Source: an uncultured Actinomycetes bacterium (GTDB lineage: Bacteria; Actinomycetota; Acidimicrobiia; Spongiisociales; ZC4RG35). Taken from it: a DNA stretch of 64,000 nucleotides. The notes beneath the pieces are model-generated. The model saw nothing but the letters and a program-made list of their open reading frames with translations. It was not told the origin of the DNA and did not search any database. Positions within the stretch are counted from its first letter, which is position 1, and the number at the start of each line of letters is the position of its first letter. The stretch is from positions 11,992 through 75,991 of the forward strand of contig CAVSQY010000014.1 in assembly GCA_963730285.1 (NCBI GenBank), in the 5' to 3' direction. Of this stretch, positions 1 through 64,000 are shown in pieces. A program made the translations under genes and the position numbers.

Positions 1-2295
1 CTCCACCACATAGCCCAGCCGCTCCCACTCGTCTGCCGCATCGGAGATACGACCCTCCCATTCCAGTCCGGCCGGTTCCGGGATCTCACCCTGTGGTGGC
101 TCCAGGTCGAGGCGGCGGGCCCAGAAGGCCAGCATTTCCCTACCCCAGTTGTCGTCGGCCAACCCGGGCGAGCCCAACATGGCCGTATATCTGCCGCCGG
201 CGATCTGGGGTTCGACGACTCCGACCCAGGCACCTTCCATGGCCAGGGCCGCTCCGCCCACGGCGATCTCGTGGTCACGGGAGCCCTCGATCCGATCGAG
301 GATCCTCTCGATCATCTCCCCTGAATCCGGGTCGCCCCGCCGAAGCGCCAAGGTGGCTGCGACGATCAGGGACTCGACCTCGGTGGAGATGCAGGTTCGC
401 TGACCGAGGACCAACGACAGTGCTTGGTCCACCTCTTCCCAACGACCGGTGGCGAGATGGATAGACGAGAGTGTGGACACCGCGGCGATGTACCAGGCTT
501 CGAGCTCTCGTGAGGTGGTGAAGTCGACCAGCTCCTCGAAGTATTCGGCGGCCCTTCCCAGCTCCAACGAGCCGAGGTGGGTCTTGCCGAGGTTGTTGTA
601 GGCGCGCGCCGTCCACTCATCGGCTCCCGACTCTCTCCCCAGGCGGATCGCATCCTCGATGCGGGCCCTACCCACCGGGTCTCCCAGCCAGTGACGGCAC
701 ATTCCCACAGTGGTGTTGGCATGAACCTCGACCCGGGGCGAACCTGCGGCTCGAGCCACTGCCGCCGCCTCCTCGCCATGGTCGATCGAGGCGGAAGCGT
801 CACCTTCGACTGCGAGCACCCAGGAGAGCACGGCGTGGGCGAGTGCCAACTCCTCCGAAGGCGGTTCACCCTGCAAGACCTCGATCGCCAATTCGGCCTC
901 CCGGCGACAGGCCGGCAGGTCGTTCTCACGTGACTCGAAGTAGGCGAGCCAGGCTCGGGCCCGTGCCTCATCGAGCTTGGTGTCCATCATCTCCACGCGT
1001 TGGTCCGCCAGATCGCATGCCTCCTGGAAGAGGTTGACCAGGCAATGCTCCATCGCCGCTTCGAGCAGCGTGTCCTCGAGCACCTTCTCGGGCATCTTCG
1101 ACTGGTATTCGAGCGCGTTGGCATAGTGGACCGCCGCCTGACGATGGGCGCCTCCTCTCGAGGCGTCCCTCGCCGCCCGTAGCGAGTAGTCCACCACCTT
1201 GTCGCCATCACCGGCGCCGACGGCGTGATAGGCGAGCCGGGCGATGTCGGGTGAGTCGGCCGCAGTCTCTTCGAGCAGCCCCAGAAGACGCCGATGGAGG
1301 TCCATCTTCAATGCCGGGGGAACCGCCTGCTCCAGACTGTCCCTGATCAGGGCATGCCGGCAGGTCACCTGGCCGTTGACCGAATCGAGCAGCCTGCGTC
1401 GGACCGCCAGATCCACATAGCTCCCCGCCTCCGGATTCAGCTTGGTCAGCAACGTGAGTGGCAGACCGTCTGGGGAGAGCGCCACCTGGTAGAGAACCTC
1501 CAGTGCATCCGGGGAGAGTCGGGCGGCCCGGACCATGACGGCGTTGGCGATGGTGGCGGGCAGCGTCGACCCCGGATGACTCACCACCTCCTCGACCAGG
1601 AAGGGATTGCCCAGGGTGGCGGCGTGGATCTCGACCGGATCGAGGTCCAGGCCCTTGGTCAGCTCCTCCACGCCTTTCAGCGACAGAGGTTGCAGATCGA
1701 TTCGTGTTCCCACCAGGGCCAGGTCGGCGGTGACCAGGTGGAGCGGGTGGGTCAGGTCCAGCTCCTCGTTCCGGAATGTCACGACCAGACAGCTCCGGGT
1801 CGGCCCGATCCTCCGGCCCAGATACCTGACCAGGCCCAGTGTGGCCTCGTCGGCCCACTGCAGGTCCTCGATGGTCAGGACCACACGGTCACTCTTGAGC
1901 AGGTCGAGCATCCCGGCATAGACCGCCGGGCGGCCGGAGCCGGCCCGAACGTCCCCACGCAGCTCATCGGGGAACGCATCCAGCAGATCGAACAACGGGG
2001 CGAAGGCCGTGGGCACACCTACCGGCTCGCACGCCGCCTCCAGGATCCGGTAGCGGTGATCCAACCCGGCGATGAACGTCCGAAGCAGCGAAGTCTTCCC
2101 GAAACCGGCCTCGCCGGAGATGAGGGCCACGCTCCCGGTGCTGACCGGCTCGGTCATCAGGGCGTGGAGCATCTCCAGCTGCTCGTCACGTTCGACCAGA
2201 GGCTGCAGTCCGAACACGATGCCCGACGCTACACCCCGGTTTGATCGTCCGGCTCGGGGGTCGGTCGTCGAGCTTGGGGTCTGAACGGTAACCAT
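1..2295 (-). CDS. Large STAND/AAA ATPase-domain transcriptional regulator (LuxR/AfsR-type ATP-binding regulator), N-terminal ~765 aa; C-terminus lies beyond window start
   Basis: Reverse-strand frame (codons ending at positions ≡ 0 mod 3) is open from 2295 to position 1, so it is absent from the ORF track. Manual translation gives MVTVQTPSS...FGLQPLVERDEQLEMLHALMTEPVSTGSVALISGEAGFGKTSLLRTFIAGLDHRYRILEAACEPVGVPTAFAPLFDLL (Walker A GEAGFGKT at ~2085-2125), then ...ATLGNPFLVEEVVSH (GNPF motif typical of this family, ~1590-1630), and at window start ...EWEGRISDAADEWERLGYVVE. The + strand ORF 1294..2244 is its antisense shadow. Confidence 0.7.
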   Translation of the reverse strand, partial: MVTVQTPSSTTDPRAGRSNRGVASGIVFGLQPLVERDEQLEMLHALMTEPVSTGSVALISGEAGFGKTSLLRTFIAGLDHRYRILEAACEPVGVPTAFAPLFDLLDAFPDELRGDVRAGSGRPAVYAGMLDLLKSDRVVLTIEDLQWADEATLGLVRYLGRRIGPTRSCLVVTFRNEELDLTHPLHLVTADLALVGTRIDLQPLSLKGVEELTKGLDLDPVEIHAATLGNPFLVEEVVSHPGSTLPATIANAVMVRAARLSPDALEVLYQVALSPDGLPLTLLTKLNPEAGSYVDLAVRRRLLDSVNGQVTCRHALIRDSLEQAVPPALKMDLHRRLLGLLEETAADSPDIARLAYHAVGAGDGDKVVDYSLRAARDASRGGAHRQAAVHYANALEYQSKMPEKVLEDTLLEAAMEHCLVNLFQEACDLADQRVEMMDTKLDEARARAWLAYFESRENDLPACRREAELAIEVLQGEPPSEELALAHAVLSWVLAVEGDASASIDHGEEAAAVARAAGSPRVEVHANTTVGMCRHWLGDPVGRARIEDAIRLGRESGADEWTARAYNNLGKTHLGSLELGRAAEYFEELVDFTTSRELEAWYIAAVSTLSSIHLATGRWEEVDQALSLVLGQRTCISTEVESLIVAATLALRRGDPDSGEMIERILDRIEGSRDHEIAVGGAALAMEGAWVGVVEPQIAGGRYTAMLGSPGLADDNWGREMLAFWARRLDLEPPQGEIPEPAGLEWEGRISDAADEWERLGYVVE

Positions 2296-2311
2296 GATCG
2301 GGCCTCCCGGC

Positions 2312-2563
2312 TCAGGAGTGCTCGCTCACCGGGTAGATCTCGTCTGCCACCAGGCCATGGGCGTCCCGATGAACCCTGTTCGCCAACTCGGCGCTCTCTG
2401 CTTCGACGAGGCAGAAGATCTTGCCGGCGGCCTCATCGACCCAATAGCGCTTGTAGTCGACACCGAAGCTGCCCTGGGTCTCCAGGTCTTTGGCATGGGC
2501 CTGGGCCACGTCGGTCTCCGATACTCCACCATCGATGGTGTGCACATCCATGAACAACGGCAT
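2312..2563 (-). CDS. DUF4242 family protein (SCO4226-like small nickel-binding protein family), paralogue of 26850..27103
   Basis: 83-aa ORF MPLFMDVHTIDGG...VHRDAHGLVADEIYPVSEHS; C-terminal 20 aa nearly identical to the ORF at 26850. Sits 16 nt upstream of, and co-directional with, the STAND regulator start at 2295. Confidence 0.75.
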   Translation of the reverse strand: MPLFMDVHTIDGGVSETDVAQAHAKDLETQGSFGVDYKRYWVDEAAGKIFCLVEAESAELANRVHRDAHGLVADEIYPVSEHS

Positions 2564-2619
2564 GCGAGCTCCTTTCTCGTCTCTTGCTCACAACCTATGA
2601 GGCGGGCCACCCGAGCGCA

Positions 2620-2637
2620 TAGGGAGAATTCCCTATC
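2620..2637. promoter_or_regulatory. Perfect 7-bp inverted repeat ATAGGGA-gaat-TCCCTAT in the leader region of the DUF4242/regulator operon
   Basis: Read directly: atagggagaattccctat, about 57 nt upstream of the DUF4242 start (2563, - strand). Candidate operator or RNA hairpin. Confidence 0.3.
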
Positions 2638-2876
2638 TTGGGAAATGGGCCAGGTGGCGACTCACGATCTGGCGTGATCGAACCACGGTGATGCTGGTCG
2701 TGGAGCCGGCTGCTCGGCGGCTTCCGATCTGACTTCGACCCACCATGGGCACTGCCACCCCCAAAGATGGGGCGACCTCCCGATGTGCCGTCATCGCTCC
2801 CGCCATACGTTTTGTTGGGTGATGAGCGCAACGACGTCCCCCGACCGGGGAGCGTCCCGAATCAAGGAGGAAGCCC

Positions 2877-3320
2877 ATGACGATTGCGATTCACAGACGA
2901 CTCCGGCAGCAGAGGTCCATGATCGGTGTGGGGTTGGTGGCAGTCCTGACCGTGGCCACCGTCGTGGCTCTCCGTCTCGACAGCCGGCCGATCACGGTGA
3001 CGGACGATCCCGCCCCGGCAGTCCAGAGTGGTGCGTTGGACCCGGCCCAGAGTGCGGCGACCGTACAGCCTCTCAGGGACGTCGAGATCCATCAGAAGTG
3101 GCTGGAGTCGGTCCGGAACGGGGCCATCGGGTCCGGTCAGGCGGCCGATGCGGGGAGCAACGCTGCGACCTTCATCGAGACGTCGGGTGGGGGTCTGGTT
3201 CGGGGTGATGCCGGCTCGGGCCTCGTGCCCCAGCGAGCTGGAGACGCTTCCCTGCCCGCAACCGTGCCGGCTCAGCCGGCTGGAGCGGGTAATGGGTTCG
3301 GGGCCCTTCCCGCCCGATAG
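2877..3320 (+). CDS. Hypothetical membrane-anchored protein (N-terminal TM helix, Ala/Gly-rich tail)
   Basis: ORF with strong SD (caaggagga) 8 nt upstream of ATG; hydrophobic segment MIGVGLVAVLTVATVVAL. Confidence 0.5.
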   Translation: MTIAIHRRLRQQRSMIGVGLVAVLTVATVVALRLDSRPITVTDDPAPAVQSGALDPAQSAATVQPLRDVEIHQKWLESVRNGAIGSGQAADAGSNAATFIETSGGGLVRGDAGSGLVPQRAGDASLPATVPAQPAGAGNGFGALPAR

Positions 3321-3580
3321 CCCGACCCTTCCCGACGACAGCTCCCGGATCCTCCCTTTCCGGGAGTTGTCGCGTCGGGGGGTTTGCGGTTTCTCAATTA
3401 AACGAGCCTCTGAAACTTCGGTCCACGCGGCGAGGCGGCCACAACTAGATAGCTCGGGAATCTGCGATAGATGCTCACAGCGGGTGCTCTCCGGCATGAT
3501 TGCGGCTGTCCCCCATTGGGTATGGGGGTGATCTTGAAAGCAAACAGTCGAAAGTCGATGTCAAATAGAAGGATCCCAAC

Positions 3581-4039
3581 GTGACCGAGTGGAACACATG
3601 GCTTCTATTCATCCACGTGGCCAGTGCGATGGTCTGGCTCGGCGGTGGCATTGCGATGTGCCTGCTTGGCTACCGGGCTCGTGGAAGCGCCGACGCCGCC
3701 GAGTTGGGAGACTTCGGTCGTACTCTTTCCTACGTCGGTCTGCGGGCGTTCACTCCTTCCGTGGTGCTCGTACTTGTAACCGGCATATGGATGGTCCTGG
3801 CTGGAACGGGAGATTTTGGCGATCTCTGGGTCATCATCGCCCTGGTGGCCTTCGTGACTGCGTTCCTCATCGGCGCCGTCTATCTGAGTCGCCAAGCCCT
3901 TCTCCTGGAACGTTTGAGTCGAGACGGCGACACCCCAAGGGCACGCCTCGCACTGCAACGTTGGCTGACCGGCTACAGCACCGTGCTCCTCGTTCTCCTC
4001 GTCGCTCTCTGGGACATGATCTTCAAGCCGGGTATATGA
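3581..4039 (+). CDS. Small integral membrane protein (4 predicted TM helices), hypothetical
   Basis: 152-aa ORF with four hydrophobic stretches (WLLFIHVASAMVWLGGGIAMCLLGY ... VLLVLLVALWDMIF); AT-rich upstream region 3391-3580. Confidence 0.6.
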   Translation: MTEWNTWLLFIHVASAMVWLGGGIAMCLLGYRARGSADAAELGDFGRTLSYVGLRAFTPSVVLVLVTGIWMVLAGTGDFGDLWVIIALVAFVTAFLIGAVYLSRQALLLERLSRDGDTPRARLALQRWLTGYSTVLLVLLVALWDMIFKPGI

Positions 4040-4096
4040 GCTGTCGGGCTTCCGGACAAAGCCGAATCCCCTGGCTGATCGCCAACCGTTGCCGGC

Positions 4097-4516
4097 TCAG
4101 AAGTCGTGCCCCCAGGGGCCGACTCCGTAGATCCGCTCGACAGTGACCCGGGTCACGAATCCGGGGGGCATGTCCCGCATGGGGAATCGCTCACCAGGCC
4201 CGATGTAGAACTCCGCCAGATGATCCATCCACTCCAGGGCCTCTCCTTCGAAGATCCTGGCGCGACCCTGGATGACCACATAGGGGTGGAGCCCCTGACC
4301 GGTGTTCTCGTGTGCCTGGAAGGAGACGGCCACACGGGGGTCACGCCGTATCGAGTCCAGCTTGTGCTGGTCGGGGAACGTGGCGAACACGAGCTCGTCA
4401 CCATCGAAACCTGCCCAGGTCACGGTGATATGGGGGGTCCCATCCGCATCCAGTGTCACGAGGTGGCCTAGTGGCCCGGTGGCGAGGAGATCGCGAACCG
4501 ATTGGGGAATGTCCAT
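4097..4516 (-). CDS. PPOX-class F420-dependent / pyridoxamine 5'-phosphate oxidase family protein
   Basis: The ORF 4097..4795 has a Pro/Arg-rich improbable N-terminus. The internal Met (MDIPQSVRDLLATGPLGHLVTLDADGTPHITVTWAG...PYVVIQGRARIFEGEALEWMDHL) gives a 139-aa protein matching the split-barrel PNPOx fold family. Confidence 0.65.
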   Translation of the reverse strand: MDIPQSVRDLLATGPLGHLVTLDADGTPHITVTWAGFDGDELVFATFPDQHKLDSIRRDPRVAVSFQAHENTGQGLHPYVVIQGRARIFEGEALEWMDHLAEFYIGPGERFPMRDMPPGFVTRVTVERIYGVGPWGHDF

Positions 4517-4809
4517 AACGACCGAGGTTACAACCGGAGCCAGATTCGGTGGTCCGACGGCATCACGCAGGGGTGTTGAGCTGGGTCTGGGCGGTGAGTT
4601 TGGCCTCTGACCGGGGGCGGGCCGATCTGAGAATGTAGTGGGTTTGATCGGGTTTGGGCAGCGGGATCGGATTATTGGGGCCGGCGAGCGCGGGCAGCAC
4701 GTGTCAAGGTTCTGCTGAGACATTCCGAAGACATCTGGAGAGCAGAATCGAATCCGGAGTTCCTCCGGGGTGTCTCGTTGAAAGTTTGCGGTCACGTTGG
4801 GAGTAACCC

Positions 4810-5928
4810 TTGCACGTCGCCTCGGCGGAATTTAGGAGGGCACCGGCACCTCAGCGTCGGCTCATCGCCGCGTCCCTGGTGGTCGCGACCGTCGGCTTTC
4901 TGGCCGTTCTGATCCTGGTCATCCCGGAGGGGAACCCTGCCGTTGTCCTTTTGTCGGCGATCCCGGTCGCCATCGCCGGCGGCTTCTTTGGTCTGCGCTT
5001 CGTTGTCGCTTTCATGACCATCCTGGCCATCGGCACGGTGGCCGTGGTCGAGTGGGTGGGGCCCGGCTTCGGCCAGATGATCCAGACATACCGGGGCATA
5101 CCCATCGTCATGCTGATCCTGATGGGCTTGGTCGTCGGTCGGCTGCGTGACCTGTCCGATGAGATGAAGTGGCAGTTGGAGCGAAGCAAGAAAGTGGAAG
5201 CCAAGCTCCGCACCACCCAGCAGCAGCTGGAGGAGTCACTGGCGGCCAAGGACCAGCTGATTGCCTCGGTTGGCCACCAACTCCGCACCCCGCTCACCGC
5301 GGTGCTCGGGTTTGCCGAGATGCTGCAGGCCGGGAACAACACCGACATGACGCCCGTCGAGCGTGAGGAGATGGTGAGTCACATCGCCCAGCAGGCTTTC
5401 CGCATCTCCGCCGCCATCGACGACCTCCTGGTGGCAGCTCGCATCGAGATCGGGAAACTCGAAGTCACCAGGGTTCCGATCGCACTGCGAGCCCAGATCG
5501 CACAGGTCATCGAGAACTGGGATTCCGATGAGGTCGGCAACATCACGGTCAGCGGCGACGACACCCGGGCCGTAGGTGACCCCGCCCGGGTTCGACAGAT
5601 TCTGCGAAACCTGATTTCCAATGCTCTGGCCTACGGGGGCGGTGACGTGGCGGTGAGGGTCGGGACCAATTCGACTCATGCCCTCGTCGAGGTGTCCGAC
5701 AACGGGCCCGGGCTCCCTGCCGACCAATGGGAGGCGATTTTCGAGCCCTATTACCGCTATCACTCCGAGGTCAGCCAGCCCGGCTCGGTCGGGCTCGGGC
5801 TCACGGTCTCCCGGGGTCTGGCGGAGGTCATGGACGGCGACCTCCAATACCGGTACCAGGAAGGGGAGGGCACCTTCGCGTTTCGCCTTCCCCTCGCCAC
5901 CTTGAACCCGGGGCCGTTCTCCGAATAG
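4810..5928 (+). CDS. Membrane sensor histidine kinase (4 TM + HisKA + HATPase_c); no adjacent response regulator
   Basis: H-box DQLIASVGHQLRTPLTAVLGFAEML, N-box RQILRNLISNALAYGG, G-boxes DNGPGL / GLGLTVSRGLAEVMDGDL. Kinase core paralogous to 30323..31813 and 56758..58356. Confidence 0.85.
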   Translation: MHVASAEFRRAPAPQRRLIAASLVVATVGFLAVLILVIPEGNPAVVLLSAIPVAIAGGFFGLRFVVAFMTILAIGTVAVVEWVGPGFGQMIQTYRGIPIVMLILMGLVVGRLRDLSDEMKWQLERSKKVEAKLRTTQQQLEESLAAKDQLIASVGHQLRTPLTAVLGFAEMLQAGNNTDMTPVEREEMVSHIAQQAFRISAAIDDLLVAARIEIGKLEVTRVPIALRAQIAQVIENWDSDEVGNITVSGDDTRAVGDPARVRQILRNLISNALAYGGGDVAVRVGTNSTHALVEVSDNGPGLPADQWEAIFEPYYRYHSEVSQPGSVGLGLTVSRGLAEVMDGDLQYRYQEGEGTFAFRLPLATLNPGPFSE

Positions 5929-6016
5929 GTAGCGGGGCCCCTCGTTTTGAGTAGTCGGATCTTCACCTGCCGGCCTTACTTTCGGCGCTGAGCTGCGGTT
6001 CGGTCAGGGAGGCAGC

Positions 6017-6348
6017 ATGCGAATCTCATTAGGGCGGACGATGACACTCAGACGTGGGCTCACCCTGGTCGTCACGCTCATGCTCGTGGCGGCCTGTGCC
6101 GGATCCGATGGCGCAGGGTCGAACGACTCGAGCGATGCCGGAACCACCACCACGACCGGCGGCGCCGAGGCGACCACGAGGGTGACGTCGAAGCCACCTA
6201 TGACGGGATGGTCCTCATGGAGGAGACCTTCGCCCGCCACGACTACGACATGACGGCGATCCCCGAGGACGAGCTGAAGGCGCTGTCGGACCCGGAGTTG
6301 GCTGCTGCGGCTCAGCGCATCCCCGACTATTGCGGTGTGGGCGGCTGA
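6017..6348 (+). pseudogene. Putative lipoprotein with apparent frameshift (signal peptide/lipobox in one frame, conserved-looking C-terminus in another)
   Basis: Frame from 6017 (SD agggagg): MRISLGRTMTLRRGLTLVVTLMLVAACAGSDGAGSNDSSDAGTTTTTGG... runs into low-complexity text and stops at 6253. The other frame reads ...EGDVEATYDGMVLMEETFARHDYDMTAIPEDELKALSDPELAAAAQRIPDYCGVGG* ending at 6348. Both frames are open across the ACC-rich tract ~6140-6200. Confidence 0.3.
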
Positions 6349-6423
6349 CTAGCTGCAGCGCCAACTTCCTGCCGGTCTCGGGGGTATTGCTTTCTGTCTC
6401 AGGGCCCCTGTACTGTCGAACAC

Positions 6424-7761
6424 ATGTTCGATCTGCTACTCGAGACCAGTTGGGATGACGCCTATCTCGACGAATTGACCGAGGCGGCCCTGTCGGAGCC
6501 GGCTGATGCAGATGTTTCGATTCCAGCGGGACTGGCCGAGATGGCCCCAGGCCCGTTTCTCGCCGCAATCCTCTCGACCATCGACGTGACGACTCTCTCC
6601 GGCTACGACCGCGTCGTCGTGCTGCAAGCCCGGCAGCGGATGGCTTCGCACTCCGAGGCGGCCACGTATGAGGCGACGTCTGCCGTCGCCGATCACTACT
6701 TCGAGCTGGATGGCGACTTCGTGTCGGCGGATGAGGCCGCCGAGCTCGAGATCCGCGCTGCGCTGAGACTCACCCGGAGGTCCGCCAACATCCGCCTGAC
6801 CCTGGCCCACGACCTCCATCATCGGCTTCCTGCCGTTGGCCGGGCGCTGGCCGCAGGCGACATCGACGTGCCCCGTTCCCGGGTTCTCTGCCACGAGACC
6901 GGTCACCTCGACGACGACACCGCACGCCGCGTGGTCGACCTGGTCATCGATGAAGCTCCCCGATTGACCACCGGTCAGCTGGGTGCCCATCTCCGTCAGG
7001 TGTGTGTCGAGGCTGATCCCGACGACGCCAAGATCCGCTATGAAGAGGCGCTCGAGGAGCGTCGGGTGACGAGAGAGGCCACCGTTTCGGGAACCACCAA
7101 CCTGTTCCTCCTGGACGTGGAGACAGATCGGGCAGCCGAGGCCTTCAAACACATCGACCGCCTGGCCAGGAGTCTCAAGACGAAGGACCAGAAGCGTGGC
7201 ATGGACCAGATTCGCGCCGATGTCGCCCTCGATTTGCTCTGTGGTAAGCCGTCACAAGCGAGCTCAGGCAAGGGGAGCATCAACATCCGTGTTGATCTCG
7301 CCACCCTGGCGCAACTCGACGACAACCCAGCCGAATTGGGTGGGTACGGGCCGGTCATCGCAGACATCGCCCGCCAGGTCACCGAACGTCAGCAGTCCTC
7401 CCAGTGGAAGTGGACACTCACCCACCCCGACAGTGGGATGGTCCTCGACACCGGGATCACCCGGAGGCGGCCCAACGCCACGCAACAACGGTGGGTGGAA
7501 GCCGAGAACCCCACCTGCACCTTCCCCGGTTGTCGGATGCCCGCTGAGGAGTGTGACATCGACCACTTGCGGCCGTGGGCGGAAGATGGGCCGACCGCAG
7601 TCGGCAACCTGAATCCGGACTGTCGTCACGATCACGTTCAATTCACCAAACATGGCTGGAGGCATTACCGGCTGCCCGACGGCGACTACCTCTGGATCAG
7701 CCCTCTCGGCCATCGGTACACCACCAGCGGTCGCGCCCCACCGCCGGATCCGGAGGAGTGA
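6424..7761 (+). CDS. HNH endonuclease with N-terminal DUF222 domain (REP13E12-type; commonly associated with mobile DNA in actinobacteria)
   Basis: 445-aa ORF; C-terminal HNH signature CTFPGCRMPAEECDIDHLRPWAEDGPTAVGNLNPDCRHDH; N-terminal DUF222-like region (VVLQARQRMASHSEAATYEAT...RLTRRSAN). Confidence 0.8.
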   Translation: MFDLLLETSWDDAYLDELTEAALSEPADADVSIPAGLAEMAPGPFLAAILSTIDVTTLSGYDRVVVLQARQRMASHSEAATYEATSAVADHYFELDGDFVSADEAAELEIRAALRLTRRSANIRLTLAHDLHHRLPAVGRALAAGDIDVPRSRVLCHETGHLDDDTARRVVDLVIDEAPRLTTGQLGAHLRQVCVEADPDDAKIRYEEALEERRVTREATVSGTTNLFLLDVETDRAAEAFKHIDRLARSLKTKDQKRGMDQIRADVALDLLCGKPSQASSGKGSINIRVDLATLAQLDDNPAELGGYGPVIADIARQVTERQQSSQWKWTLTHPDSGMVLDTGITRRRPNATQQRWVEAENPTCTFPGCRMPAEECDIDHLRPWAEDGPTAVGNLNPDCRHDHVQFTKHGWRHYRLPDGDYLWISPLGHRYTTSGRAPPPDPEE

Positions 7762-7890
7762 GGGCGGTCCACGCCGACGACGCCGTCCTCAGAACGAGTA
7801 GTCGCTTTCGTGAGATGAGTAGCCCGACCAGTGCTTTCGAGCCATACATTCGAACGAGCCCACTCCGGGACCATCCATTCGAGATACGCG

Positions 7891-8496
7891 ATGAAACACA
7901 GATGGCCACTCGCCCTGACCATGGCCCTCCTACTTTTGACGGCTTGCGCCGGGTCCCCTGACACCGGCCCCGCCGCGACCAGCGGCGCCGCCGACACCAC
8001 CACATCGATCTCGGGATCAGACGCCTCGGTTGCCGACGATGGCGGCTCCGCAACCACGACCACGGCAGCGAATGATGACAAGTCGACGGCCGGCGACCTC
8101 GGTGCCAACAGCGCCACTATCACCCTCGACGGCACCACCTACCTCTTCCAACTGGACGAAGGTGGCACCTGTGACCCGAATTGGGTTGGCACGGGGGGCA
8201 TGCGGGCAATCCTCACCATGGTCGACGAGAACGGAGACCCGGTCGCATTCGAGCAGGACTCGACCATCACCCAAGGGGTGGACTTGTTCCTGGTCATGCC
8301 CGGTGAGGGAGCGCCCGCATCGACGATCCTCGTGGGCCTGGAGCCCGCCTGGTGGGCCAATCCGGACAGCGTCGCCGGGAGCGGCGTCGATTCCCTCAGC
8401 CTCGACTCTGGTCACGCCGAAGGCACTGCGACATTCATGACCGAGGCGGGCGACGGCCCGGCCCAGGGGACCTTCGAGGTCAACTGCGCCGGCTAA
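7891..8496 (+). CDS. Secreted lipoprotein, hypothetical (Thr/Ser/Ala-rich linker)
   Basis: Internal Met MKHRWPLALTMALLLLTACAGS gives a signal peptide + lipobox (LTAC); ORF track start 7831 is probably too early. Confidence 0.55.
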   Translation: MKHRWPLALTMALLLLTACAGSPDTGPAATSGAADTTTSISGSDASVADDGGSATTTTAANDDKSTAGDLGANSATITLDGTTYLFQLDEGGTCDPNWVGTGGMRAILTMVDENGDPVAFEQDSTITQGVDLFLVMPGEGAPASTILVGLEPAWWANPDSVAGSGVDSLSLDSGHAEGTATFMTEAGDGPAQGTFEVNCAG

Positions 8497-8657
8497 TAGG
8501 CCCGTAATCGGGGTTTTCCGGGATCCCTCTTTGAGTAGTCGGAGCCGTGGGAATGAGTAGCCGGGATCGCGCCGGTTCCCGTACGTTGCAAACAGGGGCC
8601 TGGCGACGGGAGAGCGCAGGCCCGCATGCACACACCTTTCCGGTCTGGAGGAGCGAG

Positions 8658-10481
8658 ATGAGGCGTTTGGTCCGAACTTTGGTGACGATTTGGATACTGG
8701 TTGGGATGGTCACTGCCGCCAGCGCCGCGACACCCTCAGTCACCAGAGTCAGCGAGTCGGCCGATCGAACCTTGACCGGCGGTGGGTCGGTCGGGCCCGG
8801 GACCCGGATGGCGGTTTCCGACGATGGTCGCTACGTGGCCTTCGAGTCTTCATCTTCTCTTGATTCCGGCGACACGAACAAGGTCAACGATGTCTATCTA
8901 AAGGACATGCAGACCGGGGCGCTGACCAGAGCGAGCGTCTCGTCAGGAGGGGCATTGGCAAATGGGAGCAGCGGGGGTGACACCGTCGACATCTCCAATG
9001 ACGGCCGATACGTCCTCTTCAGCTCCAATGCCTCCAACCTGGTCACCGGTGACACCAACTCCAGTGGAGACCTGTTCATCTACGACCGCCAGACGGGCAA
9101 CACGGAGAGGATCCTTCGCAGCGACAGTCTCGAGAGCATCAGTTTTGCCCGTCAGGGCTCGCTATCGGGCAACGGCAGATACGTTGCCTTCTCAGGCAGG
9201 GGATACGACGGTGCTTCAGGGTCGAACGATGCGGGGACGTTCGTCTGGGATCGGGTCTCCAAGATGACGGAGCGTGTCACCGATGGCTTCAACTTCACCG
9301 GCCTCAGTGAGACGCAGTTCGCCGCGATATCCGACGACGGTCGCTACGTCGCCTTCGTCACGCCGGAGTTCAACCACGACGGTGATGTGATCCTGTTCGA
9401 TCGCAACACCGACACCTGGGAAGTGGCCAACCCCCGCATCGGAGGAGCGGCCCCGGTTGGCTCGCAGGCCGGGCTATCCATCTCGGGCAACGGCAGATTC
9501 GTGGCCTTTGGCTCGGCCGCCACGAACTACGTGGCCGGAGACACGGCAAACACCAACGATGTGTTCGTATACGACTCCAACACGGACTCCCTGGAGCGGA
9601 TACCGGCCAACGGAAACGCCAACCGCCCCTACCCGGCGCTAAACGATGATGGCCGATACGTAACATTCACGGACTGGACCGACGTCTATGGAGCGGCCAA
9701 CGGCCGGGCCGACGTCGTCTTCTACGACCGTCAGACAGACAATGCCCAGATCCTGTCGCTCAATAGCGATGGGTCCCCGGCCGATCGCAACAGCGGTTCG
9801 TTCAGCAAGGGCGCCATCAGCGGCGATGCGCGATTCATTGCCTTCTCATCCCAATGGAATTTTGAGACGGGGACGCCGGCGGCCACCAACGTCTGGCTCA
9901 CCGATCGGGAGGGGATCACGGCTCCCCCAGGGGAATGCAATCGGTTCAGTGACGTCACTTCCTCAAATGTGTTCCAGACGTCGATCTGCTGGCTTGCCGC
10001 ACAGGGAATCACCTTGGGTTGCAATCCGCCGGCGAACACCAAGTTCTGTCCGAAAGACCCGGTGACCCGTGGTCAGATGGCGGCGTTCCTGGTGCGGGCA
10101 TTGGGGTACACCGACAATGGGGGAGGGAACCTGTTCACCGATGATGACACTTCGGTGTTTGAGAATGCCATCGACAAGTTGGGCACGGCTGGTGTCACTC
10201 TGGGTTGCAATCCGCCGGCGAACACCAAATTCTGTCCGGCCGACAAGGTGACCCGTGGTCAGATGGCGGCGTTCCTGGTGCGTGCCCTGGGGTATACCGA
10301 CAATGGGGGAGGGAACCTGTTCACCGATGATGACACTTCGGTGTTCGAGGCGGCGATCGACAGATTGGGCACGGCTGGTGTCACCAAGGGCTGTAACCCG
10401 CCGGCGAACACCAAGTTCTGCCCGAAGGACCCGGTGACCCGTGAGCAAATGGCAGCCTTCCTGAAACGGGCATTGGGCTGA
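8658..10481 (+). CDS. Secreted PD40/WD40-like beta-propeller repeat protein with three C-terminal SLH (S-layer homology)-like domains
   Basis: Start at MRRLVRTLVTIWILVGMVTAASAATPS (SD ggagg 8 nt upstream; ORF-track start 8547 is upstream of this). Repeated DDGRYVAFxS...SNLV...DTN..DVFxYD blocks x6-7 (TolB/PD40-like). Three repeats of F[ST]D(V/D).......G.T.GCNPPANTKFCP.D.VTRGQMAAFLVRALG match the SLH consensus (FxDV...W...G; F.P...VTR.Q.A.FL). Confidence 0.75.
   Translation: MRRLVRTLVTIWILVGMVTAASAATPSVTRVSESADRTLTGGGSVGPGTRMAVSDDGRYVAFESSSSLDSGDTNKVNDVYLKDMQTGALTRASVSSGGALANGSSGGDTVDISNDGRYVLFSSNASNLVTGDTNSSGDLFIYDRQTGNTERILRSDSLESISFARQGSLSGNGRYVAFSGRGYDGASGSNDAGTFVWDRVSKMTERVTDGFNFTGLSETQFAAISDDGRYVAFVTPEFNHDGDVILFDRNTDTWEVANPRIGGAAPVGSQAGLSISGNGRFVAFGSAATNYVAGDTANTNDVFVYDSNTDSLERIPANGNANRPYPALNDDGRYVTFTDWTDVYGAANGRADVVFYDRQTDNAQILSLNSDGSPADRNSGSFSKGAISGDARFIAFSSQWNFETGTPAATNVWLTDREGITAPPGECNRFSDVTSSNVFQTSICWLAAQGITLGCNPPANTKFCPKDPVTRGQMAAFLVRALGYTDNGGGNLFTDDDTSVFENAIDKLGTAGVTLGCNPPANTKFCPADKVTRGQMAAFLVRALGYTDNGGGNLFTDDDTSVFEAAIDRLGTAGVTKGCNPPANTKFCPKDPVTREQMAAFLKRALG
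9946..10481. repeat. Tandem 186-bp repeat, about 2.9 copies, encoding the SLH-like modules
   Basis: Near-identical blocks (e.g. ggggtacaccgacaatgggggagggaacctgttcaccgatgatgacacttcggtgtt at ~10100 and ~10286). The ORF-track shadow ORFs 10069..10251 and 10255..10437 are 186 nt apart with near-identical translations. Confidence 0.7.
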
Positions 10482-10525
10482 GCACAAGCGGGGAGAGACC
10501 TACCTCCTGGGCTCTCCCCGAGCGG

Positions 10526-11098
10526 CTAGGACCCGTCCTCCCGACGATGCCCGGCTGCCACTTGCTCCAGGTCGGCTTGGTCGAAGGAGTCTGGGTCGAT
10601 GTTGGCGACCCGAACGTCGGTCACGGCCTTGACCGTGGCGGTGGCGTCACCCCCCTCGAGGATGGCCCGCTCGCCGACGATCGCCCCCGGGCCTAGCTCG
10701 GCCACGACCTCACCGTCGATCTCGACCTGGAGCATCCCGTCGAGGATCAGGCACACGGCACATCCGGGTTGGCCCTGCTCGGCCAGGACCGAGCCCGGGT
10801 CGAAACTGGTCAGTTGAGGCCGTCCCGACATCACCAACTTGGACGTCTCCCGCTCGATCTGCGACTCGACACCGCTGGTCAGCGCAGGGTGTTCGAAGTC
10901 GTGCCACGGCGAATGGACGTGGTCGTTGACCTTGGTCCACTCCGTGAAGTCGATCACACCGCTCTTGGCGACAAGCTCGCCATCGGGGCCGTAGATCCAA
11001 TGGCGGGGAAACGGCGAGGCCCCCGCCAACTCGAACTTGGAGGCTCTGTCGGCGGAGATGGTCAACGCCGGAGTGGTCCAGGCCGTGGGCGCCGTCAT
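10526..11098 (-). CDS. Cyclic nucleotide-binding (cNMP) domain protein
   Basis: C-terminal half ...GCAVCLILDGMLQVEIDGEVVAELGPGAIVGERAILEGGDATATVKAVTDVRV matches the cNMP-binding beta-barrel (G.GE.AL motif). Confidence 0.65.
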   Translation of the reverse strand: MTAPTAWTTPALTISADRASKFELAGASPFPRHWIYGPDGELVAKSGVIDFTEWTKVNDHVHSPWHDFEHPALTSGVESQIERETSKLVMSGRPQLTSFDPGSVLAEQGQPGCAVCLILDGMLQVEIDGEVVAELGPGAIVGERAILEGGDATATVKAVTDVRVANIDPDSFDQADLEQVAAGHRREDGS

Positions 11099-11259
11099 CC
11101 TGATGCTCGGGCGAAAGCGAGGGCCGGCCCGTGCACAGCCAGTCCGTCACTTGATCGTGCGACCAGCCCATCTCGGAGGTCACCGTGTGGTAGGAGGCGT
11201 CGTCGTAGACCATCAGGACCATGTCGGAATGCTGGTTCCGTGAAGCACTGGCCAGATGA

Positions 11260-11892
11260 TCAGGAGTCGGGGTTGCTTCGATGTTTGCCCGGGCTCCAGC
11301 GTCCCGAGTCGTATGTCTCAGTGGCGAAGCTGAACGGCTCGTCCTCGAGATCGGTGGCCATGGTGTCGTTCCACCGGTTGAGAAAGCCGAAGAGGGAGAT
11401 GACCGCCATGATCTCCACGATCTCGCCTTCGGTGAAGTGCTCCCGCACAGCCCCGAAATGCTCCGGTGTGGCCATGCTCGGCTGGAGAGAGGCATCGCGC
11501 GCCAGCCGAAGGGCCGCCCGCTCGGCTTCGGAGTAGAGCGGGCTGGTCTCGAACTCCCACACCCTGGCGATCTTCTCGGAATCGACGCCACGCTCACGGG
11601 CGTCCACAGCTTCGTGTGCCTGGCAATACCGGCACCCGGCGGCCTGACTTGAAACGATCGCTATCAACGGCTTCAGTTCGATGGGAAGGGTGCCACTCCG
11701 CCAGATACTGGTGATCAGCTCGGAGAACGCGCGGAGGATCTCGGGTCGTCTCGCCATCGTGTAAAGGCTGTTGGGGACAAAGCTGAGGGTCTCGTCGTAA
11801 TGCCGGAAGAGCTCCTCCAGCTCGGGGAGGTCTTCACGGGGCAGCGGGTCTAGGTTTGCCACGCGTCGACCGGGCTCAGGCGAGCCGCACAT
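11260..11892 (-). CDS. Carboxymuconolactone decarboxylase (CMD/AhpD-like) family protein
   Basis: LKPLIAIVSSQAAGCRYCQAHEAVDARERGVDSEKIARVWEF – AhpD-like Cxx(H)C motif and fold-typical helices; start codon uncertain. Confidence 0.7.
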   Translation of the reverse strand: MCGSPEPGRRVANLDPLPREDLPELEELFRHYDETLSFVPNSLYTMARRPEILRAFSELITSIWRSGTLPIELKPLIAIVSSQAAGCRYCQAHEAVDARERGVDSEKIARVWEFETSPLYSEAERAALRLARDASLQPSMATPEHFGAVREHFTEGEIVEIMAVISLFGFLNRWNDTMATDLEDEPFSFATETYDSGRWSPGKHRSNPDS

Positions 11893-12147
11893 ACACCAGC
11901 AGGTTGGTTGATACCGCGGATGAAGCTGGAGCGGAGCCGTTGCGCCGGGCTTCCCACCTCGGTGTCGATCAGCCGCGGCAGCAGTTTCTCCCTAGGCCCG
12001 AGGCGGAGATACCGACCGCTTCCGAAAGAGAGTTGGTCGGCAGGGGTGGGATGGATGTCGAACAGAAAGGGGTCGGGATAGCGGTCTTCATCGAAGTTGG
12101 CCGAGATGCAGCATATCGGTGGTTGATAACGTACCCGGGTTGCGGAT

Positions 12148-13089
12148 ATGAAACAGCCACCTCGCATCGTTCTCGTTCTCAGTGAGAACTGGACCCTGAT
12201 CGACCCGAGAAACCCGCCCCAGCTTCTCGAGATGGCCCGTGTCGCCGAGGCCACGGGGATCGATACGGTGATGCTGTCCGAGCACCTTGTCCTCGGCGCC
12301 GCGGCAGGAGCCGCCGGGATAATGGGGAATCCGCGTGACTACGCGATGCCGGGCAACCAGGACCCGTCGACGCCTTGGCCGGACTCTCTCGTCCTGGCCG
12401 GGGCGATAGCAGCCGTGACCTCCAGGGTCAGGATCGCGCTGGCTGCGGTCATCGCCCCCTTGCGTCATCCTCTCCTCCTCGCCAAGCAGTTGGCAACGCT
12501 GGATCTGTTGTGTCGGGGCCGTCTCGTCGTGCAGCCGACGGTCAGCTGGCACGAAGACGAGTACGAGGCACTCGGTGTGCCATTCGGAGAGCGAGGCGCA
12601 CGCCTGGACGAGCATCTCGCGTCCTGGAGTCGGGTCTGGGCCGAATCGCCTGCCAGCTTCGCAGGGAGGCACTACCACTTCGAAGGGGTGTATCTCGAAC
12701 CGAAGCCGATGCGACCCGAAGGACCACACATGTGGATAGGTGGGAGCTCGGGACGCCTTGCCGTGATCCGACGGCTGGTCGACTACGGCAGCGGCTTCCA
12801 CCCACTGGGGCAACCAAGCGACGAAGAGCTGAGTCGGGTGCACCAGGCTCTTCGGAAAGCCGGCCGCGACCCCGAGGAATTGGAATGGGTCGGCGGTGTT
12901 CGGGGCCGATTCTCCGACGACCACTCGCCTGCAAATTTGGACGAGGCCCTGGAACAGGTTCCGGTCCAGGTGGCACGTGGCTTCGGTTCGATTTGCGTCA
13001 AGCCGTCTCAGTTCATCGATCGCATCGAAGAGCTGCCACGGTTCTGCGAACAGTTGGTGCAACGATTTGGCGAGTTGGCATCCCAATGA
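12148..13089 (+). CDS. LLM-class (luciferase-like) F420-dependent oxidoreductase
   Basis: 313-aa ORF, IVLVLSENWTLIDP...DTVMLSEHLVLG...GRLVVQPTVSWHEDEY... typical TIM-barrel LLM family. Stop overlaps the next start (ATGA at 13086-13089). Confidence 0.8.
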   Translation: MKQPPRIVLVLSENWTLIDPRNPPQLLEMARVAEATGIDTVMLSEHLVLGAAAGAAGIMGNPRDYAMPGNQDPSTPWPDSLVLAGAIAAVTSRVRIALAAVIAPLRHPLLLAKQLATLDLLCRGRLVVQPTVSWHEDEYEALGVPFGERGARLDEHLASWSRVWAESPASFAGRHYHFEGVYLEPKPMRPEGPHMWIGGSSGRLAVIRRLVDYGSGFHPLGQPSDEELSRVHQALRKAGRDPEELEWVGGVRGRFSDDHSPANLDEALEQVPVQVARGFGSICVKPSQFIDRIEELPRFCEQLVQRFGELASQ

Positions 13090-13871
13090 CGACCGAACGT
13101 GTCGCGGTCGTCACCGGTGGTGGCACCGGCATCGGCGCAGCAACAGCTTCTGTCTTGGCTCAAAGCGGAATGAATGTGATCGTCACCGGTCGACGCAGAG
13201 AGCCGATTGATGCGGTGGCCGAACGCATCGGAGGCGTGGCCATGGTGGCAGATGTCACCGAAGAGGACGACTGGGACCGGGTCATGATGTTCGCTGACAA
13301 GCGGTTCGGCGGAGTGGACGTGCTCGTGGCCAATGCCGGCATAGAGGCTTTCGGCTCGGTCGAAACGGTGACCCTCGACCAATGGCATGCCGTTCAGCAC
13401 ACCAACGTCGACGGCGTTCTGCTCGGGATCCGCGCGGTCGTCCCGGTGATGCGGCGGAGAGGCGGTGGGGCGATCGTGGTCGTCTCTTCTGTTGCCGGGC
13501 TCACCTCGGGGCCTCAGTACGCCGCCTATGTCACATCCAAGACCGCGCTCCTCGGTCTCGTTCGGTCCGCCGCCGTCGACTTGGGTCGCGATGGGATACG
13601 GGTCAACGCCATCTGCCCGGGATGGACTCGGACGGAGATGAGTGAGCGGGAGGCGGAACTGGTTGCCCGAGCAGAGGGGATCACCACAGGGGAACTGTGG
13701 GCGAGACTCGTCGCGCCGCTTCCGCTGGGCCGGGCGGCCGATCCCACGGAGATCGCGGCATGCGTCGCCTTCCTCGCCCGATCCGGGTCCTCCTTCATGA
13801 CGGGCGCCGCCGTCGTCGTCGACGGCGGGGGCTCTGCGGTCGACGTGGGAACGCTCGGCTTCAACCGATAG
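13086..13871 (+). CDS. SDR family oxidoreductase (short-chain dehydrogenase/reductase)
   Basis: MTTERVAVVTGGGTGIGAATA (TGxxxGxG), NAG motif VLVANAGI, catalytic YxxxK (YVTSKTAL). ATGA overlap with the upstream LLM gene. The ORF-track entry 12375..13871 has a spurious Arg-rich N-terminus. Confidence 0.85.
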   Translation: MTTERVAVVTGGGTGIGAATASVLAQSGMNVIVTGRRREPIDAVAERIGGVAMVADVTEEDDWDRVMMFADKRFGGVDVLVANAGIEAFGSVETVTLDQWHAVQHTNVDGVLLGIRAVVPVMRRRGGGAIVVVSSVAGLTSGPQYAAYVTSKTALLGLVRSAAVDLGRDGIRVNAICPGWTRTEMSEREAELVARAEGITTGELWARLVAPLPLGRAADPTEIAACVAFLARSGSSFMTGAAVVVDGGGSAVDVGTLGFNR

Positions 13872-13969
13872 CCTTGAGTCATCGGGTGAGGCGCGGCGGC
13901 GCGGCACTCCCGGCACACGTTCGAGGTGTGGGGTTTGGGACCGGGAGAGCAAACAACTTGAGAAAACGA

Positions 13970-14022
13970 AGTGGGCCCACGTGGACTTGAACCACGGACC
14001 TCATCCTTATCAGGGATGCGCT
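13970..14022 (-). repeat. 53-bp direct repeat = duplicate of the 3' 52 nt of tRNA-Ile (partial tRNA; att-like site)
   Basis: gtgggcccacgtggacttgaaccacggacctcatccttatcagggatgcgctc is identical to 16930-16982 (3' half of the intact tRNA-Ile), then diverges. Confidence 0.7.
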
Positions 14023-14160
14023 CACAGCCGTCATGTATGCCATCTACCAGGGCTTTCGCTCCTGCATAAGTGTCCCGTGTCACATCTGTGGCACACGCCT
14101 CAGTACCAGCGGAGTGAGTTGGAATGTGTCCAGGACGGACGTGTAGTTGACGGGGCAGGT

Positions 14161-14562
14161 TCACGCAGCCGGGGGAGACGGTGACGCTACCTCGATCCCG
14201 GCGGCGGCCGCTGCCGATCGCAGGCGATCGTCATAGACAACCATCCCCGCGAGGTCCTCGCCCAGAGTCGTCGCCGCGGCAAGGTGCAATGCATCGAGTG
14301 ATCGGAGATTTAGGGGTTCGAGCCGTCCGGCTCGGTCGAACACCTCGGCGTCGATCCGGATCACGTCGCTTTCCGCAAGAAGGCGCTCGGCCCGAGCCAT
14401 GGCGCGACCGCCGGCTCGGCCAGCAACACGCCGGAGCTCGGTTCGATGGAGGTCCGAGAGCACCCAGCGTTGGACTCCCAACCAGTGCCGTAGATGCTCG
14501 GTCTCTGCTTCGGGTCGAACGAGCTTCGCCAACGCCGACGTGTCGAGATACCAGATGACCAG
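14161..14562 (-). CDS. vapC: PIN-domain toxin VapC
   Basis: In-frame extension upstream of the track's TTG start reads (L)VIWYLDTSALAKLVRPEAETE... (PIN N-terminal D-T/S motif), later LDALHLAAA and YDDRL. No canonical ATG/GTG; start probably coupled to the antitoxin stop (TAG at 14563-14565 is in the same frame). Confidence 0.65.
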   Translation of the reverse strand: MVIWYLDTSALAKLVRPEAETEHLRHWLGVQRWVLSDLHRTELRRVAGRAGGRAMARAERLLAESDVIRIDAEVFDRAGRLEPLNLRSLDALHLAAATTLGEDLAGMVVYDDRLRSAAAAAGIEVASPSPPAA

Positions 14563-14859
14563 CTAGCGCTCCCCTTCTCGCATCTCTGCCAGGATTTCCG
14601 ACAGCGCGGGTCCCTGATCAGGTGGGATGTCGGCGTCCATTGCGGTAATAGCCTCCTCGAGAGAACGCCCCATGCCTGGTGCTATGCGTCCCTCGGCCAG
14701 CAAACTCTCATAACCCTCGGGTTGCGCAACGGGAGAGATCTTTGCCACCGGGCGACCCCGATCGGTTACCACGAAAGTCTCGCCGGCTTTGACTCTGCCC
14801 AGCCACCGACTGGCGTATCGCCGCAGCTCCCGGATCCCGATCGTGTTCATGTGCGACAT
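14563..14859 (-). CDS. vapB: Type II antitoxin, Phd/YefM-like (VapB partner)
   Basis: MSHMNTIGIRELRRYASRWLGRVKAGETFVVTDRGRPVAKISPV – classic Phd/YefM N-terminal fold signature; immediately upstream of vapC. Confidence 0.65.
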   Translation of the reverse strand: MSHMNTIGIRELRRYASRWLGRVKAGETFVVTDRGRPVAKISPVAQPEGYESLLAEGRIAPGMGRSLEEAITAMDADIPPDQGPALSEILAEMREGER

Positions 14860-15018
14860 AGTAGCACATTGGACCCGGTCGGATGAGCTCGTGTGACGGC
14901 ATCGGCGTCGAAGCCAATAGCCCAAACCTGTGCGTCACTCTGGTTTCGATAGCCCGATCCCAGGACCAAGTCGTCAAGAGTCTTTCAACGTTACGGGTGG
15001 GCTAGAGCCTTGATGACA

Positions 15019-15951
15019 TCACCACCCAGTTTGTCGGGTAAGTGTCTGGTGGTCGGTCAGTGGAGCGGTGACGTAGCTGGACGGTGTTTCAGACACTGAT
15101 GTCAGGATCTCGATCAATGCGGACGTGGCGGGTGGGTCTGGCGGATCACCGTATGTCGCGGCGTAGATGTGGCGGGCGATGCCAGTGAGCTGAGTGGTGT
15201 GGATGCCCGGCGCCCGGTGAGCTTGTAGCGCGAGCCCGTTGAGTATGGCGACGCCCATTCCTGCGGCCACCAGCGACTGGGCGATGACCGTGTCGTCGAA
15301 GGAGTGGACGATGCGCGGTGAGAAACCGGCGCCTTCGCATGCTGTGATCGTGGCGGCTCGACAGTGATCGCATCCGCCCACCCAGGCGGAGTCATGGTGG
15401 TCCTCGAGACGCTGGTGGGGTTTGTCGCTGACGAGGAAGAGAGGGTCATCCAGCAGATGGGTGAGTCGCATGCCTTCCACCTCTTCCAAGGGAATGTCGG
15501 CGTGCCGGAAGATCAAGGCGATGTCGACGTGCCCCGAACGCAGCATCTTCAAGCCCTCGGCCGGGTGGGCATCGACGAGGGTCAACTCGATTCCTGGACT
15601 GGATCTGGCCAGCTCGGTGGCTGCCTTCGTTACGAGGGTGCTGAGGACCGTTTGGAAGCCGGCGAGTCGTACCCGTCCGGCACGAAGTCCGACGTAGGCG
15701 TCCAGCTCGACAGATGCGGCGTTCAGTCGGCCCAGGATCTCTGTCGCCCGCTGCGCCAGGAGCTCCCCTTCGGGGGTGAGTCGGATGCCGCGCCCTACCC
15801 GTTGGATGAGCGTGGCTCCAGTGGCGGCCTGCAGCCGCGCCAGGTGGTGACTGACCGATGGCTGGGAGTAATGCAGCTCCTTGGCTGCTTCGGTCACCGA
15901 CCCGTGACGGGCAACCGCTTCCAACACCTTGAGATGAGTCAAGCTCAGCAT
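15019..15951 (-). CDS. LysR-family transcriptional regulator
   Basis: N-terminal HTH LTHLKVLEAVARHGSVTEAAKELHYSQPSVSHHLARLQ; LysR substrate-binding C-terminal region. Divergent from 16076..16711. Confidence 0.85.
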   Translation of the reverse strand: MLSLTHLKVLEAVARHGSVTEAAKELHYSQPSVSHHLARLQAATGATLIQRVGRGIRLTPEGELLAQRATEILGRLNAASVELDAYVGLRAGRVRLAGFQTVLSTLVTKAATELARSSPGIELTLVDAHPAEGLKMLRSGHVDIALIFRHADIPLEEVEGMRLTHLLDDPLFLVSDKPHQRLEDHHDSAWVGGCDHCRAATITACEGAGFSPRIVHSFDDTVIAQSLVAAGMGVAILNGLALQAHRAPGIHTTQLTGIARHIYAATYGDPPDPPATSALIEILTSVSETPSSYVTAPLTDHQTLTRQTGW

Positions 15952-16075
15952 GTATTGACTTTATCTATGAGTTCCTGGCTGATTTGGCATTGGACATCAT
16001 GAAACTGGGCTCCCATCATCGCTTCATCGAGGAGCTGACCCGAGGAAGTTCCACCAAACAGAAGGAACACCAGCT

Positions 16076-16711
16076 GTGTCACTTGTACGTGTCCACAACT
16101 TCGCAATTTCGCTAGACGGTTTCGGTACAGGCGAGGGTCAGAGCCACGACGCACACTTCGGTCACGCCGGCGAAAGGTTGCACGAATGGATGTTCGCCAC
16201 CCGGTGGTGGGCCCAGTCCGGTGGCACTCGCGGCGTCGACGATGCCTTCGTCCAGCAGCATGATCCGGGGATAGGAGCCGAGATCATGGGTGCGGGGAAG
16301 TTCGGCCACCCCGGATGGCATGAAGACCCGGAATGGAAGGGCGCGTGGGGTCCCAACCCGCCGTTCCACACACCGACCTTCATCCTCACTCATCACACAC
16401 GCCCGTCGATCGAGATGGAGGGCGGCACGACGTACCACTTCATCGACGCTCCGCCTACCGAGGCGCTCGAGACGGCCCGGGAGGCAGCAGGCGGCCGGGA
16501 CGTGCGCATCGGCGGTGGCCCCACCGTCATCCGCGACTTCCTTGCTGCCCGGCTCATCGACCACATGCACGTCGCGGTGGTCCCGATCCTGCTCGGCCGT
16601 GGCGTACGTCTCTGGGACGGACTTGAGGGTCTCGAGAAGGACTACGAGATCGAAGCCACCTCCTCGCCCAGCGGTGTCACGCATGTGACCTTCACCCGTG
16701 CGGGCGTCTGA
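16076..16711 (+). CDS. Dihydrofolate reductase family protein (RibD C-terminal domain-like)
   Basis: MSLVRVHNFAISLDGF...RDVRIGGGPTVIRDFLAARLIDHMHVAVVPILLG – RibD_C/DHFR-like family. Confidence 0.8.
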   Translation: MSLVRVHNFAISLDGFGTGEGQSHDAHFGHAGERLHEWMFATRWWAQSGGTRGVDDAFVQQHDPGIGAEIMGAGKFGHPGWHEDPEWKGAWGPNPPFHTPTFILTHHTRPSIEMEGGTTYHFIDAPPTEALETAREAAGGRDVRIGGGPTVIRDFLAARLIDHMHVAVVPILLGRGVRLWDGLEGLEKDYEIEATSSPSGVTHVTFTRAGV

Positions 16712-16930
16712 ACCAAGCGACGGCTTATCGCCAGGGCAACCAAAGCGCCGGCCGGACTTGTTCGCCAGGTTCCCACCAATCCCACGCCAGACCCAAAGAC
16801 AAGGCCTGCATTGCTTTCTTCGGACTCCCTCGAAGGCCGGGTCAGCCGGTGACTTCGATCGGCTGCTATATGCGATGATGCTGGGATGGGATACGAGATC
16901 ATCCCGGCGACATCTTGCGGCCTCCCAGGT

Positions 16931-17005
16931 TATTGAATTGTGGGCCCACGTGGACTTGAACCACGGACCTCATCCTTATCAGGGATGCGCTCTAACCGGG
17001 CTGAG
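16931..17005 (-). tRNA. tRNA-Ile (anticodon GAT)
   Basis: Reverse complement GGGCCCATAGCTCAGCCCGGTTAGAGCGCATCCCTGATAAGGATGAGGTCCGTGGTTCAAGTCCACGTGGGCCCA; 7-bp acceptor stem, anticodon loop CTGATAA, T-loop TTCAAGT. Confidence 0.85.
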
Positions 17006-17091
17006 CTATGGGCCCCCGACTGGTAGTCAAGGACGAGGAATTGTATTCCCATTGCCGGACTGAGTCGAAGTTGGTTCCGGGACGGGCCTGA

Positions 17092-18003
17092 TCAGGGCGT
17101 GTAGGTGAATTCGAAGTTTGCCTGCCTATCGAACTCGTCGGTGACGTGCACGACGAAGGTGGTGTCGGGCGGAGCCGTCTCGAAGAACACCTTCTTCTCC
17201 CACTGGCCGTTCGCGCCCACCTCCACGGACGTCGACCCGTACTCGGAGGTGATCTGCACCAATGAGCCGGGCTCCCCGGACCCGTAATAGACGTCGAAGG
17301 GCGGGGTCTCCGAACAAGAGCCATATGAGGCGTTGGCGCTGAACTCGGCCGGCTTCTTCTCGGTTGTGCTGGTCGTGGGCTCGGTGGTGGTGGTGGTCGT
17401 TGTCGGGATCGCGTAGTAGACGGTCACCGATGCCTCCGACTCGTTGCCTGCGACGTCCCTGGCAACGAACCGGGCGACGTTCTTTCCCTCAGCCAGCACG
17501 AGGACGATGTGCCATTCGCCCGATTTGGCGACGTCTGCCTCGTACTTGCCGGCGAAGACCCGGGCACCAGGCTCGGTCACCCCGGCGAACGTGATCTTCT
17601 TCTCGGCGAATTCGGCCCCGTTCTCGGGAGACGTGACCTCGAGAAGAGGGGGCTCGGTGTCGCGTGCCTCAGTGGTCGTAGGCGCGACCGGCACGACAAC
17701 TGCAGTGGTCGGCGGGGTCGGCTCGGTCGTGACCGCGTCGGCCTCTGTGGTCGTGGTGACGATGGTGGTGGTCGTGACAGCCGGGATGGTGGTCGTCGGA
17801 GGTGACGTGTCCATCACCAGGGCGACACCGACCGCGGAGCCGAGCATCAGCAAGGCGACCGCCCATGCCGGCCGCAGCACGAAGCCGAGCACCCGCCTGC
17901 GGGTGGTGGATCCGGGAGCCACCGATGACAACTCGGCTGTCTCTATGGCCGCCCTCAACTTGGCCGCAGCCTCGCGACCCCGGGCGTCAAGATCATTCCT
18001 CAT
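17092..18003 (-). CDS. Anti-sigma factor (single TM) with Thr/Pro-rich linker and a two-domain extracytoplasmic module
   Basis: Cytoplasmic MRNDLDARGREAAAKLRAAIETAEL, TM VLGFVLRPAWAVALLMLGSAVGVALV, then TTTTxPT linker and two domains (Ig-like; then ...YGSCSETPPFDVYYGSGEPGS...DEFDRQANFEFTYT). Start overlaps the ECF sigma stop by ~11 nt; ORF-track start 18048 is probably too early. Confidence 0.65.
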   Translation of the reverse strand: MRNDLDARGREAAAKLRAAIETAELSSVAPGSTTRRRVLGFVLRPAWAVALLMLGSAVGVALVMDTSPPTTTIPAVTTTTIVTTTTEADAVTTEPTPPTTAVVVPVAPTTTEARDTEPPLLEVTSPENGAEFAEKKITFAGVTEPGARVFAGKYEADVAKSGEWHIVLVLAEGKNVARFVARDVAGNESEASVTVYYAIPTTTTTTTEPTTSTTEKKPAEFSANASYGSCSETPPFDVYYGSGEPGSLVQITSEYGSTSVEVGANGQWEKKVFFETAPPDTTFVVHVTDEFDRQANFEFTYTP

Positions 18004-18538
18004 CGGCCACCTCCAGACCCAGCTTCTCGGCGAGAGCCCGACGCCCACGAAACAGATGCACCTTGGCCGTGGCCGGACTGCACTCGAGGATCTCGGCGAT
18101 CTCGGCCACGGGACGGTCCTCGACGTAGAAAAGCGCGATCGTCTGTGCCTGCCGGTCCGGGAGCTTTCGAACGGTCTTCCAGAACTCCTCGTCCTCCGGC
18201 TCGAGCTGGGGAAAGGGCTGGTGACGTTGCCCGGCCAGACGGGCCAGGGCCTTCGCCTCGGCCGCCTTGCGTCTAAATCCCGATATCGCCTTGTTCGCCA
18301 CGACTCGTCTCACCCATGCTCCCGGTTTGTCATACCCGCTGATCCGATCCCATCGCTGGTGGGCGGCGATGAAGGCCTCCTGTGCCAGGTCTTCGGCACC
18401 GAGACGACTACCCGAAAGGGCGTATGCCAATCCGACGACCTCCCTGAACTCCCTGCGATAGAAGCTCTCGAAAGACTCATGACTGGTGACCCGCTCCTCA
18501 TCTAGTTGTGCCGACTCGGGCTTGGTTTCTGCGGTCAC
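17993..18538 (-). CDS. ECF (sigma-70 family group IV) RNA polymerase sigma factor
   Basis: Region 2 (FESFYRREFREVVGLAYALSGSRLGAEDLAQEAFIAAHQRWDRI) and region 4 HTH (LPDRQAQTIALFYVEDRPVAEIAEILECSPATAKVHLFRGRRAL). Confidence 0.85.
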   Translation of the reverse strand: MTAETKPESAQLDEERVTSHESFESFYRREFREVVGLAYALSGSRLGAEDLAQEAFIAAHQRWDRISGYDKPGAWVRRVVANKAISGFRRKAAEAKALARLAGQRHQPFPQLEPEDEEFWKTVRKLPDRQAQTIALFYVEDRPVAEIAEILECSPATAKVHLFRGRRALAEKLGLEVADEE

Positions 18539-18565
18539 GACATCACTCGCATCGGCAGGCCCCGT

Positions 18566-18589
18566 GGTTTACCTGAGTCCTTGTAAACC
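18566..18589. promoter_or_regulatory. Inverted repeat GGTTTAC-N10-GTAAACC in the divergent region between the ECF sigma operon and the secreted paralogue gene
   Basis: Read directly: ggtttacctgagtccttgtaaacc, 28 nt upstream of the sigma start (- strand). Confidence 0.3.
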
Positions 18590-18658
18590 TCTGAGGCGGC
18601 TCATGCGTGTGACGTCGGGACGGGTTCGGGAGACGAGAGATCAATGAAGGAGTGTCAA

Positions 18659-19549
18659 ATGCGCAGATGGTTCGCATTGCTGGCAGGGGTGGCGGCGATC
18701 GCCGTGGCCGGGACCGCTCTGGCCCTCACCGGGCCCGACATGGTCAAAGACGAGAAGACCGCAACCGAAACGACCGTGAAGATCGAGGCGACCACCACCA
18801 CGTTCGAGAGACGTGTGATAGCGGAGCCTGTGGTCTCCGAAAACGTCTCCGAAATCGTGGAAAAGGACGAGGGGGCCGAGGAGGAGCCAAAGCAGTCCGA
18901 CCCGGTCGAGCAGGTCGAGCCACGTGACCACATGCCCTTCGAGATCGCCATCCTCTATCCCAAGCACGGCCAGGTCTTCGAGAAGGGCGAGGCCGTGTTC
19001 GAAGGCAGCAGCGCCCCCGGGGCCAGGGTCTACGTGGGCGACCGCCAGGCCGACGTGAACGACGACGGTGGCTGGCGCATAGTCCTCGACCTGCAGCCCG
19101 GTGAGAACCACATCACCGTGAAGGCAACGGACGAGTCCGGCAATCATGGCGCCGACTCGGTCGGCGTGACCTACAGAGCACCCGAGCCAAAGAAGGAAGA
19201 GCCCAAGAAGGAAGAGCCGAAGAAGGAAGAGCCGAAGAACGAAGAGCCCAAGAAGGAAGAGCCCAATCCAGAGCAGCCGCACGAGTGGGAGTTCTCAGCC
19301 CACCAGGTCTACGGCGAGTGCAGCGAGACCCCTCCCTTCGACGTGTTCTGGGGCACGGGCAAGCCCGGGTCCGTCATTCACGTGCAGTCCGAGTACGGCG
19401 GCGGAAGCCGTGAGGTCAACCAGAACGGAGAATGGGAGATCAAGGTGATCTTCGAGAACGCTCCCATCGGCCAGGCCTTTGCCGTCAAGGTGAGGGATGA
19501 GTTCGACCACCAGCAGATGTTCGAGTTCACCAGGATCGCAGCCGACTGA
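18659..19549 (+). CDS. Secreted protein paralogous to the extracytoplasmic two-domain module of the adjacent anti-sigma factor; contains a (E)PKKEE repeat linker
   Basis: Signal peptide MRRWFALLAGVAAIAVAGTALA (SD gaaggag 7 nt upstream of this ATG). Domain 1 ...FEKGEAVFEGSSAPGARVYVGDRQADVNDDGGWRIVLDLQPGENHITVKATDESGN vs anti-sigma ...FAEKKITFAGVTEPGARVFAGKYEADVAKSGEWHIVLVLAEGKNVARFVARDVAGN. Domain 2 YGECSETPPFDVFWGTGKPGSVIHVQSEYGGGSREVNQNGEWEIKVIFENAP...DEFDHQQMFEFT vs YGSCSETPPFDVYYGSGEPGSLVQITSEYGSTSVEVGANGQWEKKVFFETAP...DEFDRQANFEFT. Confidence 0.7.
   Translation: MRRWFALLAGVAAIAVAGTALALTGPDMVKDEKTATETTVKIEATTTTFERRVIAEPVVSENVSEIVEKDEGAEEEPKQSDPVEQVEPRDHMPFEIAILYPKHGQVFEKGEAVFEGSSAPGARVYVGDRQADVNDDGGWRIVLDLQPGENHITVKATDESGNHGADSVGVTYRAPEPKKEEPKKEEPKKEEPKNEEPKKEEPNPEQPHEWEFSAHQVYGECSETPPFDVFWGTGKPGSVIHVQSEYGGGSREVNQNGEWEIKVIFENAPIGQAFAVKVRDEFDHQQMFEFTRIAAD
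19192..19266 (+). repeat. Tandem 15-bp repeat (x5) encoding EPKKE linker
   Basis: ccaaagaaggaagagcccaagaaggaagagccgaagaaggaagagccgaagaacgaagagcccaagaaggaagagccc. Confidence 0.6.
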
Positions 19550-19615
19550 CTTCCCGACCGAGGTCCACAGCAAGGGGTCCCGGCTCTGCCGGGGCCCTCT
19601 TGCGTGTCTAGGTTG

Positions 19616-22399
19616 TCAGGACGAGCCGCCCGGATTCAGCACCTTCTGGAGTAGCTCGGGGATGTCCTGAAACACCAGGAAGTAGGCACTCGGGTCACAA
19701 TTGCAGGTCTGTGGCGGCGGCTTCTTCTGTGGCTCCTTCTTTTGACAGTCCGGCTCCTCGTTGACGTCGCGAACGTTCATCCGGAACCTCTCGCCATCGT
19801 GCACCGAGGTGGCCACCACCACGAAGTCCTCGTTGAAGGCCGTCTCCTCAGTGGGGAAGTCGGTCCATTCGCCGCTCGGGCTTCCCACCTTCCCCGGCCG
19901 ATACGACACTTGCACTTCCTCTCCCATCTCCCCGGTGACGCACGCATACTGACCGGAGGGGATGCTCACCTCCCAGCGAGCCGCCTGGAAGGCGTTGAGT
20001 TCCAGCTCGTAGTTGCCGGGGCCATCGAGCGATTTGGTGACCTTGGGCGGCTGATAGGCGATGAAGCCTCCTCCGGTGTCGGTGACGGCCACGTCGGTCA
20101 TGTGCTTGGAGAAGCTTTGATACATCCCGCTCATCTCATCTCGATTGGCCAGCTCGACCTGATCGAGTATCGGGTTGTTGCCACCGGGCAGGGCTTGGAT
20201 GATCTGGCCCAGCTCTTCATCGCCGAGAACGTTTACGACGTCCTGGAAGAAGATCCAGTTGTCGGCGCCCCTCTCGACCATTGGGCGTGAGGTCTCCTCC
20301 GCCCTCATGGCTGGGGCCAGTCTCCACTCCAGGTTCACGCCCGGATACACGACGTTGCTCATGTATTCGGCGAGGGCGTGGTTCCACCAGCGTCTTGCCA
20401 GATAGGTGGCCCCGGACTGACCGGGGAACAACAACGGGATGTAACAGTGGGCGATGTCGGCGGCCAGCTGCTGCTTGAAGTGGTCTGGGTTGCGCGGCTG
20501 CATCGGCTTGTTGATGAACACAAGGCAGACCGAGGGGTCGATGCGCTGCTCCACGAAGGTGTACGAGCCGCCGTGATGGGACAGCAACATCCAAATGCAC
20601 ACCGGCGGTGTGCCGTACTTGGCGATCGAGTCAGTCAATGCCTGCTGGGCCCAGAGCAGATGCGTCTCCCGACTCCAGCCATCTTCCTGACCTGCGATCG
20701 GAAACAGCACCGCACCTACCCATGCCCCGTATGTTCCGAGCTCGTAGCCGCTGGTGTCCCAGCCCGCCTGTTTCGGCTCGAGTCCGGCGCACTCGCCCGG
20801 CTCGATCGGCGGAGCGGAATAGTCGTGCGGCACGTCGTCATCGGGTGAGGCATAACCCCGGTCCTCACTGCCCTCTTGAAGCTGCTCCTCATCCGGGGGA
20901 GGCTCCTGCGCCAACAGGTCCGGGAAGATGAAGTCGCCCAGCGCAACGGTGAGCGACTTCGACGTCTCCGGGGGCGCCGTCCTGTTGAACCTCGGGGTCA
21001 GCAGGTCGAGAAGACGGGTCACCTCGTCCTTGGCCGGCCCCGGTTCGGCGGTGTCGAGGTACTCCTCCGCCAGGCTGATGATCCCCGTCCCGGAGTAGTC
21101 GAGCAGTTCGGGGTGTCGGAGCACGGCCCCGGAGTCGGCCTCGTCGGCGAACAGCTTCAGCGTGGCGATCAGCCCATCCTCGTGGGTCCACTCACCCGCC
21201 TCTTCCTTGGCCAGCAGGTTGTCGACATAGCCGAGGTTGGAGAGGTCCGGCTTTTCCTGCTGCACGATGATCGGGCCGCCCGGGATTCGGCCCAGTGCCT
21301 TGCTCGCCAGCTCCTTGGCGGTGTCGAACTGCTCATCAGGCCCCAGGTCGGGCAACGCCAGGACAATGCGGAACATGGCCCCACTCCATGCGACAGAGAT
21401 GACGTCTGCTTCGTGTGGGGAGGCGAACCCGCCTCCGGCCGGCACGTTCTCGAACCACATCGCAGAGTCGCCGACGCCATCCAACGGGACTCCGGGCACT
21501 CCATCGATGTTTGCGCCATCGCCGAAGTCTGATTCTGCAGCGGTCTGGACCTTGACGTATATCTCGGTGAGGATGAGCTTGGTGCACTCGAAGTCGCCGA
21601 ATTGGGTCAGATCGGCGACTTCGCCGAAGTTGTCCGACACGAAGACGTGATCCATCGCCGCGGCGCGGCCTTCCCGCTCCGGAGCGAGGAGGGCCTCGGC
21701 CTCCTGGTCGGTGACCAGGTCACACAAGTCGGCTTCGATCGGCTCTGGCGGTCCCAGCACCACCATGTCGATCGCTGACGCGGCGAGACCCTTGGCCAGG
21801 TCGAGGCGGTCCTGGTCACTGACGTCGGGTCGGCTTATCGAGAGCCTGATGAACAGATAGGCCTGTTCGGTCTCGGTGACGACACTCAGGGTTCCCATGT
21901 CTCCGCCACCGAACCACATCGCCACCTGGCCGACCCCGGACACGGGGACGCCGGCCACATCATCCAAAGTCGCTGCCGATCCGAAATCGTCGGGACTGCC
22001 GGGCTCGAGCTGGGCAGACCGCCCCTGCATGGCCGGCACATCATCGGGAGGTTGCCAGAGACAGCCCTCGTGTCCGGAGAACTGGATCAAGCCCACGTCA
22101 TCTGGAAGCCCGAGGGCGACGCCGACATCGTCGATCGAGATCAGGGTGCACCCGTCGAGCGGAGGGATTTGATGTCCTGTGTTGGCGGAGGTCGGGTCGG
22201 TTGATGGTGTCGGCCCCGAAGGGGAGGTTGTCGATGTGGCGGCCGCTTCCGGGCCTGAATCTCCCAGACGGCCGATGACCGCGACGATGACTGCGAGGGC
22301 AACGAGCCCGACGACCACCACCGGGAAGGGCTTGCCTTTCAGGAGATTCGTCAACGGGCTTCTGTCTTGTCGGCCTGGCTCCGGGCCTCCGGGGTCCAT
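19616..22399 (-). CDS. Large membrane-anchored extracytoplasmic protein (927 aa), two N-terminal Cys-containing DUF3558-like repeats plus a large uncharacterised C-terminal domain
   Basis: N-terminal TM (FPVVVVGLVALAVIVAVIG), Ser/Thr/Pro linker, two repeats each with C...C..W pattern (LDGCTLISIDDVGVALG...GCLWQ; ADLCDLVTDQEAEAL...FECTKL). C-terminus EEPDCQKKEPQKKPPPQTCNCD. Co-directional with, and 76 nt downstream of, the giant regulator gene. Confidence 0.65.
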   Translation of the reverse strand: MDPGGPEPGRQDRSPLTNLLKGKPFPVVVVGLVALAVIVAVIGRLGDSGPEAAATSTTSPSGPTPSTDPTSANTGHQIPPLDGCTLISIDDVGVALGLPDDVGLIQFSGHEGCLWQPPDDVPAMQGRSAQLEPGSPDDFGSAATLDDVAGVPVSGVGQVAMWFGGGDMGTLSVVTETEQAYLFIRLSISRPDVSDQDRLDLAKGLAASAIDMVVLGPPEPIEADLCDLVTDQEAEALLAPEREGRAAAMDHVFVSDNFGEVADLTQFGDFECTKLILTEIYVKVQTAAESDFGDGANIDGVPGVPLDGVGDSAMWFENVPAGGGFASPHEADVISVAWSGAMFRIVLALPDLGPDEQFDTAKELASKALGRIPGGPIIVQQEKPDLSNLGYVDNLLAKEEAGEWTHEDGLIATLKLFADEADSGAVLRHPELLDYSGTGIISLAEEYLDTAEPGPAKDEVTRLLDLLTPRFNRTAPPETSKSLTVALGDFIFPDLLAQEPPPDEEQLQEGSEDRGYASPDDDVPHDYSAPPIEPGECAGLEPKQAGWDTSGYELGTYGAWVGAVLFPIAGQEDGWSRETHLLWAQQALTDSIAKYGTPPVCIWMLLSHHGGSYTFVEQRIDPSVCLVFINKPMQPRNPDHFKQQLAADIAHCYIPLLFPGQSGATYLARRWWNHALAEYMSNVVYPGVNLEWRLAPAMRAEETSRPMVERGADNWIFFQDVVNVLGDEELGQIIQALPGGNNPILDQVELANRDEMSGMYQSFSKHMTDVAVTDTGGGFIAYQPPKVTKSLDGPGNYELELNAFQAARWEVSIPSGQYACVTGEMGEEVQVSYRPGKVGSPSGEWTDFPTEETAFNEDFVVVATSVHDGERFRMNVRDVNEEPDCQKKEPQKKPPPQTCNCDPSAYFLVFQDIPELLQKVLNPGGSS

Positions 22400-22474
22400 C
22401 AGTCCGCCTTAGGGCTACTGAAACCCAAGATACTCATGTGGACCGGGGTGGGGCGGCCGCGGCCCCGTCTGCCG

Positions 22475-25400
22475 TCAACTCAAGGTGAGGTCGGCGAAAT
22501 TGGCCCAGGATTTGCCGAATTCCCACCAGCCCTCGACAAGGGGTCGCCTCAGGGAGGTGTTCCTCGTGTAGACCAATGGGATCACCGCAGCCAGCTCGGC
22601 CACGGCGAGTCGGTCTGCCTGGTGGAAGAGCCCGAGCCGGGTCCGCTCGTCGCGCTCCATTCGGGCCCGCTCGACCAGGTCGTCGAATGCCTCGCTGGAG
22701 AATCTCCCGGTGTTGTCTGCTCCCTCGGTGTGAAGCAGCAGCCTGAGGAAGTACTCGGGATCGGTGTATCCCGGATACCACCAGGTTGGAGCGATATCGA
22801 CATCTTCCCAAACCTCACGAAGTCTTTGGGAGGAGGGGCCCAGAGTCGTGGTCTCCACCTCGATGCCCAAGTGTCGGCGCCACTGGCCGGCGGCTCTCTC
22901 CACCAGAGTCGTATAGACGATGTGGGGTATATCGAAGGCTGCCATCCGGATCGGCGCATCCGGTCGTGCCTGGCCGACGAGCGACCGCGCCAGGTCGACG
23001 TCGAAGACCGGTGCGACGTCGGGCGTGTGCCCGGCAAGTGCCGGGGGGACCACGCCACCGGTGGCCGGGATCAGATGCTCGCCCAATCCTTCGCACAGGG
23101 CGGCTCGATCCAACGATTGGGCCAGGGCGAGGCGAAGACGGGGATCGGCCATGTTCTTTCGGCCATGGTTGAGAACGAAGTAGATGAGCCCTGCCGTCGG
23201 TTCCCGATTCACCAGATCGGTTGGGATCTGCTCCGACCCGGCGCCGTCCCATGGCCCGCTGATCCAGGCGAGGTCGTGTCGTTCGTCGAGAAAGCCCTCC
23301 ATGACCTCGTTGACGGGCGCGGTGTGCCACACCACGGTCTCCACGTTTCCGAGACGATGGCCGACATAGTCGGGTCGGCGATCCAGGACGACACGATTGG
23401 CCTTGTGCTCAGTCCGACGGAAGGCTCCGCTGACCACCTCGACATCGAGATCGCACCACCGCTCGGGTTCCGCTTCGATGACATGACGGGGCTGAGGGCC
23501 GCAGTCCGGCCGGTTCAACATGCCGAGGAAGTAAGGAGCGGGCGCATTCAATGAGAACTGAACGACCCTGTCGTCCAACGCTCTCACGCCGATCAGGTCG
23601 GGGTCACTGCTGCGACCAAGCGCATGGTCGGCGGCGCCTTCGAGGACATAGAGCATGGCCACGCTCACCCCGGGGGAGTCGGGGTCGAGGTTGCGTTTCA
23701 GACCGAACTCGACGTCGTGGGCGGTGAGTGGGGCCCCGTCAGACCATTTGAGCCCGTCACGGAGGGTGAACCGGTAGATGAGACCGTCGTCGGAGATCTC
23801 CCAACGCTCCGCCAGGGAGGGGACGATGGTGTCGTCGGGCCATCTCTCCACCAGACGATCGAAAAGCGCCATCTGCAGCTGGATGTCCTGGAGGGCGTAG
23901 GAGCGGACCGGGTCGGGGACATCGAAAAAGGCCGGACCGGCGAAAAGGAGCGTCTCGGTGGCCTCCTGGCTCGGTGCGGGGCTCCACAGCTCGAAGGCCC
24001 TCTGATAGGTGGCGTTCGCCTCGGCGAACCGGAGGGCGGTGTGATAGGCCAGCCCCAACTTGAACAGGACCAGCGTGGTGGTGGGCGTGTCTCCACTCCC
24101 CTCCAGGAGAGGGAGAAGCTGTCGATAGTGCTCGATTGCCTCCTCCAAGGCATGGCGTCCCCGAGCCAGATCGCCTGCCCGTAGCAACGCTGGGGCGGCC
24201 CGGTCGTCGACCCCTGCCGCCGTCCAATGCCGGGCTAGAAGCTCAACGACCTCTTCGTCATTCCCCTCGAATTGGCGTTCCAGCCACTCGGCGGCATGTC
24301 GGTGCAGGGCCCGTCTCCTACCCTCGGGAAGGGTGCGATAGGCGGCCTCACGGGTGAGGGCGTGCTTGAACAGATATTCCGCCTGCGGCCATCGGCGTGC
24401 CTCGACCAGCAGGTCAGACCTCAAGAGGTCCTGGACGGCGGGAAGGACCCCACCTCTCTCGTCGGCGATGCCCTGGAGCAGGGGGAGGCCGAAGCTCCGG
24501 CCCAGCACTGAGGCCGAGGTCAGCACCATGTGGGTGGAAGGATCGAGACGGTCGATGCGCGACTGGACCACCTTCTCCACCGTCTCAGGCACGGTCAGGG
24601 CAGCGTCACGGTCGAAGACCCATCCCGACCCCGAAGGGGTGAGGGCGCCCTCATCGATCAGCGACCCGATCAGCTCCTCGAGATAGAAGGGGTTCCCCTC
24701 GGAGAGGTCGAGGAGCCGCCCGGTGGTCTCCTCGGGGAGATCGGCGGTGCCGAGTAGCGAGGAAAGCATGGCTCGTTGGTCGGAGTCGCCGAGGGCGCCG
24801 AGTGTGATCTCGGTGATCAGATGGGGCACCCGATGCCGGGCCGCCTCTGCGATGCGCCACGACACGTGACCGGGAGACGGGCGGCTGCTGACCACATACA
24901 GGATGCGGTGACTCTCGGCGAGTGAGGTCAGATTCCCTAGAAGCTCCACCGAAGTCGGGTCGGCCCAGTGGGCGTCTTCGATAACCATCGCGGTGGGGGA
25001 CCTCTCTGAGATGGCAGTGAGCAGCTCTGCCACCACCTCGAACGTGCGGAATTGGATTGCTTCCGGCGCCAGCGATAGCCGGGTCTGCTGGTCGGGGGTC
25101 AGGCTGAGACCGAGAAGACGCGTCAGATAGGCATACATCGGCTCGGCCGGCTCGTCCAGCAGCTCTTCGAGGCGGTTGTGCAGCGTTCGCCGGGAGGGGA
25201 GGTCCTTTTCGTCGATGCCCAACCCGAGCCATGACCGGATCAGGTCGCGGAACGGCCAGTAGGGGGTGGCCTCACCGTAGGGATCACAGTGACCGAGCAG
25301 CCAGGTAAACCCGATCCCGGAAGGCGACCGGCGCAGCTCGGAGATGATCCGAGTCTTTCCCACGCCGGCGTCGCCACTGAGTACCAGGACTCCGCCGATG

Positions 25401-26740
25401 CCGCGTTCGAGCGATTCGAGCATGTGGCCCGCCTGGGCCATCTCTGACTCACGACCGACAAGTGGGGCGCGGAGACGTCTTCCCAGCCTTGCCTTGTCGG
25501 CGGTTCGGCGCACCGCCGTCGGCCGCCACATGACTCCCGATCCCGAAGAAGCGGACTCCTCCCAGTCGAAGGCGTCGATCATGAGACGACGGGTGTGGTC
25601 GTCGACCAGCACCGAATGGGGGCCTGGGTCGCTGAGCATTGTCTGAAGCGGTCCCTCTTCCATGCCGAAACCGGTCTCGAAGGGCAGTGTCACCGGCAGT
25701 GTGGACACGACACACCGGCCCTCACCGGTGGGCCCCAATGTCTCCCCGACGGCCAGCGCTGCCCGGATGGCTCGATAGGTGTCGTCCTCACGGGCGATGG
25801 GTGCCCCGAAGACGGCAAGGGCACGCGTCCCGTCTTCGTCGACGATCGTCCCTCCGAATCGGGCCAATGCCGAACGCGTCGCCTCTAGTGCGGCGGCCGA
25901 GCCGGTGGCCACCAAGAGCAGGGTGGCGAGCCGGTTCCCTGGGGGCAATGGCCGACCGATGACAGTTGCAGGACGGGCCTGCGGTCGATGTGACGGGGAT
26001 GGCGAGAGAGTCGGGTCCTGTGCCAGGATCCGATCGAGCAGGTTCTGGAGCTCGGGCCCAGGCTCGATCCCCAGTTCCTCGATGAGAAGCGCGCGCACGG
26101 TGTCGAAGGCCCGAAGTGCGTCGGCCTGCCGGCCCGAACGATAGAGCGCCAGCACGTATCGGCTCCACAAGTCCTCACGCAACGGGTGCTCTTCGAGCAG
26201 GGAGTGGAGGTCGACTGCGGCCTGGTCGTGACTGCCGGATCGGAGTTGGGCATCGGCCATGTCGACCTGGGCCTGAAGACGCACCGCCTCCAATCTGGCC
26301 TTGAGCGGGCGGACGACGTCGGCCTCGCGGGCGTCCACCAGGGGCTCGCCACGCCACCAGGAGAGGGCCTCACCGAGCCGACCGACCGTCGTCTCCGGGT
26401 CCTCCCACGTCGCCTCCCTGGCCTCGGTGACTGCCAGGACGAATCGGTGGGCGTCGACGTCTGATGTCTCGAGTGCCAGCTGGTAGCCGGGACCCTTGGT
26501 GGCGATCAACCCTTCGGGGAGCACCGAGCGCAGATGGTGGATGTAGGTCTGAAGTGCTTTGGCCGCCGTCGCCGGAGGGGTTTCGCCCCAAAGGCCGTCG
26601 ATGAGCCTGTCGCTGGTGATCAACCTTCCCACGTCGGCCGCCAGCAACGTCAGAAGGGCGCGCTCCATCGGACGACTGACCTCGATTCGGTGGCCATCGT
26701 CACTCAATTCCAGCGGTCCGAGCACCCCGACGAGCACCAC
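22475..26740 (-). CDS. 1421-aa multidomain one-component regulator: SARP-type winged-helix DNA-binding + BTAD / degenerate class-III cyclase-like domain / STAND (NB-ARC-like) P-loop ATPase / helical-TPR region / C-terminal solute-binding-protein family 5 (SBP_bac_5) domain
   Basis: aa 1-250: LGPLELSDDGHRIEVSRPMERALLTLLAADVGRLITSDRLIDGLWGE + BTAD (…YRSGRQADALRAFDTVRALLIEELGIEPGPELQNL). aa 270-390: cyclase-homology-like RLATLLLVATGSAAALEA...FGGTIVDEDGTRALAVFGAPIAREDDTYRAIRAAL (metal-binding Asp positions not conserved). Walker A VLVLSGDAGVGKT (aa ~451-463), Walker B MVIEDAHWAD, GNPFYLEEL motif. aa ~935-1421: ...LAERWEISDDGLIYRFTLRDGLKWSDGAPLTAHDVEFGL = canonical SBP_bac_5 signature (DppA/OppA/NikA family). 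No signal peptide, so the SBP domain is cytoplasmic. Confidence 0.85.
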   Translation of the reverse strand: MVLVGVLGPLELSDDGHRIEVSRPMERALLTLLAADVGRLITSDRLIDGLWGETPPATAAKALQTYIHHLRSVLPEGLIATKGPGYQLALETSDVDAHRFVLAVTEAREATWEDPETTVGRLGEALSWWRGEPLVDAREADVVRPLKARLEAVRLQAQVDMADAQLRSGSHDQAAVDLHSLLEEHPLREDLWSRYVLALYRSGRQADALRAFDTVRALLIEELGIEPGPELQNLLDRILAQDPTLSPSPSHRPQARPATVIGRPLPPGNRLATLLLVATGSAAALEATRSALARFGGTIVDEDGTRALAVFGAPIAREDDTYRAIRAALAVGETLGPTGEGRCVVSTLPVTLPFETGFGMEEGPLQTMLSDPGPHSVLVDDHTRRLMIDAFDWEESASSGSGVMWRPTAVRRTADKARLGRRLRAPLVGRESEMAQAGHMLESLERGIGGVLVLSGDAGVGKTRIISELRRSPSGIGFTWLLGHCDPYGEATPYWPFRDLIRSWLGLGIDEKDLPSRRTLHNRLEELLDEPAEPMYAYLTRLLGLSLTPDQQTRLSLAPEAIQFRTFEVVAELLTAISERSPTAMVIEDAHWADPTSVELLGNLTSLAESHRILYVVSSRPSPGHVSWRIAEAARHRVPHLITEITLGALGDSDQRAMLSSLLGTADLPEETTGRLLDLSEGNPFYLEELIGSLIDEGALTPSGSGWVFDRDAALTVPETVEKVVQSRIDRLDPSTHMVLTSASVLGRSFGLPLLQGIADERGGVLPAVQDLLRSDLLVEARRWPQAEYLFKHALTREAAYRTLPEGRRRALHRHAAEWLERQFEGNDEEVVELLARHWTAAGVDDRAAPALLRAGDLARGRHALEEAIEHYRQLLPLLEGSGDTPTTTLVLFKLGLAYHTALRFAEANATYQRAFELWSPAPSQEATETLLFAGPAFFDVPDPVRSYALQDIQLQMALFDRLVERWPDDTIVPSLAERWEISDDGLIYRFTLRDGLKWSDGAPLTAHDVEFGLKRNLDPDSPGVSVAMLYVLEGAADHALGRSSDPDLIGVRALDDRVVQFSLNAPAPYFLGMLNRPDCGPQPRHVIEAEPERWCDLDVEVVSGAFRRTEHKANRVVLDRRPDYVGHRLGNVETVVWHTAPVNEVMEGFLDERHDLAWISGPWDGAGSEQIPTDLVNREPTAGLIYFVLNHGRKNMADPRLRLALAQSLDRAALCEGLGEHLIPATGGVVPPALAGHTPDVAPVFDVDLARSLVGQARPDAPIRMAAFDIPHIVYTTLVERAAGQWRRHLGIEVETTTLGPSSQRLREVWEDVDIAPTWWYPGYTDPEYFLRLLLHTEGADNTGRFSSEAFDDLVERARMERDERTRLGLFHQADRLAVAELAAVIPLVYTRNTSLRRPLVEGWWEFGKSWANFADLTLS

Positions 26741-26779
26741 ACAACCGTACCGAGATCGATTGCGGCACAGGGCGCCTTC

Positions 26780-26799
26780 TTACCGGGCGTTTACCGGGC
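26780..26799. promoter_or_regulatory. Direct repeat TTACCGGGC x2 with 11-bp phasing in the divergent regulator/DUF4242 intergenic region (candidate SARP-type binding site)
   Basis: cTTACCGGGCgtTTACCGGGCt at 26779-26800; located 40 nt from the regulator start (26740, -) and 50 nt from the DUF4242 start (26850, +). Confidence 0.35.
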
Positions 26800-26849
26800 T
26801 AGGGCAATTTCGACGCCGCAAGGGTCAATCGATCTGAGGAGGTATCAGA

Positions 26850-27103
26850 TGCCCCTGTTCATGGATGTGCACCAGCAACTGCCCGACGGTGCGACCGAAT
26901 CGGACGTGGCCGAAGCTCACGCCGCCGATCTGGCCACTCAGGACAGGTTCGGAGTCCACTACCAGCGGTACTGGGTTGATGAGAAGGCGGGCAAGGTGTT
27001 CTGTCTGGTGGAGGCACCCGACGCCGATGCCGCGGTCGCGGTGCACCGCGAGGCGCACGGGTTGGTCGCCGACGAGATCTACCCCGTCAGCGAACACAGT
27101 TGA
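26850..27103 (+). CDS. DUF4242 family protein (SCO4226-like), paralogue of 2312..2563
   Basis: MPLFMDVHQQLPDGATESDVAEAHAADLATQDRFGVHYQRYWVDEKAGKVFCLVEAPDADAAVAVHREAHGLVADEIYPVSEHS; strong SD gaggagg upstream. Confidence 0.8.
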
Positions 27104-27117
27104 TAGGGGGAAGGGCG

Positions 27118-27672
27118 ATGCGAAAGACCACGATTGCCGTGATGACTGCCCTGGCCGTGATGCTGGGGGCGGTCCCGGCTCTGGCCCACGACCACGGCCA
27201 TGAAGAGTGGCGCGACGTGAGACACGATCTGCGCCAGGCCTCCAAGGTGACAGCCAAGTATCACCGGGTGTCGAAGGCGATCCGGGACGGGTTTGGCCCA
27301 TTCGCCATACCCGAAGAGGATGGGGGGACCCTTCTCACCATCCGCGGCGAGGCGATTACCTGTTTCGACAGTCCCACCGGGGGGATGGGCGTCCACTATG
27401 TCCGTCACATCGATGGCACCGTGGACCCGGCGGACCCCGAGGCTCTCGTCTATGAGGTGGGCCGGCATGGGCGGCTCCGGCTGGTGGCCTTGGAGTACAT
27501 CATCCCCGAGGAGTTCGTCGATCCGGCAGACCCGCCGATGCTCTTCGGTCGGACGATGCACCACCACTCGTATCTGCCCGTCTTCATCCTCCACGTGTGG
27601 TTGTGGAAATGGAACCCATCGGGCCTGTTCGCCGACTTCAACCCGAGAGTAAAGGACTGTCCCGCGGCCTGA
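27118..27672 (+). CDS. Secreted hypothetical protein (His-rich N-terminus after signal peptide)
   Basis: Signal peptide MRKTTIAVMTALAVMLGAVPALAHDHGHEEW; 15 nt after the DUF4242 stop, likely co-transcribed. Confidence 0.6.
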   Translation: MRKTTIAVMTALAVMLGAVPALAHDHGHEEWRDVRHDLRQASKVTAKYHRVSKAIRDGFGPFAIPEEDGGTLLTIRGEAITCFDSPTGGMGVHYVRHIDGTVDPADPEALVYEVGRHGRLRLVALEYIIPEEFVDPADPPMLFGRTMHHHSYLPVFILHVWLWKWNPSGLFADFNPRVKDCPAA

Positions 27673-27761
27673 ACAGGGCGAGGCCGTCGACAAGAGAGGA
27701 GACCGGTCATCACCGGTCTCCTCTCGCGTGAAGATGGATCTTCAGATACCGTGGCTTTGAA

Positions 27762-28100
27762 TTGAGATTGCAGACCATCCTCTACTCGACGGCCACCGAG
27801 CAGGCTGTGGACTGGTACTCGAAGGTTCTCGGGACGGAACCGGCCTACCGATCCGACGTTTGGACGTCGTTCGAGGTCGGCGGCGCCCACCTGGCGATAC
27901 ATCATGTGGACGAACCGGCTGTCGGGTCCAGGGCCGAGCTCTCACTGGTCTCGGACACGCCCCTCGAAGCAGTGGTGGAGCGTCTCATTTCCTCGGGGAT
28001 CCACATCGAGAAGGGCATCCAGGAGGAGACCTTTGGTCGCTCGCTTCTGTTGAAGGATCCCGACGAGTACCCGGTCCAGATCAACGAGTACGCCGGCTGA
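27762..28100 (+). CDS. VOC (glyoxalase/bleomycin-resistance) family protein
   Basis: 112 aa; ...VDWYSKVLGTEPAYRSDVWTSFEVGGAHLAIHHVDEP... paired beta-alpha-beta-beta-beta module typical of VOC. Confidence 0.75.
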   Translation: MRLQTILYSTATEQAVDWYSKVLGTEPAYRSDVWTSFEVGGAHLAIHHVDEPAVGSRAELSLVSDTPLEAVVERLISSGIHIEKGIQEETFGRSLLLKDPDEYPVQINEYAG

Positions 28101-28258
28101 ACGAGTCGATCAGCGCAGACTGAGGACGGCTGGTCATCCTGGCCCTTCCGTGTCGAACTCATCGGAAGAACAAGGACTTTGGACCCTGGGAGAAGCTAGC
28201 TCAGCTGGATATGACTGATTCGTAGTGCTTTCTCGGGTGCATCGAATGCAGATGGGAG

Positions 28259-28909
28259 GTGGCGAAATTGACCGAGATGAAGGGCGTCGAACATGACTCG
28301 CTTCGGTTGCCTTGGATCGAGGTTGGGATCGGGGCAGGTCTGGTGGCCGTCGGTTCGTACACCTTCCTCGTGATCACGTCAGGTGGCATTCGGATGACCT
28401 TCGTGATCGCCTCCGTGTTCAGCGTGTCGCTCGGGTTGGCAAGTTTCGGTCTCTATCAGTTCCTGACCATTGAAAGACGGACGCTGGTGGCGCAAGTTGC
28501 AGCGGTGGCGACAGGTGTCGGGGCTGTGCTGTTCTTGGCGATGGCTTCGATCCAACTGGCCATCAAGAGCGATCTGGGAGGGGTTGATCCGGTCACCCTC
28601 GGCACGACGTTTGACCTGACCGAGCGGGTTCATCTGGGGCTCGATGTGGCATGGGACGTCTACTTCGCATTAGGAGTGGCGCTATTCGGAGTTTCCGCAT
28701 ACACACATCCACGGCTGGGAAGAGTCATTGGCGCAGTAGGAGTCTTGGTCGCGGTGGCTCTCGTTGCCCTGAACGTCGCCACGTTCCCCATTCCGCCCGC
28801 ATCCGCCGGATCTTTCGATCTAGGCCCTGCGGCAGGACTCTGGTACCTGGTGGTCACCATCCAAATCGCCAGGTCTCTCGATTGGGCGAAACAGAGACTG
28901 ATCCAATAG
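28259..28909 (+). CDS. Integral membrane protein, hypothetical (5-6 TM)
   Basis: Multiple long hydrophobic segments; no recognisable catalytic motif. Confidence 0.5.
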   Translation: MAKLTEMKGVEHDSLRLPWIEVGIGAGLVAVGSYTFLVITSGGIRMTFVIASVFSVSLGLASFGLYQFLTIERRTLVAQVAAVATGVGAVLFLAMASIQLAIKSDLGGVDPVTLGTTFDLTERVHLGLDVAWDVYFALGVALFGVSAYTHPRLGRVIGAVGVLVAVALVALNVATFPIPPASAGSFDLGPAAGLWYLVVTIQIARSLDWAKQRLIQ

Positions 28910-29100
28910 ACGCCGATCGCGATGCGTCACGGGTGATCATGGCGTCTGTTGACACCCTGGTCTGACTGGCACTGCCACGACCGCGAGCATCCTTGAAAGC
29001 AGGGCTTCCTCAGCCGATCAGGCAGAAAGTTCCAGTTCCAGGCGACACGGCTCCTCTCGCTTTGCCAGTATTGAGAATCTGGATCAAAGGGAGGTTATTT

Positions 29101-30315
29101 GTGAATTCGGCGCCAGCCGGTGTGCGAAATCTGTTCCGGGCGGCTCTTGTGATATTCATCATCACGGTGGTGATCGGGATCCTGAACGGGACCGACGTGT
29201 GGGATCCGCCCCGCAACACCCTTCTCGCCCATGTGCACGCCGGGACGCTGGGTTGGATCACTCTCTCGGTGTTCGGTGCGGCGATCTGGATGTTCGGCAA
29301 GCCCAACGATCCCAAGACCGGGAACATGGCGATGTACTGCATCGTGGCGTTGTCGCTGTATGTCCTCGCGTTTTGGTCCGGTGACATCTTCAATACCACA
29401 GAGAGCATCCAACGGCCCATCGGCGGCACACTTGCCTTCATCGCCATCACCTGGATGTTCGTCTGGGTGTTGAGAAGCAAGCAGGGCGAAAAGTGGAACG
29501 TTGCCGAATTCGGAATGGGCCTGGCTCTCTTCTTCCTCCTGATCGGGGCCGTCCTCGGTGTCCTCCTTGGCCTGCAGCTGGCCAATGTCGAGGTGGTGGC
29601 AGCGGAGAATGCCGGGCGTCTCGGCGACGCCCACCCGGCGGCCATGGTGATCGGCTACGTGGTGTTGGCGATGTTGGCTGTCATCGAGTGGCGGATCAGA
29701 GGTGAGTCGACACCCCTGATCGGCGATGCCAAGGCCGGTGTGGTCCAGATGGTGCTGATGTTCCTGGCCGGGTTGTTCGGGATGTTGGGATTCCTCCTCG
29801 ACACCCAGGGTCTTTTGATCGCCAACACGCCATTGCAGATAGCCGGGCTTCTCATATTCCTGTGGCGTCTGCGCAAGGAACTGGCACCGGCGCGGTGGCG
29901 AGGCGGAATCGAGGGGGTGATGTTGCGCACCGCCATCCTCGGGCTGGTCGCAGCCGTAGTTCTCACCGCCATCGTGGTGCAGAAGTTCGTTTCGGCCACC
30001 GGTGACGACGATGCGGTGTTCGCCCTCATCGAGCCCTATCTCCTGGCGCTGGACCACACCACCTTTATCCTGGTGGTGACCAATGTGATCTTCGCCATGC
30101 TGACGGTGGCCTCGGCGGTCCCGGACCTCTCGAGCAAGATCGTCTATTGGGGGATAAACGTCGGTGCCGTCGGGTTCGTGATCGGGCTCATCACCGAGAG
30201 CGCTCCGCTGAAGCGAACCTTCACCCCGATTCTCGGGCTGGCCCTGCTCTATGGGATCTATCTACATCTGACGGCCAAGCCGCGGGAGACCACGCAGGTG
30301 ATGGCGAGCGGGTAG
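29101..30315 (+). CDS. Polytopic integral membrane protein, hypothetical (~12 TM)
   Basis: GTG start with SD aaagggagg 7 nt upstream (the ORF-track start 28993 extends through an unlikely leader). Hydrophobic throughout. Confidence 0.55.
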   Translation: MNSAPAGVRNLFRAALVIFIITVVIGILNGTDVWDPPRNTLLAHVHAGTLGWITLSVFGAAIWMFGKPNDPKTGNMAMYCIVALSLYVLAFWSGDIFNTTESIQRPIGGTLAFIAITWMFVWVLRSKQGEKWNVAEFGMGLALFFLLIGAVLGVLLGLQLANVEVVAAENAGRLGDAHPAAMVIGYVVLAMLAVIEWRIRGESTPLIGDAKAGVVQMVLMFLAGLFGMLGFLLDTQGLLIANTPLQIAGLLIFLWRLRKELAPARWRGGIEGVMLRTAILGLVAAVVLTAIVVQKFVSATGDDDAVFALIEPYLLALDHTTFILVVTNVIFAMLTVASAVPDLSSKIVYWGINVGAVGFVIGLITESAPLKRTFTPILGLALLYGIYLHLTAKPRETTQVMASG

Positions 30316-30322
30316 CGGTCGA

Positions 30323-31813
30323 TCAGGTCGCGATGGGCAGGGAAAGCTCAAAGATGCTCTTGCCGTCTTCGTAGTTGTAGGTGAGGTCTCCGTCCATCAA
30401 GGATGCGAGCTTCCGCGAGACGGTGAGCCCGAGCCCGATGGATGCGGCCAGTCTCTCCCTGTTCGAGGCCCGCTGATATGGCTCGAATATGGTGCCTTGG
30501 TCGTCGAGCGGTATGCCCTCCCCATCGTCGACAACCGCAACACAGGCCAGAGGCCCGCAGTCGTAGGTCCGCACTTCGACGGTGTCGCCTCCATAGCGGA
30601 AGGCATTGGAGATCAGGTTGCGCAGGACCTGGCGAACCCGGGCGGGATCACCCATCCCGCGGATCGACGGCCCGCTGAGCACTACCCGTCCGCCCTCGCC
30701 GTTTTCGCCCAGGGCCTCGACTACCTGTGCCGACTGGGCCCGGAGGTCAACCGATACCTTGGCCACCTTGAGCGTCTCGTTGTCGGCCCGCGCCGCCACC
30801 AGCAAGTCCTCGACGATGTTGGTCAGGTCGGCGGTTTGATCGGCGATGCTCGTGACGATCTCGACTTGCTCGGCGGGCGACAGGGATGGGAGCTCGCTCC
30901 GCATCAGCTGGGCGAATCCCAGCACTGCGGTGAGTGGTATCCGCAGCTCGTGGGACACCGATGCGATCAGCTGATCTTTCGAGTCGAGCATCCCGCGAAG
31001 CTGGTCTTGAGCCTCGACCTGCTCGGTGATGTCGACCACATTCGCCACCAGATGGAGAGGCTTGCCTTCGGAGTCCCGCACCAGGGCGGTTGAGATGATC
31101 CCGTATGAGGTCGAACCGTCGCGGCGGAGATAGTGGAGTTTGGCTTCCGCCGAGGCCACCTCCCCATTGGCGACCTGGCGAAAGCGGGTCATGCTCTCCT
31201 CGCGGTCGTCGGGCGCTACCACCTCGAGAATGGTTCGACCCTCGATCTCCGCTTCGGTGTAACCGAGCATGTTGCAGCCAGCCGCGTTCACCCGGAGGAA
31301 TCGCCCGTCCGTGGGGCTCACCAGGGCCATTCCCGAGGCGGCCGACTCGAAGGCGAGGCGGAACCTTTCCTCACTGGTGGCGACGGCTTCCTCTGCGCGC
31401 TTTTGGCCGGTGATGTCCTGCATCTGCACCACGAAATGTTGAATTTCTTCCTCGGGATCCACAACGGGGGCAACATTGATTCGGGCCCAGACGATGCTGC
31501 CGTCGCTGTGGAGATACCGCTTCTCCCAGTTGGCCACTGGTGTCTCGCCGTCGAGGAGAGCTCGTAGCCATTCTTCACTCTGGGCCATGTCGACTGGGTG
31601 GGTGATATCGGCGAAGTGCCGGCCGTCGAGCGCACCGGGCTCGCGACCCAGCATCATGTTGAGAGATCGGTTGGTTGCAATGAAGTCGCCCTCGCGGGAG
31701 GTGACAGCCATCGCTACCGAGGCGTGCTCAAAGATGGCGCGAAAGTGCCGATCGGAGTCCCACATGGGGTTTGTTTGAGAGTTGTCCTGGTTGTTGCGAG
31801 TGCTCATCGGCAA
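30323..31813 (-). CDS. Cytoplasmic PAS-PAS sensor histidine kinase (orphan)
   Basis: Two PAS modules (RAIFEHASVAMAVTSREGDFIATNRSLNMMLG...; RFRLAFESAASGMALVSPTDGRFLRVNAAGCNMLGY...), H-box DQLIASVSHELRIPLTAVLGFAQLM, HATPase GDPARVRQVLRNLISNAFRYGG...GLGLTVSRKLASLMDGDL. Confidence 0.85.
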   Translation of the reverse strand: MPMSTRNNQDNSQTNPMWDSDRHFRAIFEHASVAMAVTSREGDFIATNRSLNMMLGREPGALDGRHFADITHPVDMAQSEEWLRALLDGETPVANWEKRYLHSDGSIVWARINVAPVVDPEEEIQHFVVQMQDITGQKRAEEAVATSEERFRLAFESAASGMALVSPTDGRFLRVNAAGCNMLGYTEAEIEGRTILEVVAPDDREESMTRFRQVANGEVASAEAKLHYLRRDGSTSYGIISTALVRDSEGKPLHLVANVVDITEQVEAQDQLRGMLDSKDQLIASVSHELRIPLTAVLGFAQLMRSELPSLSPAEQVEIVTSIADQTADLTNIVEDLLVAARADNETLKVAKVSVDLRAQSAQVVEALGENGEGGRVVLSGPSIRGMGDPARVRQVLRNLISNAFRYGGDTVEVRTYDCGPLACVAVVDDGEGIPLDDQGTIFEPYQRASNRERLAASIGLGLTVSRKLASLMDGDLTYNYEDGKSIFELSLPIAT

Positions 31814-31946
31814 CGTCCCTAGACCGACGGGGGCATGTTAGGGATGATCGGCAAGGGTTGTGGGGTACTGGAGACTTCCATCTGGGTGGGGTATTGACAC
31901 ATCGACTGCTCTCTGGCATGATTCGGTCGATCGACCGATTAGCGAG

Positions 31947-32546
31947 ATGGAGCCAACATTGACCGTCGAGACGGAAACCAGAGCCACCATCCTCGAGGCC
32001 GCCAAACAGGCCCTGTTGGCATCCGGTTTCTCCGGATTGTCCACCCGAAAGATCGCCGAGGAAGCCGGGGTGCCATTGAGCCAGATCCACTACCACTTCG
32101 GCTCAAAGCAAGGTTTGGTCCTGGAAGTGCTGGCTGAGGAGAACCGTCGGCTGCTGCGGAGACAGCGAGATCTCTATTCCGCCGAGATGCCCCTGTGGAA
32201 ACAGTGGGAGCAGGCCTGCGACTACCTGGAGGACGATCTCGAGTCCGGCTATGTCCGTGTCCTTCAGGAAATGATGGCTGCGGGGTGGTCGAACCCGGAG
32301 ATCGCCACCGTGGTCAAGGCGATGTTGAGCCAATGGTTCAAAGTGCTTCGAGACGTGGCCGCCGGCGCCGCCGGAGGAATCGGGGGTCTCGGGCCTTTCA
32401 CGCCCGCCGAGGCGAGTGTGATCGCCGGCTCTCCATTCCTTGGCGTCGAAAGCATGATCCTCCTCGGGTTCAGCGAGGCCGAGCTTCCGGTTCGGTCCGC
32501 CCTTCGCAAGTTCGGCGACCTCCTCCGGACGATGGAAGCGGAATGA
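31947..32546 (+). CDS. TetR-family transcriptional regulator
   Basis: HTH TRATILEAAKQALLASGFSGLSTRKIAEEAGVPLSQIHYHFGSKQGLVLEVL; ATGA overlap with the downstream hydrolase. Confidence 0.8.
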   Translation: MEPTLTVETETRATILEAAKQALLASGFSGLSTRKIAEEAGVPLSQIHYHFGSKQGLVLEVLAEENRRLLRRQRDLYSAEMPLWKQWEQACDYLEDDLESGYVRVLQEMMAAGWSNPEIATVVKAMLSQWFKVLRDVAAGAAGGIGGLGPFTPAEASVIAGSPFLGVESMILLGFSEAELPVRSALRKFGDLLRTMEAE

Positions 32547-33412
32547 GGGCAGTGCTGCCCACTCGGGCCTCCCATGTCGTGCGCGATGGTGTCAGCCTCG
32601 GTTACGAGACATTCGGTGAGGGGGATCGAACCATCCTCCTCCTCCCCACCTGGACCATCATTCACTCTCGATTCTGGAAGATGCAGGTTGCCTTTCTGTC
32701 CCGGCACTATCACGTGGTCACATATGACGGCCCAGGCAACGGCCGCTCGGATCGGACCACCGACCCCGACCGATACACGGCCGACGCATATGCCGACGAT
32801 GCGGTCGCCGTTCTCGATGCCTGCGGAGTCGAGCAGGCTGTGGTGGTCGGTCTCTCGCTGGGGGCGCAATATGGCACACGTCTCGCCGCCCGATATCCGA
32901 CCCGGGTGATTGGCCTGGCGCTGATCGGCTCGTCACTCCCCCTGGTCCCCCTACCCCCGGAAAGGGCCGGTATCCCGGCAAGCTTCCTCCAGCCATATCC
33001 CGAGGATCCGCAGGGATGGGAGAAGTACAACCTGGCCTATTGGCACGCCGATCACCGGGACTTCGTCGAATTCTTCTTTGGCCGGGTGTTTTCCGAGCCT
33101 CATTCCACCAAGCCGATCGAGGACGCGGTCGGTTGGGCGTTGGAGTCCGGGCCCGAGATACTCGAAGCGGAATCGTACGCACGCGAACTCGAGTTGACCG
33201 GTCCCGAGATCTTCGATCCGGTCAGGTGTCCGGTCATGGTCATACACGGGACCGAAGATCAGATCCAGTCCCATGAGGTCGGCGTGGAGGCCGCTCGTTG
33301 GAGCGGCGGCACCCTGGTATCGCTGGCGGGCTCCGGTCACCTGCCCAATGTCAGGGACCCGGTCAAGGTGAATCTGGCACTCCGCCAGTTCGTGGAGGGG
33401 CTGAAGGCATGA
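32543..33412 (+). CDS. Alpha/beta-hydrolase fold protein (289 aa)
   Basis: MRAVLPTRASHVVRDGVSLGYETFGEGDRTILLLPTWTIIHSRFWK..., nucleophile elbow VVVGLSLGAQYG (GxSxG), C-terminal ...SGHLPNVRDP. Start overlaps the TetR stop (ATGA 32543-32546). Confidence 0.8.
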   Translation: MRAVLPTRASHVVRDGVSLGYETFGEGDRTILLLPTWTIIHSRFWKMQVAFLSRHYHVVTYDGPGNGRSDRTTDPDRYTADAYADDAVAVLDACGVEQAVVVGLSLGAQYGTRLAARYPTRVIGLALIGSSLPLVPLPPERAGIPASFLQPYPEDPQGWEKYNLAYWHADHRDFVEFFFGRVFSEPHSTKPIEDAVGWALESGPEILEAESYARELELTGPEIFDPVRCPVMVIHGTEDQIQSHEVGVEAARWSGGTLVSLAGSGHLPNVRDPVKVNLALRQFVEGLKA

Positions 33413-35530
33413 GGGCGCGCGAGCCCGATCAGTCGGGAACACTCGATCGCGATGGGGTGAAGATCCATTACGAGGTGTTTGGCGAGGGGGACACCACCAT
33501 CGCGCTCGATACCACCTTCTCCGATCACCCATTCGAGGATCTGGAAGGGTCTCATCCCGTATCTCTCCCGTGACCATCGAGTTGTCACCCTCGATGGGAG
33601 AGGTAGCGGCAAGTCAGGCCGGCCGAGCACTGTGGCCGCTCACATCTCAGCCGAGAACGTGGCCGATATCCTGGCGGTCCTCGATGAAGTCGAGGTTTCG
33701 CGCGCAGTGCTCGTGGCCCACTGTCACGCCTGCTGGTGGGCGCTCGAGCTTGCCACCAAGCATCCTGAGCGAGTCGACGCTCTGGTGGCCGTCGCCCCAG
33801 GTATTCCGTATCTGGCCAAGTCGCAGCCGCATTGGGTGGAGACCGCCCCTCGCTGGGACGAGATCGTCGAGAGCCCGGTCGGCTGGGAGCTGAACAATCG
33901 GCACACGATCACGACGCGGCATCGTGAGTGGATCGAGTTCTTCTTCGGGGAGCAACTGGTGGAGCCGCACTCGACCAAGCAGTACGAGGATGCCGTCTCG
34001 TGGGCGATGGAATCCAACGGCGAGATCCTGGCCGCTGCCGATGAGGGCATCGAGACCGATCTCCCCGATTCCGAGGCCGTTGAGGAGATGTGCCGGGCGT
34101 TGCCCGTGTCCACGCTGACAATTCATGGCGACGCAGACATCTGCCAACACGTGGACCGGGGTCGGGAATTTGCCCGGCTCACCGGTGGAGAACTGCTCGT
34201 CATCGAGGGCGCCGGCCACCTCACACCGGCTCGCGAGCCGGTCAGGGTGAACCGGGCGATCAGAGAATTTGTCGACAAATTGAGAGGTGTTCCGATGGTT
34301 GATCACGTTTGGCCACGTGCCATGAGTCGTAGGAAGAAGGTGCTCTATCTCTCGTCGCCGATTGGTCTCGGTCACGCCCGACGTGATCTGGCGGTGGCAC
34401 AGGAGTTGAGACGAATCGATCCGGACCTCGAGATCGATTGGCTGGCTCAACACCCGGTCACGATGGTGCTGGAGCAAGCCGGTGAATCCGTGCATCCCGC
34501 TAGCGCCTGGCTCGCCTCCGAGTCGGGCCACATCGCTTCGGAGGCGTCCGGTCATGATCTGCATTGCTTTCAAGCGTTGCGGCGCATGGATGAGATCCTG
34601 CTGGCTAACTTCATGTTGTTCCAAGAAGTGGTCGAAGAGTCCCAATACGACCTCATAGTGGGGGATGAGGCCTGGGAGGTCGACTACTACTGGCACGAGA
34701 ACCCCGAGTTGAAGCGGGGCTCGCATGTGTGGATGACCGACTTCGTCGGCTACCTCCCTATGCCCGACGGTGGGGGCCACGAGGCATTTCTGACTGCCGA
34801 TTACAACGCGGAGATGATCGAGCACATCGCCCGTTTCCCCCGGATCCGCGACAGGGCCATCTTCGTCGGGAACGCCAACGACATCTATCCGGATGTCTTC
34901 GGCCCGACTCTCCCCAAGATCCGGGACTGGACCGAGGATCACTTCGAATTCTCGGGCTACATCACTGGGTTCACGCCGCCCACCGAGGATGAGATCGACG
35001 AGTGGCGGGCGGCGTTGGGCTACATGCCCGACGAGAAGGTTTGCGTCGTCACGGTAGGTGGTTCCGGTGTAGGGCGCGACCTCCTCGAGAAGGTGATCGC
35101 GGCCTTCCCCATGGTCAAGGCGAGGATCCCTGAACTCAGGATGGTCGCGGTTGCCGGCCCACGCATCGAGCCGAAGAATCTCCCCACCCATCCCGGTCTC
35201 GAGGTGAGGGGATATGTGGACGAGCTCTATCGACATCTGTCCGTATGTGACCTTGCTGTGGTCCAAGGTGGGCTCACGACCACGATGGAGCTCACCGCAT
35301 CCAAGAGACCCTTCATGTACTTCCCACTCCGCAATCACTTCGAGCAGAACTTCCATGTCCGCCATCGTCTCGATCAGTACGGGGCGGGACGACACATGGA
35401 CTATGCCGCCACCGATCCCGATGCGATCGCCACCGAGATCGAGGACCTGCTGGGTCGTCCAGTCCAATATCACGATGTCGAAGCCGACGGCGCCGCTCGC
35501 GCCGCCCGGATGATCGCCGAGCTCATCTAG
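33409..35530 (+). CDS. Second alpha/beta-hydrolase paralogue with an apparent +1 frameshift near codon ~37, continuing without a stop into a GT1/MGT-type glycosyltransferase domain (fusion or lost stop)
   Basis: Frame A from ATG 33409 (ATGA overlap with hydrolase 1): MRAREPDQSGTLDRDGVKIHYEVFGEGDTTIAL then goes out of register and stops at 33573. Frame B (the 33479 ORF): ...IPPSPITHSRIWKGLIPYLSRDHRVVTLDGRGSGKS...HCHACWW... aligns with hydrolase 1 (LLLPTWTIIHSRFWK...). Deleting one nt near 33515-33520 restores IAL-IPPSPITHSRIWK. After ...AREPVRVNRAIREFVDKLRGV the frame continues into a GT-B glycosyltransferase (KKVLYLSSPIGLGHARRDLAVAQEL ... GGLTTTMELTASKRPFMYFPL). Confidence 0.5.
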
Positions 35531-35628
35531 CGCCAACCGAAAGGGGTCTCATAGGAAACAGACATGTCCATCGAATCGGTCGAACGACCGAACGAAACCG
35601 GATCACCCAACCAAGCAAAGGAGCAAAG

Positions 35629-36192
35629 ATGCCTATCACCAGAGAGAAGAGAAACGGTGTCAACGTCGAAGGCCTGTTCGGGGCCCTAGACGCCGTCAAG
35701 GCCCAGCCGGAGGCGGCAAAGTTTCAGTTCAGGGCCACCAACCATTGGATAAGCGGCACCCATAGCAAGAGTCGCATCCATGACTTCTTCGGTCTCGGAG
35801 CCGAGCAGACCCACCGGGAGCCGCGCACTTTCGAGGCCGACCATCCCGAGCAACTGGTCGCGACGGACCAGGCGCCGGCGCCGGTCGAGTTCCTGCTCCA
35901 TGCCCTGGCCGCCTGCATCACCGCGGGTATCGGCAATGTTGCGGCGGCCCGCGATATCGAGCTGACCCGGGTCGAGTCCAGCGTGAGCGGCGACATCGAC
36001 CTGGTCGGTCTCCTCGGTCTCGACGACAGGGTCCGCAACGGCTATCAGGGCATGCGGGTCAGCATCGCCATCGAGGGCGACGCCTCCGCGGAGGACCTAC
36101 GCCGGGTGGTGGAGCGCTCGATAGCTCGCTCTGCCGTCTTCGACGTCCTTGCCAACGGCACTTCCGTCTCGGTCGAGATCGAAGCCGGCTGA
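35629..36192 (+). CDS. OsmC/Ohr family peroxiredoxin-like protein
   Basis: SD aaaggag; ...VEFLLHALAACITAGIGNVAAARDIEL...RVVERSIARSAVFDVL typical OsmC fold with conserved Cys. Confidence 0.8.
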   Translation: MPITREKRNGVNVEGLFGALDAVKAQPEAAKFQFRATNHWISGTHSKSRIHDFFGLGAEQTHREPRTFEADHPEQLVATDQAPAPVEFLLHALAACITAGIGNVAAARDIELTRVESSVSGDIDLVGLLGLDDRVRNGYQGMRVSIAIEGDASAEDLRRVVERSIARSAVFDVLANGTSVSVEIEAG

Positions 36193-36250
36193 ATGCCCGA
36201 CGGTGTGATCGGGGGATCCCCCGATCACACCACCGAACCTGGAGTGAATC

Positions 36251-37423
36251 ATGAGTGACTATTTCGATGTGATCGTGGTGGGGGCACGAGTGGCCGGCGC
36301 TTCGACGGCGATGCTCCTGGCCCAGCAAGGCCACCATGTGCTGGTGATGGATCGGGCGCCCATGCCATCTGACACTGTCTCGACACACGCCATGCTGCGC
36401 ACCGGTGTCCTTCAGCTTTCCCGATGGGGGCTGCTGGACCGGGTGATCGACTCCGGCGCCGCGCCGATTCGAGAGATAACCCTGGGCTTCGGCAGAGAGC
36501 GAATTTCTTTCGAGGTGCGCTCCAGTCATGGGATCGACACCCTCTATGCGCCGCGTCGTGTCGTCCTGGACCGGATCCTGCTCGAAGCGGCCCAGTCGTC
36601 CGGTGCCGAGTTCTTCGGAGAGACTCGGCTGACTGGTGTCCGGCGAGATGAGGATGGCAACATCTGTGGTGTGGCGGCGGAGCGATCTGGCGAGGTTCTG
36701 GAGCTCGATGCACGGATGGTGATCGGCGCCGACGGCGTATGGTCCCGGGTGGCGAACCTCGTTCAGGCGCCGATTCAACGCGGCCACCGGCCCACCAATG
36801 CGGTCCACTATGCGTATTACCGTGACGTTCGGCAGCGCGGCTTCTGGTTTCAGTTCACACCCGGCGTCAATGCCGGGATCATTCCCACCAATGATGACCT
36901 CTGCTGTGTCTTCGTTGGGCGACCTAGCCGCGAGGTTGCGGCCTTCCGGGCCGACCCAGAGGCGGAGTTTCATCGTCTTCTGAGAATGGCGGGGTCCGAC
37001 CTGGCCGAACGTGTCTCGGCCGGATCGAGAGTCAGTCAGTTCCGCGGGACCAAAGGACTACCCGGGCAGATACGAAAGCCGTTTGGTCCCACTTGGGCAC
37101 TCGTCGGGGACGCCGGATATACCAAAGACCCCATCTCAGCTCATGGGATCAGTGATGCATTGAGAGATGCCGAATTGTGCGCCCGGGCAGTGGATCGGGC
37201 GATCAGGCGTCCAGAGGAGGCCGTCGAAGCGATGAGTGAGTATCAGCAGATTCGCGATGAGCTTTCGTCGGTCATGTTCGGCGAGTCGGAGGCACTTGCC
37301 GCCTATCACTGGGAGGCCGATGAGGCATCCGCCCGGATGCGGCTGATCAGCCAGGCGGTCCGCGAAGAGTGCGATGCCCTGATGTCATTGCCCGAACGGT
37401 CGACCACAGTTGCCCGAGTCTGA
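36251..37423 (+). CDS. FAD-dependent oxidoreductase / flavin monooxygenase family
   Basis: Rossmann GxGxxG DVIVVGARVAGASTAMLLAQQGHHVLVMDR; GD motif LVGDAGYTKDPISAHGISDALRDAE. Confidence 0.8.
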   Translation: MSDYFDVIVVGARVAGASTAMLLAQQGHHVLVMDRAPMPSDTVSTHAMLRTGVLQLSRWGLLDRVIDSGAAPIREITLGFGRERISFEVRSSHGIDTLYAPRRVVLDRILLEAAQSSGAEFFGETRLTGVRRDEDGNICGVAAERSGEVLELDARMVIGADGVWSRVANLVQAPIQRGHRPTNAVHYAYYRDVRQRGFWFQFTPGVNAGIIPTNDDLCCVFVGRPSREVAAFRADPEAEFHRLLRMAGSDLAERVSAGSRVSQFRGTKGLPGQIRKPFGPTWALVGDAGYTKDPISAHGISDALRDAELCARAVDRAIRRPEEAVEAMSEYQQIRDELSSVMFGESEALAAYHWEADEASARMRLISQAVREECDALMSLPERSTTVARV

Positions 37424-37432
37424 AGATTCCAA

Positions 37433-38476
37433 TCAGCGAATTATCAGCAATTCGTCGCCGAACTCGTGCCACAGATAGCCGGATGCCAGGGCACTCTCAT
37501 AGACGTCTTCCAGCCGTTGTCTCCCGCCCATTGCCTCCAGTAGGCGTAGGTGTGACGACCGGGGCTCGTGCCACCCGGTGAGCAGCCCATCGACCGCTCT
37601 GATGTCCCGCTCGGGTGAGATCACCAGATCGGTGAGACCGCTGCCAGGGTGCAAAGTCCCGTCGCGGCCGGCGACCGTCTCCAAAGCCCTGACGACGCTG
37701 GTGCCGACGGCGATCAGACGGCCTCCGGTCTCGCGAAGTCGATTCACCGTGTTGGCGGTGGTGGCTGAAACTCGGAATCGTTCCTCGCCGGGCGCTTCGT
37801 CGTCTTCGAAGGAGGAGACCCCGGTGTGAAGGGTGACGGGAACCACCACCACTCCATTTGCCACCAGCCGGGTCACCAGCTCTGTTGTGAATGGTCGTCC
37901 GGCGCTGGGCATCTCGGAGGAGCCCGGCTCGGTGGCGAAGACCGTCTGGTAATCCGCAAGGGGCCAATCCGGCCCGTCCACGTAGCGAATGGGGCTCCCG
38001 TGCCAGTCGAGGTACTCCTCGATCTTCCCGATTCTCTCCAGGGCGGCGATCCACAGTCGGGGCGACCGTGGGCTCCTGGCCATCAGACGTGCGGTCGCAT
38101 CGCCTTGGAGGGTCAGGGTCTGTGCATCGAGTCGTGGGCCGGGTGTGGTTCCGCCGCCCGGCCCGGCGGTTCGCACTTCGAGTGACCAAATCCCCTCGGC
38201 AAGGGGCGAGGCGAGATGGACCCGAACCCTGGCCCCGTCCTGGGTGGTCGCTTCGAGGGAGGCCGGGATGGTCTTCGAGTTGTTGACCACCAGTGCATCC
38301 CCTGGGCGCAAGAGTTCCGCGAGGTCGGTGAAGGTTCGATGTTCGATCGCACCTGTTGGCGCCCGGGAGACCATGAGACGCACCCCGTCCCGGGGGGCGC
38401 CGCGGTGTTCGGGCGGTCCGCTGGCAACGCTCGATTCGGGCATCGCGAAGTCGATGGAGCGACTCAGAAGTGTCAC
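37433..38476 (-). CDS. queA: S-adenosylmethionine:tRNA ribosyltransferase-isomerase (QueA) family protein
   Basis: Matches QueA motifs: DALVVNNSKTIPASL (cf. DLLVFNNTRVIPARL), RLIAVGTSVVRALETVA (cf. RVIAVGTTSVRSLE), GYLWHEFGDELLI (cf. YRFFSYGDAMFI). The ORF-track frame 37497..38528 is an Arg-rich artefact. Confidence 0.7.
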   Translation of the reverse strand: MTLLSRSIDFAMPESSVASGPPEHRGAPRDGVRLMVSRAPTGAIEHRTFTDLAELLRPGDALVVNNSKTIPASLEATTQDGARVRVHLASPLAEGIWSLEVRTAGPGGGTTPGPRLDAQTLTLQGDATARLMARSPRSPRLWIAALERIGKIEEYLDWHGSPIRYVDGPDWPLADYQTVFATEPGSSEMPSAGRPFTTELVTRLVANGVVVVPVTLHTGVSSFEDDEAPGEERFRVSATTANTVNRLRETGGRLIAVGTSVVRALETVAGRDGTLHPGSGLTDLVISPERDIRAVDGLLTGWHEPRSSHLRLLEAMGGRQRLEDVYESALASGYLWHEFGDELLIIR

Positions 38477-39168
38477 GAGCCGGTCTCGATGGCGCTTGCC
38501 TGATAGCGGCCTGAGGGCCGTCGCTCACTGAGGATCCTAAGCAGCGGCGGAACGCTCTCCTCCGGTGGGGGACGGTCGGAGATGTCCTCGCCGGGGAATG
38601 CCTGCTGATGCATGACGGTGTTCATGTCGCCGGGGTCGAACCAGATCACGGTGACATCGGGCTCCTCGGCGGCGAGCACATTTGATAACTGCTCCAGGGC
38701 CGCCTTCGAAGATCCATATCCTCCCCAACCCTCATATCCCTCGACGGCGGCGTCGGAGGTGATGTTCACGATCGTGCCGTGCCTCTCTCGCAACGAAGGG
38801 AGCGCAAGTTGGATGATTCCGAGTGGGCCCAGGACGTTGGCACGGTAGACCTCGTCGAGATCGGTGATGGGGTAGTCGGCGAGGTTCGGCTGTGGGCTTG
38901 GTCCCAACACCGAGGCGTTGTTGACCAGCAAGTCGATACCACCCTGGTCGATCGCCGCATCGACCAGGGCGTGGCGGTGTCCGTCGTCGCCGACGTCACC
39001 CGCCACTGCTCGGACGATGGTTTGGCCGGCCAGCTCGCGGGCCGCCTCATCCAATGCCTTCGATCCACGAGCGTCGATGACCAGTGACCACTTGTCAGCC
39101 GCAAGTGCTCGGGCCAGAGCCAGGCCGAATCCGCGCGAAGCGCCCGTGATCACCGCGATGTCACCCAT
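38473..39168 (-). CDS. SDR family oxidoreductase
   Basis: MGDIAVITGASRGFGLALA (TGxxxGxG), LLVNNASV, YGSSKAAL (YxxxK). Stop overlaps the queA start. Confidence 0.8.
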   Translation of the reverse strand: MGDIAVITGASRGFGLALARALAADKWSLVIDARGSKALDEAARELAGQTIVRAVAGDVGDDGHRHALVDAAIDQGGIDLLVNNASVLGPSPQPNLADYPITDLDEVYRANVLGPLGIIQLALPSLRERHGTIVNITSDAAVEGYEGWGGYGSSKAALEQLSNVLAAEEPDVTVIWFDPGDMNTVMHQQAFPGEDISDRPPPEESVPPLLRILSERRPSGRYQASAIETGS

Positions 39169-39292
39169 CGGACCTGACCAGCGTGCTTTCTGAGTTGGAC
39201 ATGGCGCCAAGTTACAACTTCAACCTAACTTGAAGTCAAGCGCCGGGAGTGGCCCAGCAAAGGCGAGGCCGTACAATTGGGGTCGACCAGAC

Positions 39293-39365
39293 GGGGACGT
39301 AGCTCAGCTGGAAGAGCACCGGCTTTGCAAGCCGGGGGTCGTGGGTTCGAGTCCCATCGTCTCCA
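39293..39365 (+). tRNA. tRNA-Ala (anticodon TGC)
   Basis: GGGGACGTAGCTCAGCTGGAAGAGCACCGGCTTTGCAAGCCGGGGGTCGTGGGTTCGAGTCCCATCGTCTCCA; G3:U70 wobble (Ala identity), anticodon loop TTTGCAA. Confidence 0.85.
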
Positions 39366-39435
39366 CCGACGTCGAAGCGGATTGAATCCGACGACACGGT
39401 GGTTGTATCTGACGGCAGAGACAAGAGGAGTTGAA

Positions 39436-40614
39436 ATGGCCAATGCGGTGATCGTCGATGCAGTCCGGACCCCGTCGGGCCGACGCAACGGAGTCTTCAA
39501 GGACTTCCATCCCGTCGATCTGGCGTCGATCCCTCTTCAGGCTCTGGTCGAGCGCAATCAGCTGGACCCCTCCACGATCGACGATGTGATCATGGGCACC
39601 GTCTCCCAGACCGGGGAGCAGGCATACAACGTCGGGCGAAATGCGGCTCTCGCCGCCGGTTTTCCCGAGGAAGTCCCCGGCGTCACCATCGATCGCCAGT
39701 GCGGGTCCTCCCAGCAGTCCGCTCACTTCGCCGCCCAGGCGATCATGGCCGGTGCACAGGACATCGTCCTCGCCGCGGGAGTGGAGAACATGACCCGGGT
39801 GCCGATGGGGATCACCGCTCAGCAAGGCCCGGGTCTTCCGTTTGGTGCCCGGATGCTGGAGCGGTATTCGCAGGGTTTGGTCCCACAAGGGATCTCGGCG
39901 GAGATGATCGCCGAGAAATGGGGTATCAGCCGTGAGGAGTTGGACACCCTTGCCCTCGAGTCGCACCGAAGGGCCGCCCGCGCCACCGACGAAGGCCGTT
40001 TCGAGGGCCAGATCATCCCGGTGGGTGTGATCGCCGAGGACGGATCGCATCAGACCGTGACCAAGGACGAGGGGATCCGCTGGGAAACATCGAAGGAGAA
40101 GCTGGCCGGCCTTCAGCCTGCCTTCAAGGCGGACGGGGTGGTCACAGCTGGGAACTCGTCTCAGATTTCCGACGGTGCCGCCGCATTACTCATCATGTCC
40201 GAGGAGAAGGCCACCGAGTTGGGGTTGACGCCGAAGGCGCGCTTCGTCGCCTTCGCCATGGCGGGTGTCGACCCGGTCATGATGCTGACAGGGCCGATCC
40301 CGGCGACCGAGAAGGTGCTGGCCCGAGCCGGGCTGAAGATGGACGAAATCGACCTGTTCGAAGTGAACGAGGCATTCGCCTCAGTGCCGGTTGCCTGGCG
40401 GATGGAGCTGGGCGGCACCGACCCCATGGGCTTGTGGGATCGGACCAACGTCAACGGCGGCGCCATTGCCCTCGGTCATCCGCTCGGGGCCTCCGGTGCC
40501 CGTCTCTTGACCACCCTGGTTTGGGAGCTGGAGCGAACCGGGGGCCGATACGGCCTGCAGACCATGTGCGAGGGTGGCGGCATGGCCAACGCCCTGATCA
40601 TCGAACGTCTCTAG
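39436..40614 (+). CDS. Acetyl-CoA C-acyltransferase (thiolase)
   Basis: SD agaggag; active-site Cys region QCGSSQQSAHFAAQAIMAG, C-terminal NVNGGAIALGHPLGASGARLLTTLVWEL...CEGGGMANALIIERL. Confidence 0.9.
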   Translation: MANAVIVDAVRTPSGRRNGVFKDFHPVDLASIPLQALVERNQLDPSTIDDVIMGTVSQTGEQAYNVGRNAALAAGFPEEVPGVTIDRQCGSSQQSAHFAAQAIMAGAQDIVLAAGVENMTRVPMGITAQQGPGLPFGARMLERYSQGLVPQGISAEMIAEKWGISREELDTLALESHRRAARATDEGRFEGQIIPVGVIAEDGSHQTVTKDEGIRWETSKEKLAGLQPAFKADGVVTAGNSSQISDGAAALLIMSEEKATELGLTPKARFVAFAMAGVDPVMMLTGPIPATEKVLARAGLKMDEIDLFEVNEAFASVPVAWRMELGGTDPMGLWDRTNVNGGAIALGHPLGASGARLLTTLVWELERTGGRYGLQTMCEGGGMANALIIERL

Positions 40615-40653
40615 GTGTCGGCGACGCCCGGCTCTTCCTCTCGTCGCTGAGCG

Positions 40654-40908
40654 ATGACCGGCAACACCGTCATCGACGTCCTCCTGGCTGTGGGAATGGG
40701 ATATGCCATCTGGCGTGGCTCGTTGTTCTTCATCAGGATGCTCTCCACGCCACCGCCCGAGATCGACCCAGACGATGTGGTGGCGGTCGACCAGGACTAC
40801 AAATGCACCGTCTGCGGCGCAGAGCTCACCATGCGTGCGATCAACATCCAAGACGACGCCGCCCCGCGCCATTGCCGTGAGGAGATGGTCCCCGTCTGGC
40901 GGCCGTAG
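40654..40908 (+). CDS. Small membrane protein with C-terminal Cys-rich (zinc-ribbon-like) motif, hypothetical
   Basis: TM VIDVLLAVGMGYAIW; CTVCGAEL...HCREE. Confidence 0.4.
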   Translation: MTGNTVIDVLLAVGMGYAIWRGSLFFIRMLSTPPPEIDPDDVVAVDQDYKCTVCGAELTMRAINIQDDAAPRHCREEMVPVWRP

Positions 40909-40947
40909 CTCTTGTTAGCGGAATCGGCGGGATTCAAGGGGTTTGGG

Positions 40948-41295
40948 TCACGGTTGGCTCATGAAGCGGACCGACATGTGGAGGTAGCCGTCTTCGTCGG
41001 GATGTTGGGCCCATATCTCGGTCCACTCGGGGTCGTCCCACATGGCAGGCCATCGGGCATCTCGTTCCTCGAGGCTCTCCCAACGAAGGATCCAGGTCAC
41101 ATTGGCCGATCCGTGCCGCAGATCCATCGGGTCGGCACCGGTGATTCGAGGTGAGATCCCACTGTCGAACCAGAGCCCTATGACGTCGAATCGATTGCTG
41201 AAGTACTCCAGTGCCGGCTCCCACCAACTCTTGTACTCGTCCCAGAGATCGCGTCGGAACCAGTAGTCCCGAAACTCGTATAGGCCATCGGCCAT
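40948..41295 (-). CDS. NIPSNAP-like family protein
   Basis: MADGLYEFRDYWFRRDLWDEYKSWWEPALEYF...NVTWILRWESLEERDARW; the ORF-track N-terminal extension (to 41388) is Pro/Arg-rich and unlikely. Confidence 0.55.
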   Translation of the reverse strand: MADGLYEFRDYWFRRDLWDEYKSWWEPALEYFSNRFDVIGLWFDSGISPRITGADPMDLRHGSANVTWILRWESLEERDARWPAMWDDPEWTEIWAQHPDEDGYLHMSVRFMSQP

Positions 41296-41303
41296 GGGAG
41301 GGG

Positions 41304-41585
41304 CTACCCCCAACCGAGCATGGGTCGTCCAAAGAAGAGGAGAATGAGGACGAAGGGGCCGCCGAGGAGGACGAGAACTCGCCCCCATTGGTTCGGGATG
41401 ACCCTCACGATCAGGGCCACTATCAGGATTCCCACTCCCCAGAGGCCGATGAGCATGGCCATGACGATGCGTTGGAGATCGCCGAATTCGGGGTCGTTGG
41501 CCCCTAAGAAACCCATCACTCCAATGACGATCGCCCCCACGATGTGAAGCCCGAGCAGGGCCCGGTCAAGCCTGGTCAGAGGCAT
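41304..41585 (-). CDS. Small integral membrane protein, hypothetical
   Basis: MPLTRLDRALLGLHIVGAIVIGVMGFLGAN...; three hydrophobic helices. Confidence 0.4.
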   Translation of the reverse strand: MPLTRLDRALLGLHIVGAIVIGVMGFLGANDPEFGDLQRIVMAMLIGLWGVGILIVALIVRVIPNQWGRVLVLLGGPFVLILLFFGRPMLGWG

Positions 41586-41846
41586 CCGCCGCGGCTTGTC
41601 GGTTGCAGTTGTCGACACCGATACACTCTCTGGCGCCTGTGTTCGGTGGTCCTGGCGCCGTCGCACAGAGTAGAGGTGCATTGTCGATTCCGACCGCTCT
41701 CGAAGCCGATTTCTTGGGCGATCCTCGGTCGTCGTATACCCAAATCACACCGCTGTAGTTATCCAGGGGTTTGTCCACAGGGTGTGGAGAACTACACGGG
41801 TGTAACTCTGTTCTCAGGCTCCCAACGATCGACTACGCTCGCCGAC

Positions 41847-42086
41847 GTGCCAGAGTCGAAACGTCGCAAGCCAAAGAGCGCACCGGTGTCCGCCACTTCT
41901 GCGGCCGCCGAAGCCCGATCCAAGGAGCCCAGCCCCACCTGGTACGTGGTGGTGATGGCGGGCCTGATGGTGATCGGGGTGATCCTGGTCCTGGTCAGAT
42001 TCGTGTTCCAGCTCGATCAGCTGGTCCTGGTCGGGGGTCTGGTGGCGATTGCGGCCGGATTCCTCATGACCACCAATTACCGCTAG
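41847..42086 (+). CDS. crgA: Cell division protein CrgA
   Basis: GTG start; VPESKRRKPKSAPVSATSAA...PSPTWYVVVMAGLMVIGVILVLVRFVF...LVGGLVAIAAGFLMTTNYR resembles CrgA (MPKSKVRKK...two TM). Conserved position next to pknB. Confidence 0.7.
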   Translation: MPESKRRKPKSAPVSATSAAAEARSKEPSPTWYVVVMAGLMVIGVILVLVRFVFQLDQLVLVGGLVAIAAGFLMTTNYR

Positions 42087-42096
42087 AGGGCCATAC

Positions 42097-44052
42097 CTAT
42101 CCGCCGCCGGTAGTCGTTGTAGTCGTCGGGACCGTGGTCGTGGTCGTCGTCGAAGTCGTCGTGGTCGGTGGCGCCTCGAACTTGCCCACGGTCACCGTGA
42201 CGATGTCACCGGGCACCAGGGTGGCCCCCACCTGAGGATTCTGGGAGACGATGGTCCCATCCTGACCGGGATCCGCCACGGGTTGGGTGGTGGTCGACAC
42301 CCGAAGCACCAGGCCGACGTCTTTGAGGATCGCATCCGCCTGGTCTGCAGTGAGGCCGGTCAATGATGGCACGTCCACCGGCTGGGGACCCCGGGAGACC
42401 ACGAGGAGGATGGTGTCGCCCGATTGGACCTCGAGCCCCGGCTCGGGATCGGTGCGGATGACCAGGCCGGTGTCGATCGTGCTCGAATACTCCTCGTTGA
42501 CGGTCACCTTCAGGCCAAGATCGGTGAGGGCCGCGGTGGCATCACGCTCGGTCTGCGTGGTGACATCGGGCAGCTCATAGACCTCGGGACCGGTCGACAC
42601 CACCAGGTTGACCGGGGCTTGTGACCCGATGCGAACCCCCGCACCCGGGTCCTGTTCGATGACCACGCCCTCGGCGAAGGTCGCGTCCGGGCGCTCGTCC
42701 ACCGTGCCCACGGTGAGGTTCGATTCCTCGAGGAGGCGGCGGGCGTTCTCCAACGTCTGGCCGATCAGCGGAGGCACCGGGAACTCCTCGGCACCCGTAG
42801 AGACATAGACCTGGATCACGGTGGCCTTGGCGGCCTGAGTCCCGAAGGGCGGGTTGGTCCGAGTCACATTCCCCACTTCTTCGGTGTCGGAGGACTCAAG
42901 GAACACGGTGACCTCGAAACCGTCCGCCTGGAGACGAGCCAGGGCGGCCTCTTGGGTCAGCCCGGTGACATTGGGGATTTCGATCAAATCGGACTCGTTG
43001 GTGCCGCCGGCCAGGCGGAAGAGGAAGAAGAGCAGGATTGCCAGGGCAATGAGAAGGCCAAATGCAGTCAGGATGAACGGAAGCTGAGACGCCGGTTCTT
43101 CCTCCAACTCGCGGTAGACCTCGTCGGGCGGCACCGTGGCAGGAGGCACCGGTGTCGTCATGAGCCTGGTCGAGCTGTCCCCGTTGCCCGGGACGCCGAC
43201 CGGAACTGCCAACGGCATCCCCACCGGCTCGCCCTTGAGCACGGTGAGCAGGTCAGAGCGCATCTCCGAGGCGGTCTGATAGCGAGCGACCGGGTCCTTT
43301 CGCATCGCCTTCGTAACCACCGCATCCAGCGACTGGGACACGTCGGAGTTCAGTGAGGAAGGGGTGGGTGCATCGGTGGAGACATGCTGGAAGGCAACCG
43401 ACATCGGGCTGTCACCGGTGTAGGGCGGGCGCCCGGTCAGCATCTCGTAGAGCACCACCCCGAGCGAGTAGACGTCGCTTCGCTCGTCGGCCGACGCCCC
43501 CTGGGCCTGCTCGGGACTGAAGTACGTGGCCGTGCCGATGACCGCACCGGTGCGGGTCAGCTCCTGGCTGTCGTCCCAGGCCCGGGCGATGCCGAAGTCG
43601 GTCACCTTCACCGTGCCGTCCTTTGCCAACAGGATGTTCCCCGGTTTGACGTCACGATGGACCAAACCGGCCTGGTGGGCAACCGAAAGGGCGGCGGCGA
43701 CTTCGGAGGCGATCTCGGTGGCACGTCGGGGAAGCAGGGCGCCCTCCGACTTGAGGACGTCGCGAAGCGAGCGACCGTCGACCAACTCCATCACGATGAA
43801 GTACGTGTTCTGGGCTTGGCCCCAGTCGTAGATGCCCACGATGTTGGGATGGCTCAGATTCGCCGCCGCCTGGGCCTCACGGCGGAATCTCTTCACGAAA
43901 GCCTCGTCGGCCGAGTATTGGGAGTGGAGGACCTTGATCGCCACTCTGCGGTTGAGCAGGGTGTCCACACCCTCATACACGTCGGCCATGCCACCTCGGG
44001 CGAGATGGGACGTGATCTGATAGCGATCTGTCAGTGTGGTCTGGGGTTCCAT
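42097..44052 (-). CDS. pknB: Ser/Thr protein kinase PknB with four C-terminal PASTA domains
   Basis: Kinase subdomains GGMADVYEG, VAIKVL, HRDVKPGNILL, DFGIA; TM; repeated PASTA units. ATG at 44052 preferred over the track's TTG at 44088. Confidence 0.9.
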   Translation of the reverse strand: MEPQTTLTDRYQITSHLARGGMADVYEGVDTLLNRRVAIKVLHSQYSADEAFVKRFRREAQAAANLSHPNIVGIYDWGQAQNTYFIVMELVDGRSLRDVLKSEGALLPRRATEIASEVAAALSVAHQAGLVHRDVKPGNILLAKDGTVKVTDFGIARAWDDSQELTRTGAVIGTATYFSPEQAQGASADERSDVYSLGVVLYEMLTGRPPYTGDSPMSVAFQHVSTDAPTPSSLNSDVSQSLDAVVTKAMRKDPVARYQTASEMRSDLLTVLKGEPVGMPLAVPVGVPGNGDSSTRLMTTPVPPATVPPDEVYRELEEEPASQLPFILTAFGLLIALAILLFFLFRLAGGTNESDLIEIPNVTGLTQEAALARLQADGFEVTVFLESSDTEEVGNVTRTNPPFGTQAAKATVIQVYVSTGAEEFPVPPLIGQTLENARRLLEESNLTVGTVDERPDATFAEGVVIEQDPGAGVRIGSQAPVNLVVSTGPEVYELPDVTTQTERDATAALTDLGLKVTVNEEYSSTIDTGLVIRTDPEPGLEVQSGDTILLVVSRGPQPVDVPSLTGLTADQADAILKDVGLVLRVSTTTQPVADPGQDGTIVSQNPQVGATLVPGDIVTVTVGKFEAPPTTTTSTTTTTTVPTTTTTTGGG

Positions 44053-44089
44053 AGGAGTCGACGGATTGTAGGAATGCTCCGGGTGCAAC

Positions 44090-45547
44090 TCACGGGGTTC
44101 TCTGCAGCCAGACCTGGATCAGCTGTGCTGCGATGGGCGCCGCCACCGACCCGCCCGAGGCCGATTCACCCAGGTCGCCACCCTCCTCGACCAGCACCGC
44201 CAGAGCGATCGAAGGATCTTCGACCGGGGCGAAGCCGATGAACCATGGGTTGGGAAGCCCGTTCGGGCCCGAGGACGTTCCGGTCTTCCCCGCCACCCGC
44301 ACGCCGGGCACCGCGGCACTCCGCCCGGTCCCTTCGGTGACTACCCGCTCCATCATCTGGGCGAGGACGTCGGATGTCGCCGGGTCCATGGCCCGGCCCA
44401 GCGGATTCGAGGTGAATGTCTTCACGGTGTTCCCATCGGCGTCGAATAGTCGATTGACCAGGTAGGGGGCGGGGGTTACTCCATGGTTCGCTACCGCCGC
44501 CGCCACCATTGCCATGTTTAACGGCGAAGCCCTGACATCGCGTTCCCCGATCCCGCTTTGGGCCAGGGCGGCCGGATCGTCGGCCAGCTCAGCCACCGGG
44601 TATGCCGCCTGGGGCACCTTCCAGGGAAAGTCCAGGTCGGTGTTGAAACCGAGGGCGTCGGCGGTGATCCCGATGTCCTCGGCGCCGAGCCGAACGGAGA
44701 GATCGGCGAACACCGTGTTGCAGGAGACCACGAACGCCTTGAGGAGCGTTATCGACTGGCCGTCGTTGCAGGATCGGCCGTTGGCATTGGATATGGTTGC
44801 CGTAGATCCGGGAAGGTCGAACGCGACCGGATCGGGGAATGTCGTCGACGGGTCGGCCTCGCCCGTGTCGAGGGCGGTGGCGGCCACAACCGTCTTGAAC
44901 GTCGATCCGGGCGGGTAGATCTCCTTCGTGGCACGGTCGTTGAGTGGTCGGGTCTCGTCGGCGAGCAGCCCTTCCCACATCGCGGCGGCATCGGCGCCGA
45001 GTAGCGACTCGGGGTCGAAGGACGGGGATGACACCGCGGCCAGGATGGCCCCGGTCCGCGGGTCGAGAGCCACCACCGCGCCTTTCTGACCACCCAGAGC
45101 CTCATAGGCGGCACGTTGCAACGGCGCATATACCGTCATCTCCAAGCTTTGAGGGCGAAGGTCGCGCCCCAGGATCACGGTGACCAGGTCGCTAATGGTC
45201 AGATCGCGTTTGGAGCGGAGCTCGCTCGAGTAGGCCAGCTCGAGACCGGACGATCCGACCAAGAAGGAGTTGTAGCCAACGATGTGGGCGAATGCCTCAC
45301 CTTCGGGGTATTCACGTTGGAACGACCGGGGATCGTCGGGGTCCTCCACCGAGCGCGCCACCACCGTCCCATCGGCGGTGACGATCAACCCTCTCTCCTT
45401 TCCCCGGTCGGCGAGGGCCGGTCGGGAGTTGCGAGGGTCGGCCTTGAGGGCGTCGGCATGGATCACCTGGATCCAGCTCACCGCCATGAGCAGGGCGAAG
45501 AACCCCACGAAGACCCCGAGGGAGAGACGCCGGATGGGGCCGTTCAT
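44090..45547 (-). CDS. pbpA: Penicillin-binding protein (transpeptidase), PbpA
   Basis: SxxK (PPGSTFKTV), SxN (SCN), KTG (GKTGTS). Overlaps the rodA stop (ATGA). Confidence 0.9.
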   Translation of the reverse strand: MNGPIRRLSLGVFVGFFALLMAVSWIQVIHADALKADPRNSRPALADRGKERGLIVTADGTVVARSVEDPDDPRSFQREYPEGEAFAHIVGYNSFLVGSSGLELAYSSELRSKRDLTISDLVTVILGRDLRPQSLEMTVYAPLQRAAYEALGGQKGAVVALDPRTGAILAAVSSPSFDPESLLGADAAAMWEGLLADETRPLNDRATKEIYPPGSTFKTVVAATALDTGEADPSTTFPDPVAFDLPGSTATISNANGRSCNDGQSITLLKAFVVSCNTVFADLSVRLGAEDIGITADALGFNTDLDFPWKVPQAAYPVAELADDPAALAQSGIGERDVRASPLNMAMVAAAVANHGVTPAPYLVNRLFDADGNTVKTFTSNPLGRAMDPATSDVLAQMMERVVTEGTGRSAAVPGVRVAGKTGTSSGPNGLPNPWFIGFAPVEDPSIALAVLVEEGGDLGESASGGSVAAPIAAQLIQVWLQRTP

Positions 45548-46851
45548 TGCGCTTCCTCATGGCTGATACGGAGGAGGAGGGCGACCAAGACCAGATTGCC
45601 GACCAGGGCCGATCCTCCATAGGACATGAACGGGAGGGTGATCCCGGTGAGCGGCACCAGACGGACGATGCCCCCGATGATGAGAAAGGTCTGGACTGCG
45701 AACACGAGAGTGAGACCGGCGGCGAGCAGCTTGCGGAAGGTGTCACGGCTTCTGAACGCGATACCGAGGCCGACGGTGATCACCAAGGCGAAAAGGGCCA
45801 GCACCGACACAGTGCCGGCAAATCCAAGCTCCTCACCGACCGCGGCGAAGATGAAGTCGGTGGAGGCATTGGGGATCAGATCGGGTCTTCCCAGCCCCGG
45901 CCCCGACCCGGAGAGCGATCCAGTGCCCATGGCGAATAGACCCTGGGCGATCTGATAGCCCTGGTCTTGGTAGTGATCGAAGGGGGCGAGCCAGGCGATG
46001 ATGCGCCGTTGCACGTGGTCGAAGGCGAGATATGAGGCCACCCCACCAATTGCCCCCAAGACTCCACCGGCCACCAGATAGCCCGCGGTGCCTGTGGCCG
46101 CGTAGATCAAGAGGACGAACCCGGCGAACAGGAGGATCGAGGCGCCGAGGTCTCGCTGTGAGATGAGTATCAGGACACTGACACCCCAGGTGAGCAGGAG
46201 TGGGATCAGCTGGCGCGGTTCAGGCAGGTGGATCGGGCCGATGGTCCGTCTCGCCTCGCGCAATGCCCGCTGGTGGTCCGCCAGGTAGGAGGCCACATAG
46301 GCGACCAGACCCAGCTTGGCCAGCTCCGCCGGTTGGAACTGGAGACTGGTGAACCCGGCGTCGAGAACGACCCAGAGCCGGGAGCCGTTGATCTCGAGCC
46401 CGCGGAGCGGGAAACCCCAATCGGAAGGAAGGTTCGGCATCAGGAGAAGGAGGGTGGAGATGAGCAATGTGATGTTGCGATAGGTGCGAAGGACGACGAT
46501 CGAGCTCCGGTTGAGCAGGGCCAGCACCAAGGCGGCGAGACCTGCCCCGATGAGGATCCACCACCTCTGGAGGGCTGCCCGGTCGGTCCCCAGGGCCAGA
46601 TCGAGACGATAGATCTCGAAGAATCCGAGGGCAGTGAGGGCGGCGATTGGAGCGACCAGCAATGGTGTCGCCCTCGGCGCAAAAGCTCTCACTGCCAGAT
46701 GAAGCCCACCAAAGGCGATGAGGAACACGAGGAAGGTGAGGGCGATCTGGGCGTCGATGTTGCGGTCCTGGGCGAAGTTGACCAGCGACAAGGCGAATGC
46801 GGCCAGCACCGAGGCCGCAACGATGGTGAGACCCTCGACGTTGCGAGTCAT
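45544..46851 (-). CDS. rodA: FtsW/RodA/SpoVE family peptidoglycan glycosyltransferase (RodA)
   Basis: ~10 TM; conserved RodA/FtsW C-terminal region PLTGITLPFMSYGGSA. Confidence 0.9.
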   Translation of the reverse strand: MTRNVEGLTIVAASVLAAFALSLVNFAQDRNIDAQIALTFLVFLIAFGGLHLAVRAFAPRATPLLVAPIAALTALGFFEIYRLDLALGTDRAALQRWWILIGAGLAALVLALLNRSSIVVLRTYRNITLLISTLLLLMPNLPSDWGFPLRGLEINGSRLWVVLDAGFTSLQFQPAELAKLGLVAYVASYLADHQRALREARRTIGPIHLPEPRQLIPLLLTWGVSVLILISQRDLGASILLFAGFVLLIYAATGTAGYLVAGGVLGAIGGVASYLAFDHVQRRIIAWLAPFDHYQDQGYQIAQGLFAMGTGSLSGSGPGLGRPDLIPNASTDFIFAAVGEELGFAGTVSVLALFALVITVGLGIAFRSRDTFRKLLAAGLTLVFAVQTFLIIGGIVRLVPLTGITLPFMSYGGSALVGNLVLVALLLRISHEEAQ

Positions 46852-46855
46852 GGGC

Positions 46856-47563
46856 TCAGGCGAGCACTTCGGCCACGATCACGGTGATGTTGTCGTGACC
46901 CCCGGCCTTGTTCGCCATTTCGATGAGGTTCCATGCCGTCTCCTCCACTGAACCCTCGGAGAGGCCCTTGTTGATTGCCACTGCCGGGACCATCGAGTTG
47001 AGCCCGTCGGAGCAGAGCAGGATCCGGTCCCCCGGCTCCAACTCGACTTCGAACTCGTCGACATTGATGAATCTGGTCAGCCCGAGACAGCGGGTGATGA
47101 TGTGACTCTGTGGGTGTTCTTCGGCCTCCTCGGCGGTGATCTCACCCAGTGAGACCAATTGAGCGGCCATGGTGTGATCCGAGGTGAGCTGGAGCAGTTG
47201 CCCTTCGTTGTGCAGATAGGCGCGGCTGTCCCCGACGTGGGCGAAGTGGGCGACACCCTCGGGGGTGAGCTCGACCAACGTCATGGTGGTCCCCATCCCC
47301 TCCAGGTCGGGTTGGCGAGCCACTTCTTCCCGGATGGCGCGATTGGCGGCCGCCACCCGATCACCCGGATCGAGGCCGGAGGATGCGGCGGCGTTGACGG
47401 CGAGCCGGGACGCCACCTCGCCGGCGACATGACCGCCCATGCCATCGGCCACCATCAGTGTCACCGGACCGTCCGATTCGCCGGAATCCTCGGGGAAGAG
47501 GGAGTCCTCGTTGTTCTTGCGGACCATTCCCTGATGGGTGGCTGAGGCCCAGACGTATCTCAC
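46856..47563 (-). CDS. pstP: PP2C-family Ser/Thr phosphatase (PstP-like, soluble catalytic domain only)
   Basis: MRYVWASATHQGMVRKNNEDS...MVADGMGGHVAGE...ILLCSDGL. Confidence 0.85.
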   Translation of the reverse strand: MRYVWASATHQGMVRKNNEDSLFPEDSGESDGPVTLMVADGMGGHVAGEVASRLAVNAAASSGLDPGDRVAAANRAIREEVARQPDLEGMGTTMTLVELTPEGVAHFAHVGDSRAYLHNEGQLLQLTSDHTMAAQLVSLGEITAEEAEEHPQSHIITRCLGLTRFINVDEFEVELEPGDRILLCSDGLNSMVPAVAINKGLSEGSVEETAWNLIEMANKAGGHDNITVIVAEVLA

Positions 47564-47970
47564 CTGACCTCCATCACACTCTTACCCACCTGAATCGTGT
47601 CTCCTCGTCTCAGCCTGGTCGGTGCGGTGACCCTCCGCCCGTTGACGTATGTGCCGTTGGTGCTCCCGAGATCGTGGAGCACAATCCCGTCTTCCTGGGC
47701 CACCAGCCTCATGTGGAACTCAGAAGCGTAGGGGTCATCCAGGAGCACGTCGGCCTCGGCCGACCTTCCCAACACCACGACGTCCTCCACCTCCAGCGTC
47801 GTCCCCTGTTGGCTCTCCGACTTGATCATCACCACTTTCGTCCCTTCCTTGCGCTTACGTCGGAGAGAGATGCCGAGATGGGAGCCGATGGCCCGAGCCA
47901 CCTGCCACACGAAGAGATAGACAAGGCCCAGGAAGATGATGCGGAGGATCGCCAGGATGATGTCGGGCAC
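47560..47970 (-). CDS. fhaB: FHA-domain membrane protein (FhaB/FipA-like)
   Basis: N-terminal TM + FHA (VVLGRSAEADVLLDDPYASEFHMRL...GSTNGTYVNGRRV). Confidence 0.8.
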   Translation of the reverse strand: MPDIILAILRIIFLGLVYLFVWQVARAIGSHLGISLRRKRKEGTKVVMIKSESQQGTTLEVEDVVVLGRSAEADVLLDDPYASEFHMRLVAQEDGIVLHDLGSTNGTYVNGRRVTAPTRLRRGDTIQVGKSVMEVR

Positions 47971-47972
47971 CG

Positions 47973-48623
47973 CTATCCCTCCAGGAACCGGAATCGCAGA
48001 TCAGCAAGCCCAACCACGGCGCCATGCTGCAACCGGACCGGCTCCGACCCTATACGGGCCCCATCGACTGTGGTGCCGTTGGCCGAACCGAGATCGCGAA
48101 TCCAACTCTGACCCTCTGACCGCCAGATCAGCGCATGCCGGCGTGAGACCGAGTCGCGGGGTATCACCACCACGGCGTCGCCCGAACGCCCGATCGTTGC
48201 CCGATTGGCCCCGATCTCGAAGGTGCCGGTCGTCCCGTTGAGCCGGGCCCAAGTGGCGAGCGGGCCCGGCGCCACCGACGGCTCCACCTCGAACTGCCCG
48301 GGCAAGACGGTCTCCGAGGTGCGGATGAGCACCGTGGGCGGGCCTTCGAACAAAAGCCCGGCCTTCTCGGCATGCTCGGCGAGGGCAGTCTCCAGTTCCC
48401 CCCGCAACGACCCGGGGTCCACATCGAGGTCACTCGGGCTGACGGTGAGAACGTATCGGTTGGCGGTGGCCGGCCCCGATTCGTGCTCGTATCGGCTCAG
48501 ATCCGCTTCCCTGGCGATGCGTCCGGCCATCTCCGCAGGGTGGAGACGACCGGAGAAGACACGACCTGCGGCGCCTTCGAATAGGCGCTCGAGACGACGC
48601 TCCAGACTGCGGGCGATGCTCAC
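47973..48623 (-). CDS. fhaA: FHA-domain protein (FhaA-like; DUF3662-type N-terminus + C-terminal FHA)
   Basis: MSIARSLERRLERLFEGAAGRVF (DUF3662-like) and FHA (ATIGRSGDAVVVIPRDSVSRRHALIWRSEGQSWIRDLGSANGTTVDG). Confidence 0.75.
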   Translation of the reverse strand: MSIARSLERRLERLFEGAAGRVFSGRLHPAEMAGRIAREADLSRYEHESGPATANRYVLTVSPSDLDVDPGSLRGELETALAEHAEKAGLLFEGPPTVLIRTSETVLPGQFEVEPSVAPGPLATWARLNGTTGTFEIGANRATIGRSGDAVVVIPRDSVSRRHALIWRSEGQSWIRDLGSANGTTVDGARIGSEPVRLQHGAVVGLADLRFRFLEG

Positions 48624-48704
48624 CGGCGGAAGGTTACGGTTGGTTTGGAATCAAGGGCGACTACCGGAAGCCAGGTGCCGACGGTACGATTTTGGGCCGA
48701 CCCA

Positions 48705-48791
<87 letters not shown>

Positions 48792-48900
48792 GGGGTTTCG
48801 GCCGGGAAGGGCTTCTGCTCGCAGTCGAGAAACAGCCGATTGCAACCCGATTGCAACCCTTTCAATCGCACGACTGTTCGATCAGGCTCGTCTGGCCCCC

Positions 48901-49149
48901 TCAGTCGAGGGCTAGGAAGGACGCCGTTTCGTCCTCGAGGAAGGCCATGATCGTGTCGTGGCCGTCTTGGATCGCCTGCTCGATGTCGCTTGTCGTGCAG
49001 TTGCCCAACCGGACCCAGATCACTTTGGGTGGGGGCCTGGACACCAATGCCCTCTGGTGGAATTCTTCGTCCTTCGACACGATGGCGAATCCGTGATCGA
49101 GCGCATACCTCCAAATCTCGTCGTCGGTCGCGTCGCCAAGATCGAGCAA
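48901..49149 (-). CDS. DUF5615-family (PIN-like) protein; annotated TTG start is probably too late (frame stays open and homologous up to ~49270)
   Basis: ORF ...LDLGDATDDEIWRYALDHGFAIVSKDEEFHQRALVSRPPPKVIWVRLGN. In-frame upstream sequence reads ...ASLDANISRRLIPRISGTFPDSSHVAL matching the DUF5615 N-terminus (LLDENLP.RL......GHDV) but with no ATG/GTG/TTG, overlapping the DUF433 gene end. Confidence 0.5.
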   Translation of the reverse strand: MLDLGDATDDEIWRYALDHGFAIVSKDEEFHQRALVSRPPPKVIWVRLGNCTTSDIEQAIQDGHDTIMAFLEDETASFLALD

Positions 49150-49228
49150 GGCGACGTGAGACGAGTCGGGGAAGGTTCCAGAGATTCGAGGTATCAGTCG
49201 ACGCGAGATGTTCGCATCGAGGGAAGCT

Positions 49229-49450
49229 TCACGCGCCGGAGACGAGCTTGCGTTCGCGATCAGCAGCGAACGCCAGACATGCCCGGATGTCCTCTTGCTC
49301 GAGCTCGGGGAAGTCGCTGAGGATCTCCTCTTCGCTCATCCCGGACGCGAGGTAGTCGAGGACGTCATAGACAGTGATGCGCAGCCCTCGAATGATGGGC
49401 TTGCCTCCGCGCTTGCCCGGTTCGGTCGTAATGCGGTCCTGATGGTTCAC
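49229..49450 (-). CDS. DUF433 family protein (partner of DUF5615; TA-like pair)
   Basis: GTG start; VNHQDRITTEPGKRGGKPIIRGLRITVYDVLDYLASGMSEEEILSDFPELEQEDIRACLAFAADRE. The ORF-track N-terminal extension to 49630 is spurious. Confidence 0.6.
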   Translation of the reverse strand: MNHQDRITTEPGKRGGKPIIRGLRITVYDVLDYLASGMSEEEILSDFPELEQEDIRACLAFAADRERKLVSGA

Positions 49451-49681
49451 AATCTCACGCGATTCTAGGTGTGCTGGTGGCGGATCAAGGCCCGAGGAAG
49501 GAGTGCGTTGCTCATGCCTCAACTGGACGATTGTTCGATGAGCGCGGCGACAGCCTCGGCCACCAGGGGTTTCGACAAGCCCCTCGACCAGATCTTTGGC
49601 TACCGAGCCGATGAGCAGACCTGGGCACACATATTCACAGAAAAGTCTGAAGACGATTCTTTAGTCTGGGCGGCACCCGCC

Positions 49682-50017
49682 CTAAAGCGCGAGTTTCAGG
49701 TTCACCAGCTCGCGGATCAGGTCTTCGTCCGGGGGTCGGTCGATTGGGAAACGCAGAGTGCCCTTGGACCAGTCGTAGTCAGCGAGCTTCGCAGGGTCGA
49801 CCATCTCGAGCACCGAGCCGGAGTGAGGGAAGTAGCTGCAGTGACCCTTCGAGTAGGAGTAGCCGGCCACCGGCTTCCCTTGGATCAGGAACGCCGGCAC
49901 CGAATAGGACATGCCCTCTTCTCCCTCGGGCAGGATTCTGGACAGCATCGCCCTGACGGCCCTGAGTGACGTCTGCTGGGGCTCTGGTGCCGAGTCGATG
50001 TACTCGTCGACTGTCAT
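49682..50017 (-). CDS. DUF1801 (YdhG-like) domain protein
   Basis: MTVDEYIDSAPEPQQTSLRAVRAMLSRILPEGEEGMSYSVPAFLIQGKPVAGYSYSKGHCSYF. Confidence 0.6.
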   Translation of the reverse strand: MTVDEYIDSAPEPQQTSLRAVRAMLSRILPEGEEGMSYSVPAFLIQGKPVAGYSYSKGHCSYFPHSGSVLEMVDPAKLADYDWSKGTLRFPIDRPPDEDLIRELVNLKLAL

Positions 50018-50027
50018 CGGCGCGACA

Positions 50028-50387
50028 TTATCTCCCGTAGGTGGATGGACGACCCTGTTTGAGCTTGCGCCAGCCACCAACTCGATTGTTCGCGATGACC
50101 TGTCGGAACACGGCCGCCAAGGCTGGAGCGTTGATGGTCTCGGTTTCTCTCACAGCAACGGTTCTTCCGGTCTTGGTGTCGTGACCCCCAGTGATGATTT
50201 GCGCCGGATCGGGCACGATCCCGCCGTCATACAGGAAGATGCTGACGTGATCGTTGGCCGCCAATAGGGCGCAAATGTTGCCCTCCAAGACGAAGTAGGA
50301 CTGGACCCGCCTCTTGATGGTTTCTTCGACCTCGGAGTCCACATCTGCACCAATTGGCGAACTTCCCGACATATCGCCCGCTGCCAC
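50028..50387 (-). CDS. Hypothetical protein
   Basis: ORF only; no recognisable motif. Confidence 0.3.
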   Translation of the reverse strand: MAAGDMSGSSPIGADVDSEVEETIKRRVQSYFVLEGNICALLAANDHVSIFLYDGGIVPDPAQIITGGHDTKTGRTVAVRETETINAPALAAVFRQVIANNRVGGWRKLKQGRPSTYGR

Positions 50388-50496
50388 TCAGGGAGTGGGT
50401 CGATGTAGTCGTCAACTCGAGGGTCTCTAGTTCAACTCAGGTCCGAAATGCTATCCGACGACGCTGAATAATCTGCTGAGTCGAGGCGGCTCGAAG

Positions 50497-50546
50497 TGCC
50501 CTTTCTGTGAACTGGATTGGGTGGGTCTTGCCGGTTTCGGTTCACA
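50497..50546. promoter_or_regulatory. Copy 1 of a conserved ~45-nt palindromic motif GTGAAC-N33-GTTCAC (core GGGTGGGT...CCGGTTT.GGTTCAC), upstream of the methyltransferase gene
   Basis: gtgaactggattgggtgggtcttgccggtttcggttcac; 39/45 positions identical to copy 2 at 51232-51281 with identical spacing. Confidence 0.5.
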
Positions 50547-50591
50547 GAGACGACCTCGGCTCCATTTCAGGCTGAAGGGAAGAGGACAAAC

Positions 50592-51230
50592 GTGTCGGAG
50601 GAATCAGGTGGGCGGGATCCGACGAGTCATGAGCGGATGACGGGTCTGCCCTGGGATGCGTCATACCAAGACGGTCCTGCTCCTTGGGATATCGGCCGGC
50701 CCCAACCGGCGGTGGTGCGTCTGGCATCTGAGGGCGGATTCACCGGACCGGTGCTCGATGCGGGCTGCGGGACCGGCGAAAACGCTCTGCATCTATCCTC
50801 GATGGGCCTGAAGGTCCTGGGCGTCGATGTGGCCGAGACGGCATTGGCGATCGCAAGGGAGAGGGCCATCGACCGGGGGATCGAGGTCGAGTTCGCGGTG
50901 GCCGACGCCATGCAACTGGAGCGTTTGGGGCGTAAGTTCGAAACGGTGCTCGATTGCGGCCTTTTCCACACATTCGACCAAGACGAGCGATCTGGCTACT
51001 TGGCGAGTCTCTCGTCGGTCACCAAGCATGGTGGGGTCCTGCAACTGCTGTGCTTCAGTGACGCCGGCCCCAACGTCGGCCCCCACCCGATCAGCCGGGG
51101 TGAGCTGAGAGCGGCGTTCGACCTGGGGGGTGAATGGGAGGTCGCCGCCGTCGAACCAGATCGTCTCCAGACCAGATTTCACGACGAGGCCGGCGCCCCG
51201 GCCTGGTTGGCGACAGTCAGACGCCGTTAG
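50592..51230 (+). CDS. Class I SAM-dependent methyltransferase (TPMT-like)
   Basis: GTG start with SD gggaagagga; motif I VLDAGCGTGENALHL, ...LGVDVAETAL..., motif post-I AVADAM. The ORF-track start 50517 overlaps the upstream motif. Confidence 0.75.
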   Translation: MSEESGGRDPTSHERMTGLPWDASYQDGPAPWDIGRPQPAVVRLASEGGFTGPVLDAGCGTGENALHLSSMGLKVLGVDVAETALAIARERAIDRGIEVEFAVADAMQLERLGRKFETVLDCGLFHTFDQDERSGYLASLSSVTKHGGVLQLLCFSDAGPNVGPHPISRGELRAAFDLGGEWEVAAVEPDRLQTRFHDEAGAPAWLATVRRR

Positions 51231-51231
51231 A

Positions 51232-51281
51232 TCCGTGAACGGAATCGGGTGGGTTTGACCGGTTTTGGTTCACGGAAGGGC
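51232..51281. promoter_or_regulatory. Copy 2 of the GTGAAC-N33-GTTCAC motif, upstream of 51310..52314
   Basis: gtgaacggaatcgggtgggtttgaccggttttggttcac. Confidence 0.5.
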
Positions 51282-51309
51282 ACCGGGCCGATATACCCTC
51301 GCCACTCAC

Positions 51310-52314
51310 GTGATCCTCGATTCACCCAGGTCGCGAAGAAAGGCGTGGAGACGTCTCTTCTGGCCGGCCCTCATCACCGTTGTCGCAATTGTCGCCGTAG
51401 CGGTCTCCGCGGCAGGACGTGACACGCGTCTCGACCTCGCCTATCTGGATGCCGTGCGAGATCAGAGCGCAGAGTTGTCGTTGGACGGTGATGCGTTGCG
51501 GGTCGTGATCTCGCGACTTTCCCGGATCGAGCGGGATGAGTTGGTCACTGCAATCGACACGATCCGGACCGATCTCCAGGTCGGCCAGGATCTCGTCGAC
51601 CAGGGACCTCCATCTGATTCGCTGATAGGGATCAATTCCCTCTATCGGCAGGCGATACTGGCCTGGACCGTGGGCGTCAGTGGCTTCGAGTCGGGGGTTC
51701 TCACAGCCGCAGACGATCCATTGAACACGGTGGTCGTCGACAACCTCGCTAACGCACTCGCCGAGATCAGGGACGGTGACCGTCTCTACGAGGATCTGGT
51801 GCGTGAGCTGGGCATGGACGAGATCCCCGATCCCGTCGGTTCGATGCCGAGCGTGGTGTTGATGCCGGCCGACGGTGAACTGGCCAGTTTGGCCGATGCA
51901 TATGTGGTGGCGGCGCGGTCGGTGAACGCAATGATCGCCCTCCGTCCCGGTCTTGGATTGAGTCAGATCACATCCGATCCACTGTGGAACGTGAACCCCG
52001 ACGACCAGACTGTGCTGCCTGCCACCGACCTGGTCACGTTCTCGGTGGTCGTGAGCAACAAAGGCAATGTCGCCAGTGACCCGACTCCACTCCGTCTGAC
52101 CCTGTCCGGAAACGGTGACCCCGTCGTGGCGACCCAACAGGTTCCCGTCCTCGAGCCCGGCGAGCAGACGGCTATCGACTTCGTCGACATGGCTGTGGTG
52201 GCGGGAGGCCCGTTTGAGGTGAAAGCCGAGCTCGAGGTCATCCAGTTGGACGTGGACCTCGACGACAACGCTTTGGCTGTCATCTTCATGGTCAACGAGG
52301 CGCAGAGCGGCTGA
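51310..52314 (+). CDS. Membrane-anchored hypothetical protein with C-terminal CARDB-like beta-sandwich domain
   Basis: TM LFWPALITVVAIVAVAVSAAG; C-terminal DLVTFSVVVSNKGNVASDPTPLRLTLSGNGDPV...GEQTAIDFVDM (CARDB-like). Confidence 0.5.
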   Translation: MILDSPRSRRKAWRRLFWPALITVVAIVAVAVSAAGRDTRLDLAYLDAVRDQSAELSLDGDALRVVISRLSRIERDELVTAIDTIRTDLQVGQDLVDQGPPSDSLIGINSLYRQAILAWTVGVSGFESGVLTAADDPLNTVVVDNLANALAEIRDGDRLYEDLVRELGMDEIPDPVGSMPSVVLMPADGELASLADAYVVAARSVNAMIALRPGLGLSQITSDPLWNVNPDDQTVLPATDLVTFSVVVSNKGNVASDPTPLRLTLSGNGDPVVATQQVPVLEPGEQTAIDFVDMAVVAGGPFEVKAELEVIQLDVDLDDNALAVIFMVNEAQSG

Positions 52315-52340
52315 GTGACTCCCGGTACCATCGGCTGACC

Positions 52341-53588
52341 ATGATCGATCCACGACTCATTCGCGACGACCCGGACACTGTCCGTGAGTCGTTACGTCGA
52401 CGCGGCTCGAAGATCGACCTGGACGCTCTGATCGGTTTGGAGGTTGCCGCCCGCTCCGCCCGGCAGAGAGCCGAAGAGCTGCGGGCGAGCCAAAAGGAGG
52501 CGGGGAGGCAGATCGCAACTCTCGAAGGCGAGGACAAAGAGCGGGCGATAGCATCGGTGGGGGAGTTGGCCGAAGAGGTCAAAACCTCCTCCGCGGAGGC
52601 AGACCGGCTCGACCGGGAGCTCGATGAGCGGCTTCTCGAAGTGCCCAACCTCGTTGCGACCGATGCCGCAGATGGCTTCACCGAAGAAGACAATCTCGAG
52701 ATCAAGCAGGTCGGAGAGCCTGGCCCGGCAGCAACCGACTACGAGGCGCTGGGGGAGAGTCTCGACATCATCGATACCGTACGTGGGGCCAAGGTCTCCG
52801 GCAGCCGTTTTGGCTATCTGAAAGGCAAGGGAGCCCTGCTCGAGTTCTCCCTGGTCCGTTGGGCCATGGACCACCTGGTCGAGTCGGGGTTCACCCCGAT
52901 GATCCCCCCGGTCCTGGTCCGCGACGAGGCCCTGGTGGGCACCGGGTTCTTCCCCGAGGCGAGGGAGCAGGTCTACGAAGTCCCCAAAGACGAGTTGTTC
53001 TTGGTTGGCACGGCCGAGGTCCCGCTGGCCGCCTATCACGGTGACGAGATCTTCCAGCCTGAGCAGCTACCCATCAGGTATGCCGGCTTCTCCACGTGCT
53101 TTCGCCGGGAGTCGGGCACCTACGGGAGGGACACCGCCAGCATCTTCCGGGTTCATCAATTCGACAAGGTGGAGATGTTCGTCTTCATCGACCCTCAGGC
53201 CTCTGCCGACGAGCACGATCGCCTGCTGGAGGTGGAGGAGTCGCTGGTCCGTGAGCTGGAGATCCCCTACCGCGTGGTCAATGTCGCCGCCGGGGATCTT
53301 GGAGCCTCGGCAACCAAGAAGTACGACATCGAGGCCTGGTTCCCCGGTCAGCAGCGCTATCGGGAGATCACCTCCTGCTCCAACACGACTGACTACCAGG
53401 CGCGTCGGCTCAAGGTCCGGCAGCGAACCGACGGTGGGAACCAGATAGTCCACACCCTCAATGGGACCGCCTGTGCAGTCGGGCGAACCATCCTCACTCT
53501 CCTCGAGAATCATCAGCAGGGCGACGGGTCGGTGGTCATCCCGAAGGCCCTTCGCGATTACACCGGTTTCGATGTCATCGGGCCGTGA
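52341..53588 (+). CDS. serS: Seryl-tRNA synthetase
   Basis: N-terminal coiled coil (MIDPRLIRDDPDTVRESLRRRG...), class II motifs (FRRESGTYGRDTASIFRVHQFDKVEMF; ...GTACAVGRTILTLLEN). Confidence 0.9.
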   Translation: MIDPRLIRDDPDTVRESLRRRGSKIDLDALIGLEVAARSARQRAEELRASQKEAGRQIATLEGEDKERAIASVGELAEEVKTSSAEADRLDRELDERLLEVPNLVATDAADGFTEEDNLEIKQVGEPGPAATDYEALGESLDIIDTVRGAKVSGSRFGYLKGKGALLEFSLVRWAMDHLVESGFTPMIPPVLVRDEALVGTGFFPEAREQVYEVPKDELFLVGTAEVPLAAYHGDEIFQPEQLPIRYAGFSTCFRRESGTYGRDTASIFRVHQFDKVEMFVFIDPQASADEHDRLLEVEESLVRELEIPYRVVNVAAGDLGASATKKYDIEAWFPGQQRYREITSCSNTTDYQARRLKVRQRTDGGNQIVHTLNGTACAVGRTILTLLENHQQGDGSVVIPKALRDYTGFDVIGP

Positions 53589-54274
53589 GTGAGGTAACCG
53601 ATCCGATTTTTGCCCGGATCGCCGCCCGCTACGACCGGATCAACAGCATCCTCTCCCTGGGGCGGGAGAGGAAATGGCGCGCCACCGGCGTGGACATGCT
53701 TCGTCCCGGCCTGGTTCTCGACCTCGGATCGGGGACCGGCGCCACCGACTTCGGGCAGAGGGATCCGGTCGATCTCGACCCAGTTCTGGAGATGCTCGCA
53801 CTCAGCCCCGTCAGTCGGCGGGTGGTGGGGGTAGGGGAGACCCTTCCGTTCGCCGATTCGTCGTTCGACGCGGTGTTCAGCGGTTTCGTGTTCCGCAACC
53901 TGACGTCCGTCGATCGCACGTTGAGAGAGATCCGGCGTGTCCTCGAGCCGGGTGCGGTGGCCACCGTCATCGATCTGTCCCGCCCCAAGAACCCCATTCT
54001 CCGGGGAATCCATCGGCTTGCGACCGCCATCGTCTTGCCGCTGGTGGGTCTGCTCTTCGCCGGCGCACCGAGGGAGTACTGGTACCTGCACCGATCCCTC
54101 GACTCACTCGCTCCTCCGGAACAGCTGTTTCGGGACGGCCCCCTCGTCCTCGAAGAAATCTGGAGAATGGGGCTGTTCGGCTTCGTCTACGGAGTCAGGT
54201 TGAGGAAGCCGCCGGAGGCAGCGGCTTCGGATCCACCAGACCGGCGCGCCGCCACTTCGGAGGCTGCCCGTTGA
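53585..54274 (+). CDS. UbiE/MenG-like class I methyltransferase (divergent)
   Basis: GTGA overlap with the serS stop; N-terminal IFARIAARYDRINSILSLGRERKWR resembles the UbiE family motif (FDRIA.RYD..N...S.G....W); LDLGSGTG. Confidence 0.55.
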   Translation: MSEVTDPIFARIAARYDRINSILSLGRERKWRATGVDMLRPGLVLDLGSGTGATDFGQRDPVDLDPVLEMLALSPVSRRVVGVGETLPFADSSFDAVFSGFVFRNLTSVDRTLREIRRVLEPGAVATVIDLSRPKNPILRGIHRLATAIVLPLVGLLFAGAPREYWYLHRSLDSLAPPEQLFRDGPLVLEEIWRMGLFGFVYGVRLRKPPEAAASDPPDRRAATSEAAR

Positions 54275-54629
54275 CGGCCTGAGAGCTGATCGTGCCCCCG
54301 CCTTCGAGGCCTCGTGCACGCCGTCGAGATCGGCCGCCAACTCGGGTCAGGCCGCCCTACGTCACCCGGTGCGATCCACTTAGGGCTGCTTCCTTCCGGA
54401 TCTGACCCGATTCATGGTGCTCCGCCGCGCAGGACCCAACCGTCAACATCGCGTGTCCGACCTCAGGGCAGTGAGCCCCGACGACACGTTGCCCCTCGGG
54501 CGGGGAACTCAGCCCCGCGTGGAGAGGATTTCGGGTTCAGGGCACCCCTAGCGCCCCGCCTATCACGATCGCGACGAAGGCTACCCAACGGGCACTCCTA
54601 GGCGAATAGGTCTTCGGGGTCCTGTTACC

Positions 54630-55808
54630 TTGCTCGGGCCGATGAGCACCCATCGTTTCGGGCCCGATTTCACGAGCATCTTCCTGGCCGGCCTGCTCCA
54701 GGAGGTCTCCTTCCAGTTGATGGTGCACTTTCCGGGGTACGTCCAGAGTTTGGGGGCGACCGAAGCCTTGATCGGGCTGCTCTATGCCGGGGGTGCGATC
54801 ATGGCGCTCCTCTTCCGCCCGTTGTTGGGACGGGCGCTCGACCTCACTCATCGGCGCACGGTGCTGTTGTTCTGTGGAGCGATGAACGTCACCGTGGTGG
54901 CGCTGCTTTCGTTGACCAGCCAGTGGGGCGTCGTGTTGTGGGCTTTGTTCCTCGTGCACCGGGTGTTTCAAATCGCCCTCTTCACCACGATGCTCACCTA
55001 CATGGCCGACTCTCTACCGGTTGAGCATCGGACACAAGGGCTGGCCCTATTCGGCCTTTCCGGGTTGGTCCCGATCGCCATGGGAGGGGTCATCGGCGAC
55101 CTGGTGATCGACGGGCTGGGGTTCGGTGCCCTTTTCCTGCTTGCGGCCGCGGCGGGCCTGATTTCCTGGTCGATCGTGTGGAGCCTTCCGGTGCTTCCCG
55201 TGATGAGTCGCCGGCCGCGTCGTGGCTTCTGGTCGGCATTCGCCCAACGCAACCTGCTCCCGCTGTGGTGGATCACCTTCTGTTTCAGCATCGGGATGGA
55301 GACTCTGTTCACATTCACCCGTACCTATGTGGATGACCGTCAGGTTGGGTCCACCGGTCTGTTCTTCGGCATCTATGGGGTGACTGCCGCCGCCATGAGG
55401 CTGGTCGGTGGGAACAGGTACGACCGGGTCCCACATCGTCCGCTCGCCGTCGCGGCTCTCATCTCTTATGGGCTAGGTCTCGGTCTACTGGCCGTGGCCG
55501 GCTCGATACCGATCCTGGCCTTGGCAGCCTTCTTCGCGGGTATGGCCCATGGCGGTCTCTTCCCACTGCTGTCCAGTCAGGTTGTGGCGAGGGCTCGGAC
55601 CGCCGAGCGGGGCTCCGCCATGGCGGTCTTCACCTCGATCTTCGACATCGCCCTGCTGGTGGCCGCTCCTTCAGTTGGCGGACTGATCGATGGGTTCGAC
55701 TACGAGGTTGCCTTTGCCGCGGTTGCGGGCGTCTTGGTCGTCGGATCGGCGGTATATGCGATATGGGATCGGCGCATGGTGGCGGCAGAGGCGATCGCCG
55801 CCGCCTGA
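54630..55808 (+). CDS. MFS transporter
   Basis: 12 hydrophobic segments; MFS-type loop motifs (GRALDLTHRRTVLL; GNRYDRVPHRPLAV). Confidence 0.8.
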   Translation: MLGPMSTHRFGPDFTSIFLAGLLQEVSFQLMVHFPGYVQSLGATEALIGLLYAGGAIMALLFRPLLGRALDLTHRRTVLLFCGAMNVTVVALLSLTSQWGVVLWALFLVHRVFQIALFTTMLTYMADSLPVEHRTQGLALFGLSGLVPIAMGGVIGDLVIDGLGFGALFLLAAAAGLISWSIVWSLPVLPVMSRRPRRGFWSAFAQRNLLPLWWITFCFSIGMETLFTFTRTYVDDRQVGSTGLFFGIYGVTAAAMRLVGGNRYDRVPHRPLAVAALISYGLGLGLLAVAGSIPILALAAFFAGMAHGGLFPLLSSQVVARARTAERGSAMAVFTSIFDIALLVAAPSVGGLIDGFDYEVAFAAVAGVLVVGSAVYAIWDRRMVAAEAIAAA

Positions 55809-55809
55809 G

Positions 55810-56280
55810 TCATCGACGCTCGGAGAAGAAATCCTGGAGGAGCTGGCGTGACTCGTCGGCCATGACCCCCTCGATCAGGTCGACACGGTGGTTGAGACGA
55901 GCATCCTGGGGGATGTTGTAGAGGGACCAGGATCCCCCCGCCTTGAGATCAGCTGCGCCGTACACGATTCGATCGAGGTGAGCGAGCACGGACGCACCAG
56001 AGCACATGACGCACGGCTCCAGTGTCACCACCAGAGTGTGCCCGGCCAGCCTCCAGTCAGCGAGCTGACGTGCCCGGGCCGAGAGGACCAGCAGTTCGGC
56101 ATGGGCGGTTGGATCCGACAGCTCCTCACGCCGATTCCGGTCGATTCCCACCTGGTTGCCCTTCTCATCGAGCAGCACAGCACCCACGGGCACGTCGCCA
56201 TGGGCGGCAGCCTCCCGCGCTGCCTCCAGAGCGGCGCGCATTGGCTCGAGGAATGATTCGGGGGATATGGGTTGAGTCAT
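55810..56280 (-). CDS. tadA: tRNA-specific adenosine deaminase TadA (CDA fold)
   Basis: HAELLVLSARARQL (H[AC]E) and PCVMCSGA (PCxxC) zinc motifs. Confidence 0.85.
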   Translation of the reverse strand: MTQPISPESFLEPMRAALEAAREAAAHGDVPVGAVLLDEKGNQVGIDRNRREELSDPTAHAELLVLSARARQLADWRLAGHTLVVTLEPCVMCSGASVLAHLDRIVYGAADLKAGGSWSLYNIPQDARLNHRVDLIEGVMADESRQLLQDFFSERR

Positions 56281-56327
56281 CGACGTGGATTATCCTTTCT
56301 CTGCCTGCCGGTCCTGGCGGGAATCCC

Positions 56328-56418
56328 GGAGGGATCGCATAGTTTGGTCTAGTGCGCGGCACTGGAAATGCCGTTGGGGGTTTACGCTCCCTCGAGGGTT
56401 CAAATCCCTCTCCCTCCG
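56328..56418 (+). tRNA. tRNA-Ser (anticodon GGA)
   Basis: GGAGGGATCGCATAGTTTGGTCTAGTGCGCGGCACTGGAAATGCCG...GAGGGTTCAAATCCCTCTCCCTCCG; long variable arm; acceptor GGAGGGA/TCCCTCC. Confidence 0.85.
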
Positions 56419-56511
56419 CGAGTCATGAGTGGTAGGCCCAAGCCCGACCCGCTGACCTGCGGCCTACAACCTATGACTTACCGTCGGCGACATCTCCGGA
56501 TGTCGCCGCTC

Positions 56512-56602
56512 GGAGGGGTCGCATAGTCCGGTCTAGTGCGCGGCACTCGAAATGCCGTAGGGGGCTGACGCTTCCTCGAGGGTTCGAATCCCTCCCCCTC
56601 CG
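56512..56602 (+). tRNA. tRNA-Ser (anticodon CGA)
   Basis: GGAGGGGTCGCATAGTCCGGTCTAGTGCGCGGCACTCGAAATGCCG...GAGGGTTCGAATCCCTCCCCCTCCG. Confidence 0.85.
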
Positions 56603-56667
56603 CGACCGGGACCGACGCTCGTCGGTCCCAACGGTGCTCCAAGTACGGTCTCGATGACGCGCAACCT

Positions 56668-56757
56668 GGAGGGGTGTCCGAGTGGTCTAAGGAGACGGTC
56701 TTGAAAACCGTTGGGCCCAATAGGGTCTCGTGGGTTCGAATCCCACCCCCTCCGCCA
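56668..56757 (+). tRNA. tRNA-Ser (anticodon TGA), CCA encoded
   Basis: GGAGGGGTGTCCGAGTGGTCTAAGGAGACGGTCTTGAAAACCGTTGGGCCCAATAGGGTCTCGTGGGTTCGAATCCCACCCCCTCCGCCA. Confidence 0.85.
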
Positions 56758-58356
56758 ATGTCGACCAAGCTCCAAGTTGGGGTCTCCCGACCCATTGGGT
56801 GTCGGCGCTCGCTGGTCGATCAAGGACCCGTGTCGTTCTTCCAGAATTCTGCCCGCAAAGAATCGGCCCGCGACCTGATTGCCTCTACCGGTGGATCCCG
56901 GGAGTTGCGTGAGGACAAGGACGAATTCCTTCGCGCCGCCTACCACCACATCAGTAATCCGCTTGGCGCCATCGTCGGATTTTCCGAGATGCTCCGGGAT
57001 CGTTCCCGCGATATCAGCGCCGGGGTCCGCAACGAGGTGATAGAGCTTCTCACGCTCCAGGCCCAGGAGACAGCTCGACTGGTCGATGACCTGCTCGTCA
57101 CGGCGACCATCGATCTCTCCGAGCTCGAGATCACGACCGGCGAAGTCGACTTGCGCATGGTTGTCGAGAGCGCCACCTCAGAGTGGGCATCACGTCAGCG
57201 CTCCCGGCTCACGGTCAGCGGCAATTCGAAGGCCCGGGCCGACCAGCACTGGGTCACTCACATCGTTCGAAATCTTCTGCGCAATGCCGTTTCGTTCGGC
57301 GGAGACAACATCAGCGTTCGGATCACCGAGGGTCATCACCGGGTCGTGCTCGAGGTGATGGACGACGGTGCCGGTGTCTCTCCCGAGGATGTAGAACAGA
57401 TCTTTGATCCCTATCACACGAGATCCGGACGGAGCTCTTCTGATCCCTCACTCGGCCTCGGCCTGTTCGTGGGCCGTCGCCTGGCCCGGGCAATGGGCGG
57501 GGACGTCCAATACATGCGGGAAGACGGCATGACCGTGTTCGAGCTCTCCCTGCCGCGGGTGAGTCTGCAGACATCATCGTGGGAGCCGATGCCCGATGTG
57601 GTCATCGATCCCATGGAGGGGCGGCCGACTCAGGAGTCCGTGTCCAGGATCGTCGACACTGGCGGGCCCGAGATGGTCTATCAGCCGATCATGGATCTGA
57701 GGGCCCACCGAGTCGGCGACAGTCGAACCATCGGGTACGAGAGCCTGGCGCGGTTCCCATTCTCCACGCCACCCGTCTGGTTTGAGATGGCGGGCTCGTT
57801 GGGGATGCGGTTGGACCTCGAGTTGGCGGCGATCACAGCCGCCATCGCCGGCTTCGCCCCATCCAATCACGACGGATTCCTCGCCCTCAACCTTTCCGAC
57901 ACCACGTTGACATCGTCACGTCTGGTCGAGTCGCTGGACGGGCTCGATCCGGGGCGTATCGTCCTGGAGCTATCCGAGGTGGCCGCGATCAAGAGCTACG
58001 AGGCGACCCGTCGACATGTGGACGCTCTCCGTGACGCGGGGATACGCCTCGCGGTGGACGATGTGGGATCGGGCGAGATCGATCTGTGGCAAATCCTTCG
58101 ACTGGAGCCTGCCGTGATCAAGATCGACATGTGCCTGGTTCGAGACATCGAGCACACGCCCCGTAACCGGGCCTTGATTCGTGGCATGGCAGCCATGGCC
58201 CAGGACCTGGGGACCATGGTGATCGCCGAGGGTGTCGAGTCGACTGAGGAAGAAGAGCAACTGCTGCATCTGGGCGTCGAGTACGGGCAGGGTTACCTTC
58301 TCGGCAAGCCACGTGCCCTCCAGTGGAAGACCCGGGTGCTCCAGGACGTCGATTGA
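56758..58356 (+). CDS. Histidine-kinase-like (HisKA + HATPase_c) protein fused to a C-terminal EAL (c-di-GMP phosphodiesterase) domain
   Basis: H-box RAAYHHISNPLGAIVGFSEML; HATPase VTHIVRNLLRNAVSFGG...GLGLFVGRRLARAMGGDV. EAL domain YQPIMDLRAHRVG...GYESLAR (ESL variant of EAL), ...LALNLS..., LELSE, AVDDVGSG (DDFGTG-like), IKID, VIAEGVES, GQGYLLGKP. First ATG (56758) abuts the tRNA-Ser CCA; an in-frame GTG at 56830 is an alternative start. Confidence 0.7.
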   Translation: MSTKLQVGVSRPIGCRRSLVDQGPVSFFQNSARKESARDLIASTGGSRELREDKDEFLRAAYHHISNPLGAIVGFSEMLRDRSRDISAGVRNEVIELLTLQAQETARLVDDLLVTATIDLSELEITTGEVDLRMVVESATSEWASRQRSRLTVSGNSKARADQHWVTHIVRNLLRNAVSFGGDNISVRITEGHHRVVLEVMDDGAGVSPEDVEQIFDPYHTRSGRSSSDPSLGLGLFVGRRLARAMGGDVQYMREDGMTVFELSLPRVSLQTSSWEPMPDVVIDPMEGRPTQESVSRIVDTGGPEMVYQPIMDLRAHRVGDSRTIGYESLARFPFSTPPVWFEMAGSLGMRLDLELAAITAAIAGFAPSNHDGFLALNLSDTTLTSSRLVESLDGLDPGRIVLELSEVAAIKSYEATRRHVDALRDAGIRLAVDDVGSGEIDLWQILRLEPAVIKIDMCLVRDIEHTPRNRALIRGMAAMAQDLGTMVIAEGVESTEEEEQLLHLGVEYGQGYLLGKPRALQWKTRVLQDVD

Positions 58357-58450
58357 CGCGGCCTTCGAAACAGCCGGTCACCGCTCACAGGCTCGTTTCC
58401 ACATAGCCTGGGTAGCCAATAACGTACGACATCGGCGATGACGCCGTATT

Positions 58451-58543
<93 letters not shown>

Positions 58544-58561
58544 AACGCCGACGACTGAGGG

Positions 58562-60253
58562 CTACTCGGCTGCCTCTGACTCGATCCAGTCCTCGACGGT
58601 GTCGGCCAGAAGTGGCAGAGTCATCGCCCCGCTGGTGAGCAGGGTGTCGTGGAATCCCTTGATATCGAATCGATCACCGAGACGCTCCTCCGCCTTTCGC
58701 CGCAGACTCATGATCTCGATCTGGCCCATCTTGTAGGAAAGCGCCTGCCCGGCCATCCCGATGTATCGATCCACCTCCTGTTCGACGGTGAGACGCCCGA
58801 TCGGCGTCCACTCCAGGAGGAAGTCGATTGCCTTTTCACGCGACCATCCCAATGCATGGAGCCCGGTGTCCACCACCAGTCGCCCGGCACGCCAGGCATC
58901 AGCGCTGAGCATCCCGAGGCGGTCCACGTCGGTGGAGAAGAGACCCATCTCGTCGGCGAGACGCTCGGCATAGAGGCCCCATCCCTCGGTGTGGGCATAA
59001 ACCTGGGCGTAACGGCGGAACATGGGGATGCCCACGAGCTCGGTGGCCAGAGACCGATCGAAGTGGTGGCCGGGTACGGCCTCGTGGAATGTCGTCGACT
59101 CGTACTCGAAGCGGTCCCGCTCCTCGGGCTTGTAAGTGTTGAGGAAGTAAGTGCCCTCCCGGGATCCATCCGGTGGGGGCTGCATGTAGTAGGCGGGCGG
59201 CATGGCCGGGGCGATCGATGCGGGTACCGGCACCACCTGGCAGGGTGTGGCTGGGCGAGCACCGAACCAGTCGTCCACGGCATTCCAGGCCCGGGTGATG
59301 GTTGCCCTTGCCTGCTCCAGCATCTCGTCCTCGCTGCTGAAACGAAACGAAGGGTCGGTGTGGAGACGATGGAAGATCGACTCCATAGATGTGTCGCCGA
59401 AGGCACTGTTGCCGATCTCTTCCCACTCGGTAACAAGGATGTCGGTGGCCCAGTCGAGGCCGATCTGGTGAATCTCCTCAGCCGTCTTGTCGAGCTGGGT
59501 GTATTTGTGGATCAAATGGCGATAGATCTCTTCGCCGTTGGTCATCCAGACCAAACCCGACTTCTCCGGTGGTCTGGTCACCGGGCCGATGTGCTCGACC
59601 AGACCGTCACGGAAGGCAGTCATCGCCGGTCTTATGACTCCGGTCACCAGGTCCCCGGCCCGCACCAGCCATGCCTCGGCATCGGCGCCCGCCGGGAGCT
59701 TCAGCTTCAGGAACGGATCGGTGTCCATCGTGGAAACGAGATAGCCATCCAGCTGGCTGATCACGCGGTCGAGCGAAGCTTGGGGCGGGGTCATCCCCTG
59801 AGCGGCGCACTGGCGAATCATGTCCAGGGCACCTGCCAGATACTCACCGGCCTTCGAGTACCGGTCGAGAAGCGCAGCCGCCTGGTCTGTCGTCGTCACC
59901 GTGTTCTGCTGCGTGTCGGAGAGGAGCCTGGTGTGTGGGCCTAGATACGGATCGACCGACGCAACGAAGAAGCGTTGCTCGATCTCGGTGGCCCACACCC
60001 CGGCCTCGTGGATCAACAAGTCCCTCGTGATCCGATCTTGAAGTCCGAGATCTGAGGGCTCTATGCCGCTCGCCTCGGACTCGATGGCCCGGAGCTTTCC
60101 GGCCATCCCGTCCAGCCATCCCCCATCGAACTGTCTCAGCCGGTCGTCAAAGGAATGCTCGCCACGCACCGTCGCAACGGTGGGAAAATACTCGGAGTAG
60201 GCCATCCAGAAGCGATCGGAGAGTTGCTCGAGGGTCATGGGCGCACCGTACAC
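58562..60253 (-). CDS. DUF885 family protein (putative metallopeptidase-like, HExxH)
   Basis: 563 aa; ...YESTTFHEAVPGHHFDRSLA... (HEAVPGHH zinc motif typical of DUF885). Confidence 0.7.
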   Translation of the reverse strand: MYGAPMTLEQLSDRFWMAYSEYFPTVATVRGEHSFDDRLRQFDGGWLDGMAGKLRAIESEASGIEPSDLGLQDRITRDLLIHEAGVWATEIEQRFFVASVDPYLGPHTRLLSDTQQNTVTTTDQAAALLDRYSKAGEYLAGALDMIRQCAAQGMTPPQASLDRVISQLDGYLVSTMDTDPFLKLKLPAGADAEAWLVRAGDLVTGVIRPAMTAFRDGLVEHIGPVTRPPEKSGLVWMTNGEEIYRHLIHKYTQLDKTAEEIHQIGLDWATDILVTEWEEIGNSAFGDTSMESIFHRLHTDPSFRFSSEDEMLEQARATITRAWNAVDDWFGARPATPCQVVPVPASIAPAMPPAYYMQPPPDGSREGTYFLNTYKPEERDRFEYESTTFHEAVPGHHFDRSLATELVGIPMFRRYAQVYAHTEGWGLYAERLADEMGLFSTDVDRLGMLSADAWRAGRLVVDTGLHALGWSREKAIDFLLEWTPIGRLTVEQEVDRYIGMAGQALSYKMGQIEIMSLRRKAEERLGDRFDIKGFHDTLLTSGAMTLPLLADTVEDWIESEAAE

Positions 60254-60269
60254 AGCCTTGGCCCGCTGA

Positions 60270-61385
60270 TCATCCGGTTGCCTGCTGACTCTGACGGACC
60301 AACTCGACCGCCGCTGCGATCACGGCTGCGACCACGATGATGGACGACCCGACCACCGACAACCGGCCATACAGACCGGTTCCCACGGCCAGCCCACCGA
60401 CAACCGGACCAAAGACTCTCCCGGATGCCATCAGGGCCTGGGCGTCGCCGATCCGCTCACTGGGCACCAAGGAGCGCTCGGCGAGGAGTGAGAAGAGTGA
60501 CGGCACGGCCACCCAATAGGAGAACCCCCACAGGGCCATCGAGAGGAAGAAGATCAGGGGAATGCCCAGGGTCCCCAGGACCAGGGCAGAGAGCGCAGTC
60601 CCGACAAGCCAGATCCAGGAACGCCCTCGTGAGGCGACCACCCGGGTTCCAGCCACACCGGTCAGGGCATTCAAGCTGAGGGCCCACGAGACGGTGAGTG
60701 GTGACAATCCCAGCAGGCTGGTACCGGTGGCCCCGGAGAAGACGAAGACGGCTGATCCCCCGAGACTCAGCGTGAACAAGGAGGCGAGCAGCCAACGATT
60801 AGACCGGGATGCGCTGACAGTCCGGCCCACTCTGGGCAGGTCACCAAAGCCGACCCGAAGCGTCATGGCGATGAGCGCGAGCATGCCCAAGGTGGTAAAA
60901 GCCAAGCGATAGCCGCCGAATTCGATCAGCCAAGCCAAAACCGGTGAGGCGACCATGGCGGTCACCGGAGCCACCGCTGCCACCTCGCCGATGCCACGAG
61001 AGAACCTGGTGGCGTCGGCCCAGGCCACCCAGGTCAGTGTGCCCATCCCAATTCCCGAGACCACCCTGGTGGCGATAAGGATCGGAAAGGTGGTGGCCAG
61101 GGCGGCCCCGAAGCTGGCCCCTGCGATGACCACGAGCCCGCCGTAGTGAAGTCGTTTCCCCGGTCGAAACAGACGGCCTGCCAGGAAAGAAGCGATGGCG
61201 AAGCTCGCCACCTGCGCCGTGCTGAGCAGACCGGTGAGACCTATGGGAATATCGAGCTGGGTCGAAACATCAGGAAGAAGGAAAGGTGTCGCCGCGAAGA
61301 CGGCGGCGACGACGGCGGCCCCTGCAATGACACCGGAGGATGCCTGGGGGCGAACCGACTGGATGACCCGTAGCGGGAGCGCCAT
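60270..61385 (-). CDS. MFS transporter
   Basis: 371 aa, 12 hydrophobic segments. Confidence 0.75.
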   Translation of the reverse strand: MALPLRVIQSVRPQASSGVIAGAAVVAAVFAATPFLLPDVSTQLDIPIGLTGLLSTAQVASFAIASFLAGRLFRPGKRLHYGGLVVIAGASFGAALATTFPILIATRVVSGIGMGTLTWVAWADATRFSRGIGEVAAVAPVTAMVASPVLAWLIEFGGYRLAFTTLGMLALIAMTLRVGFGDLPRVGRTVSASRSNRWLLASLFTLSLGGSAVFVFSGATGTSLLGLSPLTVSWALSLNALTGVAGTRVVASRGRSWIWLVGTALSALVLGTLGIPLIFFLSMALWGFSYWVAVPSLFSLLAERSLVPSERIGDAQALMASGRVFGPVVGGLAVGTGLYGRLSVVGSSIIVVAAVIAAAVELVRQSQQATG

Positions 61386-61460
61386 GAGTCAGACAGTATG
61401 AACGGGGATAGGCCGCAATTATCGGCGGTTGATGCTCGGCGACGGCCGCATGCACGCCGT

Positions 61461-62537
61461 CTATGGAACCGAGGGTCGGGCTGTAGAGGCGGGAATCAGC
61501 GAGGAGCCCTCCTTCCTCGAGGCCTGTTCGAGGTTCAGGGCTCGCACACGTTGTAGCGCCCATAGCGCCGAGATCGTCGACTCGGCTCCGGCGTTTCCGT
61601 TGATGCCATCTCTGGTCAGCCCATCATGGCCTGCCCCGGATGGCGTGTCGTACAGGGGCATTCCCATGTCATTGACCCCCAGGAACCAGGACGCGGCTCT
61701 GACTGCGTGCTCCAGCCAGGCCGGGTCGGAGGTGGCCCGCCACGCAGCGAGGCATGCATCGCACATTGCCGTCGCCTCCAAAGGCTGTTGATCGAAGGCG
61801 ATTGATTCGTCATCGGGCCCTCGTCCTCCTACCGGCGTGAACGAAAAGTGATCCCCGGCCAGCTCGATGTCGATCAACCAACGCAGAAGTCGAAGACCCT
61901 CATCGACGAGGTCGGGGCGCCCACGGGCCACCCCCAAGGCGATCATGCACTCAGGGAGCCTGGCGTTGTCGTATGCGAGTCTTGGCTCAGGCCAGATCCA
62001 AGAACCGTCGTGAATGTGGGGGAGCATCTCGATGGCGGAATCCGACAGGGATATGGCGTACGGGTCGTCCGGCGTCCTGTCCAGCAGTGCTGCTGCGCCC
62101 AGTCCGCAGTAGACCCAGGGTCTCAACGAAGGATCGTCGAGCGGCCCCAGTCGTCGCAACACTCTTATCGCCCTGTCCGAGACAGAAACCGCGACTGCCT
62201 CGGCCGCCGCTATTCCAAGACCCCATATCACCCGCCCGTGCGCATCAGCGGACCAAGGCCCTCCCCAAACCTGGTCGGAGCTCAACCGATTTCTCAGACT
62301 CCCGTTCACGATGGCGCGATCGAGAAAGGAGAGGTACACCCCACTCAGGCGAGAGGCCTCGGTGCTCGAACTGTCCCATCTGATGGTCACCACCAGTGCC
62401 CTGGCCGCGTCCTCGGCCGTGTGTCCATGCCGCCGATCCGGTGTCAGCCCATTGGCATGCTCAACGATCCCAATGTGGTCGCTGAGACGGGCAAGGTGAC
62501 TCAGAACCGGGGATGGTGTCCGCTGGACGCGGTTCAT
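61461..62537 (-). CDS. Hypothetical protein (358 aa), translationally coupled to the upstream glycosyltransferase; possibly an (alpha/alpha)6-type glycoside hydrolase-like enzyme
   Basis: Only the C-terminal 358 aa of the 636-aa track ORF look protein-like (MNRVQRTPSPVLSHLARLSDHIGIVEHANG...). The N-terminal 278 aa are Arg/Pro-rich and lie in an alternate frame of the GT gene. ATG at 62535-62537 overlaps the GT stop (ATGA). Confidence 0.5.
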   Translation of the reverse strand: MNRVQRTPSPVLSHLARLSDHIGIVEHANGLTPDRRHGHTAEDAARALVVTIRWDSSSTEASRLSGVYLSFLDRAIVNGSLRNRLSSDQVWGGPWSADAHGRVIWGLGIAAAEAVAVSVSDRAIRVLRRLGPLDDPSLRPWVYCGLGAAALLDRTPDDPYAISLSDSAIEMLPHIHDGSWIWPEPRLAYDNARLPECMIALGVARGRPDLVDEGLRLLRWLIDIELAGDHFSFTPVGGRGPDDESIAFDQQPLEATAMCDACLAAWRATSDPAWLEHAVRAASWFLGVNDMGMPLYDTPSGAGHDGLTRDGINGNAGAESTISALWALQRVRALNLEQASRKEGSSLIPASTARPSVP

Positions 62538-63694
62538 CGCAGTGTCAGGGCGGTGTTCTGGATGGCTCTCTCGGCCAGGGCATCGTATCTGGCTGCGACA
62601 AACGGCCATGAGAAGCTGCGCCCGACGCGACGTGCGCCTGAGGCGGCTTTGAGCAGCGCTGCCGGATTGGTGACGTACTGCTCGATGGCTCGGGCAATGG
62701 CCGCAGGGTCGCGGTGGGGGACGATCACCCCGGCTCCAGCAGACAGCACCTCCACTGCATGGGGAAAGGCGGTGGCGATGACGGGCAGCCCGGCGGCCAG
62801 GGCCTCGACCAAGACCCCCGACGTGACCTGTTCCGCACTGTCGTAGGGGAGTATGACGACATGAGAGGCGCGGATCAGTTGCTGCAAGTCCCGCATCGGG
62901 AGATATCTGTTTTCCATGTCGAGCTGACTCTCGACACCGAGATCGGATGCGAGCCTCATCAAGTGGTTGCGATATGCCTCTCCCTCCCGGCGGCGCACGT
63001 TGGGATGAGTGGTGCCGGTGATCGCGAGTCGCGGCGGCACCTCGAGATGCCGAAGCAGCGGCAATGAGCGAATCGCCCACTCCAGACCCTTGCCCGGTCC
63101 GATCAGCCCCCAGTTGAGGATGTTCAAAGGTTGGCCAGGCTCTGGCGGCTCGACCGGTGTCGACAGGACGGGTGCGCCGTGAGCGATGACCTGCACTCTT
63201 CCCGCATCTATCGAGTAGAGGCGGGTCAGCCGTCTTCGCGCTTCGTTTGACATCACCACCAACGTCGTCGCGAGCTCCCCCAGCTGCTCCAGGATCTGGC
63301 GCTGGTGTGGGGTGGGCGTGGCAGGAACGGTGTGGAGGGTGACGATCACCGGGATCGGTGAGGATCGGCACAAGTCCAACACCCCGGCGCCGTCGTCCGG
63401 CCCATAGATGCCGTACTCGTGCTGGATCCAGAGCAAGTCATAGCCATGGCAAAGGGCGGCTATCTGGTCAACCCAGCCAGAAGAGCCCGGATCGACTTCG
63501 CCGACCATCTCCGGATCGAGGCAGATGGAGGCATCCTCTGCAGAGACGAGCCGCACGACCCGCCACGTAGAGGAGATGTCGTCGTTCTTGGCTGCCGATG
63601 CCAGGAGGGCACGGCTGAATGTCGCTATCCCGCACTGTGTGGGCGGGAAAGTGCTCACCACCAAGATTCGCTTCAACGATGACCCTTCGATCAT
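62534..63694 (-). CDS. GT4-family (group 1) glycosyltransferase
   Basis: N-terminal KRILVVSTFPPTQCGIATFSRAL; C-terminal GT-B motifs (...ASHVVILPYDSAEQVTSGVLVEALAAGLPVIATAFPHAVEVL). Confidence 0.8.
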   Translation of the reverse strand: MIEGSSLKRILVVSTFPPTQCGIATFSRALLASAAKNDDISSTWRVVRLVSAEDASICLDPEMVGEVDPGSSGWVDQIAALCHGYDLLWIQHEYGIYGPDDGAGVLDLCRSSPIPVIVTLHTVPATPTPHQRQILEQLGELATTLVVMSNEARRRLTRLYSIDAGRVQVIAHGAPVLSTPVEPPEPGQPLNILNWGLIGPGKGLEWAIRSLPLLRHLEVPPRLAITGTTHPNVRRREGEAYRNHLMRLASDLGVESQLDMENRYLPMRDLQQLIRASHVVILPYDSAEQVTSGVLVEALAAGLPVIATAFPHAVEVLSAGAGVIVPHRDPAAIARAIEQYVTNPAALLKAASGARRVGRSFSWPFVAARYDALAERAIQNTALTLR

Positions 63695-63867
63695 GGCGAC
63701 TACCCCATCGCTCCTAGTCTCGAGCATCATTCGCCTATCAGTTGAGTCATAGAGACCAAAGTCCCGATTTCAGTCTCGCCGGTTCCCGGGACTAGCGGCT
63801 ATTTGGGAATCCAGCTGACCGGTACCAGACCTCGGTCAGCTTTGCGTCGCCGCTCGTATCTTGGCGA

Positions 63868-64000
63868 TCAGGGCCTCGGGCCCGACTCGACCACTGCGTC
63901 GGGAACCCCATCGGAATACTGCTTGAAGTTGTCCCGGAACATCCCGGCGAGACGCTCCCGCTGGGCGTCGAAGGCGTTCTTGTCTGCCCAGGTGTCTCGC
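63868..64000 (-). CDS. 3' end of a gene running into the window end (C-terminus ...RDTWADKNAFDAQRERLAGMFRDNFKQYSDGVPDAVVESGPRP*); possibly GTP-dependent PEP carboxykinase C-terminus (uncertain)
   Basis: Open reverse frame to position 64000 with stop at 63868-63870; C-terminal motif W.DK.AFDAQ...LA.MF..NFK.Y recalled as PEPCK-GTP-like but not verifiable here. Confidence 0.3.
   Translation of the reverse strand, partial: RDTWADKNAFDAQRERLAGMFRDNFKQYSDGVPDAVVESGPRP

Follow-up and report, generated by a model that had tools for sequence, protein, structure and literature searches.

Results

Two DUF4242 genes beside large regulators

We analysed a 64,000-nucleotide stretch of DNA from an uncultured Actinomycetes bacterium of the class Acidimicrobiia (contig CAVSQY010000014.1; hereafter the window), the six-frame open reading frames of which include two DUF4242 ORFs and two STAND NTPase ORFs and no others of either kind. 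The DUF4242 genes each adjoin one of the two regulators (Table 1). Both small proteins cover the full 76-position PF14026 model, with scores of 79.1 and 80.7 bits against a gathering score of 28.5 (E about 1e-22), and they are 71% identical to each other, the final 20 residues being the same save for one D/E exchange. DUF4242 has four invariant residues, His8, His23, Cys51 and His65, and a nearly invariant one, His69; its identity across classes of Actinomycetota is 72–86%. DUF4242-1 is 43% identical to SCO4226 (PDB 4OI3/4OI6), a member of the same Pfam family with which the window proteins presumably share a dimeric ferredoxin-like fold.

Table 1. Genes and candidate regulatory elements of the two DUF4242 loci in the window
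Feature	Position	Strand	Description
Regulator 1	1–2295	-	LAL-type STAND regulator, AAA_16 + TPR + GerE/LuxR HTH; cut by the window edge
DUF4242-1	2312–2563	-	83 aa, PF14026, SCO4226-like
-10-like hexamer TAGGTT	2592–2597	-	Inferred; DUF4242-1 promoter, aligns with conserved TAcgTT
Class-A operator	2619–2636	-	Palindrome ATAGGGAattcTCCCTAT; proposed LuxR-HTH site of Regulator 1
Distal half-site	2659–2673	-	CAGATCGTGAGTCG; possible; precedes the proximal box by about 32 nt
Second class-A box	2763–2785	+	AAAGATGGGGCGACCTCCCGATG; PWM match; faces the divergent 147-aa gene
Divergent gene	2877–3320	+	147-aa membrane-anchored protein; same family (family 9) in L008 and L010
Regulator 2	22475–26740	-	1421 aa; SARP (Trans_reg_C + BTAD), AAA_16, TPR, C-terminal SBP_bac_5
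SARP-type operator	26780–26799	+	TTACCGGGC-GT-TTACCGGGC, direct repeat, 11-nt period
DUF4242-2	26849–27103	+	84 aa, PF14026
Exported protein	27118–27672	+	184 aa, co-directional with DUF4242-2 (14-nt gap)

DUF4242-1 and Regulator 1 are the first and second genes of a two-gene operon: the regulator starts at 2295 on the reverse strand, 16 nt past the DUF4242-1 stop, with a GGGAGG 7 nt 5' of its ATG. Pfam identifies AAA_16 at residues 32–171 (E 2e-16) and TPR_12. The C-terminal region lies beyond the window, and it is represented by a near-identical full-length copy in locus L001 (855–3512; 885 aa, AAA_16 + TPR_12 + GerE). PF00196 (GerE) stands at the C-terminus of the 885-aa copy on L001–L004, and NarL- and MalT-type HTH matches (NCBIfam) fall at residues 811–882 of the full-length protein. 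The off-window end, for which either a solute-binding or a LuxR HTH domain had been envisaged, is a LuxR (GerE) HTH with no SBP domain. The arrangement of an N-terminal Walker ATPase (AAA_16), TPR and C-terminal GerE HTH within about 885 aa is that of LAL regulators, as is a palindromic box at the -35 position of the proposed target promoters, although similarity to MalT and IniR is confined to the HTH (NCBIfam). The divergently encoded 147-aa protein has neither a Pfam nor a PADLOC match. Further along, at 3581–4039, a membrane protein shows a weak CopD-like match.

Regulator 2 and DUF4242-2 are divergent, with 108 nt between them. Pfam recognizes the SARP part (Trans_reg_C, E 1e-8; BTAD, E 3e-37) and AAA_16 (E 2e-24) of Regulator 2, with a weak TPR match (TPR_12, 26.3 bits, under the 30.1 cut-off). 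The NCBIfam AfsR model aligns with residues 5–266 only, corresponding to the SARP part, at 152 bits against a cut-off of 1430. Pfam finds no cyclase domain in Regulator 2, while PF00211 occurs in many homologues, and a TOMM kinase/cyclase model aligns with residues 293–877. The SBP5 domain aligns over its full length with OppA, MppA and DppE (E 1e-41 to 1e-36), as against about 60 N-terminal residues only with NikA (E 3e-6), and NCBIfam gives the same order. By these criteria Regulator 2 is a PimR/AfsR-like SARP-LAL with a predicted cytoplasmic OppA/MppA-like domain, and it is only distant kin of Regulator 1 (27% over 301 aa). The mature part of the exported protein begins, after the signal peptide, with a His-rich HDHGHEE, and the co-transcribed exported protein in L067 carries a (THD)n run near its N-terminus. 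Homologues of Regulator 2 at 50–68% identity are accompanied in three of three cases by a divergent DUF4242 gene, an exported protein and two to four heptads of 11-nt period.

The original prediction, made from the window's sequence, had described two DUF4242 paralogues with C-termini alike except for D/E, each adjoining a STAND-ATPase regulator, one pair co-directional and operon-like with a 16-nt gap and the other divergent over a short control region; alignment and Pfam confirm the paralogues, and both adjacencies, the gap and the divergence (108 nt) are as described. DUF4242-2 was correctly placed, but its start had been given one base off (26850 rather than 26849). The GNPF(L/Y)(V/L)EE motif is present in both regulators (GNPFLVEE in Regulator 1, GNPFYLEE in Regulator 2). 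The Walker A sequence said to be shared, GEAG(F/V)GKT, holds for Regulator 1 (GEAGFGKT), but that of Regulator 2 is GDAGVGKT, not GEAGVGKT. Regulator 2 does end in an SBP_bac_5 domain, but one that is OppA/MppA-like and not NikA-like.

Conservation of the pairing

The main sample comprised loci from 80 GTDB species, picked by DUF4242 similarity alone. Their genes were called with our own codon-usage gene caller, stop-to-stop ORF clustering being too noisy in GC-rich DNA; this caller put DUF4242-2 on the antisense strand, and the DUF4242 genes were therefore fixed by homology. Large TPR regulators occupy 35 of 151 positions at rank ±1 of DUF4242, compared with 13 of the 657 positions at rank 4 and above (odds ratio 15, p = 2e-17), so that the neighbourhood enrichment envisaged in the original prediction is borne out. 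A large regulator lies within two genes of DUF4242 in 48 of the 80; of the 48 loci with at least 3 kb on both sides, 34 have one. No regulator occurs within two genes in 31 of the 80, many of which are contig ends, and some regulator-less loci (L033, L085, L046 and L051) have full flanks. The partner had been expected to be a STAND protein, as it is at many loci, but it is not specifically so: in about 18 of the 80 the same DUF4242 is paired with a SARP(BTAD)+TPR regulator of about 600 aa without an NTPase.

Three orientations and three regulator architectures are represented among the pairs, DUF4242 being the one invariant neighbour across regulator classes. In the commonest layout DUF4242 has its own operator-bearing promoter about 110 nt 3' of the regulator stop codon; L008–L010 have the order of the window's first pair. 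A second, divergent DUF4242 subfamily has an adjacent large regulator in 53 of 80 metagenome loci, nearly all of them LuxR-STAND. Identity between regulators is only 28–45% while DUF4242 barely changes. Sensor regions compared across classes gave 28% over 113 aa for LuxR-STAND versus SARP-TPR, with no significant match for the other cross-class pairs; a sensor domain common to the regulator classes was discarded as a candidate, the similarity being weak and generic to TPR. Two paralogous histidine kinases lie near the window modules, but kinases appear in only 4 of the 80 other loci, at ranks 3–9, and were dropped as a third conserved partner. Cultured carriers of the module include Nocardioides taihuensis CGMCC 4.7318, Angustibacter sp. 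McL0619 and Actinospongicola halichondriae Hal317. The pairing is thus conserved across many Actinomycetota. Our literature search found no published description of it, and it is apparently undescribed so far.

Promoter elements

Canonical sigma-70 promoters (-35/-10 pairs) and intrinsic terminators were not found around either pair. A scan of the window at Rfam gathering thresholds returned only tRNAs and the SRP RNA, which led us to drop the idea of an RNA element, such as a riboswitch, ahead of the DUF4242 genes.

Two classes of element were distinguished across the loci. The class-A element, found with LuxR-domain neighbours, is a palindrome resembling a lux box that precedes a TAnnnT -10 by about 20 nt; in 37 class-A promoters a conserved TAcgTT starts at a fixed 20 nt past the box. 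Of the loci with the palindrome, 26 have a LuxR-STAND neighbour and none a SARP-only one. Conversely, the class-B element, a tandem TCAAAC repeat, accompanies a SARP neighbour in 17 loci and in no case a LuxR neighbour. Class-B repeats have a period of 12 nt (a regular expression with an 11-nt period matched nothing), a departure from the 11 nt canonical for SARPs that speaks against their being SARP sites, and gave 20 matches in the 130-nt upstream stretches versus 4 in the other 2.2 Mb. The class-A PWM gave 35 matches inside the upstream stretches and 14 outside, several of the latter directly 3' of a regulator gene. The class-A definition was drawn up after inspecting the sequences, and it is partly validated by the metagenome loci, which belong to the different DUF4242 subfamily and in which 23 of 26 PWM matches lie directly upstream of DUF4242 (17 before the queried gene, in 10.8 kb of upstream sequence, and 6 before a second, following DUF4242 gene). 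The box half-site and the recognition helix of the LuxR domain vary together, CACTCAT boxes for example occurring with ‘ILMKLD’ in seven of seven cases; since the loci are phylogenetically related, both this and the co-variation of box and regulator could partly be co-inheritance.

Within the window, the palindrome upstream of DUF4242-1 occurs once (chance expectation 0.04), at a position kept across loci with LuxR-STAND neighbours. The element farther upstream is similar to a distal repeat, cAaATCTGrGTGG, found in other class-A promoters and is kept in L007 and L009, a similarity that hints weakly at a distal half-site of the DUF4242-1 promoter. The second class-A box is followed by TACGTT (2806–2811), an AGGAGG Shine-Dalgarno sequence and the ATG at 2877, a layout kept in L001, L007, L008 and L010. 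Before DUF4242-2, the direct repeat also occurs once in the window (expected 0.01), and the homologous intergenic regions contain CTACCGG-like heptads of 11-nt period, in two copies in L087 and four in each of L088 and L089.

Discussion

What these loci show directly is their domain content, an adjacency and cis-elements that are conserved, and a correspondence of element type with regulator type; the cis-elements point to an activator–target relation and not to a joint ligand-sensing complex. We consider it probable, on this comparative sequence evidence, that each of the two DUF4242 genes serves as the dedicated target of the large signal-sensing transcription activator next to it; in the scheme that follows we infer DNA binding, activation in place of repression, what the signal is and what DUF4242 does. 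Regulator 1, as a LuxR-type LAL/STAND protein, would bind the lux-box-like palindrome at the -35 place in two divergent promoters. One of these would drive DUF4242-1 and Regulator 1's own gene, which would give positive autoregulation, and the other the small membrane protein, the probable second target of this regulator. The SARP domain of Regulator 2 would bind the pair of heptads, repeated every 11 nt, that directly precedes a weak -10, and so activate DUF4242-2 along with the exported protein encoded after it. The regulators would detect the signal with their own sensors, TPR in both and the OppA/MppA-like peptide-binding domain in Regulator 2, after which ATP-dependent STAND switching would free the DNA-binding domain; such switching has been shown for AfsR and MalT. 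DUF4242 would then stand to its regulator as afsS does to AfsR, as a conserved output and not as the metal-sensing half of a pair.

A bolder proposal, which we regard as unlikely, is that DUF4242 does more than serve as a target and is itself the effector in a signalling axis widespread among actinobacteria, working on other cellular machinery as an AfsS-like small protein or feeding back on its STAND/LuxR/SARP activator. On the Regulator 2 branch, the trigger would be a peptide in the cytoplasm, such as a murein or oligopeptide fragment, sensed by the OppA/MppA-like domain and its fused STAND switch, with co-expressed exported proteins of a fold without a solved relative.

DUF4242 might instead be a protein partner (co-sensor, ligand carrier or feedback inhibitor) acting on the TPR/STAND sensor region, so that the two form one sensing complex, in essence the earlier idea minus the metal. 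The shared operon of DUF4242-1 and Regulator 1, recurring in the same order in L008–L010, and the persistence of DUF4242 as neighbour whatever the regulator class are what this reading would expect, and the 72–86% identity of DUF4242 suggests a constrained interaction surface. Control of a STAND regulator by protein effectors also has a precedent in MalT, with MalK, MalY and Aes. Yet the sensor regions of the paired regulators are barely related (28% over 113 aa at best), some of these regulators lack an NTPase, and the commonest layout places DUF4242 behind its own operator-bearing promoter. Moreover, regulators that diverge fast beside a DUF4242 that hardly does are the opposite of co-evolving partners, and we judge the reading unlikely as an account of the pairing. 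It can be compatible with the activator–target model, as an output can also feed back. The co-operonic arrangement of the window's first pair would also suit a stoichiometric protein partnership.

Somewhat less likely still is a role in nickel or other metal homeostasis, with DUF4242 binding a metal that the regulators sense. SCO4226 binds Ni2+ and is Ni-induced (PMC4186839), and membership of its family, PF14026, speaks for this, along with the invariant His8, His23, Cys51 and His65 and near-invariant His69, the His-rich N-termini of the exported proteins in the window and in L067, and the weak CopD-like membrane protein. However, nickel in SCO4226 sits at the protein surface and in crystal contacts and is bound with a Kd of about 10 uM. 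Its Ni-1 ligands are Asp43, Ser46 and His76 (PMC4186839), of which only Asp43 is kept in both window proteins and the aligned relatives, Ser46 being replaced by Ala and His76 by Tyr. Scores against NF033706, the NCBIfam equivalog of SCO4226-family nickel-binding proteins, are 71.6 and 78.5 bits, under the 125-bit cut-off. The SBP5 domain is not NikA-like, and nickel enzymes and transporters were not seen among the conserved neighbour families and the annotated window genes. SCO4226 itself adjoins mtpA and phoU, in a phoU/mtpA/phoRP neighbourhood, and is PhoP-dependent and not STAND-controlled (PMC4991794, PMC2267785), whereas the window genes lie beside LAL and SARP-LAL regulators. The argument for nickel from SCO4226 made in the original prediction therefore fails, one of three Ni-1 ligands being kept and NF033706 scoring below its cut-off; of the conserved metal-sensing module proposed there, the conserved and enriched pairing stands and the metal reasoning does not.

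That the adjacency is chance or local synteny without function, or that the STAND proteins serve Avs-like anti-phage defence, is highly improbable: Actinomycetota do encode many AAA_16 regulators and STAND ATPases are frequent in defence systems, but the enrichment, the recurrence in a second DUF4242 subfamily and the PADLOC result (the sole match to its defence models being the Regulator 1 HTH region to a CARF-HTH model, on which the defence reading was dropped) largely refute it, as the three orientations, the three regulator architectures and the DNA-binding output domains on both regulators also argue.

The activator–target model has close counterparts. As with AfsR and afsS of Streptomyces coelicolor, a large SARP+ATPase+TPR STAND activator adjoins a small gene (63–84 aa class) with a promoter that lacks a good -35 and has tandem 11-bp direct repeats instead, the afs box at afsS consisting of two such repeats (PMC10936776), like the repeat at 26780–26799. 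Here, however, the target is a PF14026 alpha+beta protein and not AfsS, Regulator 2 has an extra 490-aa SBP_bac_5 domain, the pair is divergent where afsR-afsS is tandem, and no AfsK-like kinase was found. PimR-type SARP-LALs, too, have an N-terminal SARP and a LAL ATPase without a LuxR HTH, with a cyclase-like region between them (PF00211 occurs in Regulator 2 homologues), and act on a single adjacent target through two to three heptamers with 4-nt spacers (PMC5930380, PMC3367932), the single target of PimR being pimM (PMC5930380). In Regulator 2 itself Pfam recognizes no cyclase domain; it differs further in its SBP5 domain and in its proposed target, which does not belong to the PAS-LuxR regulators, and the annotated flanking genes included no recognizable biosynthetic cluster. 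By this analogy, the window modules would be a variant of the AfsR-afsS/PimR-pimM kind.

Actinomycetota have many LAL and SARP-LAL/STAND regulators, which are poorly understood; most, AfsR included, have neither a known signal nor a simple, defined target (PMC10936776, PMC3282765). On the present results, this large DUF4242 subfamily should not inherit the name ‘nickel-binding protein’. Regulator 2 presents a rare design, a solute-binding-protein domain as the putative cytoplasmic sensor of a STAND transcription factor. The modules would represent a minimal, repeatedly evolved system of one regulator, one or two promoters with a recognizable operator and one invariant small output and, as cultured strains carry the module, its signal, ATP switching and operator recognition would be directly testable.

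Conservation of the DUF4242–regulator pairing

The two pairs of DUF4242 and STAND genes foreseen in the original prediction hold their places in the window (GC ~63%; named close protein relatives are Acidimicrobiia MAG proteins), and a six-frame ORF scan of the whole 64 kb returned no other member of either kind. DUF4242-1 and DUF4242-2, whose PF14026 scores far exceed the Pfam threshold, share 71% identity; their C-termini are near-identical, and the DUF4242-2 gene was correctly called apart from its start, which lies one base away at 26849. Regulator 1 starts 16 nt past the DUF4242-1 stop codon, the operon-like spacing that had been noted. Its complete sequence was read from near-identical contigs, found by look-up of DUF4242-1, and comprises 885 aa, in which AAA_16 and TPR are followed by a GerE/LuxR HTH at the C-terminus, one of the two domains that the original prediction wished to check for outside the window; Regulator 1 is therefore a classical LAL-type STAND regulator. 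Regulator 2 shares only 27% identity with it, in the NTPase region, and its Walker A motif reads GDAGVGKT, not GEAGVGKT as first given. Just past the left edge of the window, two genes beyond Regulator 1, the homologous locus L001 carries a further STAND ATPase ORF of at least 850 aa (4159-6711, minus strand), so STAND regulators are clustered in this region.

Features of the window (nt)
Feature	Position	Strand	Remarks
Regulator 1	start 2295, leaves window edge	-	GGGAGG before start
DUF4242-1	2312-2563	-	PF14026 match
TAGGTT hexamer	2592-2597		putative -10 of DUF4242-1
Class-A palindrome ATAGGGAattcTCCCTAT	2619-2636		upstream of DUF4242-1; unique in window
Second class-A box AAAGATGGGGCGACCTCCCGATG	2763-2785	+	matrix match; same intergenic region as ATAGGGAattcTCCCTAT
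TACGTT	2806-2811		downstream of 2763-2785 box, then Shine-Dalgarno
147-aa membrane-anchored protein	2877-3320	+	ATG at 2877; divergent; family not recognised
DUF2269 integral membrane protein	3581-4039	+	weak CopD (copper resistance D) match
Histidine kinase	4810-5928	+	HisKA/HATPase_c; paralogue of 30323-31813
Regulator 2	22475-26740	-	1421 aa: Trans_reg_C, BTAD, AAA_16, weak TPR, SBP_bac_5 (Pfam)
Direct repeat TTACCGGGC-GT-TTACCGGGC	26780-26799		upstream of DUF4242-2; 11-nt period; unique in window
DUF4242-2	26849-27103	+	PF14026 match
Histidine kinase	30323-31813	-	HisKA/HATPase_c, two PAS domains; paralogue of 4810-5928
Large SRP RNA, bacterial	54290-54568	-
Three long-arm tRNA genes	56328-56754	+	within 430 nt
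Other tRNAs	16941, 39293, 48705, 58451

We took 80 loci from one-genome-per-species GTDB contigs, chosen solely by DUF4242 similarity (72–86% identity), called their genes with a custom codon-usage caller and assigned domains by phmmer with the window's own domains as queries. The loci are mainly from Acidimicrobiia, with others from Nocardioides, Angustibacter, Pedococcus, Frankiaceae, Pseudonocardiales, Gaiellaceae and Nitriliruptorales. Directly beside DUF4242, 35 of 151 positions were taken by a large regulator of LuxR-STAND, SARP-TPR or cyclase-TPR type, as against 13 of 657 at rank 4 or beyond (odds ratio 15, Fisher p = 2e-17), the enrichment that the proposed gene-neighbourhood check was to look for. 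Such a regulator lay at most two genes away in 48/80 loci; among the 48 loci with at least 3 kb on both flanks, the count was 34. It was upstream on the same strand in 19 cases, divergent in 4 and downstream of DUF4242, the window order, in 3. Neighbours confirmed by Pfam include ~600-aa BTAD+TPR (MalT-like TPR) proteins without NTPase and one Guanylate_cyc+TPR protein.

SBP5-fused homologues of Regulator 2 form a small group. In the reverse test, the three homologues looked up at 50–68% identity each had a divergent DUF4242 gene and, after it, the gene for the same exported protein, an arrangement that a 34%-identical homologue lacked. A second set, of metagenome contigs whose DUF4242 proteins belong to a divergent 97-aa subfamily beginning ‘PRYLVERTF', had an adjacent large regulator, nearly always LuxR-STAND, in 53/80 loci (44/61 with at least 600 nt upstream). 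On this evidence, the DUF4242–regulator partnership is real and general.

In two metagenomic relatives (L088 2905-8359, L089 2100-8221), the SARP-STAND-SBP5 regulator, its DUF4242 partner and the exported protein form a module inside the row of NADH dehydrogenase genes, with nuoC/nuoD on one side and nuoE/nuoF/nuoG on the other. Other loci (L012, L042, L054, L078, L091-L095, L099, L102, L138) carry tandem DUF4242 genes in the order LuxR-STAND regulator, 97-aa ‘PRYLVERTF' type, 83-aa window type, several with a separate class-A box for each gene. The two window kinases (49% identity over 240 aa) each lie 2–3 kb from one DUF4242 module, with no response-regulator gene noticed beside either; kinases were not enriched near DUF4242 elsewhere (4/80 loci).

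Promoter class follows regulator type

Alignment of the 130-nt stretches preceding each DUF4242 gene separated the promoters into two classes. In class A, a distal copy (~cAaATCTGrGTGG) is joined ~21–22 nt downstream by a proximal copy forming an imperfect palindrome (aT.T.GGGG-N5-CCCCgATg), whose end is followed by a fixed 20 nt, a conserved TAcgTT, ~35 nt and AGGAGG. Class B consists of two TCA(A/C)AC copies with a 12-nt period, 83–93 nt before the ATG. The class-A palindrome occurred with a LuxR-STAND neighbour in 26 loci, one of which additionally has a SARP-type regulator nearby, and with a SARP-only neighbour in none; the class-B repeat occurred with a SARP-only neighbour in 17 loci and a LuxR-only neighbour in none. 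Promoter class thus tracks the DNA-binding domain of the neighbour without exception. The LuxR recognition helix co-varies with the class-A half-site, to which shared ancestry could contribute.

Both elements are specific to DUF4242 promoters: class B gave 20 matches in upstream stretches against 4 in the other 2.2 Mb, and the class-A matrix 35 inside against 14 outside, several of the latter directly downstream of a regulator gene. Applied to the independent ‘PRYLVERTF' metagenome loci, the GTDB-trained matrix gave 17 matches in the upstream stretches of the queried genes, 10.8 kb in all; of its 9 matches across the remaining 903 kb, 6 were directly upstream of a second, tandem DUF4242 gene.

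The NTPase-less SARP+TPR loci (L015, L028, L031, L036, L039, L043, L047, L048, L053, L055, L056, L061, L064, L070, L072, L073, L077) carry GTCAAAC twice upstream of DUF4242 at a 12-nt period, where the canonical SARP period is 11 nt; an AhpC/TSA-like redoxin gene separates DUF4242 and regulator in several of them.

The window's own promoter elements fit this two-class scheme. The second class-A box and its -10 element are the predicted driver of the divergent 147-aa protein gene, and the two-promoter layout is kept in four homologous loci (L001, L007, L008, L010). Loci homologous to the DUF4242-2 upstream region show two or four CTACCGG-like heptads with the same 11-nt period. A search for canonical sigma-70 promoters at both window pairs found none, as expected of activator-dependent promoters.

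A metal function has low probability

The original prediction joined the pairing to metal sensing; the conserved pairing stands, and the metal part is not supported. The nickel sites of SCO4226 are surface sites with Kd ~10 uM, of which its authors judged only Ni-1 (Asp43, Ser46, His76) conserved (PMC4186839). In the window proteins Ser46 is replaced by Ala and His76 by Tyr, both scores fall under the NCBIfam SCO4226 equivalog cut-off, and the SBP5 domain of Regulator 2 aligns over its full length to OppA, MppA and DppE but only marginally to NikA. SCO4226 adjoins mtpA and phoU and is PhoP-regulated (PMC4991794, PMC2267785), so its context is not that of the DUF4242 modules. The view of the modules as metal homeostasis units, to which we give a low probability, draws on invariant His8, His23, Cys51 and His65 and nearly invariant His69 in DUF4242, His-rich N-termini of some co-transcribed exported proteins and the CopD-like match of the DUF2269 protein. 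Among the neighbour genes scanned with Pfam, that of the DUF2269 protein, ~1 kb from module 1, gives the sole further hint of metal.

A proposed activator–target module

In the full-text literature searched, we found no description of the pairing or its operators, in keeping with the claim of an undescribed partnership. Systems in which a large STAND, LAL or SARP activator adjoins its dedicated target are known; the conserved target, the predicted operators and the SBP5-fused SARP-LAL architecture are new. The layouts of the window's elements have published counterparts: the afs box of AfsR comprises two 11-bp direct repeats in place of the afsS -35 (PMC10936776), and PimR, a SARP-LAL, binds heptamers with 4-nt spacers at its sole target pimM (PMC5930380). 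We propose that the regulators would be dedicated activators of the adjacent DUF4242 promoters, the signal being sensed by their own sensor parts. Because its gene follows DUF4242-1 within one operon, Regulator 1 would also be a positive autoregulator. A co-evolving sensor complex of DUF4242 and regulator is argued against by two findings: sensor regions differ between regulator classes, and DUF4242 keeps at least 72% identity with any of the regulator types beside it. DUF4242 would be the conserved output, often alongside a small exported protein, and may feed back on its regulator.

Follow-up and report, generated by a model that had tools for sequence, protein, structure and literature searches.

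A 2916-bp segment at positions 14024–16939 of the window—the whole 64-kb stretch of DNA that was analysed—is probably a CIME-type remnant of an ICE-like tyrosine-integrase element whose family inserts into the 3′ part of tRNA-Ile(GAT) genes in Acidimicrobiia. By definition, CIMEs have lost integration and transfer genes and retained attL and attR (PMC5704250). The segment, called the islet here, is the footprint of a site-specific integrating element without an integrase of its own and represents a familiar, rather ordinary type of genomic-island remnant. The evidence lies in the geometry of a 53-nt repeat, the absence of an integrase, integrases at the same tRNA-Ile in relatives, signatures in the arms and foreign cargo. 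The islet and its surroundings comprise the following features.

13086–13970, plus strand: host flank on the tRNA 3′ side, an SDR gene (13086–13871; Pfam adh_short) and its 99-nt trailer abutting attR
13971–14023: attR core, detached exact copy of the 3′ 53 nt of tRNA-Ile (exact direct repeat)
14024–16939: islet between both cores, 2916 bp (Pfam; tblastn with the integrase of locus L032)
14024–14130: distal arm on the attR side (putative "P" arm), non-coding (pairwise alignment with the L062 arm)
14077–14095, minus strand: paired GTGNCAC motif TGTGCCACAGATGTGACAC, two palindromic heptamers 11 bp apart (pattern search)
14161–14562, minus strand: PIN-domain (VapC-like) toxin gene (Pfam PIN)
14563–14859, minus strand: Phd/YefM-family antitoxin, 98 aa (Pfam PF02604, 1.7e-09)
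15019–15951, minus strand: LysR-family regulator, 310 aa (Pfam HTH_1, LysR_substrate)
15103–16701: LysR–RibD_C two-gene module of Actinomycetes type (nucleotide identity to L105 and L107)
16076–16711, plus strand: RibD_C or "dihydrofolate reductase family" protein, 211 aa (Pfam PF01872, 5.3e-13)
16922–16939, minus strand: stub of the integrase-side (P′) arm, in tRNA sense AATTCAATAACCTGGGAG, directly 3′ of tRNA-Ile (register match, blastn)
16940–16992: attL core, 53-nt identity block within the intact tRNA-Ile (exact direct repeat)
16940–17015, minus strand: intact tRNA-Ile (anticodon GAT), the integration target, no CCA encoded (ARAGORN, Rfam RF00005, sequence read)
17092–18538, minus strand: genes for a Glucodextran_B-domain protein and an ECF sigma factor, forming the host flank 5′ of the tRNA (Pfam)

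The tRNA-Ile gene and its repeated 3′ part

A repeat search returned a single exact 53-nt direct repeat, 13971–14023 being identical to 16940–16992 with a start-to-start distance of 2969. With up to three mismatches allowed, the 64-kb window contains exactly two occurrences of each of two sub-patterns of this 53-mer, against a chance expectation of 0.00 from 100 shuffles. The tRNA-Ile gene that holds one of the copies scores 70.2 bits against Rfam RF00005, and the repeated block spans the gene from the 3′ strand of the D-stem to one base beyond the discriminator. The first-pass annotation had described both the exact repeat and the intact minus-strand gene; both are there, the former displaced by 1 nt from the reported 13970–14022 and the latter by 9–10 nt from the reported 16931–17005, and the enclosed segment of 2.9 kb likewise agrees.

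The boundaries of the repeat are sharp (A at 13970 versus T at 16939; A at 14024 versus T at 16993). As identity stops at both ends, the repeat does not lie within a longer segmental duplication, which had been named beforehand as one alternative. The other, an ancestral repeat, finds no support among 83 other Acidimicrobiia species representatives: the 53-mer is located solely inside intact tRNA-Ile genes and is detached in none of them, and hence the detached copy is derived and not ancestral. A sensitive search for a third tRNA-Ile fragment in the 64-kb window found none. Together with the next 26 nt, the attR core gives a sub-threshold Rfam tRNA match (13972–14049; 28.6 bits, gathering score 29). 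Under an integration model, 13971–14023 would represent the displaced original 3′ part of the host tRNA.

Contents and origin of the cargo

Pfam recognises PIN, PhdYeFM_antitox, LysR (HTH_1 and LysR_substrate) and RibD_C proteins in the islet. Across all ORFs of 14024–16939, it detects no integrase, excisionase or transfer gene, and its matches include neither HTH_17 nor another Xis-like ORF. tblastn with the cognate L032 integrase yields no integrase remnant in the whole 64-kb window (best E = 2.1), so that the integrase-less and excisionase-less character described earlier holds. PADLOC makes no defence-system assignment for the islet proteins.

The supposed VapBC pair is correct in its order—antitoxin gene (14563–14859), then PIN gene (14161–14562)—but the toxin has no ATG, GTG or TTG before its conserved N-terminus. 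The ORF 14161–14532 matches Pfam PIN (2.1e-09) at profile positions 11–118 only. The conserved N-terminus IWYLDTSA is encoded upstream of the first such codon (14532), immediately past the stop codon of the antitoxin gene and in frame with that gene; the first conserved Asp (in YLDTSA) hence precedes any ATG, GTG or TTG, and after the antitoxin stop there is only CTG or ATC. This start region is identical across all strain copies. On L001–L004 and L011, gene callers give a PIN product of only 79 aa, while the antitoxin is called with 98 aa on L001–L003 and L011 and with 95 aa on L004. Judged by its reading frame, the PIN gene may be either a pseudogene deprived of its start codon or the user of a non-canonical start.

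The LysR and RibD_C genes, which the first-pass annotation had rightly recognised as a LysR and DHFR-family pair, are transcribed divergently. The 90%-identity cluster that includes the RibD_C protein has 4880 members; the clusters of the flanking genes have 1–4. Homologs of the LysR protein share 80–87% amino acid identity, and the named sources are Streptomyces, Kribbella, Actinoplanes, Plantactinospora, Virgisporangium and Pseudonocardiaceae. On the DNA level, the two-gene module is 81.1% identical over 1607 nt to the chromosome of Kribbella sp. NBC_00889 (L105)—which carries the same divergent gene pair—and 85.5% identical to an ENA contig with 73% GC (L107). For comparison, the native LLM gene of the window reaches only about 80% amino acid identity even inside Acidimicrobiia. 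A DNA identity of 81–85% to Kribbella-type Actinomycetes thus marks the pair as foreign cargo acquired horizontally from an Actinomycetes type.

The base composition does not mirror this origin. A contrast in GC and codon usage between 14023–16930 and the flanks had been proposed as a check, and it failed to appear: GC, GC3 and tetranucleotide usage are all host-like, the tetranucleotide distance lying at the 35th percentile. BLAST of the islet against plasmids and phages gave only weak DHFR-family and tRNA matches. The RibD_C gene located beside int–xis in the tRNA-Val elements L103 and L104 was considered as a link to the islet and rejected, the proteins being dissimilar at E < 1e-6.

Integrases at the same tRNA-Ile in relatives

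In at least eight other species, the tRNA-Ile is occupied by integrase-bearing elements. A tyrosine integrase, with Pfam PF00589 and N-terminal SAM-like domains, is located 152–153 nt downstream of tRNA-Ile in L032, L033, L099, L100 and L101; L070 shows an integrase start, L021 an integrase pseudogene, and L036, L073, L054 and L042 bear more distant homologs within 4 kb of the tRNA. Besides its integrase, the element in L101 encodes an HTH_17 excisionase and a coupling protein of the TraG/TrwB type, which points to an ICE-like integrase family. This family is large, with 2459 database relatives at E ≤ 1e-40. IMG/VR contains only distant relatives of the integrase (at most 33% identity) and no exact match to the 53-mer, and a phage origin of the islet appears unlikely for these reasons.

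Arms of the islet

Directly 3′ of the tRNA, the islet retains a short stretch that resembles the integrase-side arm of these elements. The 18-nt stub agrees with the integrase-bearing loci L099, L032, L033, L021, L101 and L070 at 12–15 of 18 positions in the same register, whereas the trailer of the left copy (13971–14023) agrees with their arms at only 2–5 of 18; blastn of L099 and L101 extends through tRNA-Ile to 16922 and 16925, respectively. The similarity is convincing only with the register fixed: an nhmmer profile of the conserved integrase-side arm gave no significant match in the 64-kb window (E = 8.6). The arm is conserved over about 100 nt in the integrase-bearing elements, of which the islet keeps about 18 nt.

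At the opposite end, the distal arm shares three blocks with the distal arm of L062, a second integrase-less islet in another species: CATCTRCCWGGG at +17, a 19-mer at +54 and GGAATGTGKCCA near +100. The paired GTGNCAC motif occurs once in 64 kb (0.00 expected). Under the strict pattern, the fetched loci contain the pair only in copies of the islet, in L051, in the distal arm of L062 and in L032, L033 and L070, in these three immediately before the integrase start. When the search is relaxed to tandem 8-mers, variants also turn up ahead of the integrase in L099–L104 and within the L021 and L037 arms; roughly five further, loose matches concern other places (L016, L038, L039 and, as a second site, L099/L100). 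The variable bases of the two heptamers co-vary within each element. Presumably, the pair is a candidate binding site for the arm domain of the integrase, for Xis or for a regulator, and 14024–14130 is putatively the equivalent of the P arm of the integrase-bearing elements, whose own distal ends do not fall within the 10–11 kb fetched per locus. A peptide "RKPW" after the motif, resembling an integrase N-terminus, was judged coincidental.

Flanks, strain copies and the search for an empty site

The islet is present in the strain copies L001–L004 and L011 with 99.7–99.9% identity. Of these, L011 is an independent JGI metagenome contig that is 99.7% identical and shows the same arrangement, which it covers from the complete tRNA to within the partial copy. 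The Logan contigs L001–L010 all end in or beside the 53-nt repeat, most of them 27–30 nt inside. The contig ends fit the short k-mer size presumably used for the Logan assembly, which makes these contigs uninformative on islet polymorphism.

On the tRNA 5′ side, the genes for the Glucodextran_B-domain protein—possibly an anti-sigma factor—and the ECF sigma factor are syntenic with tRNA-Ile in L057 and L082; L027 has only a partial copy of the former, and its sigma gene is missing. The four islet genes were not found in the fetched stretches of L027 and L098, each of which shares one or the other flank with the window (82–92% nucleotide identity for L027). In L027, the closest relative, the missing DNA amounts to 6.4 kb (10492–16939) compared with the 2.9-kb islet. 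In L098, CMD, LLM and SDR genes follow tRNA-Ile downstream in the same orientation, the SDR end lying 5.2 kb from the tRNA. In the search for an empty site in relatives, suggested in the first-pass annotation, the islet genes were thus not found in the L027 and L098 stretches, and an exact junction of the SDR trailer to an intact tRNA-Ile was seen in no locus, these two included. Metagenome scans with the left-flank/att and islet-left/att junctions, aimed at empty sites, other contexts and circles, gave 0 matches in a collection evidently without the sample of L011; an excised islet circle was accordingly not found in them.

Proposed formation of the islet

The attL/attR arrangement that the first reading had recognised is borne out by the derived 53-mer, the same-site integrases, the arm signatures and the islet genes not found in L027 and L098. 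In the proposed scenario, the attP of a circular element, with a 53-bp block identical to tRNA positions 24–76, would have recombined with the chromosomal tRNA-Ile. This would leave an intact tRNA-Ile with an element-derived 3′ part (attL, 16940–16992) and move the host's own 3′ part to the far end (attR, 13971–14023), beside the native SDR trailer. The integrase–excisionase module, which in intact relatives starts about 150 nt after tRNA-Ile, and any transfer genes would have been lost later, with about 18 nt of the integrase-side arm remaining. The survivors would be the RibD_C reductase and its LysR regulator, the VapBC-like pair, whose toxin may be dead, and the far arm in full. No integrase pseudogene is left, and hence the former integrase and its deletion are something we infer, as are the order of these events and any present-day mobility. 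The islet is predicted not to be self-mobile; excision or co-mobilisation could occur only with cognate Int/Xis from a related element. Points against this CIME-type reading are the lack of an exact empty site or circle, the 6.4-kb gap in L027 and the host-like composition.

Alternative explanations

The gap in L027 can be taken at face value. The whole 6.4 kb (10492–16939) would then be the true insertion, made up of two tandem islands with 13971–14023 as an internal att site—a reading that we consider rather unlikely. Just as doubtful is its corollary, that a module A (cNMP-binding protein, CMD, LLM oxidoreductase and SDR) forms the older island, whose outer att has decayed. In L027, the SLH-domain gene (window 8547–10481) ends 69 nt from the tRNA-Ile 3′ end, and the homology to the window breaks at 10491 and resumes at 16940. 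An SLH-like gene also ends about 57 nt from tRNA-Ile in L024, and SLH-like matches in L071 lie no more than about 0.7 kb away; these matches of L024 and L071 concern the repeated SLH region only and may stem from paralogs. L006, a 99.4% identical strain, diverges left of 11101 with a 35-nt tRNA-Ile-like relic at the breakpoint. The LLM homologs of Egicoccus, a different class, reach 75% compared with 80% for the best ones in Acidimicrobiia, and the literature describes elements accumulating in tandem at tRNA genes (PMC2440964, PMC5704250). However, the window contains no third tRNA fragment and no space for one between the SLH terminator and the cNMP gene, and the CMD–LLM–SDR order downstream of tRNA-Ile in L098, same orientation and 5.2 kb away, looks like a native neighbourhood.

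Trans-mobilisation of the window islet, which the first-pass annotation had named beside a decayed island, draws support from the second integrase-less islet, L062. Here, the window islet would be no random deletion product but a defined, non-autonomous cassette without integrase—short stub on one arm, cargo, far arm of about 105 nt—moved in trans by Int/Xis of the related ICE-like family, which we regard as unlikely. In L062, which follows the same design, tRNA-Ile is followed 6.7 kb downstream by a partial copy of the tRNA, and the only gene between them encodes an 1875-aa BTAD–kinase–nSTAND1 protein; the cargo of the window islet is LysR–RibD_C–VapBC. In the far arm of L062, the 19-mer GTGTCACATCTGTGGCACA recurs without change, again 54 nt from the core, alongside the two other common blocks, and in the window islet, both 53-nt cores are still identical. 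The tRNA-proximal trailer of L062 resembles the integrase-side arm weakly and over a short stretch at most (9/18 ungapped), and the match improves, by eye, only with a 1-nt indel permitted. Extended to a class, and with the same low probability, Acidimicrobiia might harbour integrase-less cassette islets of fixed architecture that are shuttled in trans by co-resident ICE-like Int/Xis. Each would consist—a similarly speculative point—of a tRNA-Ile core, an integrase-side stub of up to about 20 nt, interchangeable cargo and a far arm of about 105 nt with paired GTGNCAC, and the helper family would have the same, co-varying GTGNCAC site in its integrase-upstream region, again with little likelihood. 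There are only two cases, though, a cognate integrase is absent from the 64-kb window, and neither a circular junction nor an alternative insertion site was found in IMG/VR or the metagenome scans. Most of the integrase-side arm is missing, which may abolish recombination, and the documented route is decay to CIMEs (PMC5704250).

Finally, it is most improbable that the repeat is a chance or replication-error tRNA duplication or a by-product of homologous or illegitimate recombination—for which the absent integrase and the host-like composition would speak—given that it ends at the tRNA-Ile 3′ end with identity entering neither flank, that integrase-bearing elements occupy the site in at least eight other species, and that family-specific signatures mark both islet ends around foreign cargo.

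Significance

On its own, the islet is a routine case of tRNA genes gathering foreign DNA and keeping it after the delivering element has decayed. It documents a tRNA-Ile integration hotspot and a large integrase family in an uncultured actinobacterial class, supplies the paired GTGNCAC heptamers as a candidate protein-binding site for this family, and shows the transfer of a regulator–reductase gene pair between actinobacterial classes. If both integrase-less islets were mobilised in trans, they would offer a simple model of helper-dependent gene capture; a whole cassette class would amount to a helper-dependent gene-capture system at a tRNA hotspot and to more than debris.

Comparison with known systems

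Phage satellites (PICI or P4-like) are likewise small, helper-dependent and often located beside tRNA genes, but they bear their own integrase, replication and helper-hijacking functions, none of which the islet has. Small tRNA-linked islets and decayed islands share with it the tRNA 3′ repeat, a toxin–antitoxin module, a regulator and enzyme as cargo, and the absence from relatives, for the islet in the fetched stretches of L027 and L098. Most annotated ones keep at least an integrase pseudogene and a deviant composition, and the islet keeps neither.

Actinomycete elements use att identity segments at tRNA 3′ ends (PMC2440964). AICEs and other actinomycete elements that integrate into tRNA genes (pSAM2, SLP1, pMEA300; PMC2440964) combine a tyrosine integrase with a short att segment that overlaps the tRNA 3′ end and restores the tRNA; tandem integration leaves an internal att copy, and remnants are common (PMC2440964). 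Unlike these, the islet is without int, xis, rep and tra modules, and the TraG/TrwB-type coupling protein of the related L101 element points to an ICE of the T4SS type rather than a classical FtsK-like AICE.

The closest likeness is to the CIMEs described for the ICESt1/ICESt3 family of Streptococcus thermophilus (reviewed in PMC5704250). Like these, the islet keeps both att cores without genes for integration, excision or conjugation, and it occupies the 3′ end of a target gene that is also used by related ICE-type elements. CIMEs presumably originate by decay and would become mobilisable only once a related element has inserted next to them. The islet differs in its phylum—it stems from Acidimicrobiia, here from metagenome-assembled genomes only—and in its tRNA-Ile target; no functional partner ICE is seen in its genome, most of the integrase-side arm is gone, and mobilisation is putative. 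Its putative descent from the ICE family would be reflected in the 18-nt stub with 12–15 of 18 matching positions and in the GTGNCAC motif that it has in common with the integrase-upstream regions.

Gene content of the islet and its flanking repeat

A repeat search of the window returns a single exact 53-nt direct repeat, 13971-14023 and 16940-16992. With three mismatches allowed, each of two halves of this 53-mer occurs exactly twice in the window, against 0.00 expected in shuffled sequence. The repeat spans positions 24-76 of a tRNA-Ile gene—the 3' strand of the D-stem, the anticodon arm, the variable loop, the T arm and onward to the acceptor 3' strand, the discriminator and one base beyond. 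As the bases bordering it differ on both sides, no longer duplication surrounds it, and a sensitive search found no third tRNA-Ile fragment in the window. The first-pass annotation had described repeat and tRNA correctly, but its coordinates need shifting, the repeat by 1 nt and the tRNA by 9-10 nt. The tRNA call stems from ARAGORN (Rfam, 70.2 bits) and the gene assignments from Pfam:

14161-14562, minus strand, PIN-domain gene
14563-14859, minus strand, Phd/YefM antitoxin
15019-15951, minus strand, LysR regulator
16076-16711, plus strand, RibD_C "dihydrofolate reductase family" gene, divergent from the LysR gene
16940-17015, minus strand, tRNA-Ile(GAT)

The islet between the two cores measures 2916 bp (14024-16939), with non-coding arms of 137 nt on the distal and 228 nt on the tRNA-proximal side. 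Pfam identifies no integrase, excisionase or transfer gene among the islet genes, and tblastn with the cognate integrase as query finds no integrase match across the 64-kb window, which bears out the earlier statement that the islet encodes neither integrase nor excisionase. The compositional comparison with the flanks that had been proposed yields no deviation: GC, GC3 and tetranucleotide usage are all host-like.

In the PIN gene, the first conserved acidic residue is preceded by none of the start codons ATG, GTG and TTG, a situation that is identical in every strain copy, and gene callers predict a product of only 79 aa; hence, the PIN toxin may be inactive. Its IWYLDTSA motif follows in frame directly after the antitoxin stop (TAG CTG GTC ATC TGG TAT CTC GAC, 14530-14565), and the GTC behind this stop might be a mutated GTG start.

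Two further tRNA observations were made. The Rfam tRNA model aligns end-to-end over 13972-14049—the detached 53-mer and the next 26 nt—with 28.6 bits (gathering score 29); a decayed 5' half of a tRNA may form the first stretch of the far arm, CCCTGGTAGATGGC..., a block that is also kept in L062, a comparison locus from another species. Elsewhere in the window, four tRNA-Ser genes (anticodons GGA, CGA, TGA and GCT) cluster inside 2.2 kb (56328-58543).

Copies, relatives and the extent of the insertion

The source contig is 151 kb long and deposited in NCBI and ENA, and the same structure is present in independent assemblies at 99.4-99.9% identity. A JGI contig (L011) spans the full path from tRNA through islet to partial copy. 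All ten Logan contigs (L001-L010) end inside or beside the 53-nt repeat, mostly 27-30 nt into it, consistent with the short k-mer size that we assume for Logan. An exact 53-mer scan, using one genome per species, found the sequence in 83 stretches, nearly all from Acidimicrobiia or Actinomycetota MAGs and some from Microflora Danica bins labelled Acidobacteriota. All judgeable matches lie inside intact tRNA-Ile genes, with two cut by the locus end; hence, the detached copy is peculiar to the species of the window.

In the closest relative species (L027), the flanks are 82-92% identical in nucleotides to the window, and a Glucodextran_B-domain gene and a 927-aa gene are common to the 5' sides. 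Its SLH-domain gene (window 8547-10481) stops 69 nt from the tRNA on the 3' side. Homology is lost at 10491 and returns at 16940, so that L027 is without 6.4 kb: a module of cNMP-binding protein, CMD, LLM oxidoreductase and SDR genes (10492-13970), the partial tRNA copy and the islet. This gap speaks for a larger composite island of 10492-16939. In a more distant species (L098), tRNA-Ile is followed downstream by CMD, LLM and SDR genes of the same orientation, SDR being separated from the tRNA by 5.2 kb of unrelated genes. In our view, CMD-LLM-SDR belongs to the native surroundings on the 3' side, and the att-bounded insertion consists of the islet alone. A decayed composite island is rather unlikely, and it would concern the extent of the insertion while remaining compatible with a remnant resembling a cis-mobilizable element (CIME). 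In the comparison with relatives for an empty site that had been suggested earlier, no exact empty site was seen: L027 shows no islet and a gap of 6.4 kb, and L098 has other genes at this place.

L027 also lacks the ECF sigma factor and a 301-aa paralog (window 17786-19578), with ~1.5 kb of other DNA instead; differing on the 5' and the 3' side, it shows that both sides of the tRNA are variable between close species. Around the sigma gene lie two paralogous Glucodextran_B/Big-domain proteins with similar C-terminal domains, one per strand (17092-18048 and 18644-19549), the former of which overlaps the end of the sigma gene and may be its anti-sigma factor. The SLH-domain protein ends in three tandem SLH-like repeats of ~62 aa each, CNPPANTKFCP...GQMAAFLVRALG (window 9990-10480). 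One strain (L006 1-1054, Logan SRR22807978, 99.4% identical) departs from the window at 11101, which is precisely where the cNMP-binding gene has its start codon. Its replacement DNA carries a NarL-type response regulator, a truncated AAA-ATPase ORF and, at the breakpoint, a 35-nt tRNA-Ile-like relic (GGACCTCAT..TCAGAGATGCGCTCTAACCG), which may be the scar of another tRNA-linked rearrangement.

An integrase family at the same tRNA

In two comparison loci (L032, L033), a 355-aa ORF begins 152 nt past the tRNA 3' end and points away from the tRNA; Pfam assigns it a tyrosine recombinase and N-terminal SAM-like domains. A similar integrase is present as a gene start in L070 and as a pseudogene in L021, and L036, L073, L054 and L042 carry more distant homologs no farther than 4 kb from the tRNA. 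The family comprises 2459 database proteins at E <= 1e-40. As its IMG/VR relatives do not exceed 33% identity, it is not phage-like. In L099, L100 and L101, the integrase lies 153 nt past tRNA-Ile, and in L101 (3357-13351) it is followed by an HTH_17 excisionase, OLD-like TOPRIM/AAA_15 and SLFN_AlbA_2 genes, and then a TraG/TrwB coupling protein. The L101 element is ICE-like and resembles an ICE that probably carries defence cargo. Family members in L103 and L104 sit at a tRNA-Val gene. Degenerate tRNA fragments downstream of the tRNA (L021, L037, L051, L079) and a conserved arm of ~100 nt in ~15 loci, "group G", show that integration and decay have occurred repeatedly at the tRNA-Ile site.

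Mirror structures occur on the 5' side: in L087 (251-5235), a 38-39-nt copy of the tRNA 5' half lies 4.9 kb upstream and encloses a 1443-aa BTAD-nSTAND1-WD40 gene, and in L101 (404-2110) such a copy lies 1.6 kb upstream with a DUF2935 gene enclosed. Neither L087 nor L101 has an integrase between the 5'-half copies. These structures may reflect a different insertion mechanism or att geometry.

Arm signatures shared with the islet

The integrase-side 18 nt of the islet, AATTCAATAACCTGGGAG (tRNA sense, 16939-16922), agree with the corresponding stretch of the integrase-bearing elements at 12-15 of 18 positions; the trailer past the detached copy matches these elements at 2-5 and the native L027 trailer at 4-8. 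Alignments (blastn) of L099 and L101 pass through the tRNA to 16922 and 16925, respectively. This similarity is gone past ~20 nt, and in a window-wide nhmmer search the integrase-side arm is not significant by itself. The far arm bears the pattern TGTGMCACANNNGTGMCAC, which occurs once in the window (14077-14095, 54 nt inward from the detached core; 0.00 expected) and, among 98 compared loci, only in the islet copies, L032, L033, L070, L051 and the distal arm of L062. In L032, L033 and L070 it lies 119-137 nt past the tRNA, ~15 nt ahead of the integrase start.

A relaxed search of 768 kb of compared DNA for tandem 8-mers, GTGNNACA-N3-GTGNNACA—two GTGNCAC palindromes 11 bp apart—places such a site upstream of every integrase examined, tRNA-Val elements included, at 15-34 nt before the start in L032, L033, L070 and L099-L104. 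Loose matches beyond the arms number ~5 (L016, L038, L039 and a second site downstream of the L099/L100 integrase). The variable bases of the paired site co-vary per element (GTGACACA, GTGCCACA, GTGCAACA and GCCCCACA, each twice), which is the behaviour of a protein-binding site. We infer a candidate Int arm-type, Xis or regulator/operator site of the integrase family. On this sequence evidence, the arm signatures would tie the islet to that family.

A second integrase-less islet is found in L062 (1-6755), where 6.7 kb separate the intact tRNA from a partial tRNA-Ile copy downstream. The locus begins inside this copy and shows at least 25 nt of it; the copy departs from the 53-mer at position 52. 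The enclosed DNA holds one 1875-aa gene with Trans_reg_C (OmpR), BTAD, Ser/Thr protein kinase, nSTAND1 and beta-propeller domains, and no integrase between the tRNA copies. Its distal arm shares with that of the window CATCTRCCWGGG at +17, the identical 19-mer GTGTCACATCTGTGGCACA at +54 and GGAATGTGKCCA near +100. The resemblance of its tRNA-proximal arm to the integrase-side arm is weak and short at most (9/18 ungapped, better only with a 1-nt indel, by eye). Two islets that differ in cargo and have the far arm, and perhaps a truncated near arm, in common may reflect parallel decay or a class of non-autonomous elements. A genuinely trans-mobilised cassette, for which the two retained cores and the recurrent far arm would speak, is unlikely. 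Neither a circle nor an alternative insertion context of the islet came to light, and the two metagenome scans gave no hits.

Origin of the cargo

Homologs of the islet LysR protein are 80-87% identical in amino acids, those with named organisms coming from Streptomyces, Kribbella, Actinoplanes, Plantactinospora, Virgisporangium and Pseudonocardiaceae. The chromosome of Kribbella sp. NBC_00889 carries the same divergent LysR-RibD_C pair at 81.1% nucleotide identity over 1607 nt (window 15103-16701), and an ENA contig (L107, locus GC 0.73) carries the module at 85.5%; nucleotide identity to Kribbella and further Actinomycetes of high GC is 81-85%. The RibD_C protein falls into a 90%-identity cluster of 4880 members, as opposed to 1-4 for the flanking genes, whereas the native LLM gene reaches ~80% amino acid identity at best even among Acidimicrobiia. 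Hence, the pair was acquired across classes and represents cross-class horizontal transfer of a regulator-reductase module. At 0.635, its GC is the same as in the host and in the integrase-bearing elements (0.61-0.63), suggesting that the module has spent a long time in this GC range.

Conclusion

The earlier reading of the repeat as a pair of att sites gains support from the otherwise exclusive location of the 53-mer in intact tRNAs, the integrases at the same tRNA and the arm signatures; against these, a non-integrase origin of the repeat, to which the integrase-free islet might lend itself, is highly improbable. The mobility of the islet is putative throughout. An ICE-like element of the integrase family would have integrated at tRNA-Ile, and the int-xis module, which starts ~150 nt from the tRNA in intact relatives, would have been deleted later together with the transfer genes. 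What is left would be an arm stub of 18 nt, RibD_C and LysR as cargo, a toxin-antitoxin pair that is possibly defunct, and the far arm in full. Among the leads, only the recurrence of this far arm and the paired GTGNCAC site in it deserve to be followed up.

In its geometry, the islet repeat conforms to what tyrosine integrases produce on integrating into a tRNA 3' end, a pattern described in actinomycete elements (PMC2440964). Within this framework, the islet is quite probably a CIME-like remnant of an ICE-like family element at tRNA-Ile—attL and attR kept, integration and transfer genes lost.

Follow-up and report, generated by a model that had tools for sequence, protein, structure and literature searches.

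The stretch of DNA we analysed, a window of 64,000 nucleotides from an uncultured bacterium of the class Acidimicrobiia, contains a sigma gene with a membrane-protein gene downstream of it, and, pointing the other way, the gene of a secreted protein that resembles the outer part of that membrane protein. Beyond the secreted protein lie two large genes. All the genes of the original prediction are present, and they and their features are as follows.

17092 to 18003, minus strand: putative single-pass anti-sigma factor, 303 aa, downstream of the sigma gene
17938 to 18000, minus strand: its N-terminal cytoplasmic helix, aa 2-22, with the motif LDxRARRAAxxL, the proposed sigma-binding segment
17812 to 17868, minus strand: its transmembrane segment, aa 46-64, with RRR just before it
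17410 to 17658, minus strand: Ig-like domain 1 of its ectodomain, about aa 116-198 (Pfam, AlphaFold)
17095 to 17349, minus strand: C-terminal domain of its ectodomain, aa 219-303, loop motif YGSCSETPPFDVYYG
17993 to 18538, minus strand: ECF (group 4) sigma gene, 181 aa (Pfam Sigma70_r2 and Sigma70_r4_2)
18545 to 18572, minus strand: predicted ECF-type promoter of the sigma/anti-sigma operon (exact motif match)
18583 to 18610, plus strand: predicted ECF-type promoter of the secreted paralog (exact motif match)
18659 to 19549, plus strand: paralog of the anti-sigma ectodomain, either secreted or anchored by its N-terminus, 296 aa (BLASTP, AlphaFold)
18659 to 18724, plus strand: its predicted signal peptide, aa 1-22, MRRWFALLAGVAAIAVAGTALA, followed by LTG (conserved N-terminus)
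18941 to 19183, plus strand: its Ig-like domain 1, aa 95-175
19286 to 19546, plus strand: its C-terminal domain, aa 210-296, loop motif YGECSETPPFDVFWG
19616 to 22399, minus strand: gene of a 927-aa protein
22475 to 26740, minus strand: gene of a 1421-aa SARP regulator

The sigma factor is of the plainest kind. It has the size (about 180-200 aa) and the architecture of ECF group 4, with sigma2 and sigma4 domains only (Sigma70_r2 at aa 26-92, 1e-13; Sigma70_r4_2 at aa 117-169, 3.9e-14, both in Pfam), and no regulatory extension. It scores 73 bits against the NCBIfam model for sigma70-ECF (TIGR02937, cut-off 42.9). The SigE family (TIGR02983, SigE-fam_strep) is its nearest subfamily by NCBIfam score, and the protein falls outside it, at 127.8 bits against a cut-off of 141.55. 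The nearest solved structure is SigW (E=7e-13), and homologues occur in 57 of the related loci. The pairing of an ECF sigma factor with a putative anti-sigma factor, as originally proposed, is supported.

The partner begins with a cytoplasmic helix and a transmembrane segment; a Thr/Pro-rich stalk then carries an Ig-like domain and, last, a C-terminal domain. Translation truly begins at the ATG of MRNDLD, with an 11-nt overlap of the sigma stop, and from there the gene caller arrives at 303 aa; a GTG at 18048 in the list of open reading frames was rejected, the gene caller and the comparison of orthologues both favouring the ATG. In 47 of 47 orthologues the start overlaps the sigma stop by either 4 or 11 nt, an arrangement of translational coupling. 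The motif LDxRARRAAxxL is kept across the 47 loci, and within the helix, which AlphaFold predicts at a pLDDT of 71-79, residues L5, D6, R8, R10, A12, A13 and L16 vary little or not at all in 30 orthologues; this is the part proposed to bind sigma. All 47 orthologues have a hydrophobic stretch at aa 39-54, and since RRR precedes the transmembrane segment, the positive-inside rule points to an N-in topology. Outside the membrane, both domains are modelled by AlphaFold as beta-sandwiches with pLDDT above 90, and the protein passes the Pfam threshold for Glucodextran_B (PF09136) at aa 134-211, with 34.1 bits against a cut-off of 27. The ectodomain has one cysteine, encoded at 17314-17316. Position and topology are what suggest an anti-sigma role, and we call the protein a putative anti-sigma factor on those grounds.

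In the secreted paralog a predicted signal peptide and an acidic linker precede the Ig-like domain, which a Lys/Glu/Pro-rich linker joins to the C-terminal domain. Its start, MRRW, is kept in homologues and is preceded by a Shine-Dalgarno sequence, AAGGAG, at 18647-18652. We found 62 homologous clusters, nearly all of which begin MR[RK]W and continue with a hydrophobic stretch and an AxA-like site. In the protein itself MRR is followed by a hydrophobic core of 19-20 residues and then by ALA and L, with small residues at -3 and -1, a pattern seen in about 58 homologues. To judge from its sequence the signal peptide may be cleaved; the 20-residue core could also serve as a membrane anchor. The mature protein has a single cysteine, encoded at 19319-19321, and is modelled by AlphaFold as two beta-sandwiches with pLDDT above 90, about 95 for the C-terminal domain. 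It has neither the cytoplasmic helix nor a catalytic or other effector domain; it is the sensing module and nothing else. A profile of its C-terminal domain reaches 899 cluster representatives at E<=1e-3, and in other lineages the secreted form has grown to 3-6 tandem copies.

The central claim of the original prediction was that a divergent gene encodes, behind a signal peptide, a second copy of the sensor module. The paralogy is not superficial: BLASTP aligns the two proteins over 205 aa at 40% identity (E=1e-47). Identity is 39% between the Ig-like domains (89 aa, E=2e-19) and 60% between the C-terminal domains (81 aa, E=1e-36), close to the 33% and 55% first estimated by eye. The proposed structure predictions agree, with two Ig-like beta-sandwiches in each module at pLDDT above 90. 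Naming the domains with HMMs, also proposed, yielded Glucodextran_B for the anti-sigma ectodomain and no Pfam family for the paralog's C-terminal domain. Common to both classes of paralog is a loop rich in aromatic residues, YGxCSExPP[YF]DV, whose cysteine column holds C in 46 of 46 anti-sigma orthologues and 49 of 53 secreted paralogs. Exactly one cysteine is found in all 47 anti-sigma ectodomains and in 57 of 58 mature secreted proteins.

A motif unites the two transcription units. GTAAACC-N16-CG[TA]GT has exactly two matches in the window, one facing each gene, against 0.15 expected. On the sigma side the -35 element GTAAACC (18572-18566) is separated by N16 from a -10-like CGAGT (18549-18545), and the GTG start of sigma comes 6 nt downstream of this element, so that the sigma mRNA is probably leaderless or nearly so. 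On the other side GTAAACC (18583-18589) and N16 lead to a -10-like CGTGT (18606-18610), 48 nt before the ATG; this is the ECF promoter that the original prediction had proposed to look for upstream of 18659. Among related loci 43 of 46 orthologous sigma genes have the motif upstream, as have every one of 34 divergent paralogs and 52 of 55 secreted-type paralogs overall, some of these paralogs on other contigs. In 1.14 Mb of related loci there are 99 matches, and 98 are directly upstream of sigma genes or of secreted genes that bear the module; 16 of the motif-bearing genes are stand-alone paralogs with no sigma nearby. ECF promoters have a general signature of AAC at -35 and CGT at -10, and elements of both types precede the sigma factor's own gene. 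From the conservation of the motif and this signature, we infer that both promoters are used by this sigma factor.

Conservation singles out the same genes. Across related neighbourhoods the sigma gene, the anti-sigma gene and the secreted paralog form the only conserved unit. This predicted switch is kept in more than 50 related species. Both forms of the module occur in at least 35 of 70 species-level assemblies, in five of them on different contigs, a count that is a lower bound, as the metagenome-assembled genomes are incomplete and were drawn from the 80 related loci listed. Among the same assemblies listed, 12 have the anti-sigma form only and 18 the secreted form only, which incompleteness and the limited listing of loci could explain. 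The profiling of co-conservation envisaged at the outset therefore comes out in favour of this trio and against the genes of the 927-aa and 1421-aa proteins.

We read these genes, with a probability of roughly one half, as an autoregulated three-gene ECF circuit dedicated to a single output, a free-standing copy of its own sensor that would feed back on sensing. The membrane protein would be an anti-sigma factor that holds sigma through its N-terminal helix. Once its ectodomain was engaged or destabilised it would be removed, probably by regulated proteolysis, and the freed sigma would transcribe its own operon and the secreted paralog, the only target that is conserved among the loci sampled. 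Being the sensor module in free form, the product would share the sensor's binding specificity and bear on what the sensor perceives. It might do so by pairing with the membrane-bound copy, perhaps through the single conserved cysteine of the loop, in which case the sensor would measure its own product; or it might compete with the sensor for a ligand or attacking agent that both bind, serving as decoy or buffer. Either way the output would titrate the input, making for a self-limiting response. The roles first suggested for the extra copy, ligand, decoy or co-receptor, stay plausible. The more specific proposal, a soluble decoy receptor or product-sensing circuit in which the free copy engages the membrane copy or the ligand via the cysteine loop, possibly as a mixed disulfide, we regard as speculative and rather improbable. 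A signal of co-evolution between the two C-terminal domains within the same genome (+2.5 identity points) vanished once clades were collapsed to 11 representatives and so lends no independent support to a direct interaction of the paralogs.

The closest precedent is the sigmaI/RsgI system of C. thermocellum, where RsgI proteins have sensor domains (CBM3, GH10, PA14) with homologues among the modules of secreted proteins that sigmaI switches on, and where sigmaI autoregulates and its targets were found via shared promoter motifs (PMC4711584). What the two systems share is a working principle, not membership. The sigma factor here is a true ECF protein with sigma2 and a standard sigma4 rather than a sigmaI, and SigI is not among the 25 NCBIfam matches listed for it out of 76. 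The membrane protein has no RsgI_N match in Pfam, and on the cytoplasmic side it has one helix of some 20 residues. The predicted target repeats the whole ectodomain, free of any catalytic domain, and is apparently the only conserved one; the lineage is Acidimicrobiia. The same precedent (PMC4711584) sustains the alternative we take most seriously, albeit as a minority view: a sensor and effector with no feedback, in which the ectodomain detects an external ligand, for instance a polysaccharide or some surface, and sigma induces a binding protein or adhesin that binds this ligand through the same module and leaves signalling unaffected. The Ig-like or CBM-like sandwiches do resemble adhesin, S-layer and glycosidase accessory domains, the aromatic-rich loop would suit such a role, and the tandem copies in other lineages look adhesin-like. 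Generic Ig-like folds say nothing on a ligand, which counts against the circuit we favour as well, and no ligand is identifiable. Against this alternative, the product is the sensing module alone, so that any binding would necessarily compete with the sensor, and a single conserved cysteine is unexpected for simple glycan binding.

A second alternative questions the anti-sigma role itself. The membrane protein would then simply be an anchored paralog expressed together with sigma. Sigma would be controlled by transcription, by phosphorylation or by a distant regulator, and neither paralog would be more than an ordinary envelope protein belonging to the regulon. A class I anti-sigma domain has about 80-90 aa and four helices; the cytoplasmic part here, of about 40 residues with one predicted helix, is therefore too short for a domain of the ASD, zf-HC2 or RskA type. 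The membrane protein matched no anti-sigma family in Pfam or NCBIfam, and none of the database sources names it an anti-sigma factor. In the other scale are the coupling to sigma at 47 of 47 loci and the N-in topology. The strongly conserved motif of the cytoplasmic helix argues for a conserved cytoplasmic partner, the sigma factor has no appendage through which to be regulated, and no kinase or two-component genes are conserved near it in related neighbourhoods. Short anti-sigma segments of class II type do exist. We consider this alternative unlikely.

Two further readings have next to nothing left to recommend them. The original prediction had seen a palindrome, GGTTTAC-N10-GTAAACC, between the divergent genes. 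The sequence is there, at 18566-18589: two perfectly inverted 7-bp arms, 10 bp apart, in the middle of the 120-bp intergenic region. One might take it for an operator at which a dimeric transcription factor controls both genes together. As a single element it does not stand, since over 34 loci the distance from arm to arm varies from 8 to more than 100 bp, each arm keeping a constant 16-17 nt to its own CG[TA]GT; unlinked paralogs, and sigma operons with no divergent partner, have a single arm and a -10 box. By sequence, the arms are two independent -35 boxes of outward-facing ECF-type promoters, which read as a palindrome because the promoters stand back to back, and an operator is very improbable.

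Hardly more credible is the earlier suggestion that all five genes of the 17-27 kb block form one envelope-signalling system: they adjoin in the window, and the closest relative (L082) has the regulator, a 925-aa protein and a secreted-paralog gene within 10 kb, but the two large proteins have no homologue among the 80 related loci listed and their genes no copy of the promoter motif, L082 has two unrelated genes separating the regulator/925-aa pair from the paralog, and in L083-L085 the 927-aa homologue lies in unrelated contexts. The ECF promoter sought upstream of 22399, for the 927-aa gene, was not found there, both matches in the window lying elsewhere. We accordingly place the 927-aa protein and the SARP regulator outside the predicted circuit. 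The tandem cysteine-containing repeats ascribed to the 927-aa protein are real, two of them, related at E=4e-11 and with two cysteines each (84/113 and 226/272); the protein stays below the DUF3558 threshold (PF12079, 21.3 bits against 34.1). The matching KKEP tail amounts to low-complexity composition only: with low-complexity filtering and composition correction switched on, nothing aligns. In the secreted protein these residues link the two domains rather than forming a tail.

The circuit we favour has relatives in logic. Like SigW-RsiW and RpoE-RseA it pairs a minimal sigma2-sigma4 protein with a single-pass membrane partner, co-transcribed and translationally coupled, and has an AAC/CGT promoter before its own operon. 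Unlike them it shows no detectable class I anti-sigma domain or zinc motif, its ectodomain is a pair of Ig-like sandwiches, and its conserved regulon seems to be one gene, the paralog of the sensor. CpxP, in CpxAR, and RseB, acting on RseA, are extracytoplasmic modulators that are encoded within the regulon and exert negative feedback on the sensor's outer domain. Our secreted protein, like cpxP, is encoded divergently beside the regulator operon and would be under its control. Here the feedback is presumed, neither CpxP nor RseB is paralogous to the sensor domain that it binds, and Cpx is a two-component system (see also PMC4755656, PMC4985592). A likeness also exists to another actinobacterial ECF system with an exported-protein target near its sigma and anti-sigma genes, SigK-RskA, in which, unlike here, the paralogy is between Mpt70 and Mpt83, through the FAS1 domain, and does not extend to the RskA sensor domain, and RskA has a recognisable anti-sigma domain. 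In M. tuberculosis the SigK-RskA regulon is very small and made up mostly of exported proteins encoded near the sigma and anti-sigma genes, mpt70 and mpt83 among them. For that regulon, see PMC7509140.

If the more specific proposal of a decoy receptor or product-sensing circuit holds, the cell would gauge and adjust how much it has of an extracellular Ig-like protein, or would render harmless an agent directed at that protein. We know of no description of either product-sensing or decoy-receptor logic in ECF signalling.

Three genes, coding for an ECF sigma factor, a single-pass membrane protein translationally coupled to it and a putatively secreted copy of that protein's ectodomain, are conserved as a unit in related genomes, and one promoter motif stands before both transcription units. 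It is a novel form of ECF sigma/anti-sigma system, itself a known kind. The window has a GC content of 63%, its proteins are 100% identical to entries from a 151-kb MAG contig, and their close homologues are all annotated as Acidimicrobiia. The features that matter here, in window coordinates, are these:

17993-18538, minus strand: ECF sigma factor gene, 181 aa, with Sigma70_r2 and Sigma70_r4_2 domains
17092-18003, minus strand: gene for the anti-sigma candidate (the membrane protein), 303 aa, directly downstream of the sigma gene, with an 11-nt overlap with the sigma stop
17314-17316, minus strand: cysteine codon of the anti-sigma candidate
18659-19549, plus strand: gene for the secreted paralog, 296 aa, divergent from the sigma gene
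19319-19321, plus strand: cysteine codon of the secreted paralog
19616-22399, minus strand: gene for a 927-aa protein, convergent with the secreted paralog gene
22475-26740, minus strand: gene for a 1421-aa regulator with SARP (Trans_reg_C and BTAD), AAA_16, TPR and SBP_bac_5 domains

The sigma factor scores above the NCBIfam cut-off for sigma70-ECF and just under that for SigE-fam_strep; its nearest solved structure is SigW. For the anti-sigma candidate we take the ATG of MRNDLD as the start, as called on a public contig, and discard the GTG at 18048 in the ORF list. The secreted paralog starts at MRRW, which is kept in about 58 homologues and preceded by AAGGAG. An Rfam scan of 16800-22600 had a tRNA as its sole match, with none within the intergenic region or 5' UTR. 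Downstream of the anti-sigma gene, after 77 bp and on the same strand, comes a tRNA-Ile gene (anticodon GAT; 16940-17015, minus strand). Elsewhere in the window, next to genes for a LysR regulator (15019-15951) and for a RibD_C-domain protein (16076-16711), lie those of a type II toxin–antitoxin pair (14161-14532 and 14563-14925, both minus strand), whose toxin has a PIN domain (VapC-like) and whose antitoxin is of the Phd/YefM type. Two 2-kb bins far from the trio, 54001-56000 and 60001-62000, stand out for their strong AT skew (-0.225 and +0.197).

The original prediction, made from the sequence by eye, was that the sensor module of the anti-sigma factor recurs in the secreted protein. It does: BLASTP aligns the two at E=1e-47, with 40% identity over 205 aa, and the identities estimated for the two domains were close to the measured 39% over 89 aa and 60% over 81 aa. 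AlphaFold models of both paralogs, which rest on alignments of 29-30 homologues, contain two beta-sandwich domains with pLDDT above 90 and disordered linkers between; the membrane form has, in addition, an N-terminal helix at residues 2-22. With a profile of the C-terminal domain, 899 cluster representatives match at E<=1e-3; proteins of the membrane type and of the signal-peptide type are both among them, and many have the domain in 3-6 tandem copies. Within the family around the window, the loop YGxC[SDA]ExPP[YF]DV[FY]xG is kept in both paralog classes, a conservation that exceeds what the requirements of the fold would explain. The cysteine of this loop is the only one in 47 of 47 anti-sigma ectodomains and in 57 of 58 mature secreted proteins from 80 related loci, which we took from species-representative genomes. 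Where the C-terminal domain is tandemly duplicated, the cysteine is retained in one copy only. Such conservation of an unpaired extracytoplasmic thiol suggests a part in disulfide bonding between molecules, in the chemistry of redox or metals, or in covalent attachment.

How might such a trio work? The membrane protein would sequester the sigma factor until a change at the ectodomain released it, whereupon the freed sigma would amplify its own operon and have the secreted copy made. Because this product is the sensing module alone, it would share the binding specificity of the sensor and so feed back on sensing. One route would be to pair with the membrane copy, perhaps by way of the lone cysteine, in which case the sensor would be measuring its own product; the other would be to act as a decoy or buffer that vies with the sensor for a shared ligand or attacking agent. 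We put the probability of this full circuit, feedback included, at about 0.5; its function and the sign of the feedback we infer. Co-evolution of the two copies was examined in 31 paired genomes, where C-domain identity was 49.1% within genomes versus 46.6% across genomes (permutation p<0.0002) and the Ig-like domain had no same-genome excess. With one representative per clade (11 clades) the C-domain signal was no longer significant (median p=0.18), so the test lends no independent support to a direct interaction.

The main rival dispenses with feedback: sensor and secreted protein, the latter an adhesin or binding protein, would simply bind the same external ligand, as in RsgI systems. We regard this as possible, if on balance unlikely. 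The closest precedent for the trio is indeed the sigmaI/RsgI system of C. thermocellum, in which RsgI senses through a CBM3, or through a GH10 of low catalytic activity, secreted proteins controlled by sigmaI have modules homologous to these domains, and the sigmaI targets share an autoregulatory promoter motif (PMC4711584). The trio nonetheless lies outside that family, its sigma being a standard ECF and its membrane protein lacking the RsgI N-domain. It also resembles CpxP/CpxAR and RseB/RseA in having a regulon-encoded extracytoplasmic partner beside the regulator genes, although neither CpxP nor RseB is a paralog of its sensor, as the secreted copy is here. Full-text literature on secreted paralogs of anti-sigma sensors, PF09136 and Acidimicrobiia ECFs yielded no description of an ECF with a dedicated secreted copy of the anti-sigma ectodomain.

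Both of these readings presume that the membrane protein is an anti-sigma factor, and a second rival holds that it is nothing of the kind. In its favour, the protein matched no anti-sigma family in Pfam, NCBIfam or solved-structure searches, and none of the database sources names it as one. Its cytoplasmic part, at only about 40 residues, is too short for a class I anti-sigma domain. Yet in all 47 orthologues the start of its gene overlaps the end of the sigma gene, by 4 or 11 nt, and the protein has a transmembrane segment at residues 39-54 behind a basic cluster. Near its N terminus the motif LDxRARRAAxxL, modelled as a helix, is nearly invariant. The sigma factor has no regulatory extension, and no conserved kinase or two-component genes lie near it in the related loci. 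Coupling, topology, helix motif, and the lack of both an extension and such neighbouring genes together make it likely that the membrane protein is an anti-sigma factor of a short, single-helix type, and the contrary view strikes us as distinctly improbable.

The wiring of the trio is the part of the circuit in which we have most confidence. The predicted inverted repeat GGTTTAC-N10-GTAAACC is present at 18566-18589, between the two transcription units, and we compared the intergenic region of the window with those of the 33 loci that have the same divergent arrangement of sigma and paralog. Both arms occur in every one of them, 8-10 bp apart in close relatives and farther apart in others, at about 30 bp and up to more than 100 bp. 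Read outward, each arm is GTAAACC followed by CG[TA]GT at a fixed 16 (rarely 17) bases. On the paralog side GTAAACC-N16-17-CG[TA]GT is conserved in 34 of 34 loci, bearing out the expectation of an ECF-type promoter upstream of 18659. On the sigma side the strict pattern is found in 26 of the 34, and most of the others show CGTCT or CGATT. ECF promoters generally combine an AAC-containing -35 element with a CGT-containing -10 element, 16-17 bases apart; since the arms fit this signature, we read the palindrome as a putative pair of back-to-back -35 elements. That it is instead an operator is contradicted by the comparative data and very improbable, since the spacing between arms varies while the distance of each arm to its own -10 box is fixed.

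With one mismatch allowed, the promoter pattern has exactly two sites in the window, one towards each gene, where shuffles lead us to expect 0.15. Across 1.14 Mb of related loci the motif has 99 matches, and with one exception each stands immediately before a gene for a sigma factor or for a secreted, module-bearing protein. Among genes with enough upstream sequence, 43 of 46 for sigma factors and 52 of 55 for secreted-type paralogs have the motif in front; 16 stand-alone paralogs without a nearby sigma have a single arm and their own -10 box. The one exceptional match (locus L029, about 13937, minus strand) lies some 120 nt before an 869-aa ORF (11209-13818, minus strand), and could be chance or an extra member of the regulon. 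A sigma-70 consensus scan of the window's intergenic region found no housekeeping-type promoter. The comparative data argue strongly that the sigma factor would transcribe its own operon and the secreted paralog, and we consider this transcriptional wiring highly probable. In front of the sigma gene, 6 nt lie between the -10 box and the GTG start, which suggests a leaderless or nearly leaderless mRNA, of a sort common in Actinobacteria; the secreted paralog has a leader of 48 nt that includes a strong Shine-Dalgarno sequence.

A single envelope-signalling system filling the 17-27 kb block, as first proposed, has next to no chance of being right, contradicted as it is by the comparative data: neither the 927-aa nor the 1421-aa protein has a homologue in any of the 80 related loci, and neither gene carries the motif. 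The promoter anticipated upstream of 22399 is likewise missing, the window's two sites facing sigma and paralog. All-against-all clustering of ORFs from the 80 loci leaves only the sigma factor (57 loci) and module proteins (78 loci) widely conserved. Neighbourhood clustering added no further conserved partner; what else it picked up, for example a luciferase-like oxidoreductase some 5 kb away from stand-alone paralogs, is clade-specific synteny. Membrane and secreted forms occur together in at least 35 of 70 assemblies, in five on different contigs; as MAGs are incomplete and the counts come from the 80 loci, these are lower bounds. Rather than a 10-kb block, the circuit comprises three genes.

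The neighbours have features of their own. At its N terminus the 927-aa protein has a hydrophobic segment, and it contains, as predicted, tandem cysteine-containing repeats, two of them, DUF3558-like and related to each other (E=4e-11), with two cysteines apiece; the "KKEP tail" said to link it to the paralog we discarded as a resemblance purely of composition. Its C-terminal 550 or so residues matched nothing in Pfam, NCBIfam or the PDB, and a solved-structure sequence search returned nothing for the protein. Its family is small (21 clusters) and confined to relatives of this organism. Members adjoin the SARP-SBP5 regulator only in the closest relative, where two unrelated genes separate 927-aa homologue and regulator from the paralog; in other relatives the gene contexts are unrelated. 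Near the homologues a YCII-domain gene is followed by one for a roughly 400-aa sigma factor with a DUF6596 extension (L082, the closest relative, 9510-11194; L085, another relative, 4452-6043), and in L082 this pair sits between the 925-aa gene and the secreted paralog. In the 1421-aa regulator, SBP_bac_5, normally found in periplasmic peptide- or nickel-binding proteins, is fused C-terminally to SARP (Trans_reg_C and BTAD), AAA_16 and TPR domains in what is apparently a cytoplasmic protein. Its divergent neighbour (26534-27103, plus strand) is an SCO4226-like "nickel responsive" protein; the pair recurs in L082 (1937-6565) and could form a regulatory unit that senses a metal or a peptide.

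Few bacterial signalling devices are as abundant as ECF sigma factors, and a signal and an output have been assigned for only a minority of their groups. The trio is an unusually clean case, with a sharply defined promoter motif and an apparently single output, which duplicates the sensor. For the motif-based annotation of operators it also matters that back-to-back -35 boxes can pass for a palindrome. Acidimicrobiia have few cultured representatives and recur in the environmental metagenome assemblies sampled; across dozens of their uncultured species the trio is conserved, and it is experimentally tractable. If the feedback reading is true, it would be a minimal natural example of sensor/decoy or product-sensing logic that could be rebuilt in a heterologous host.
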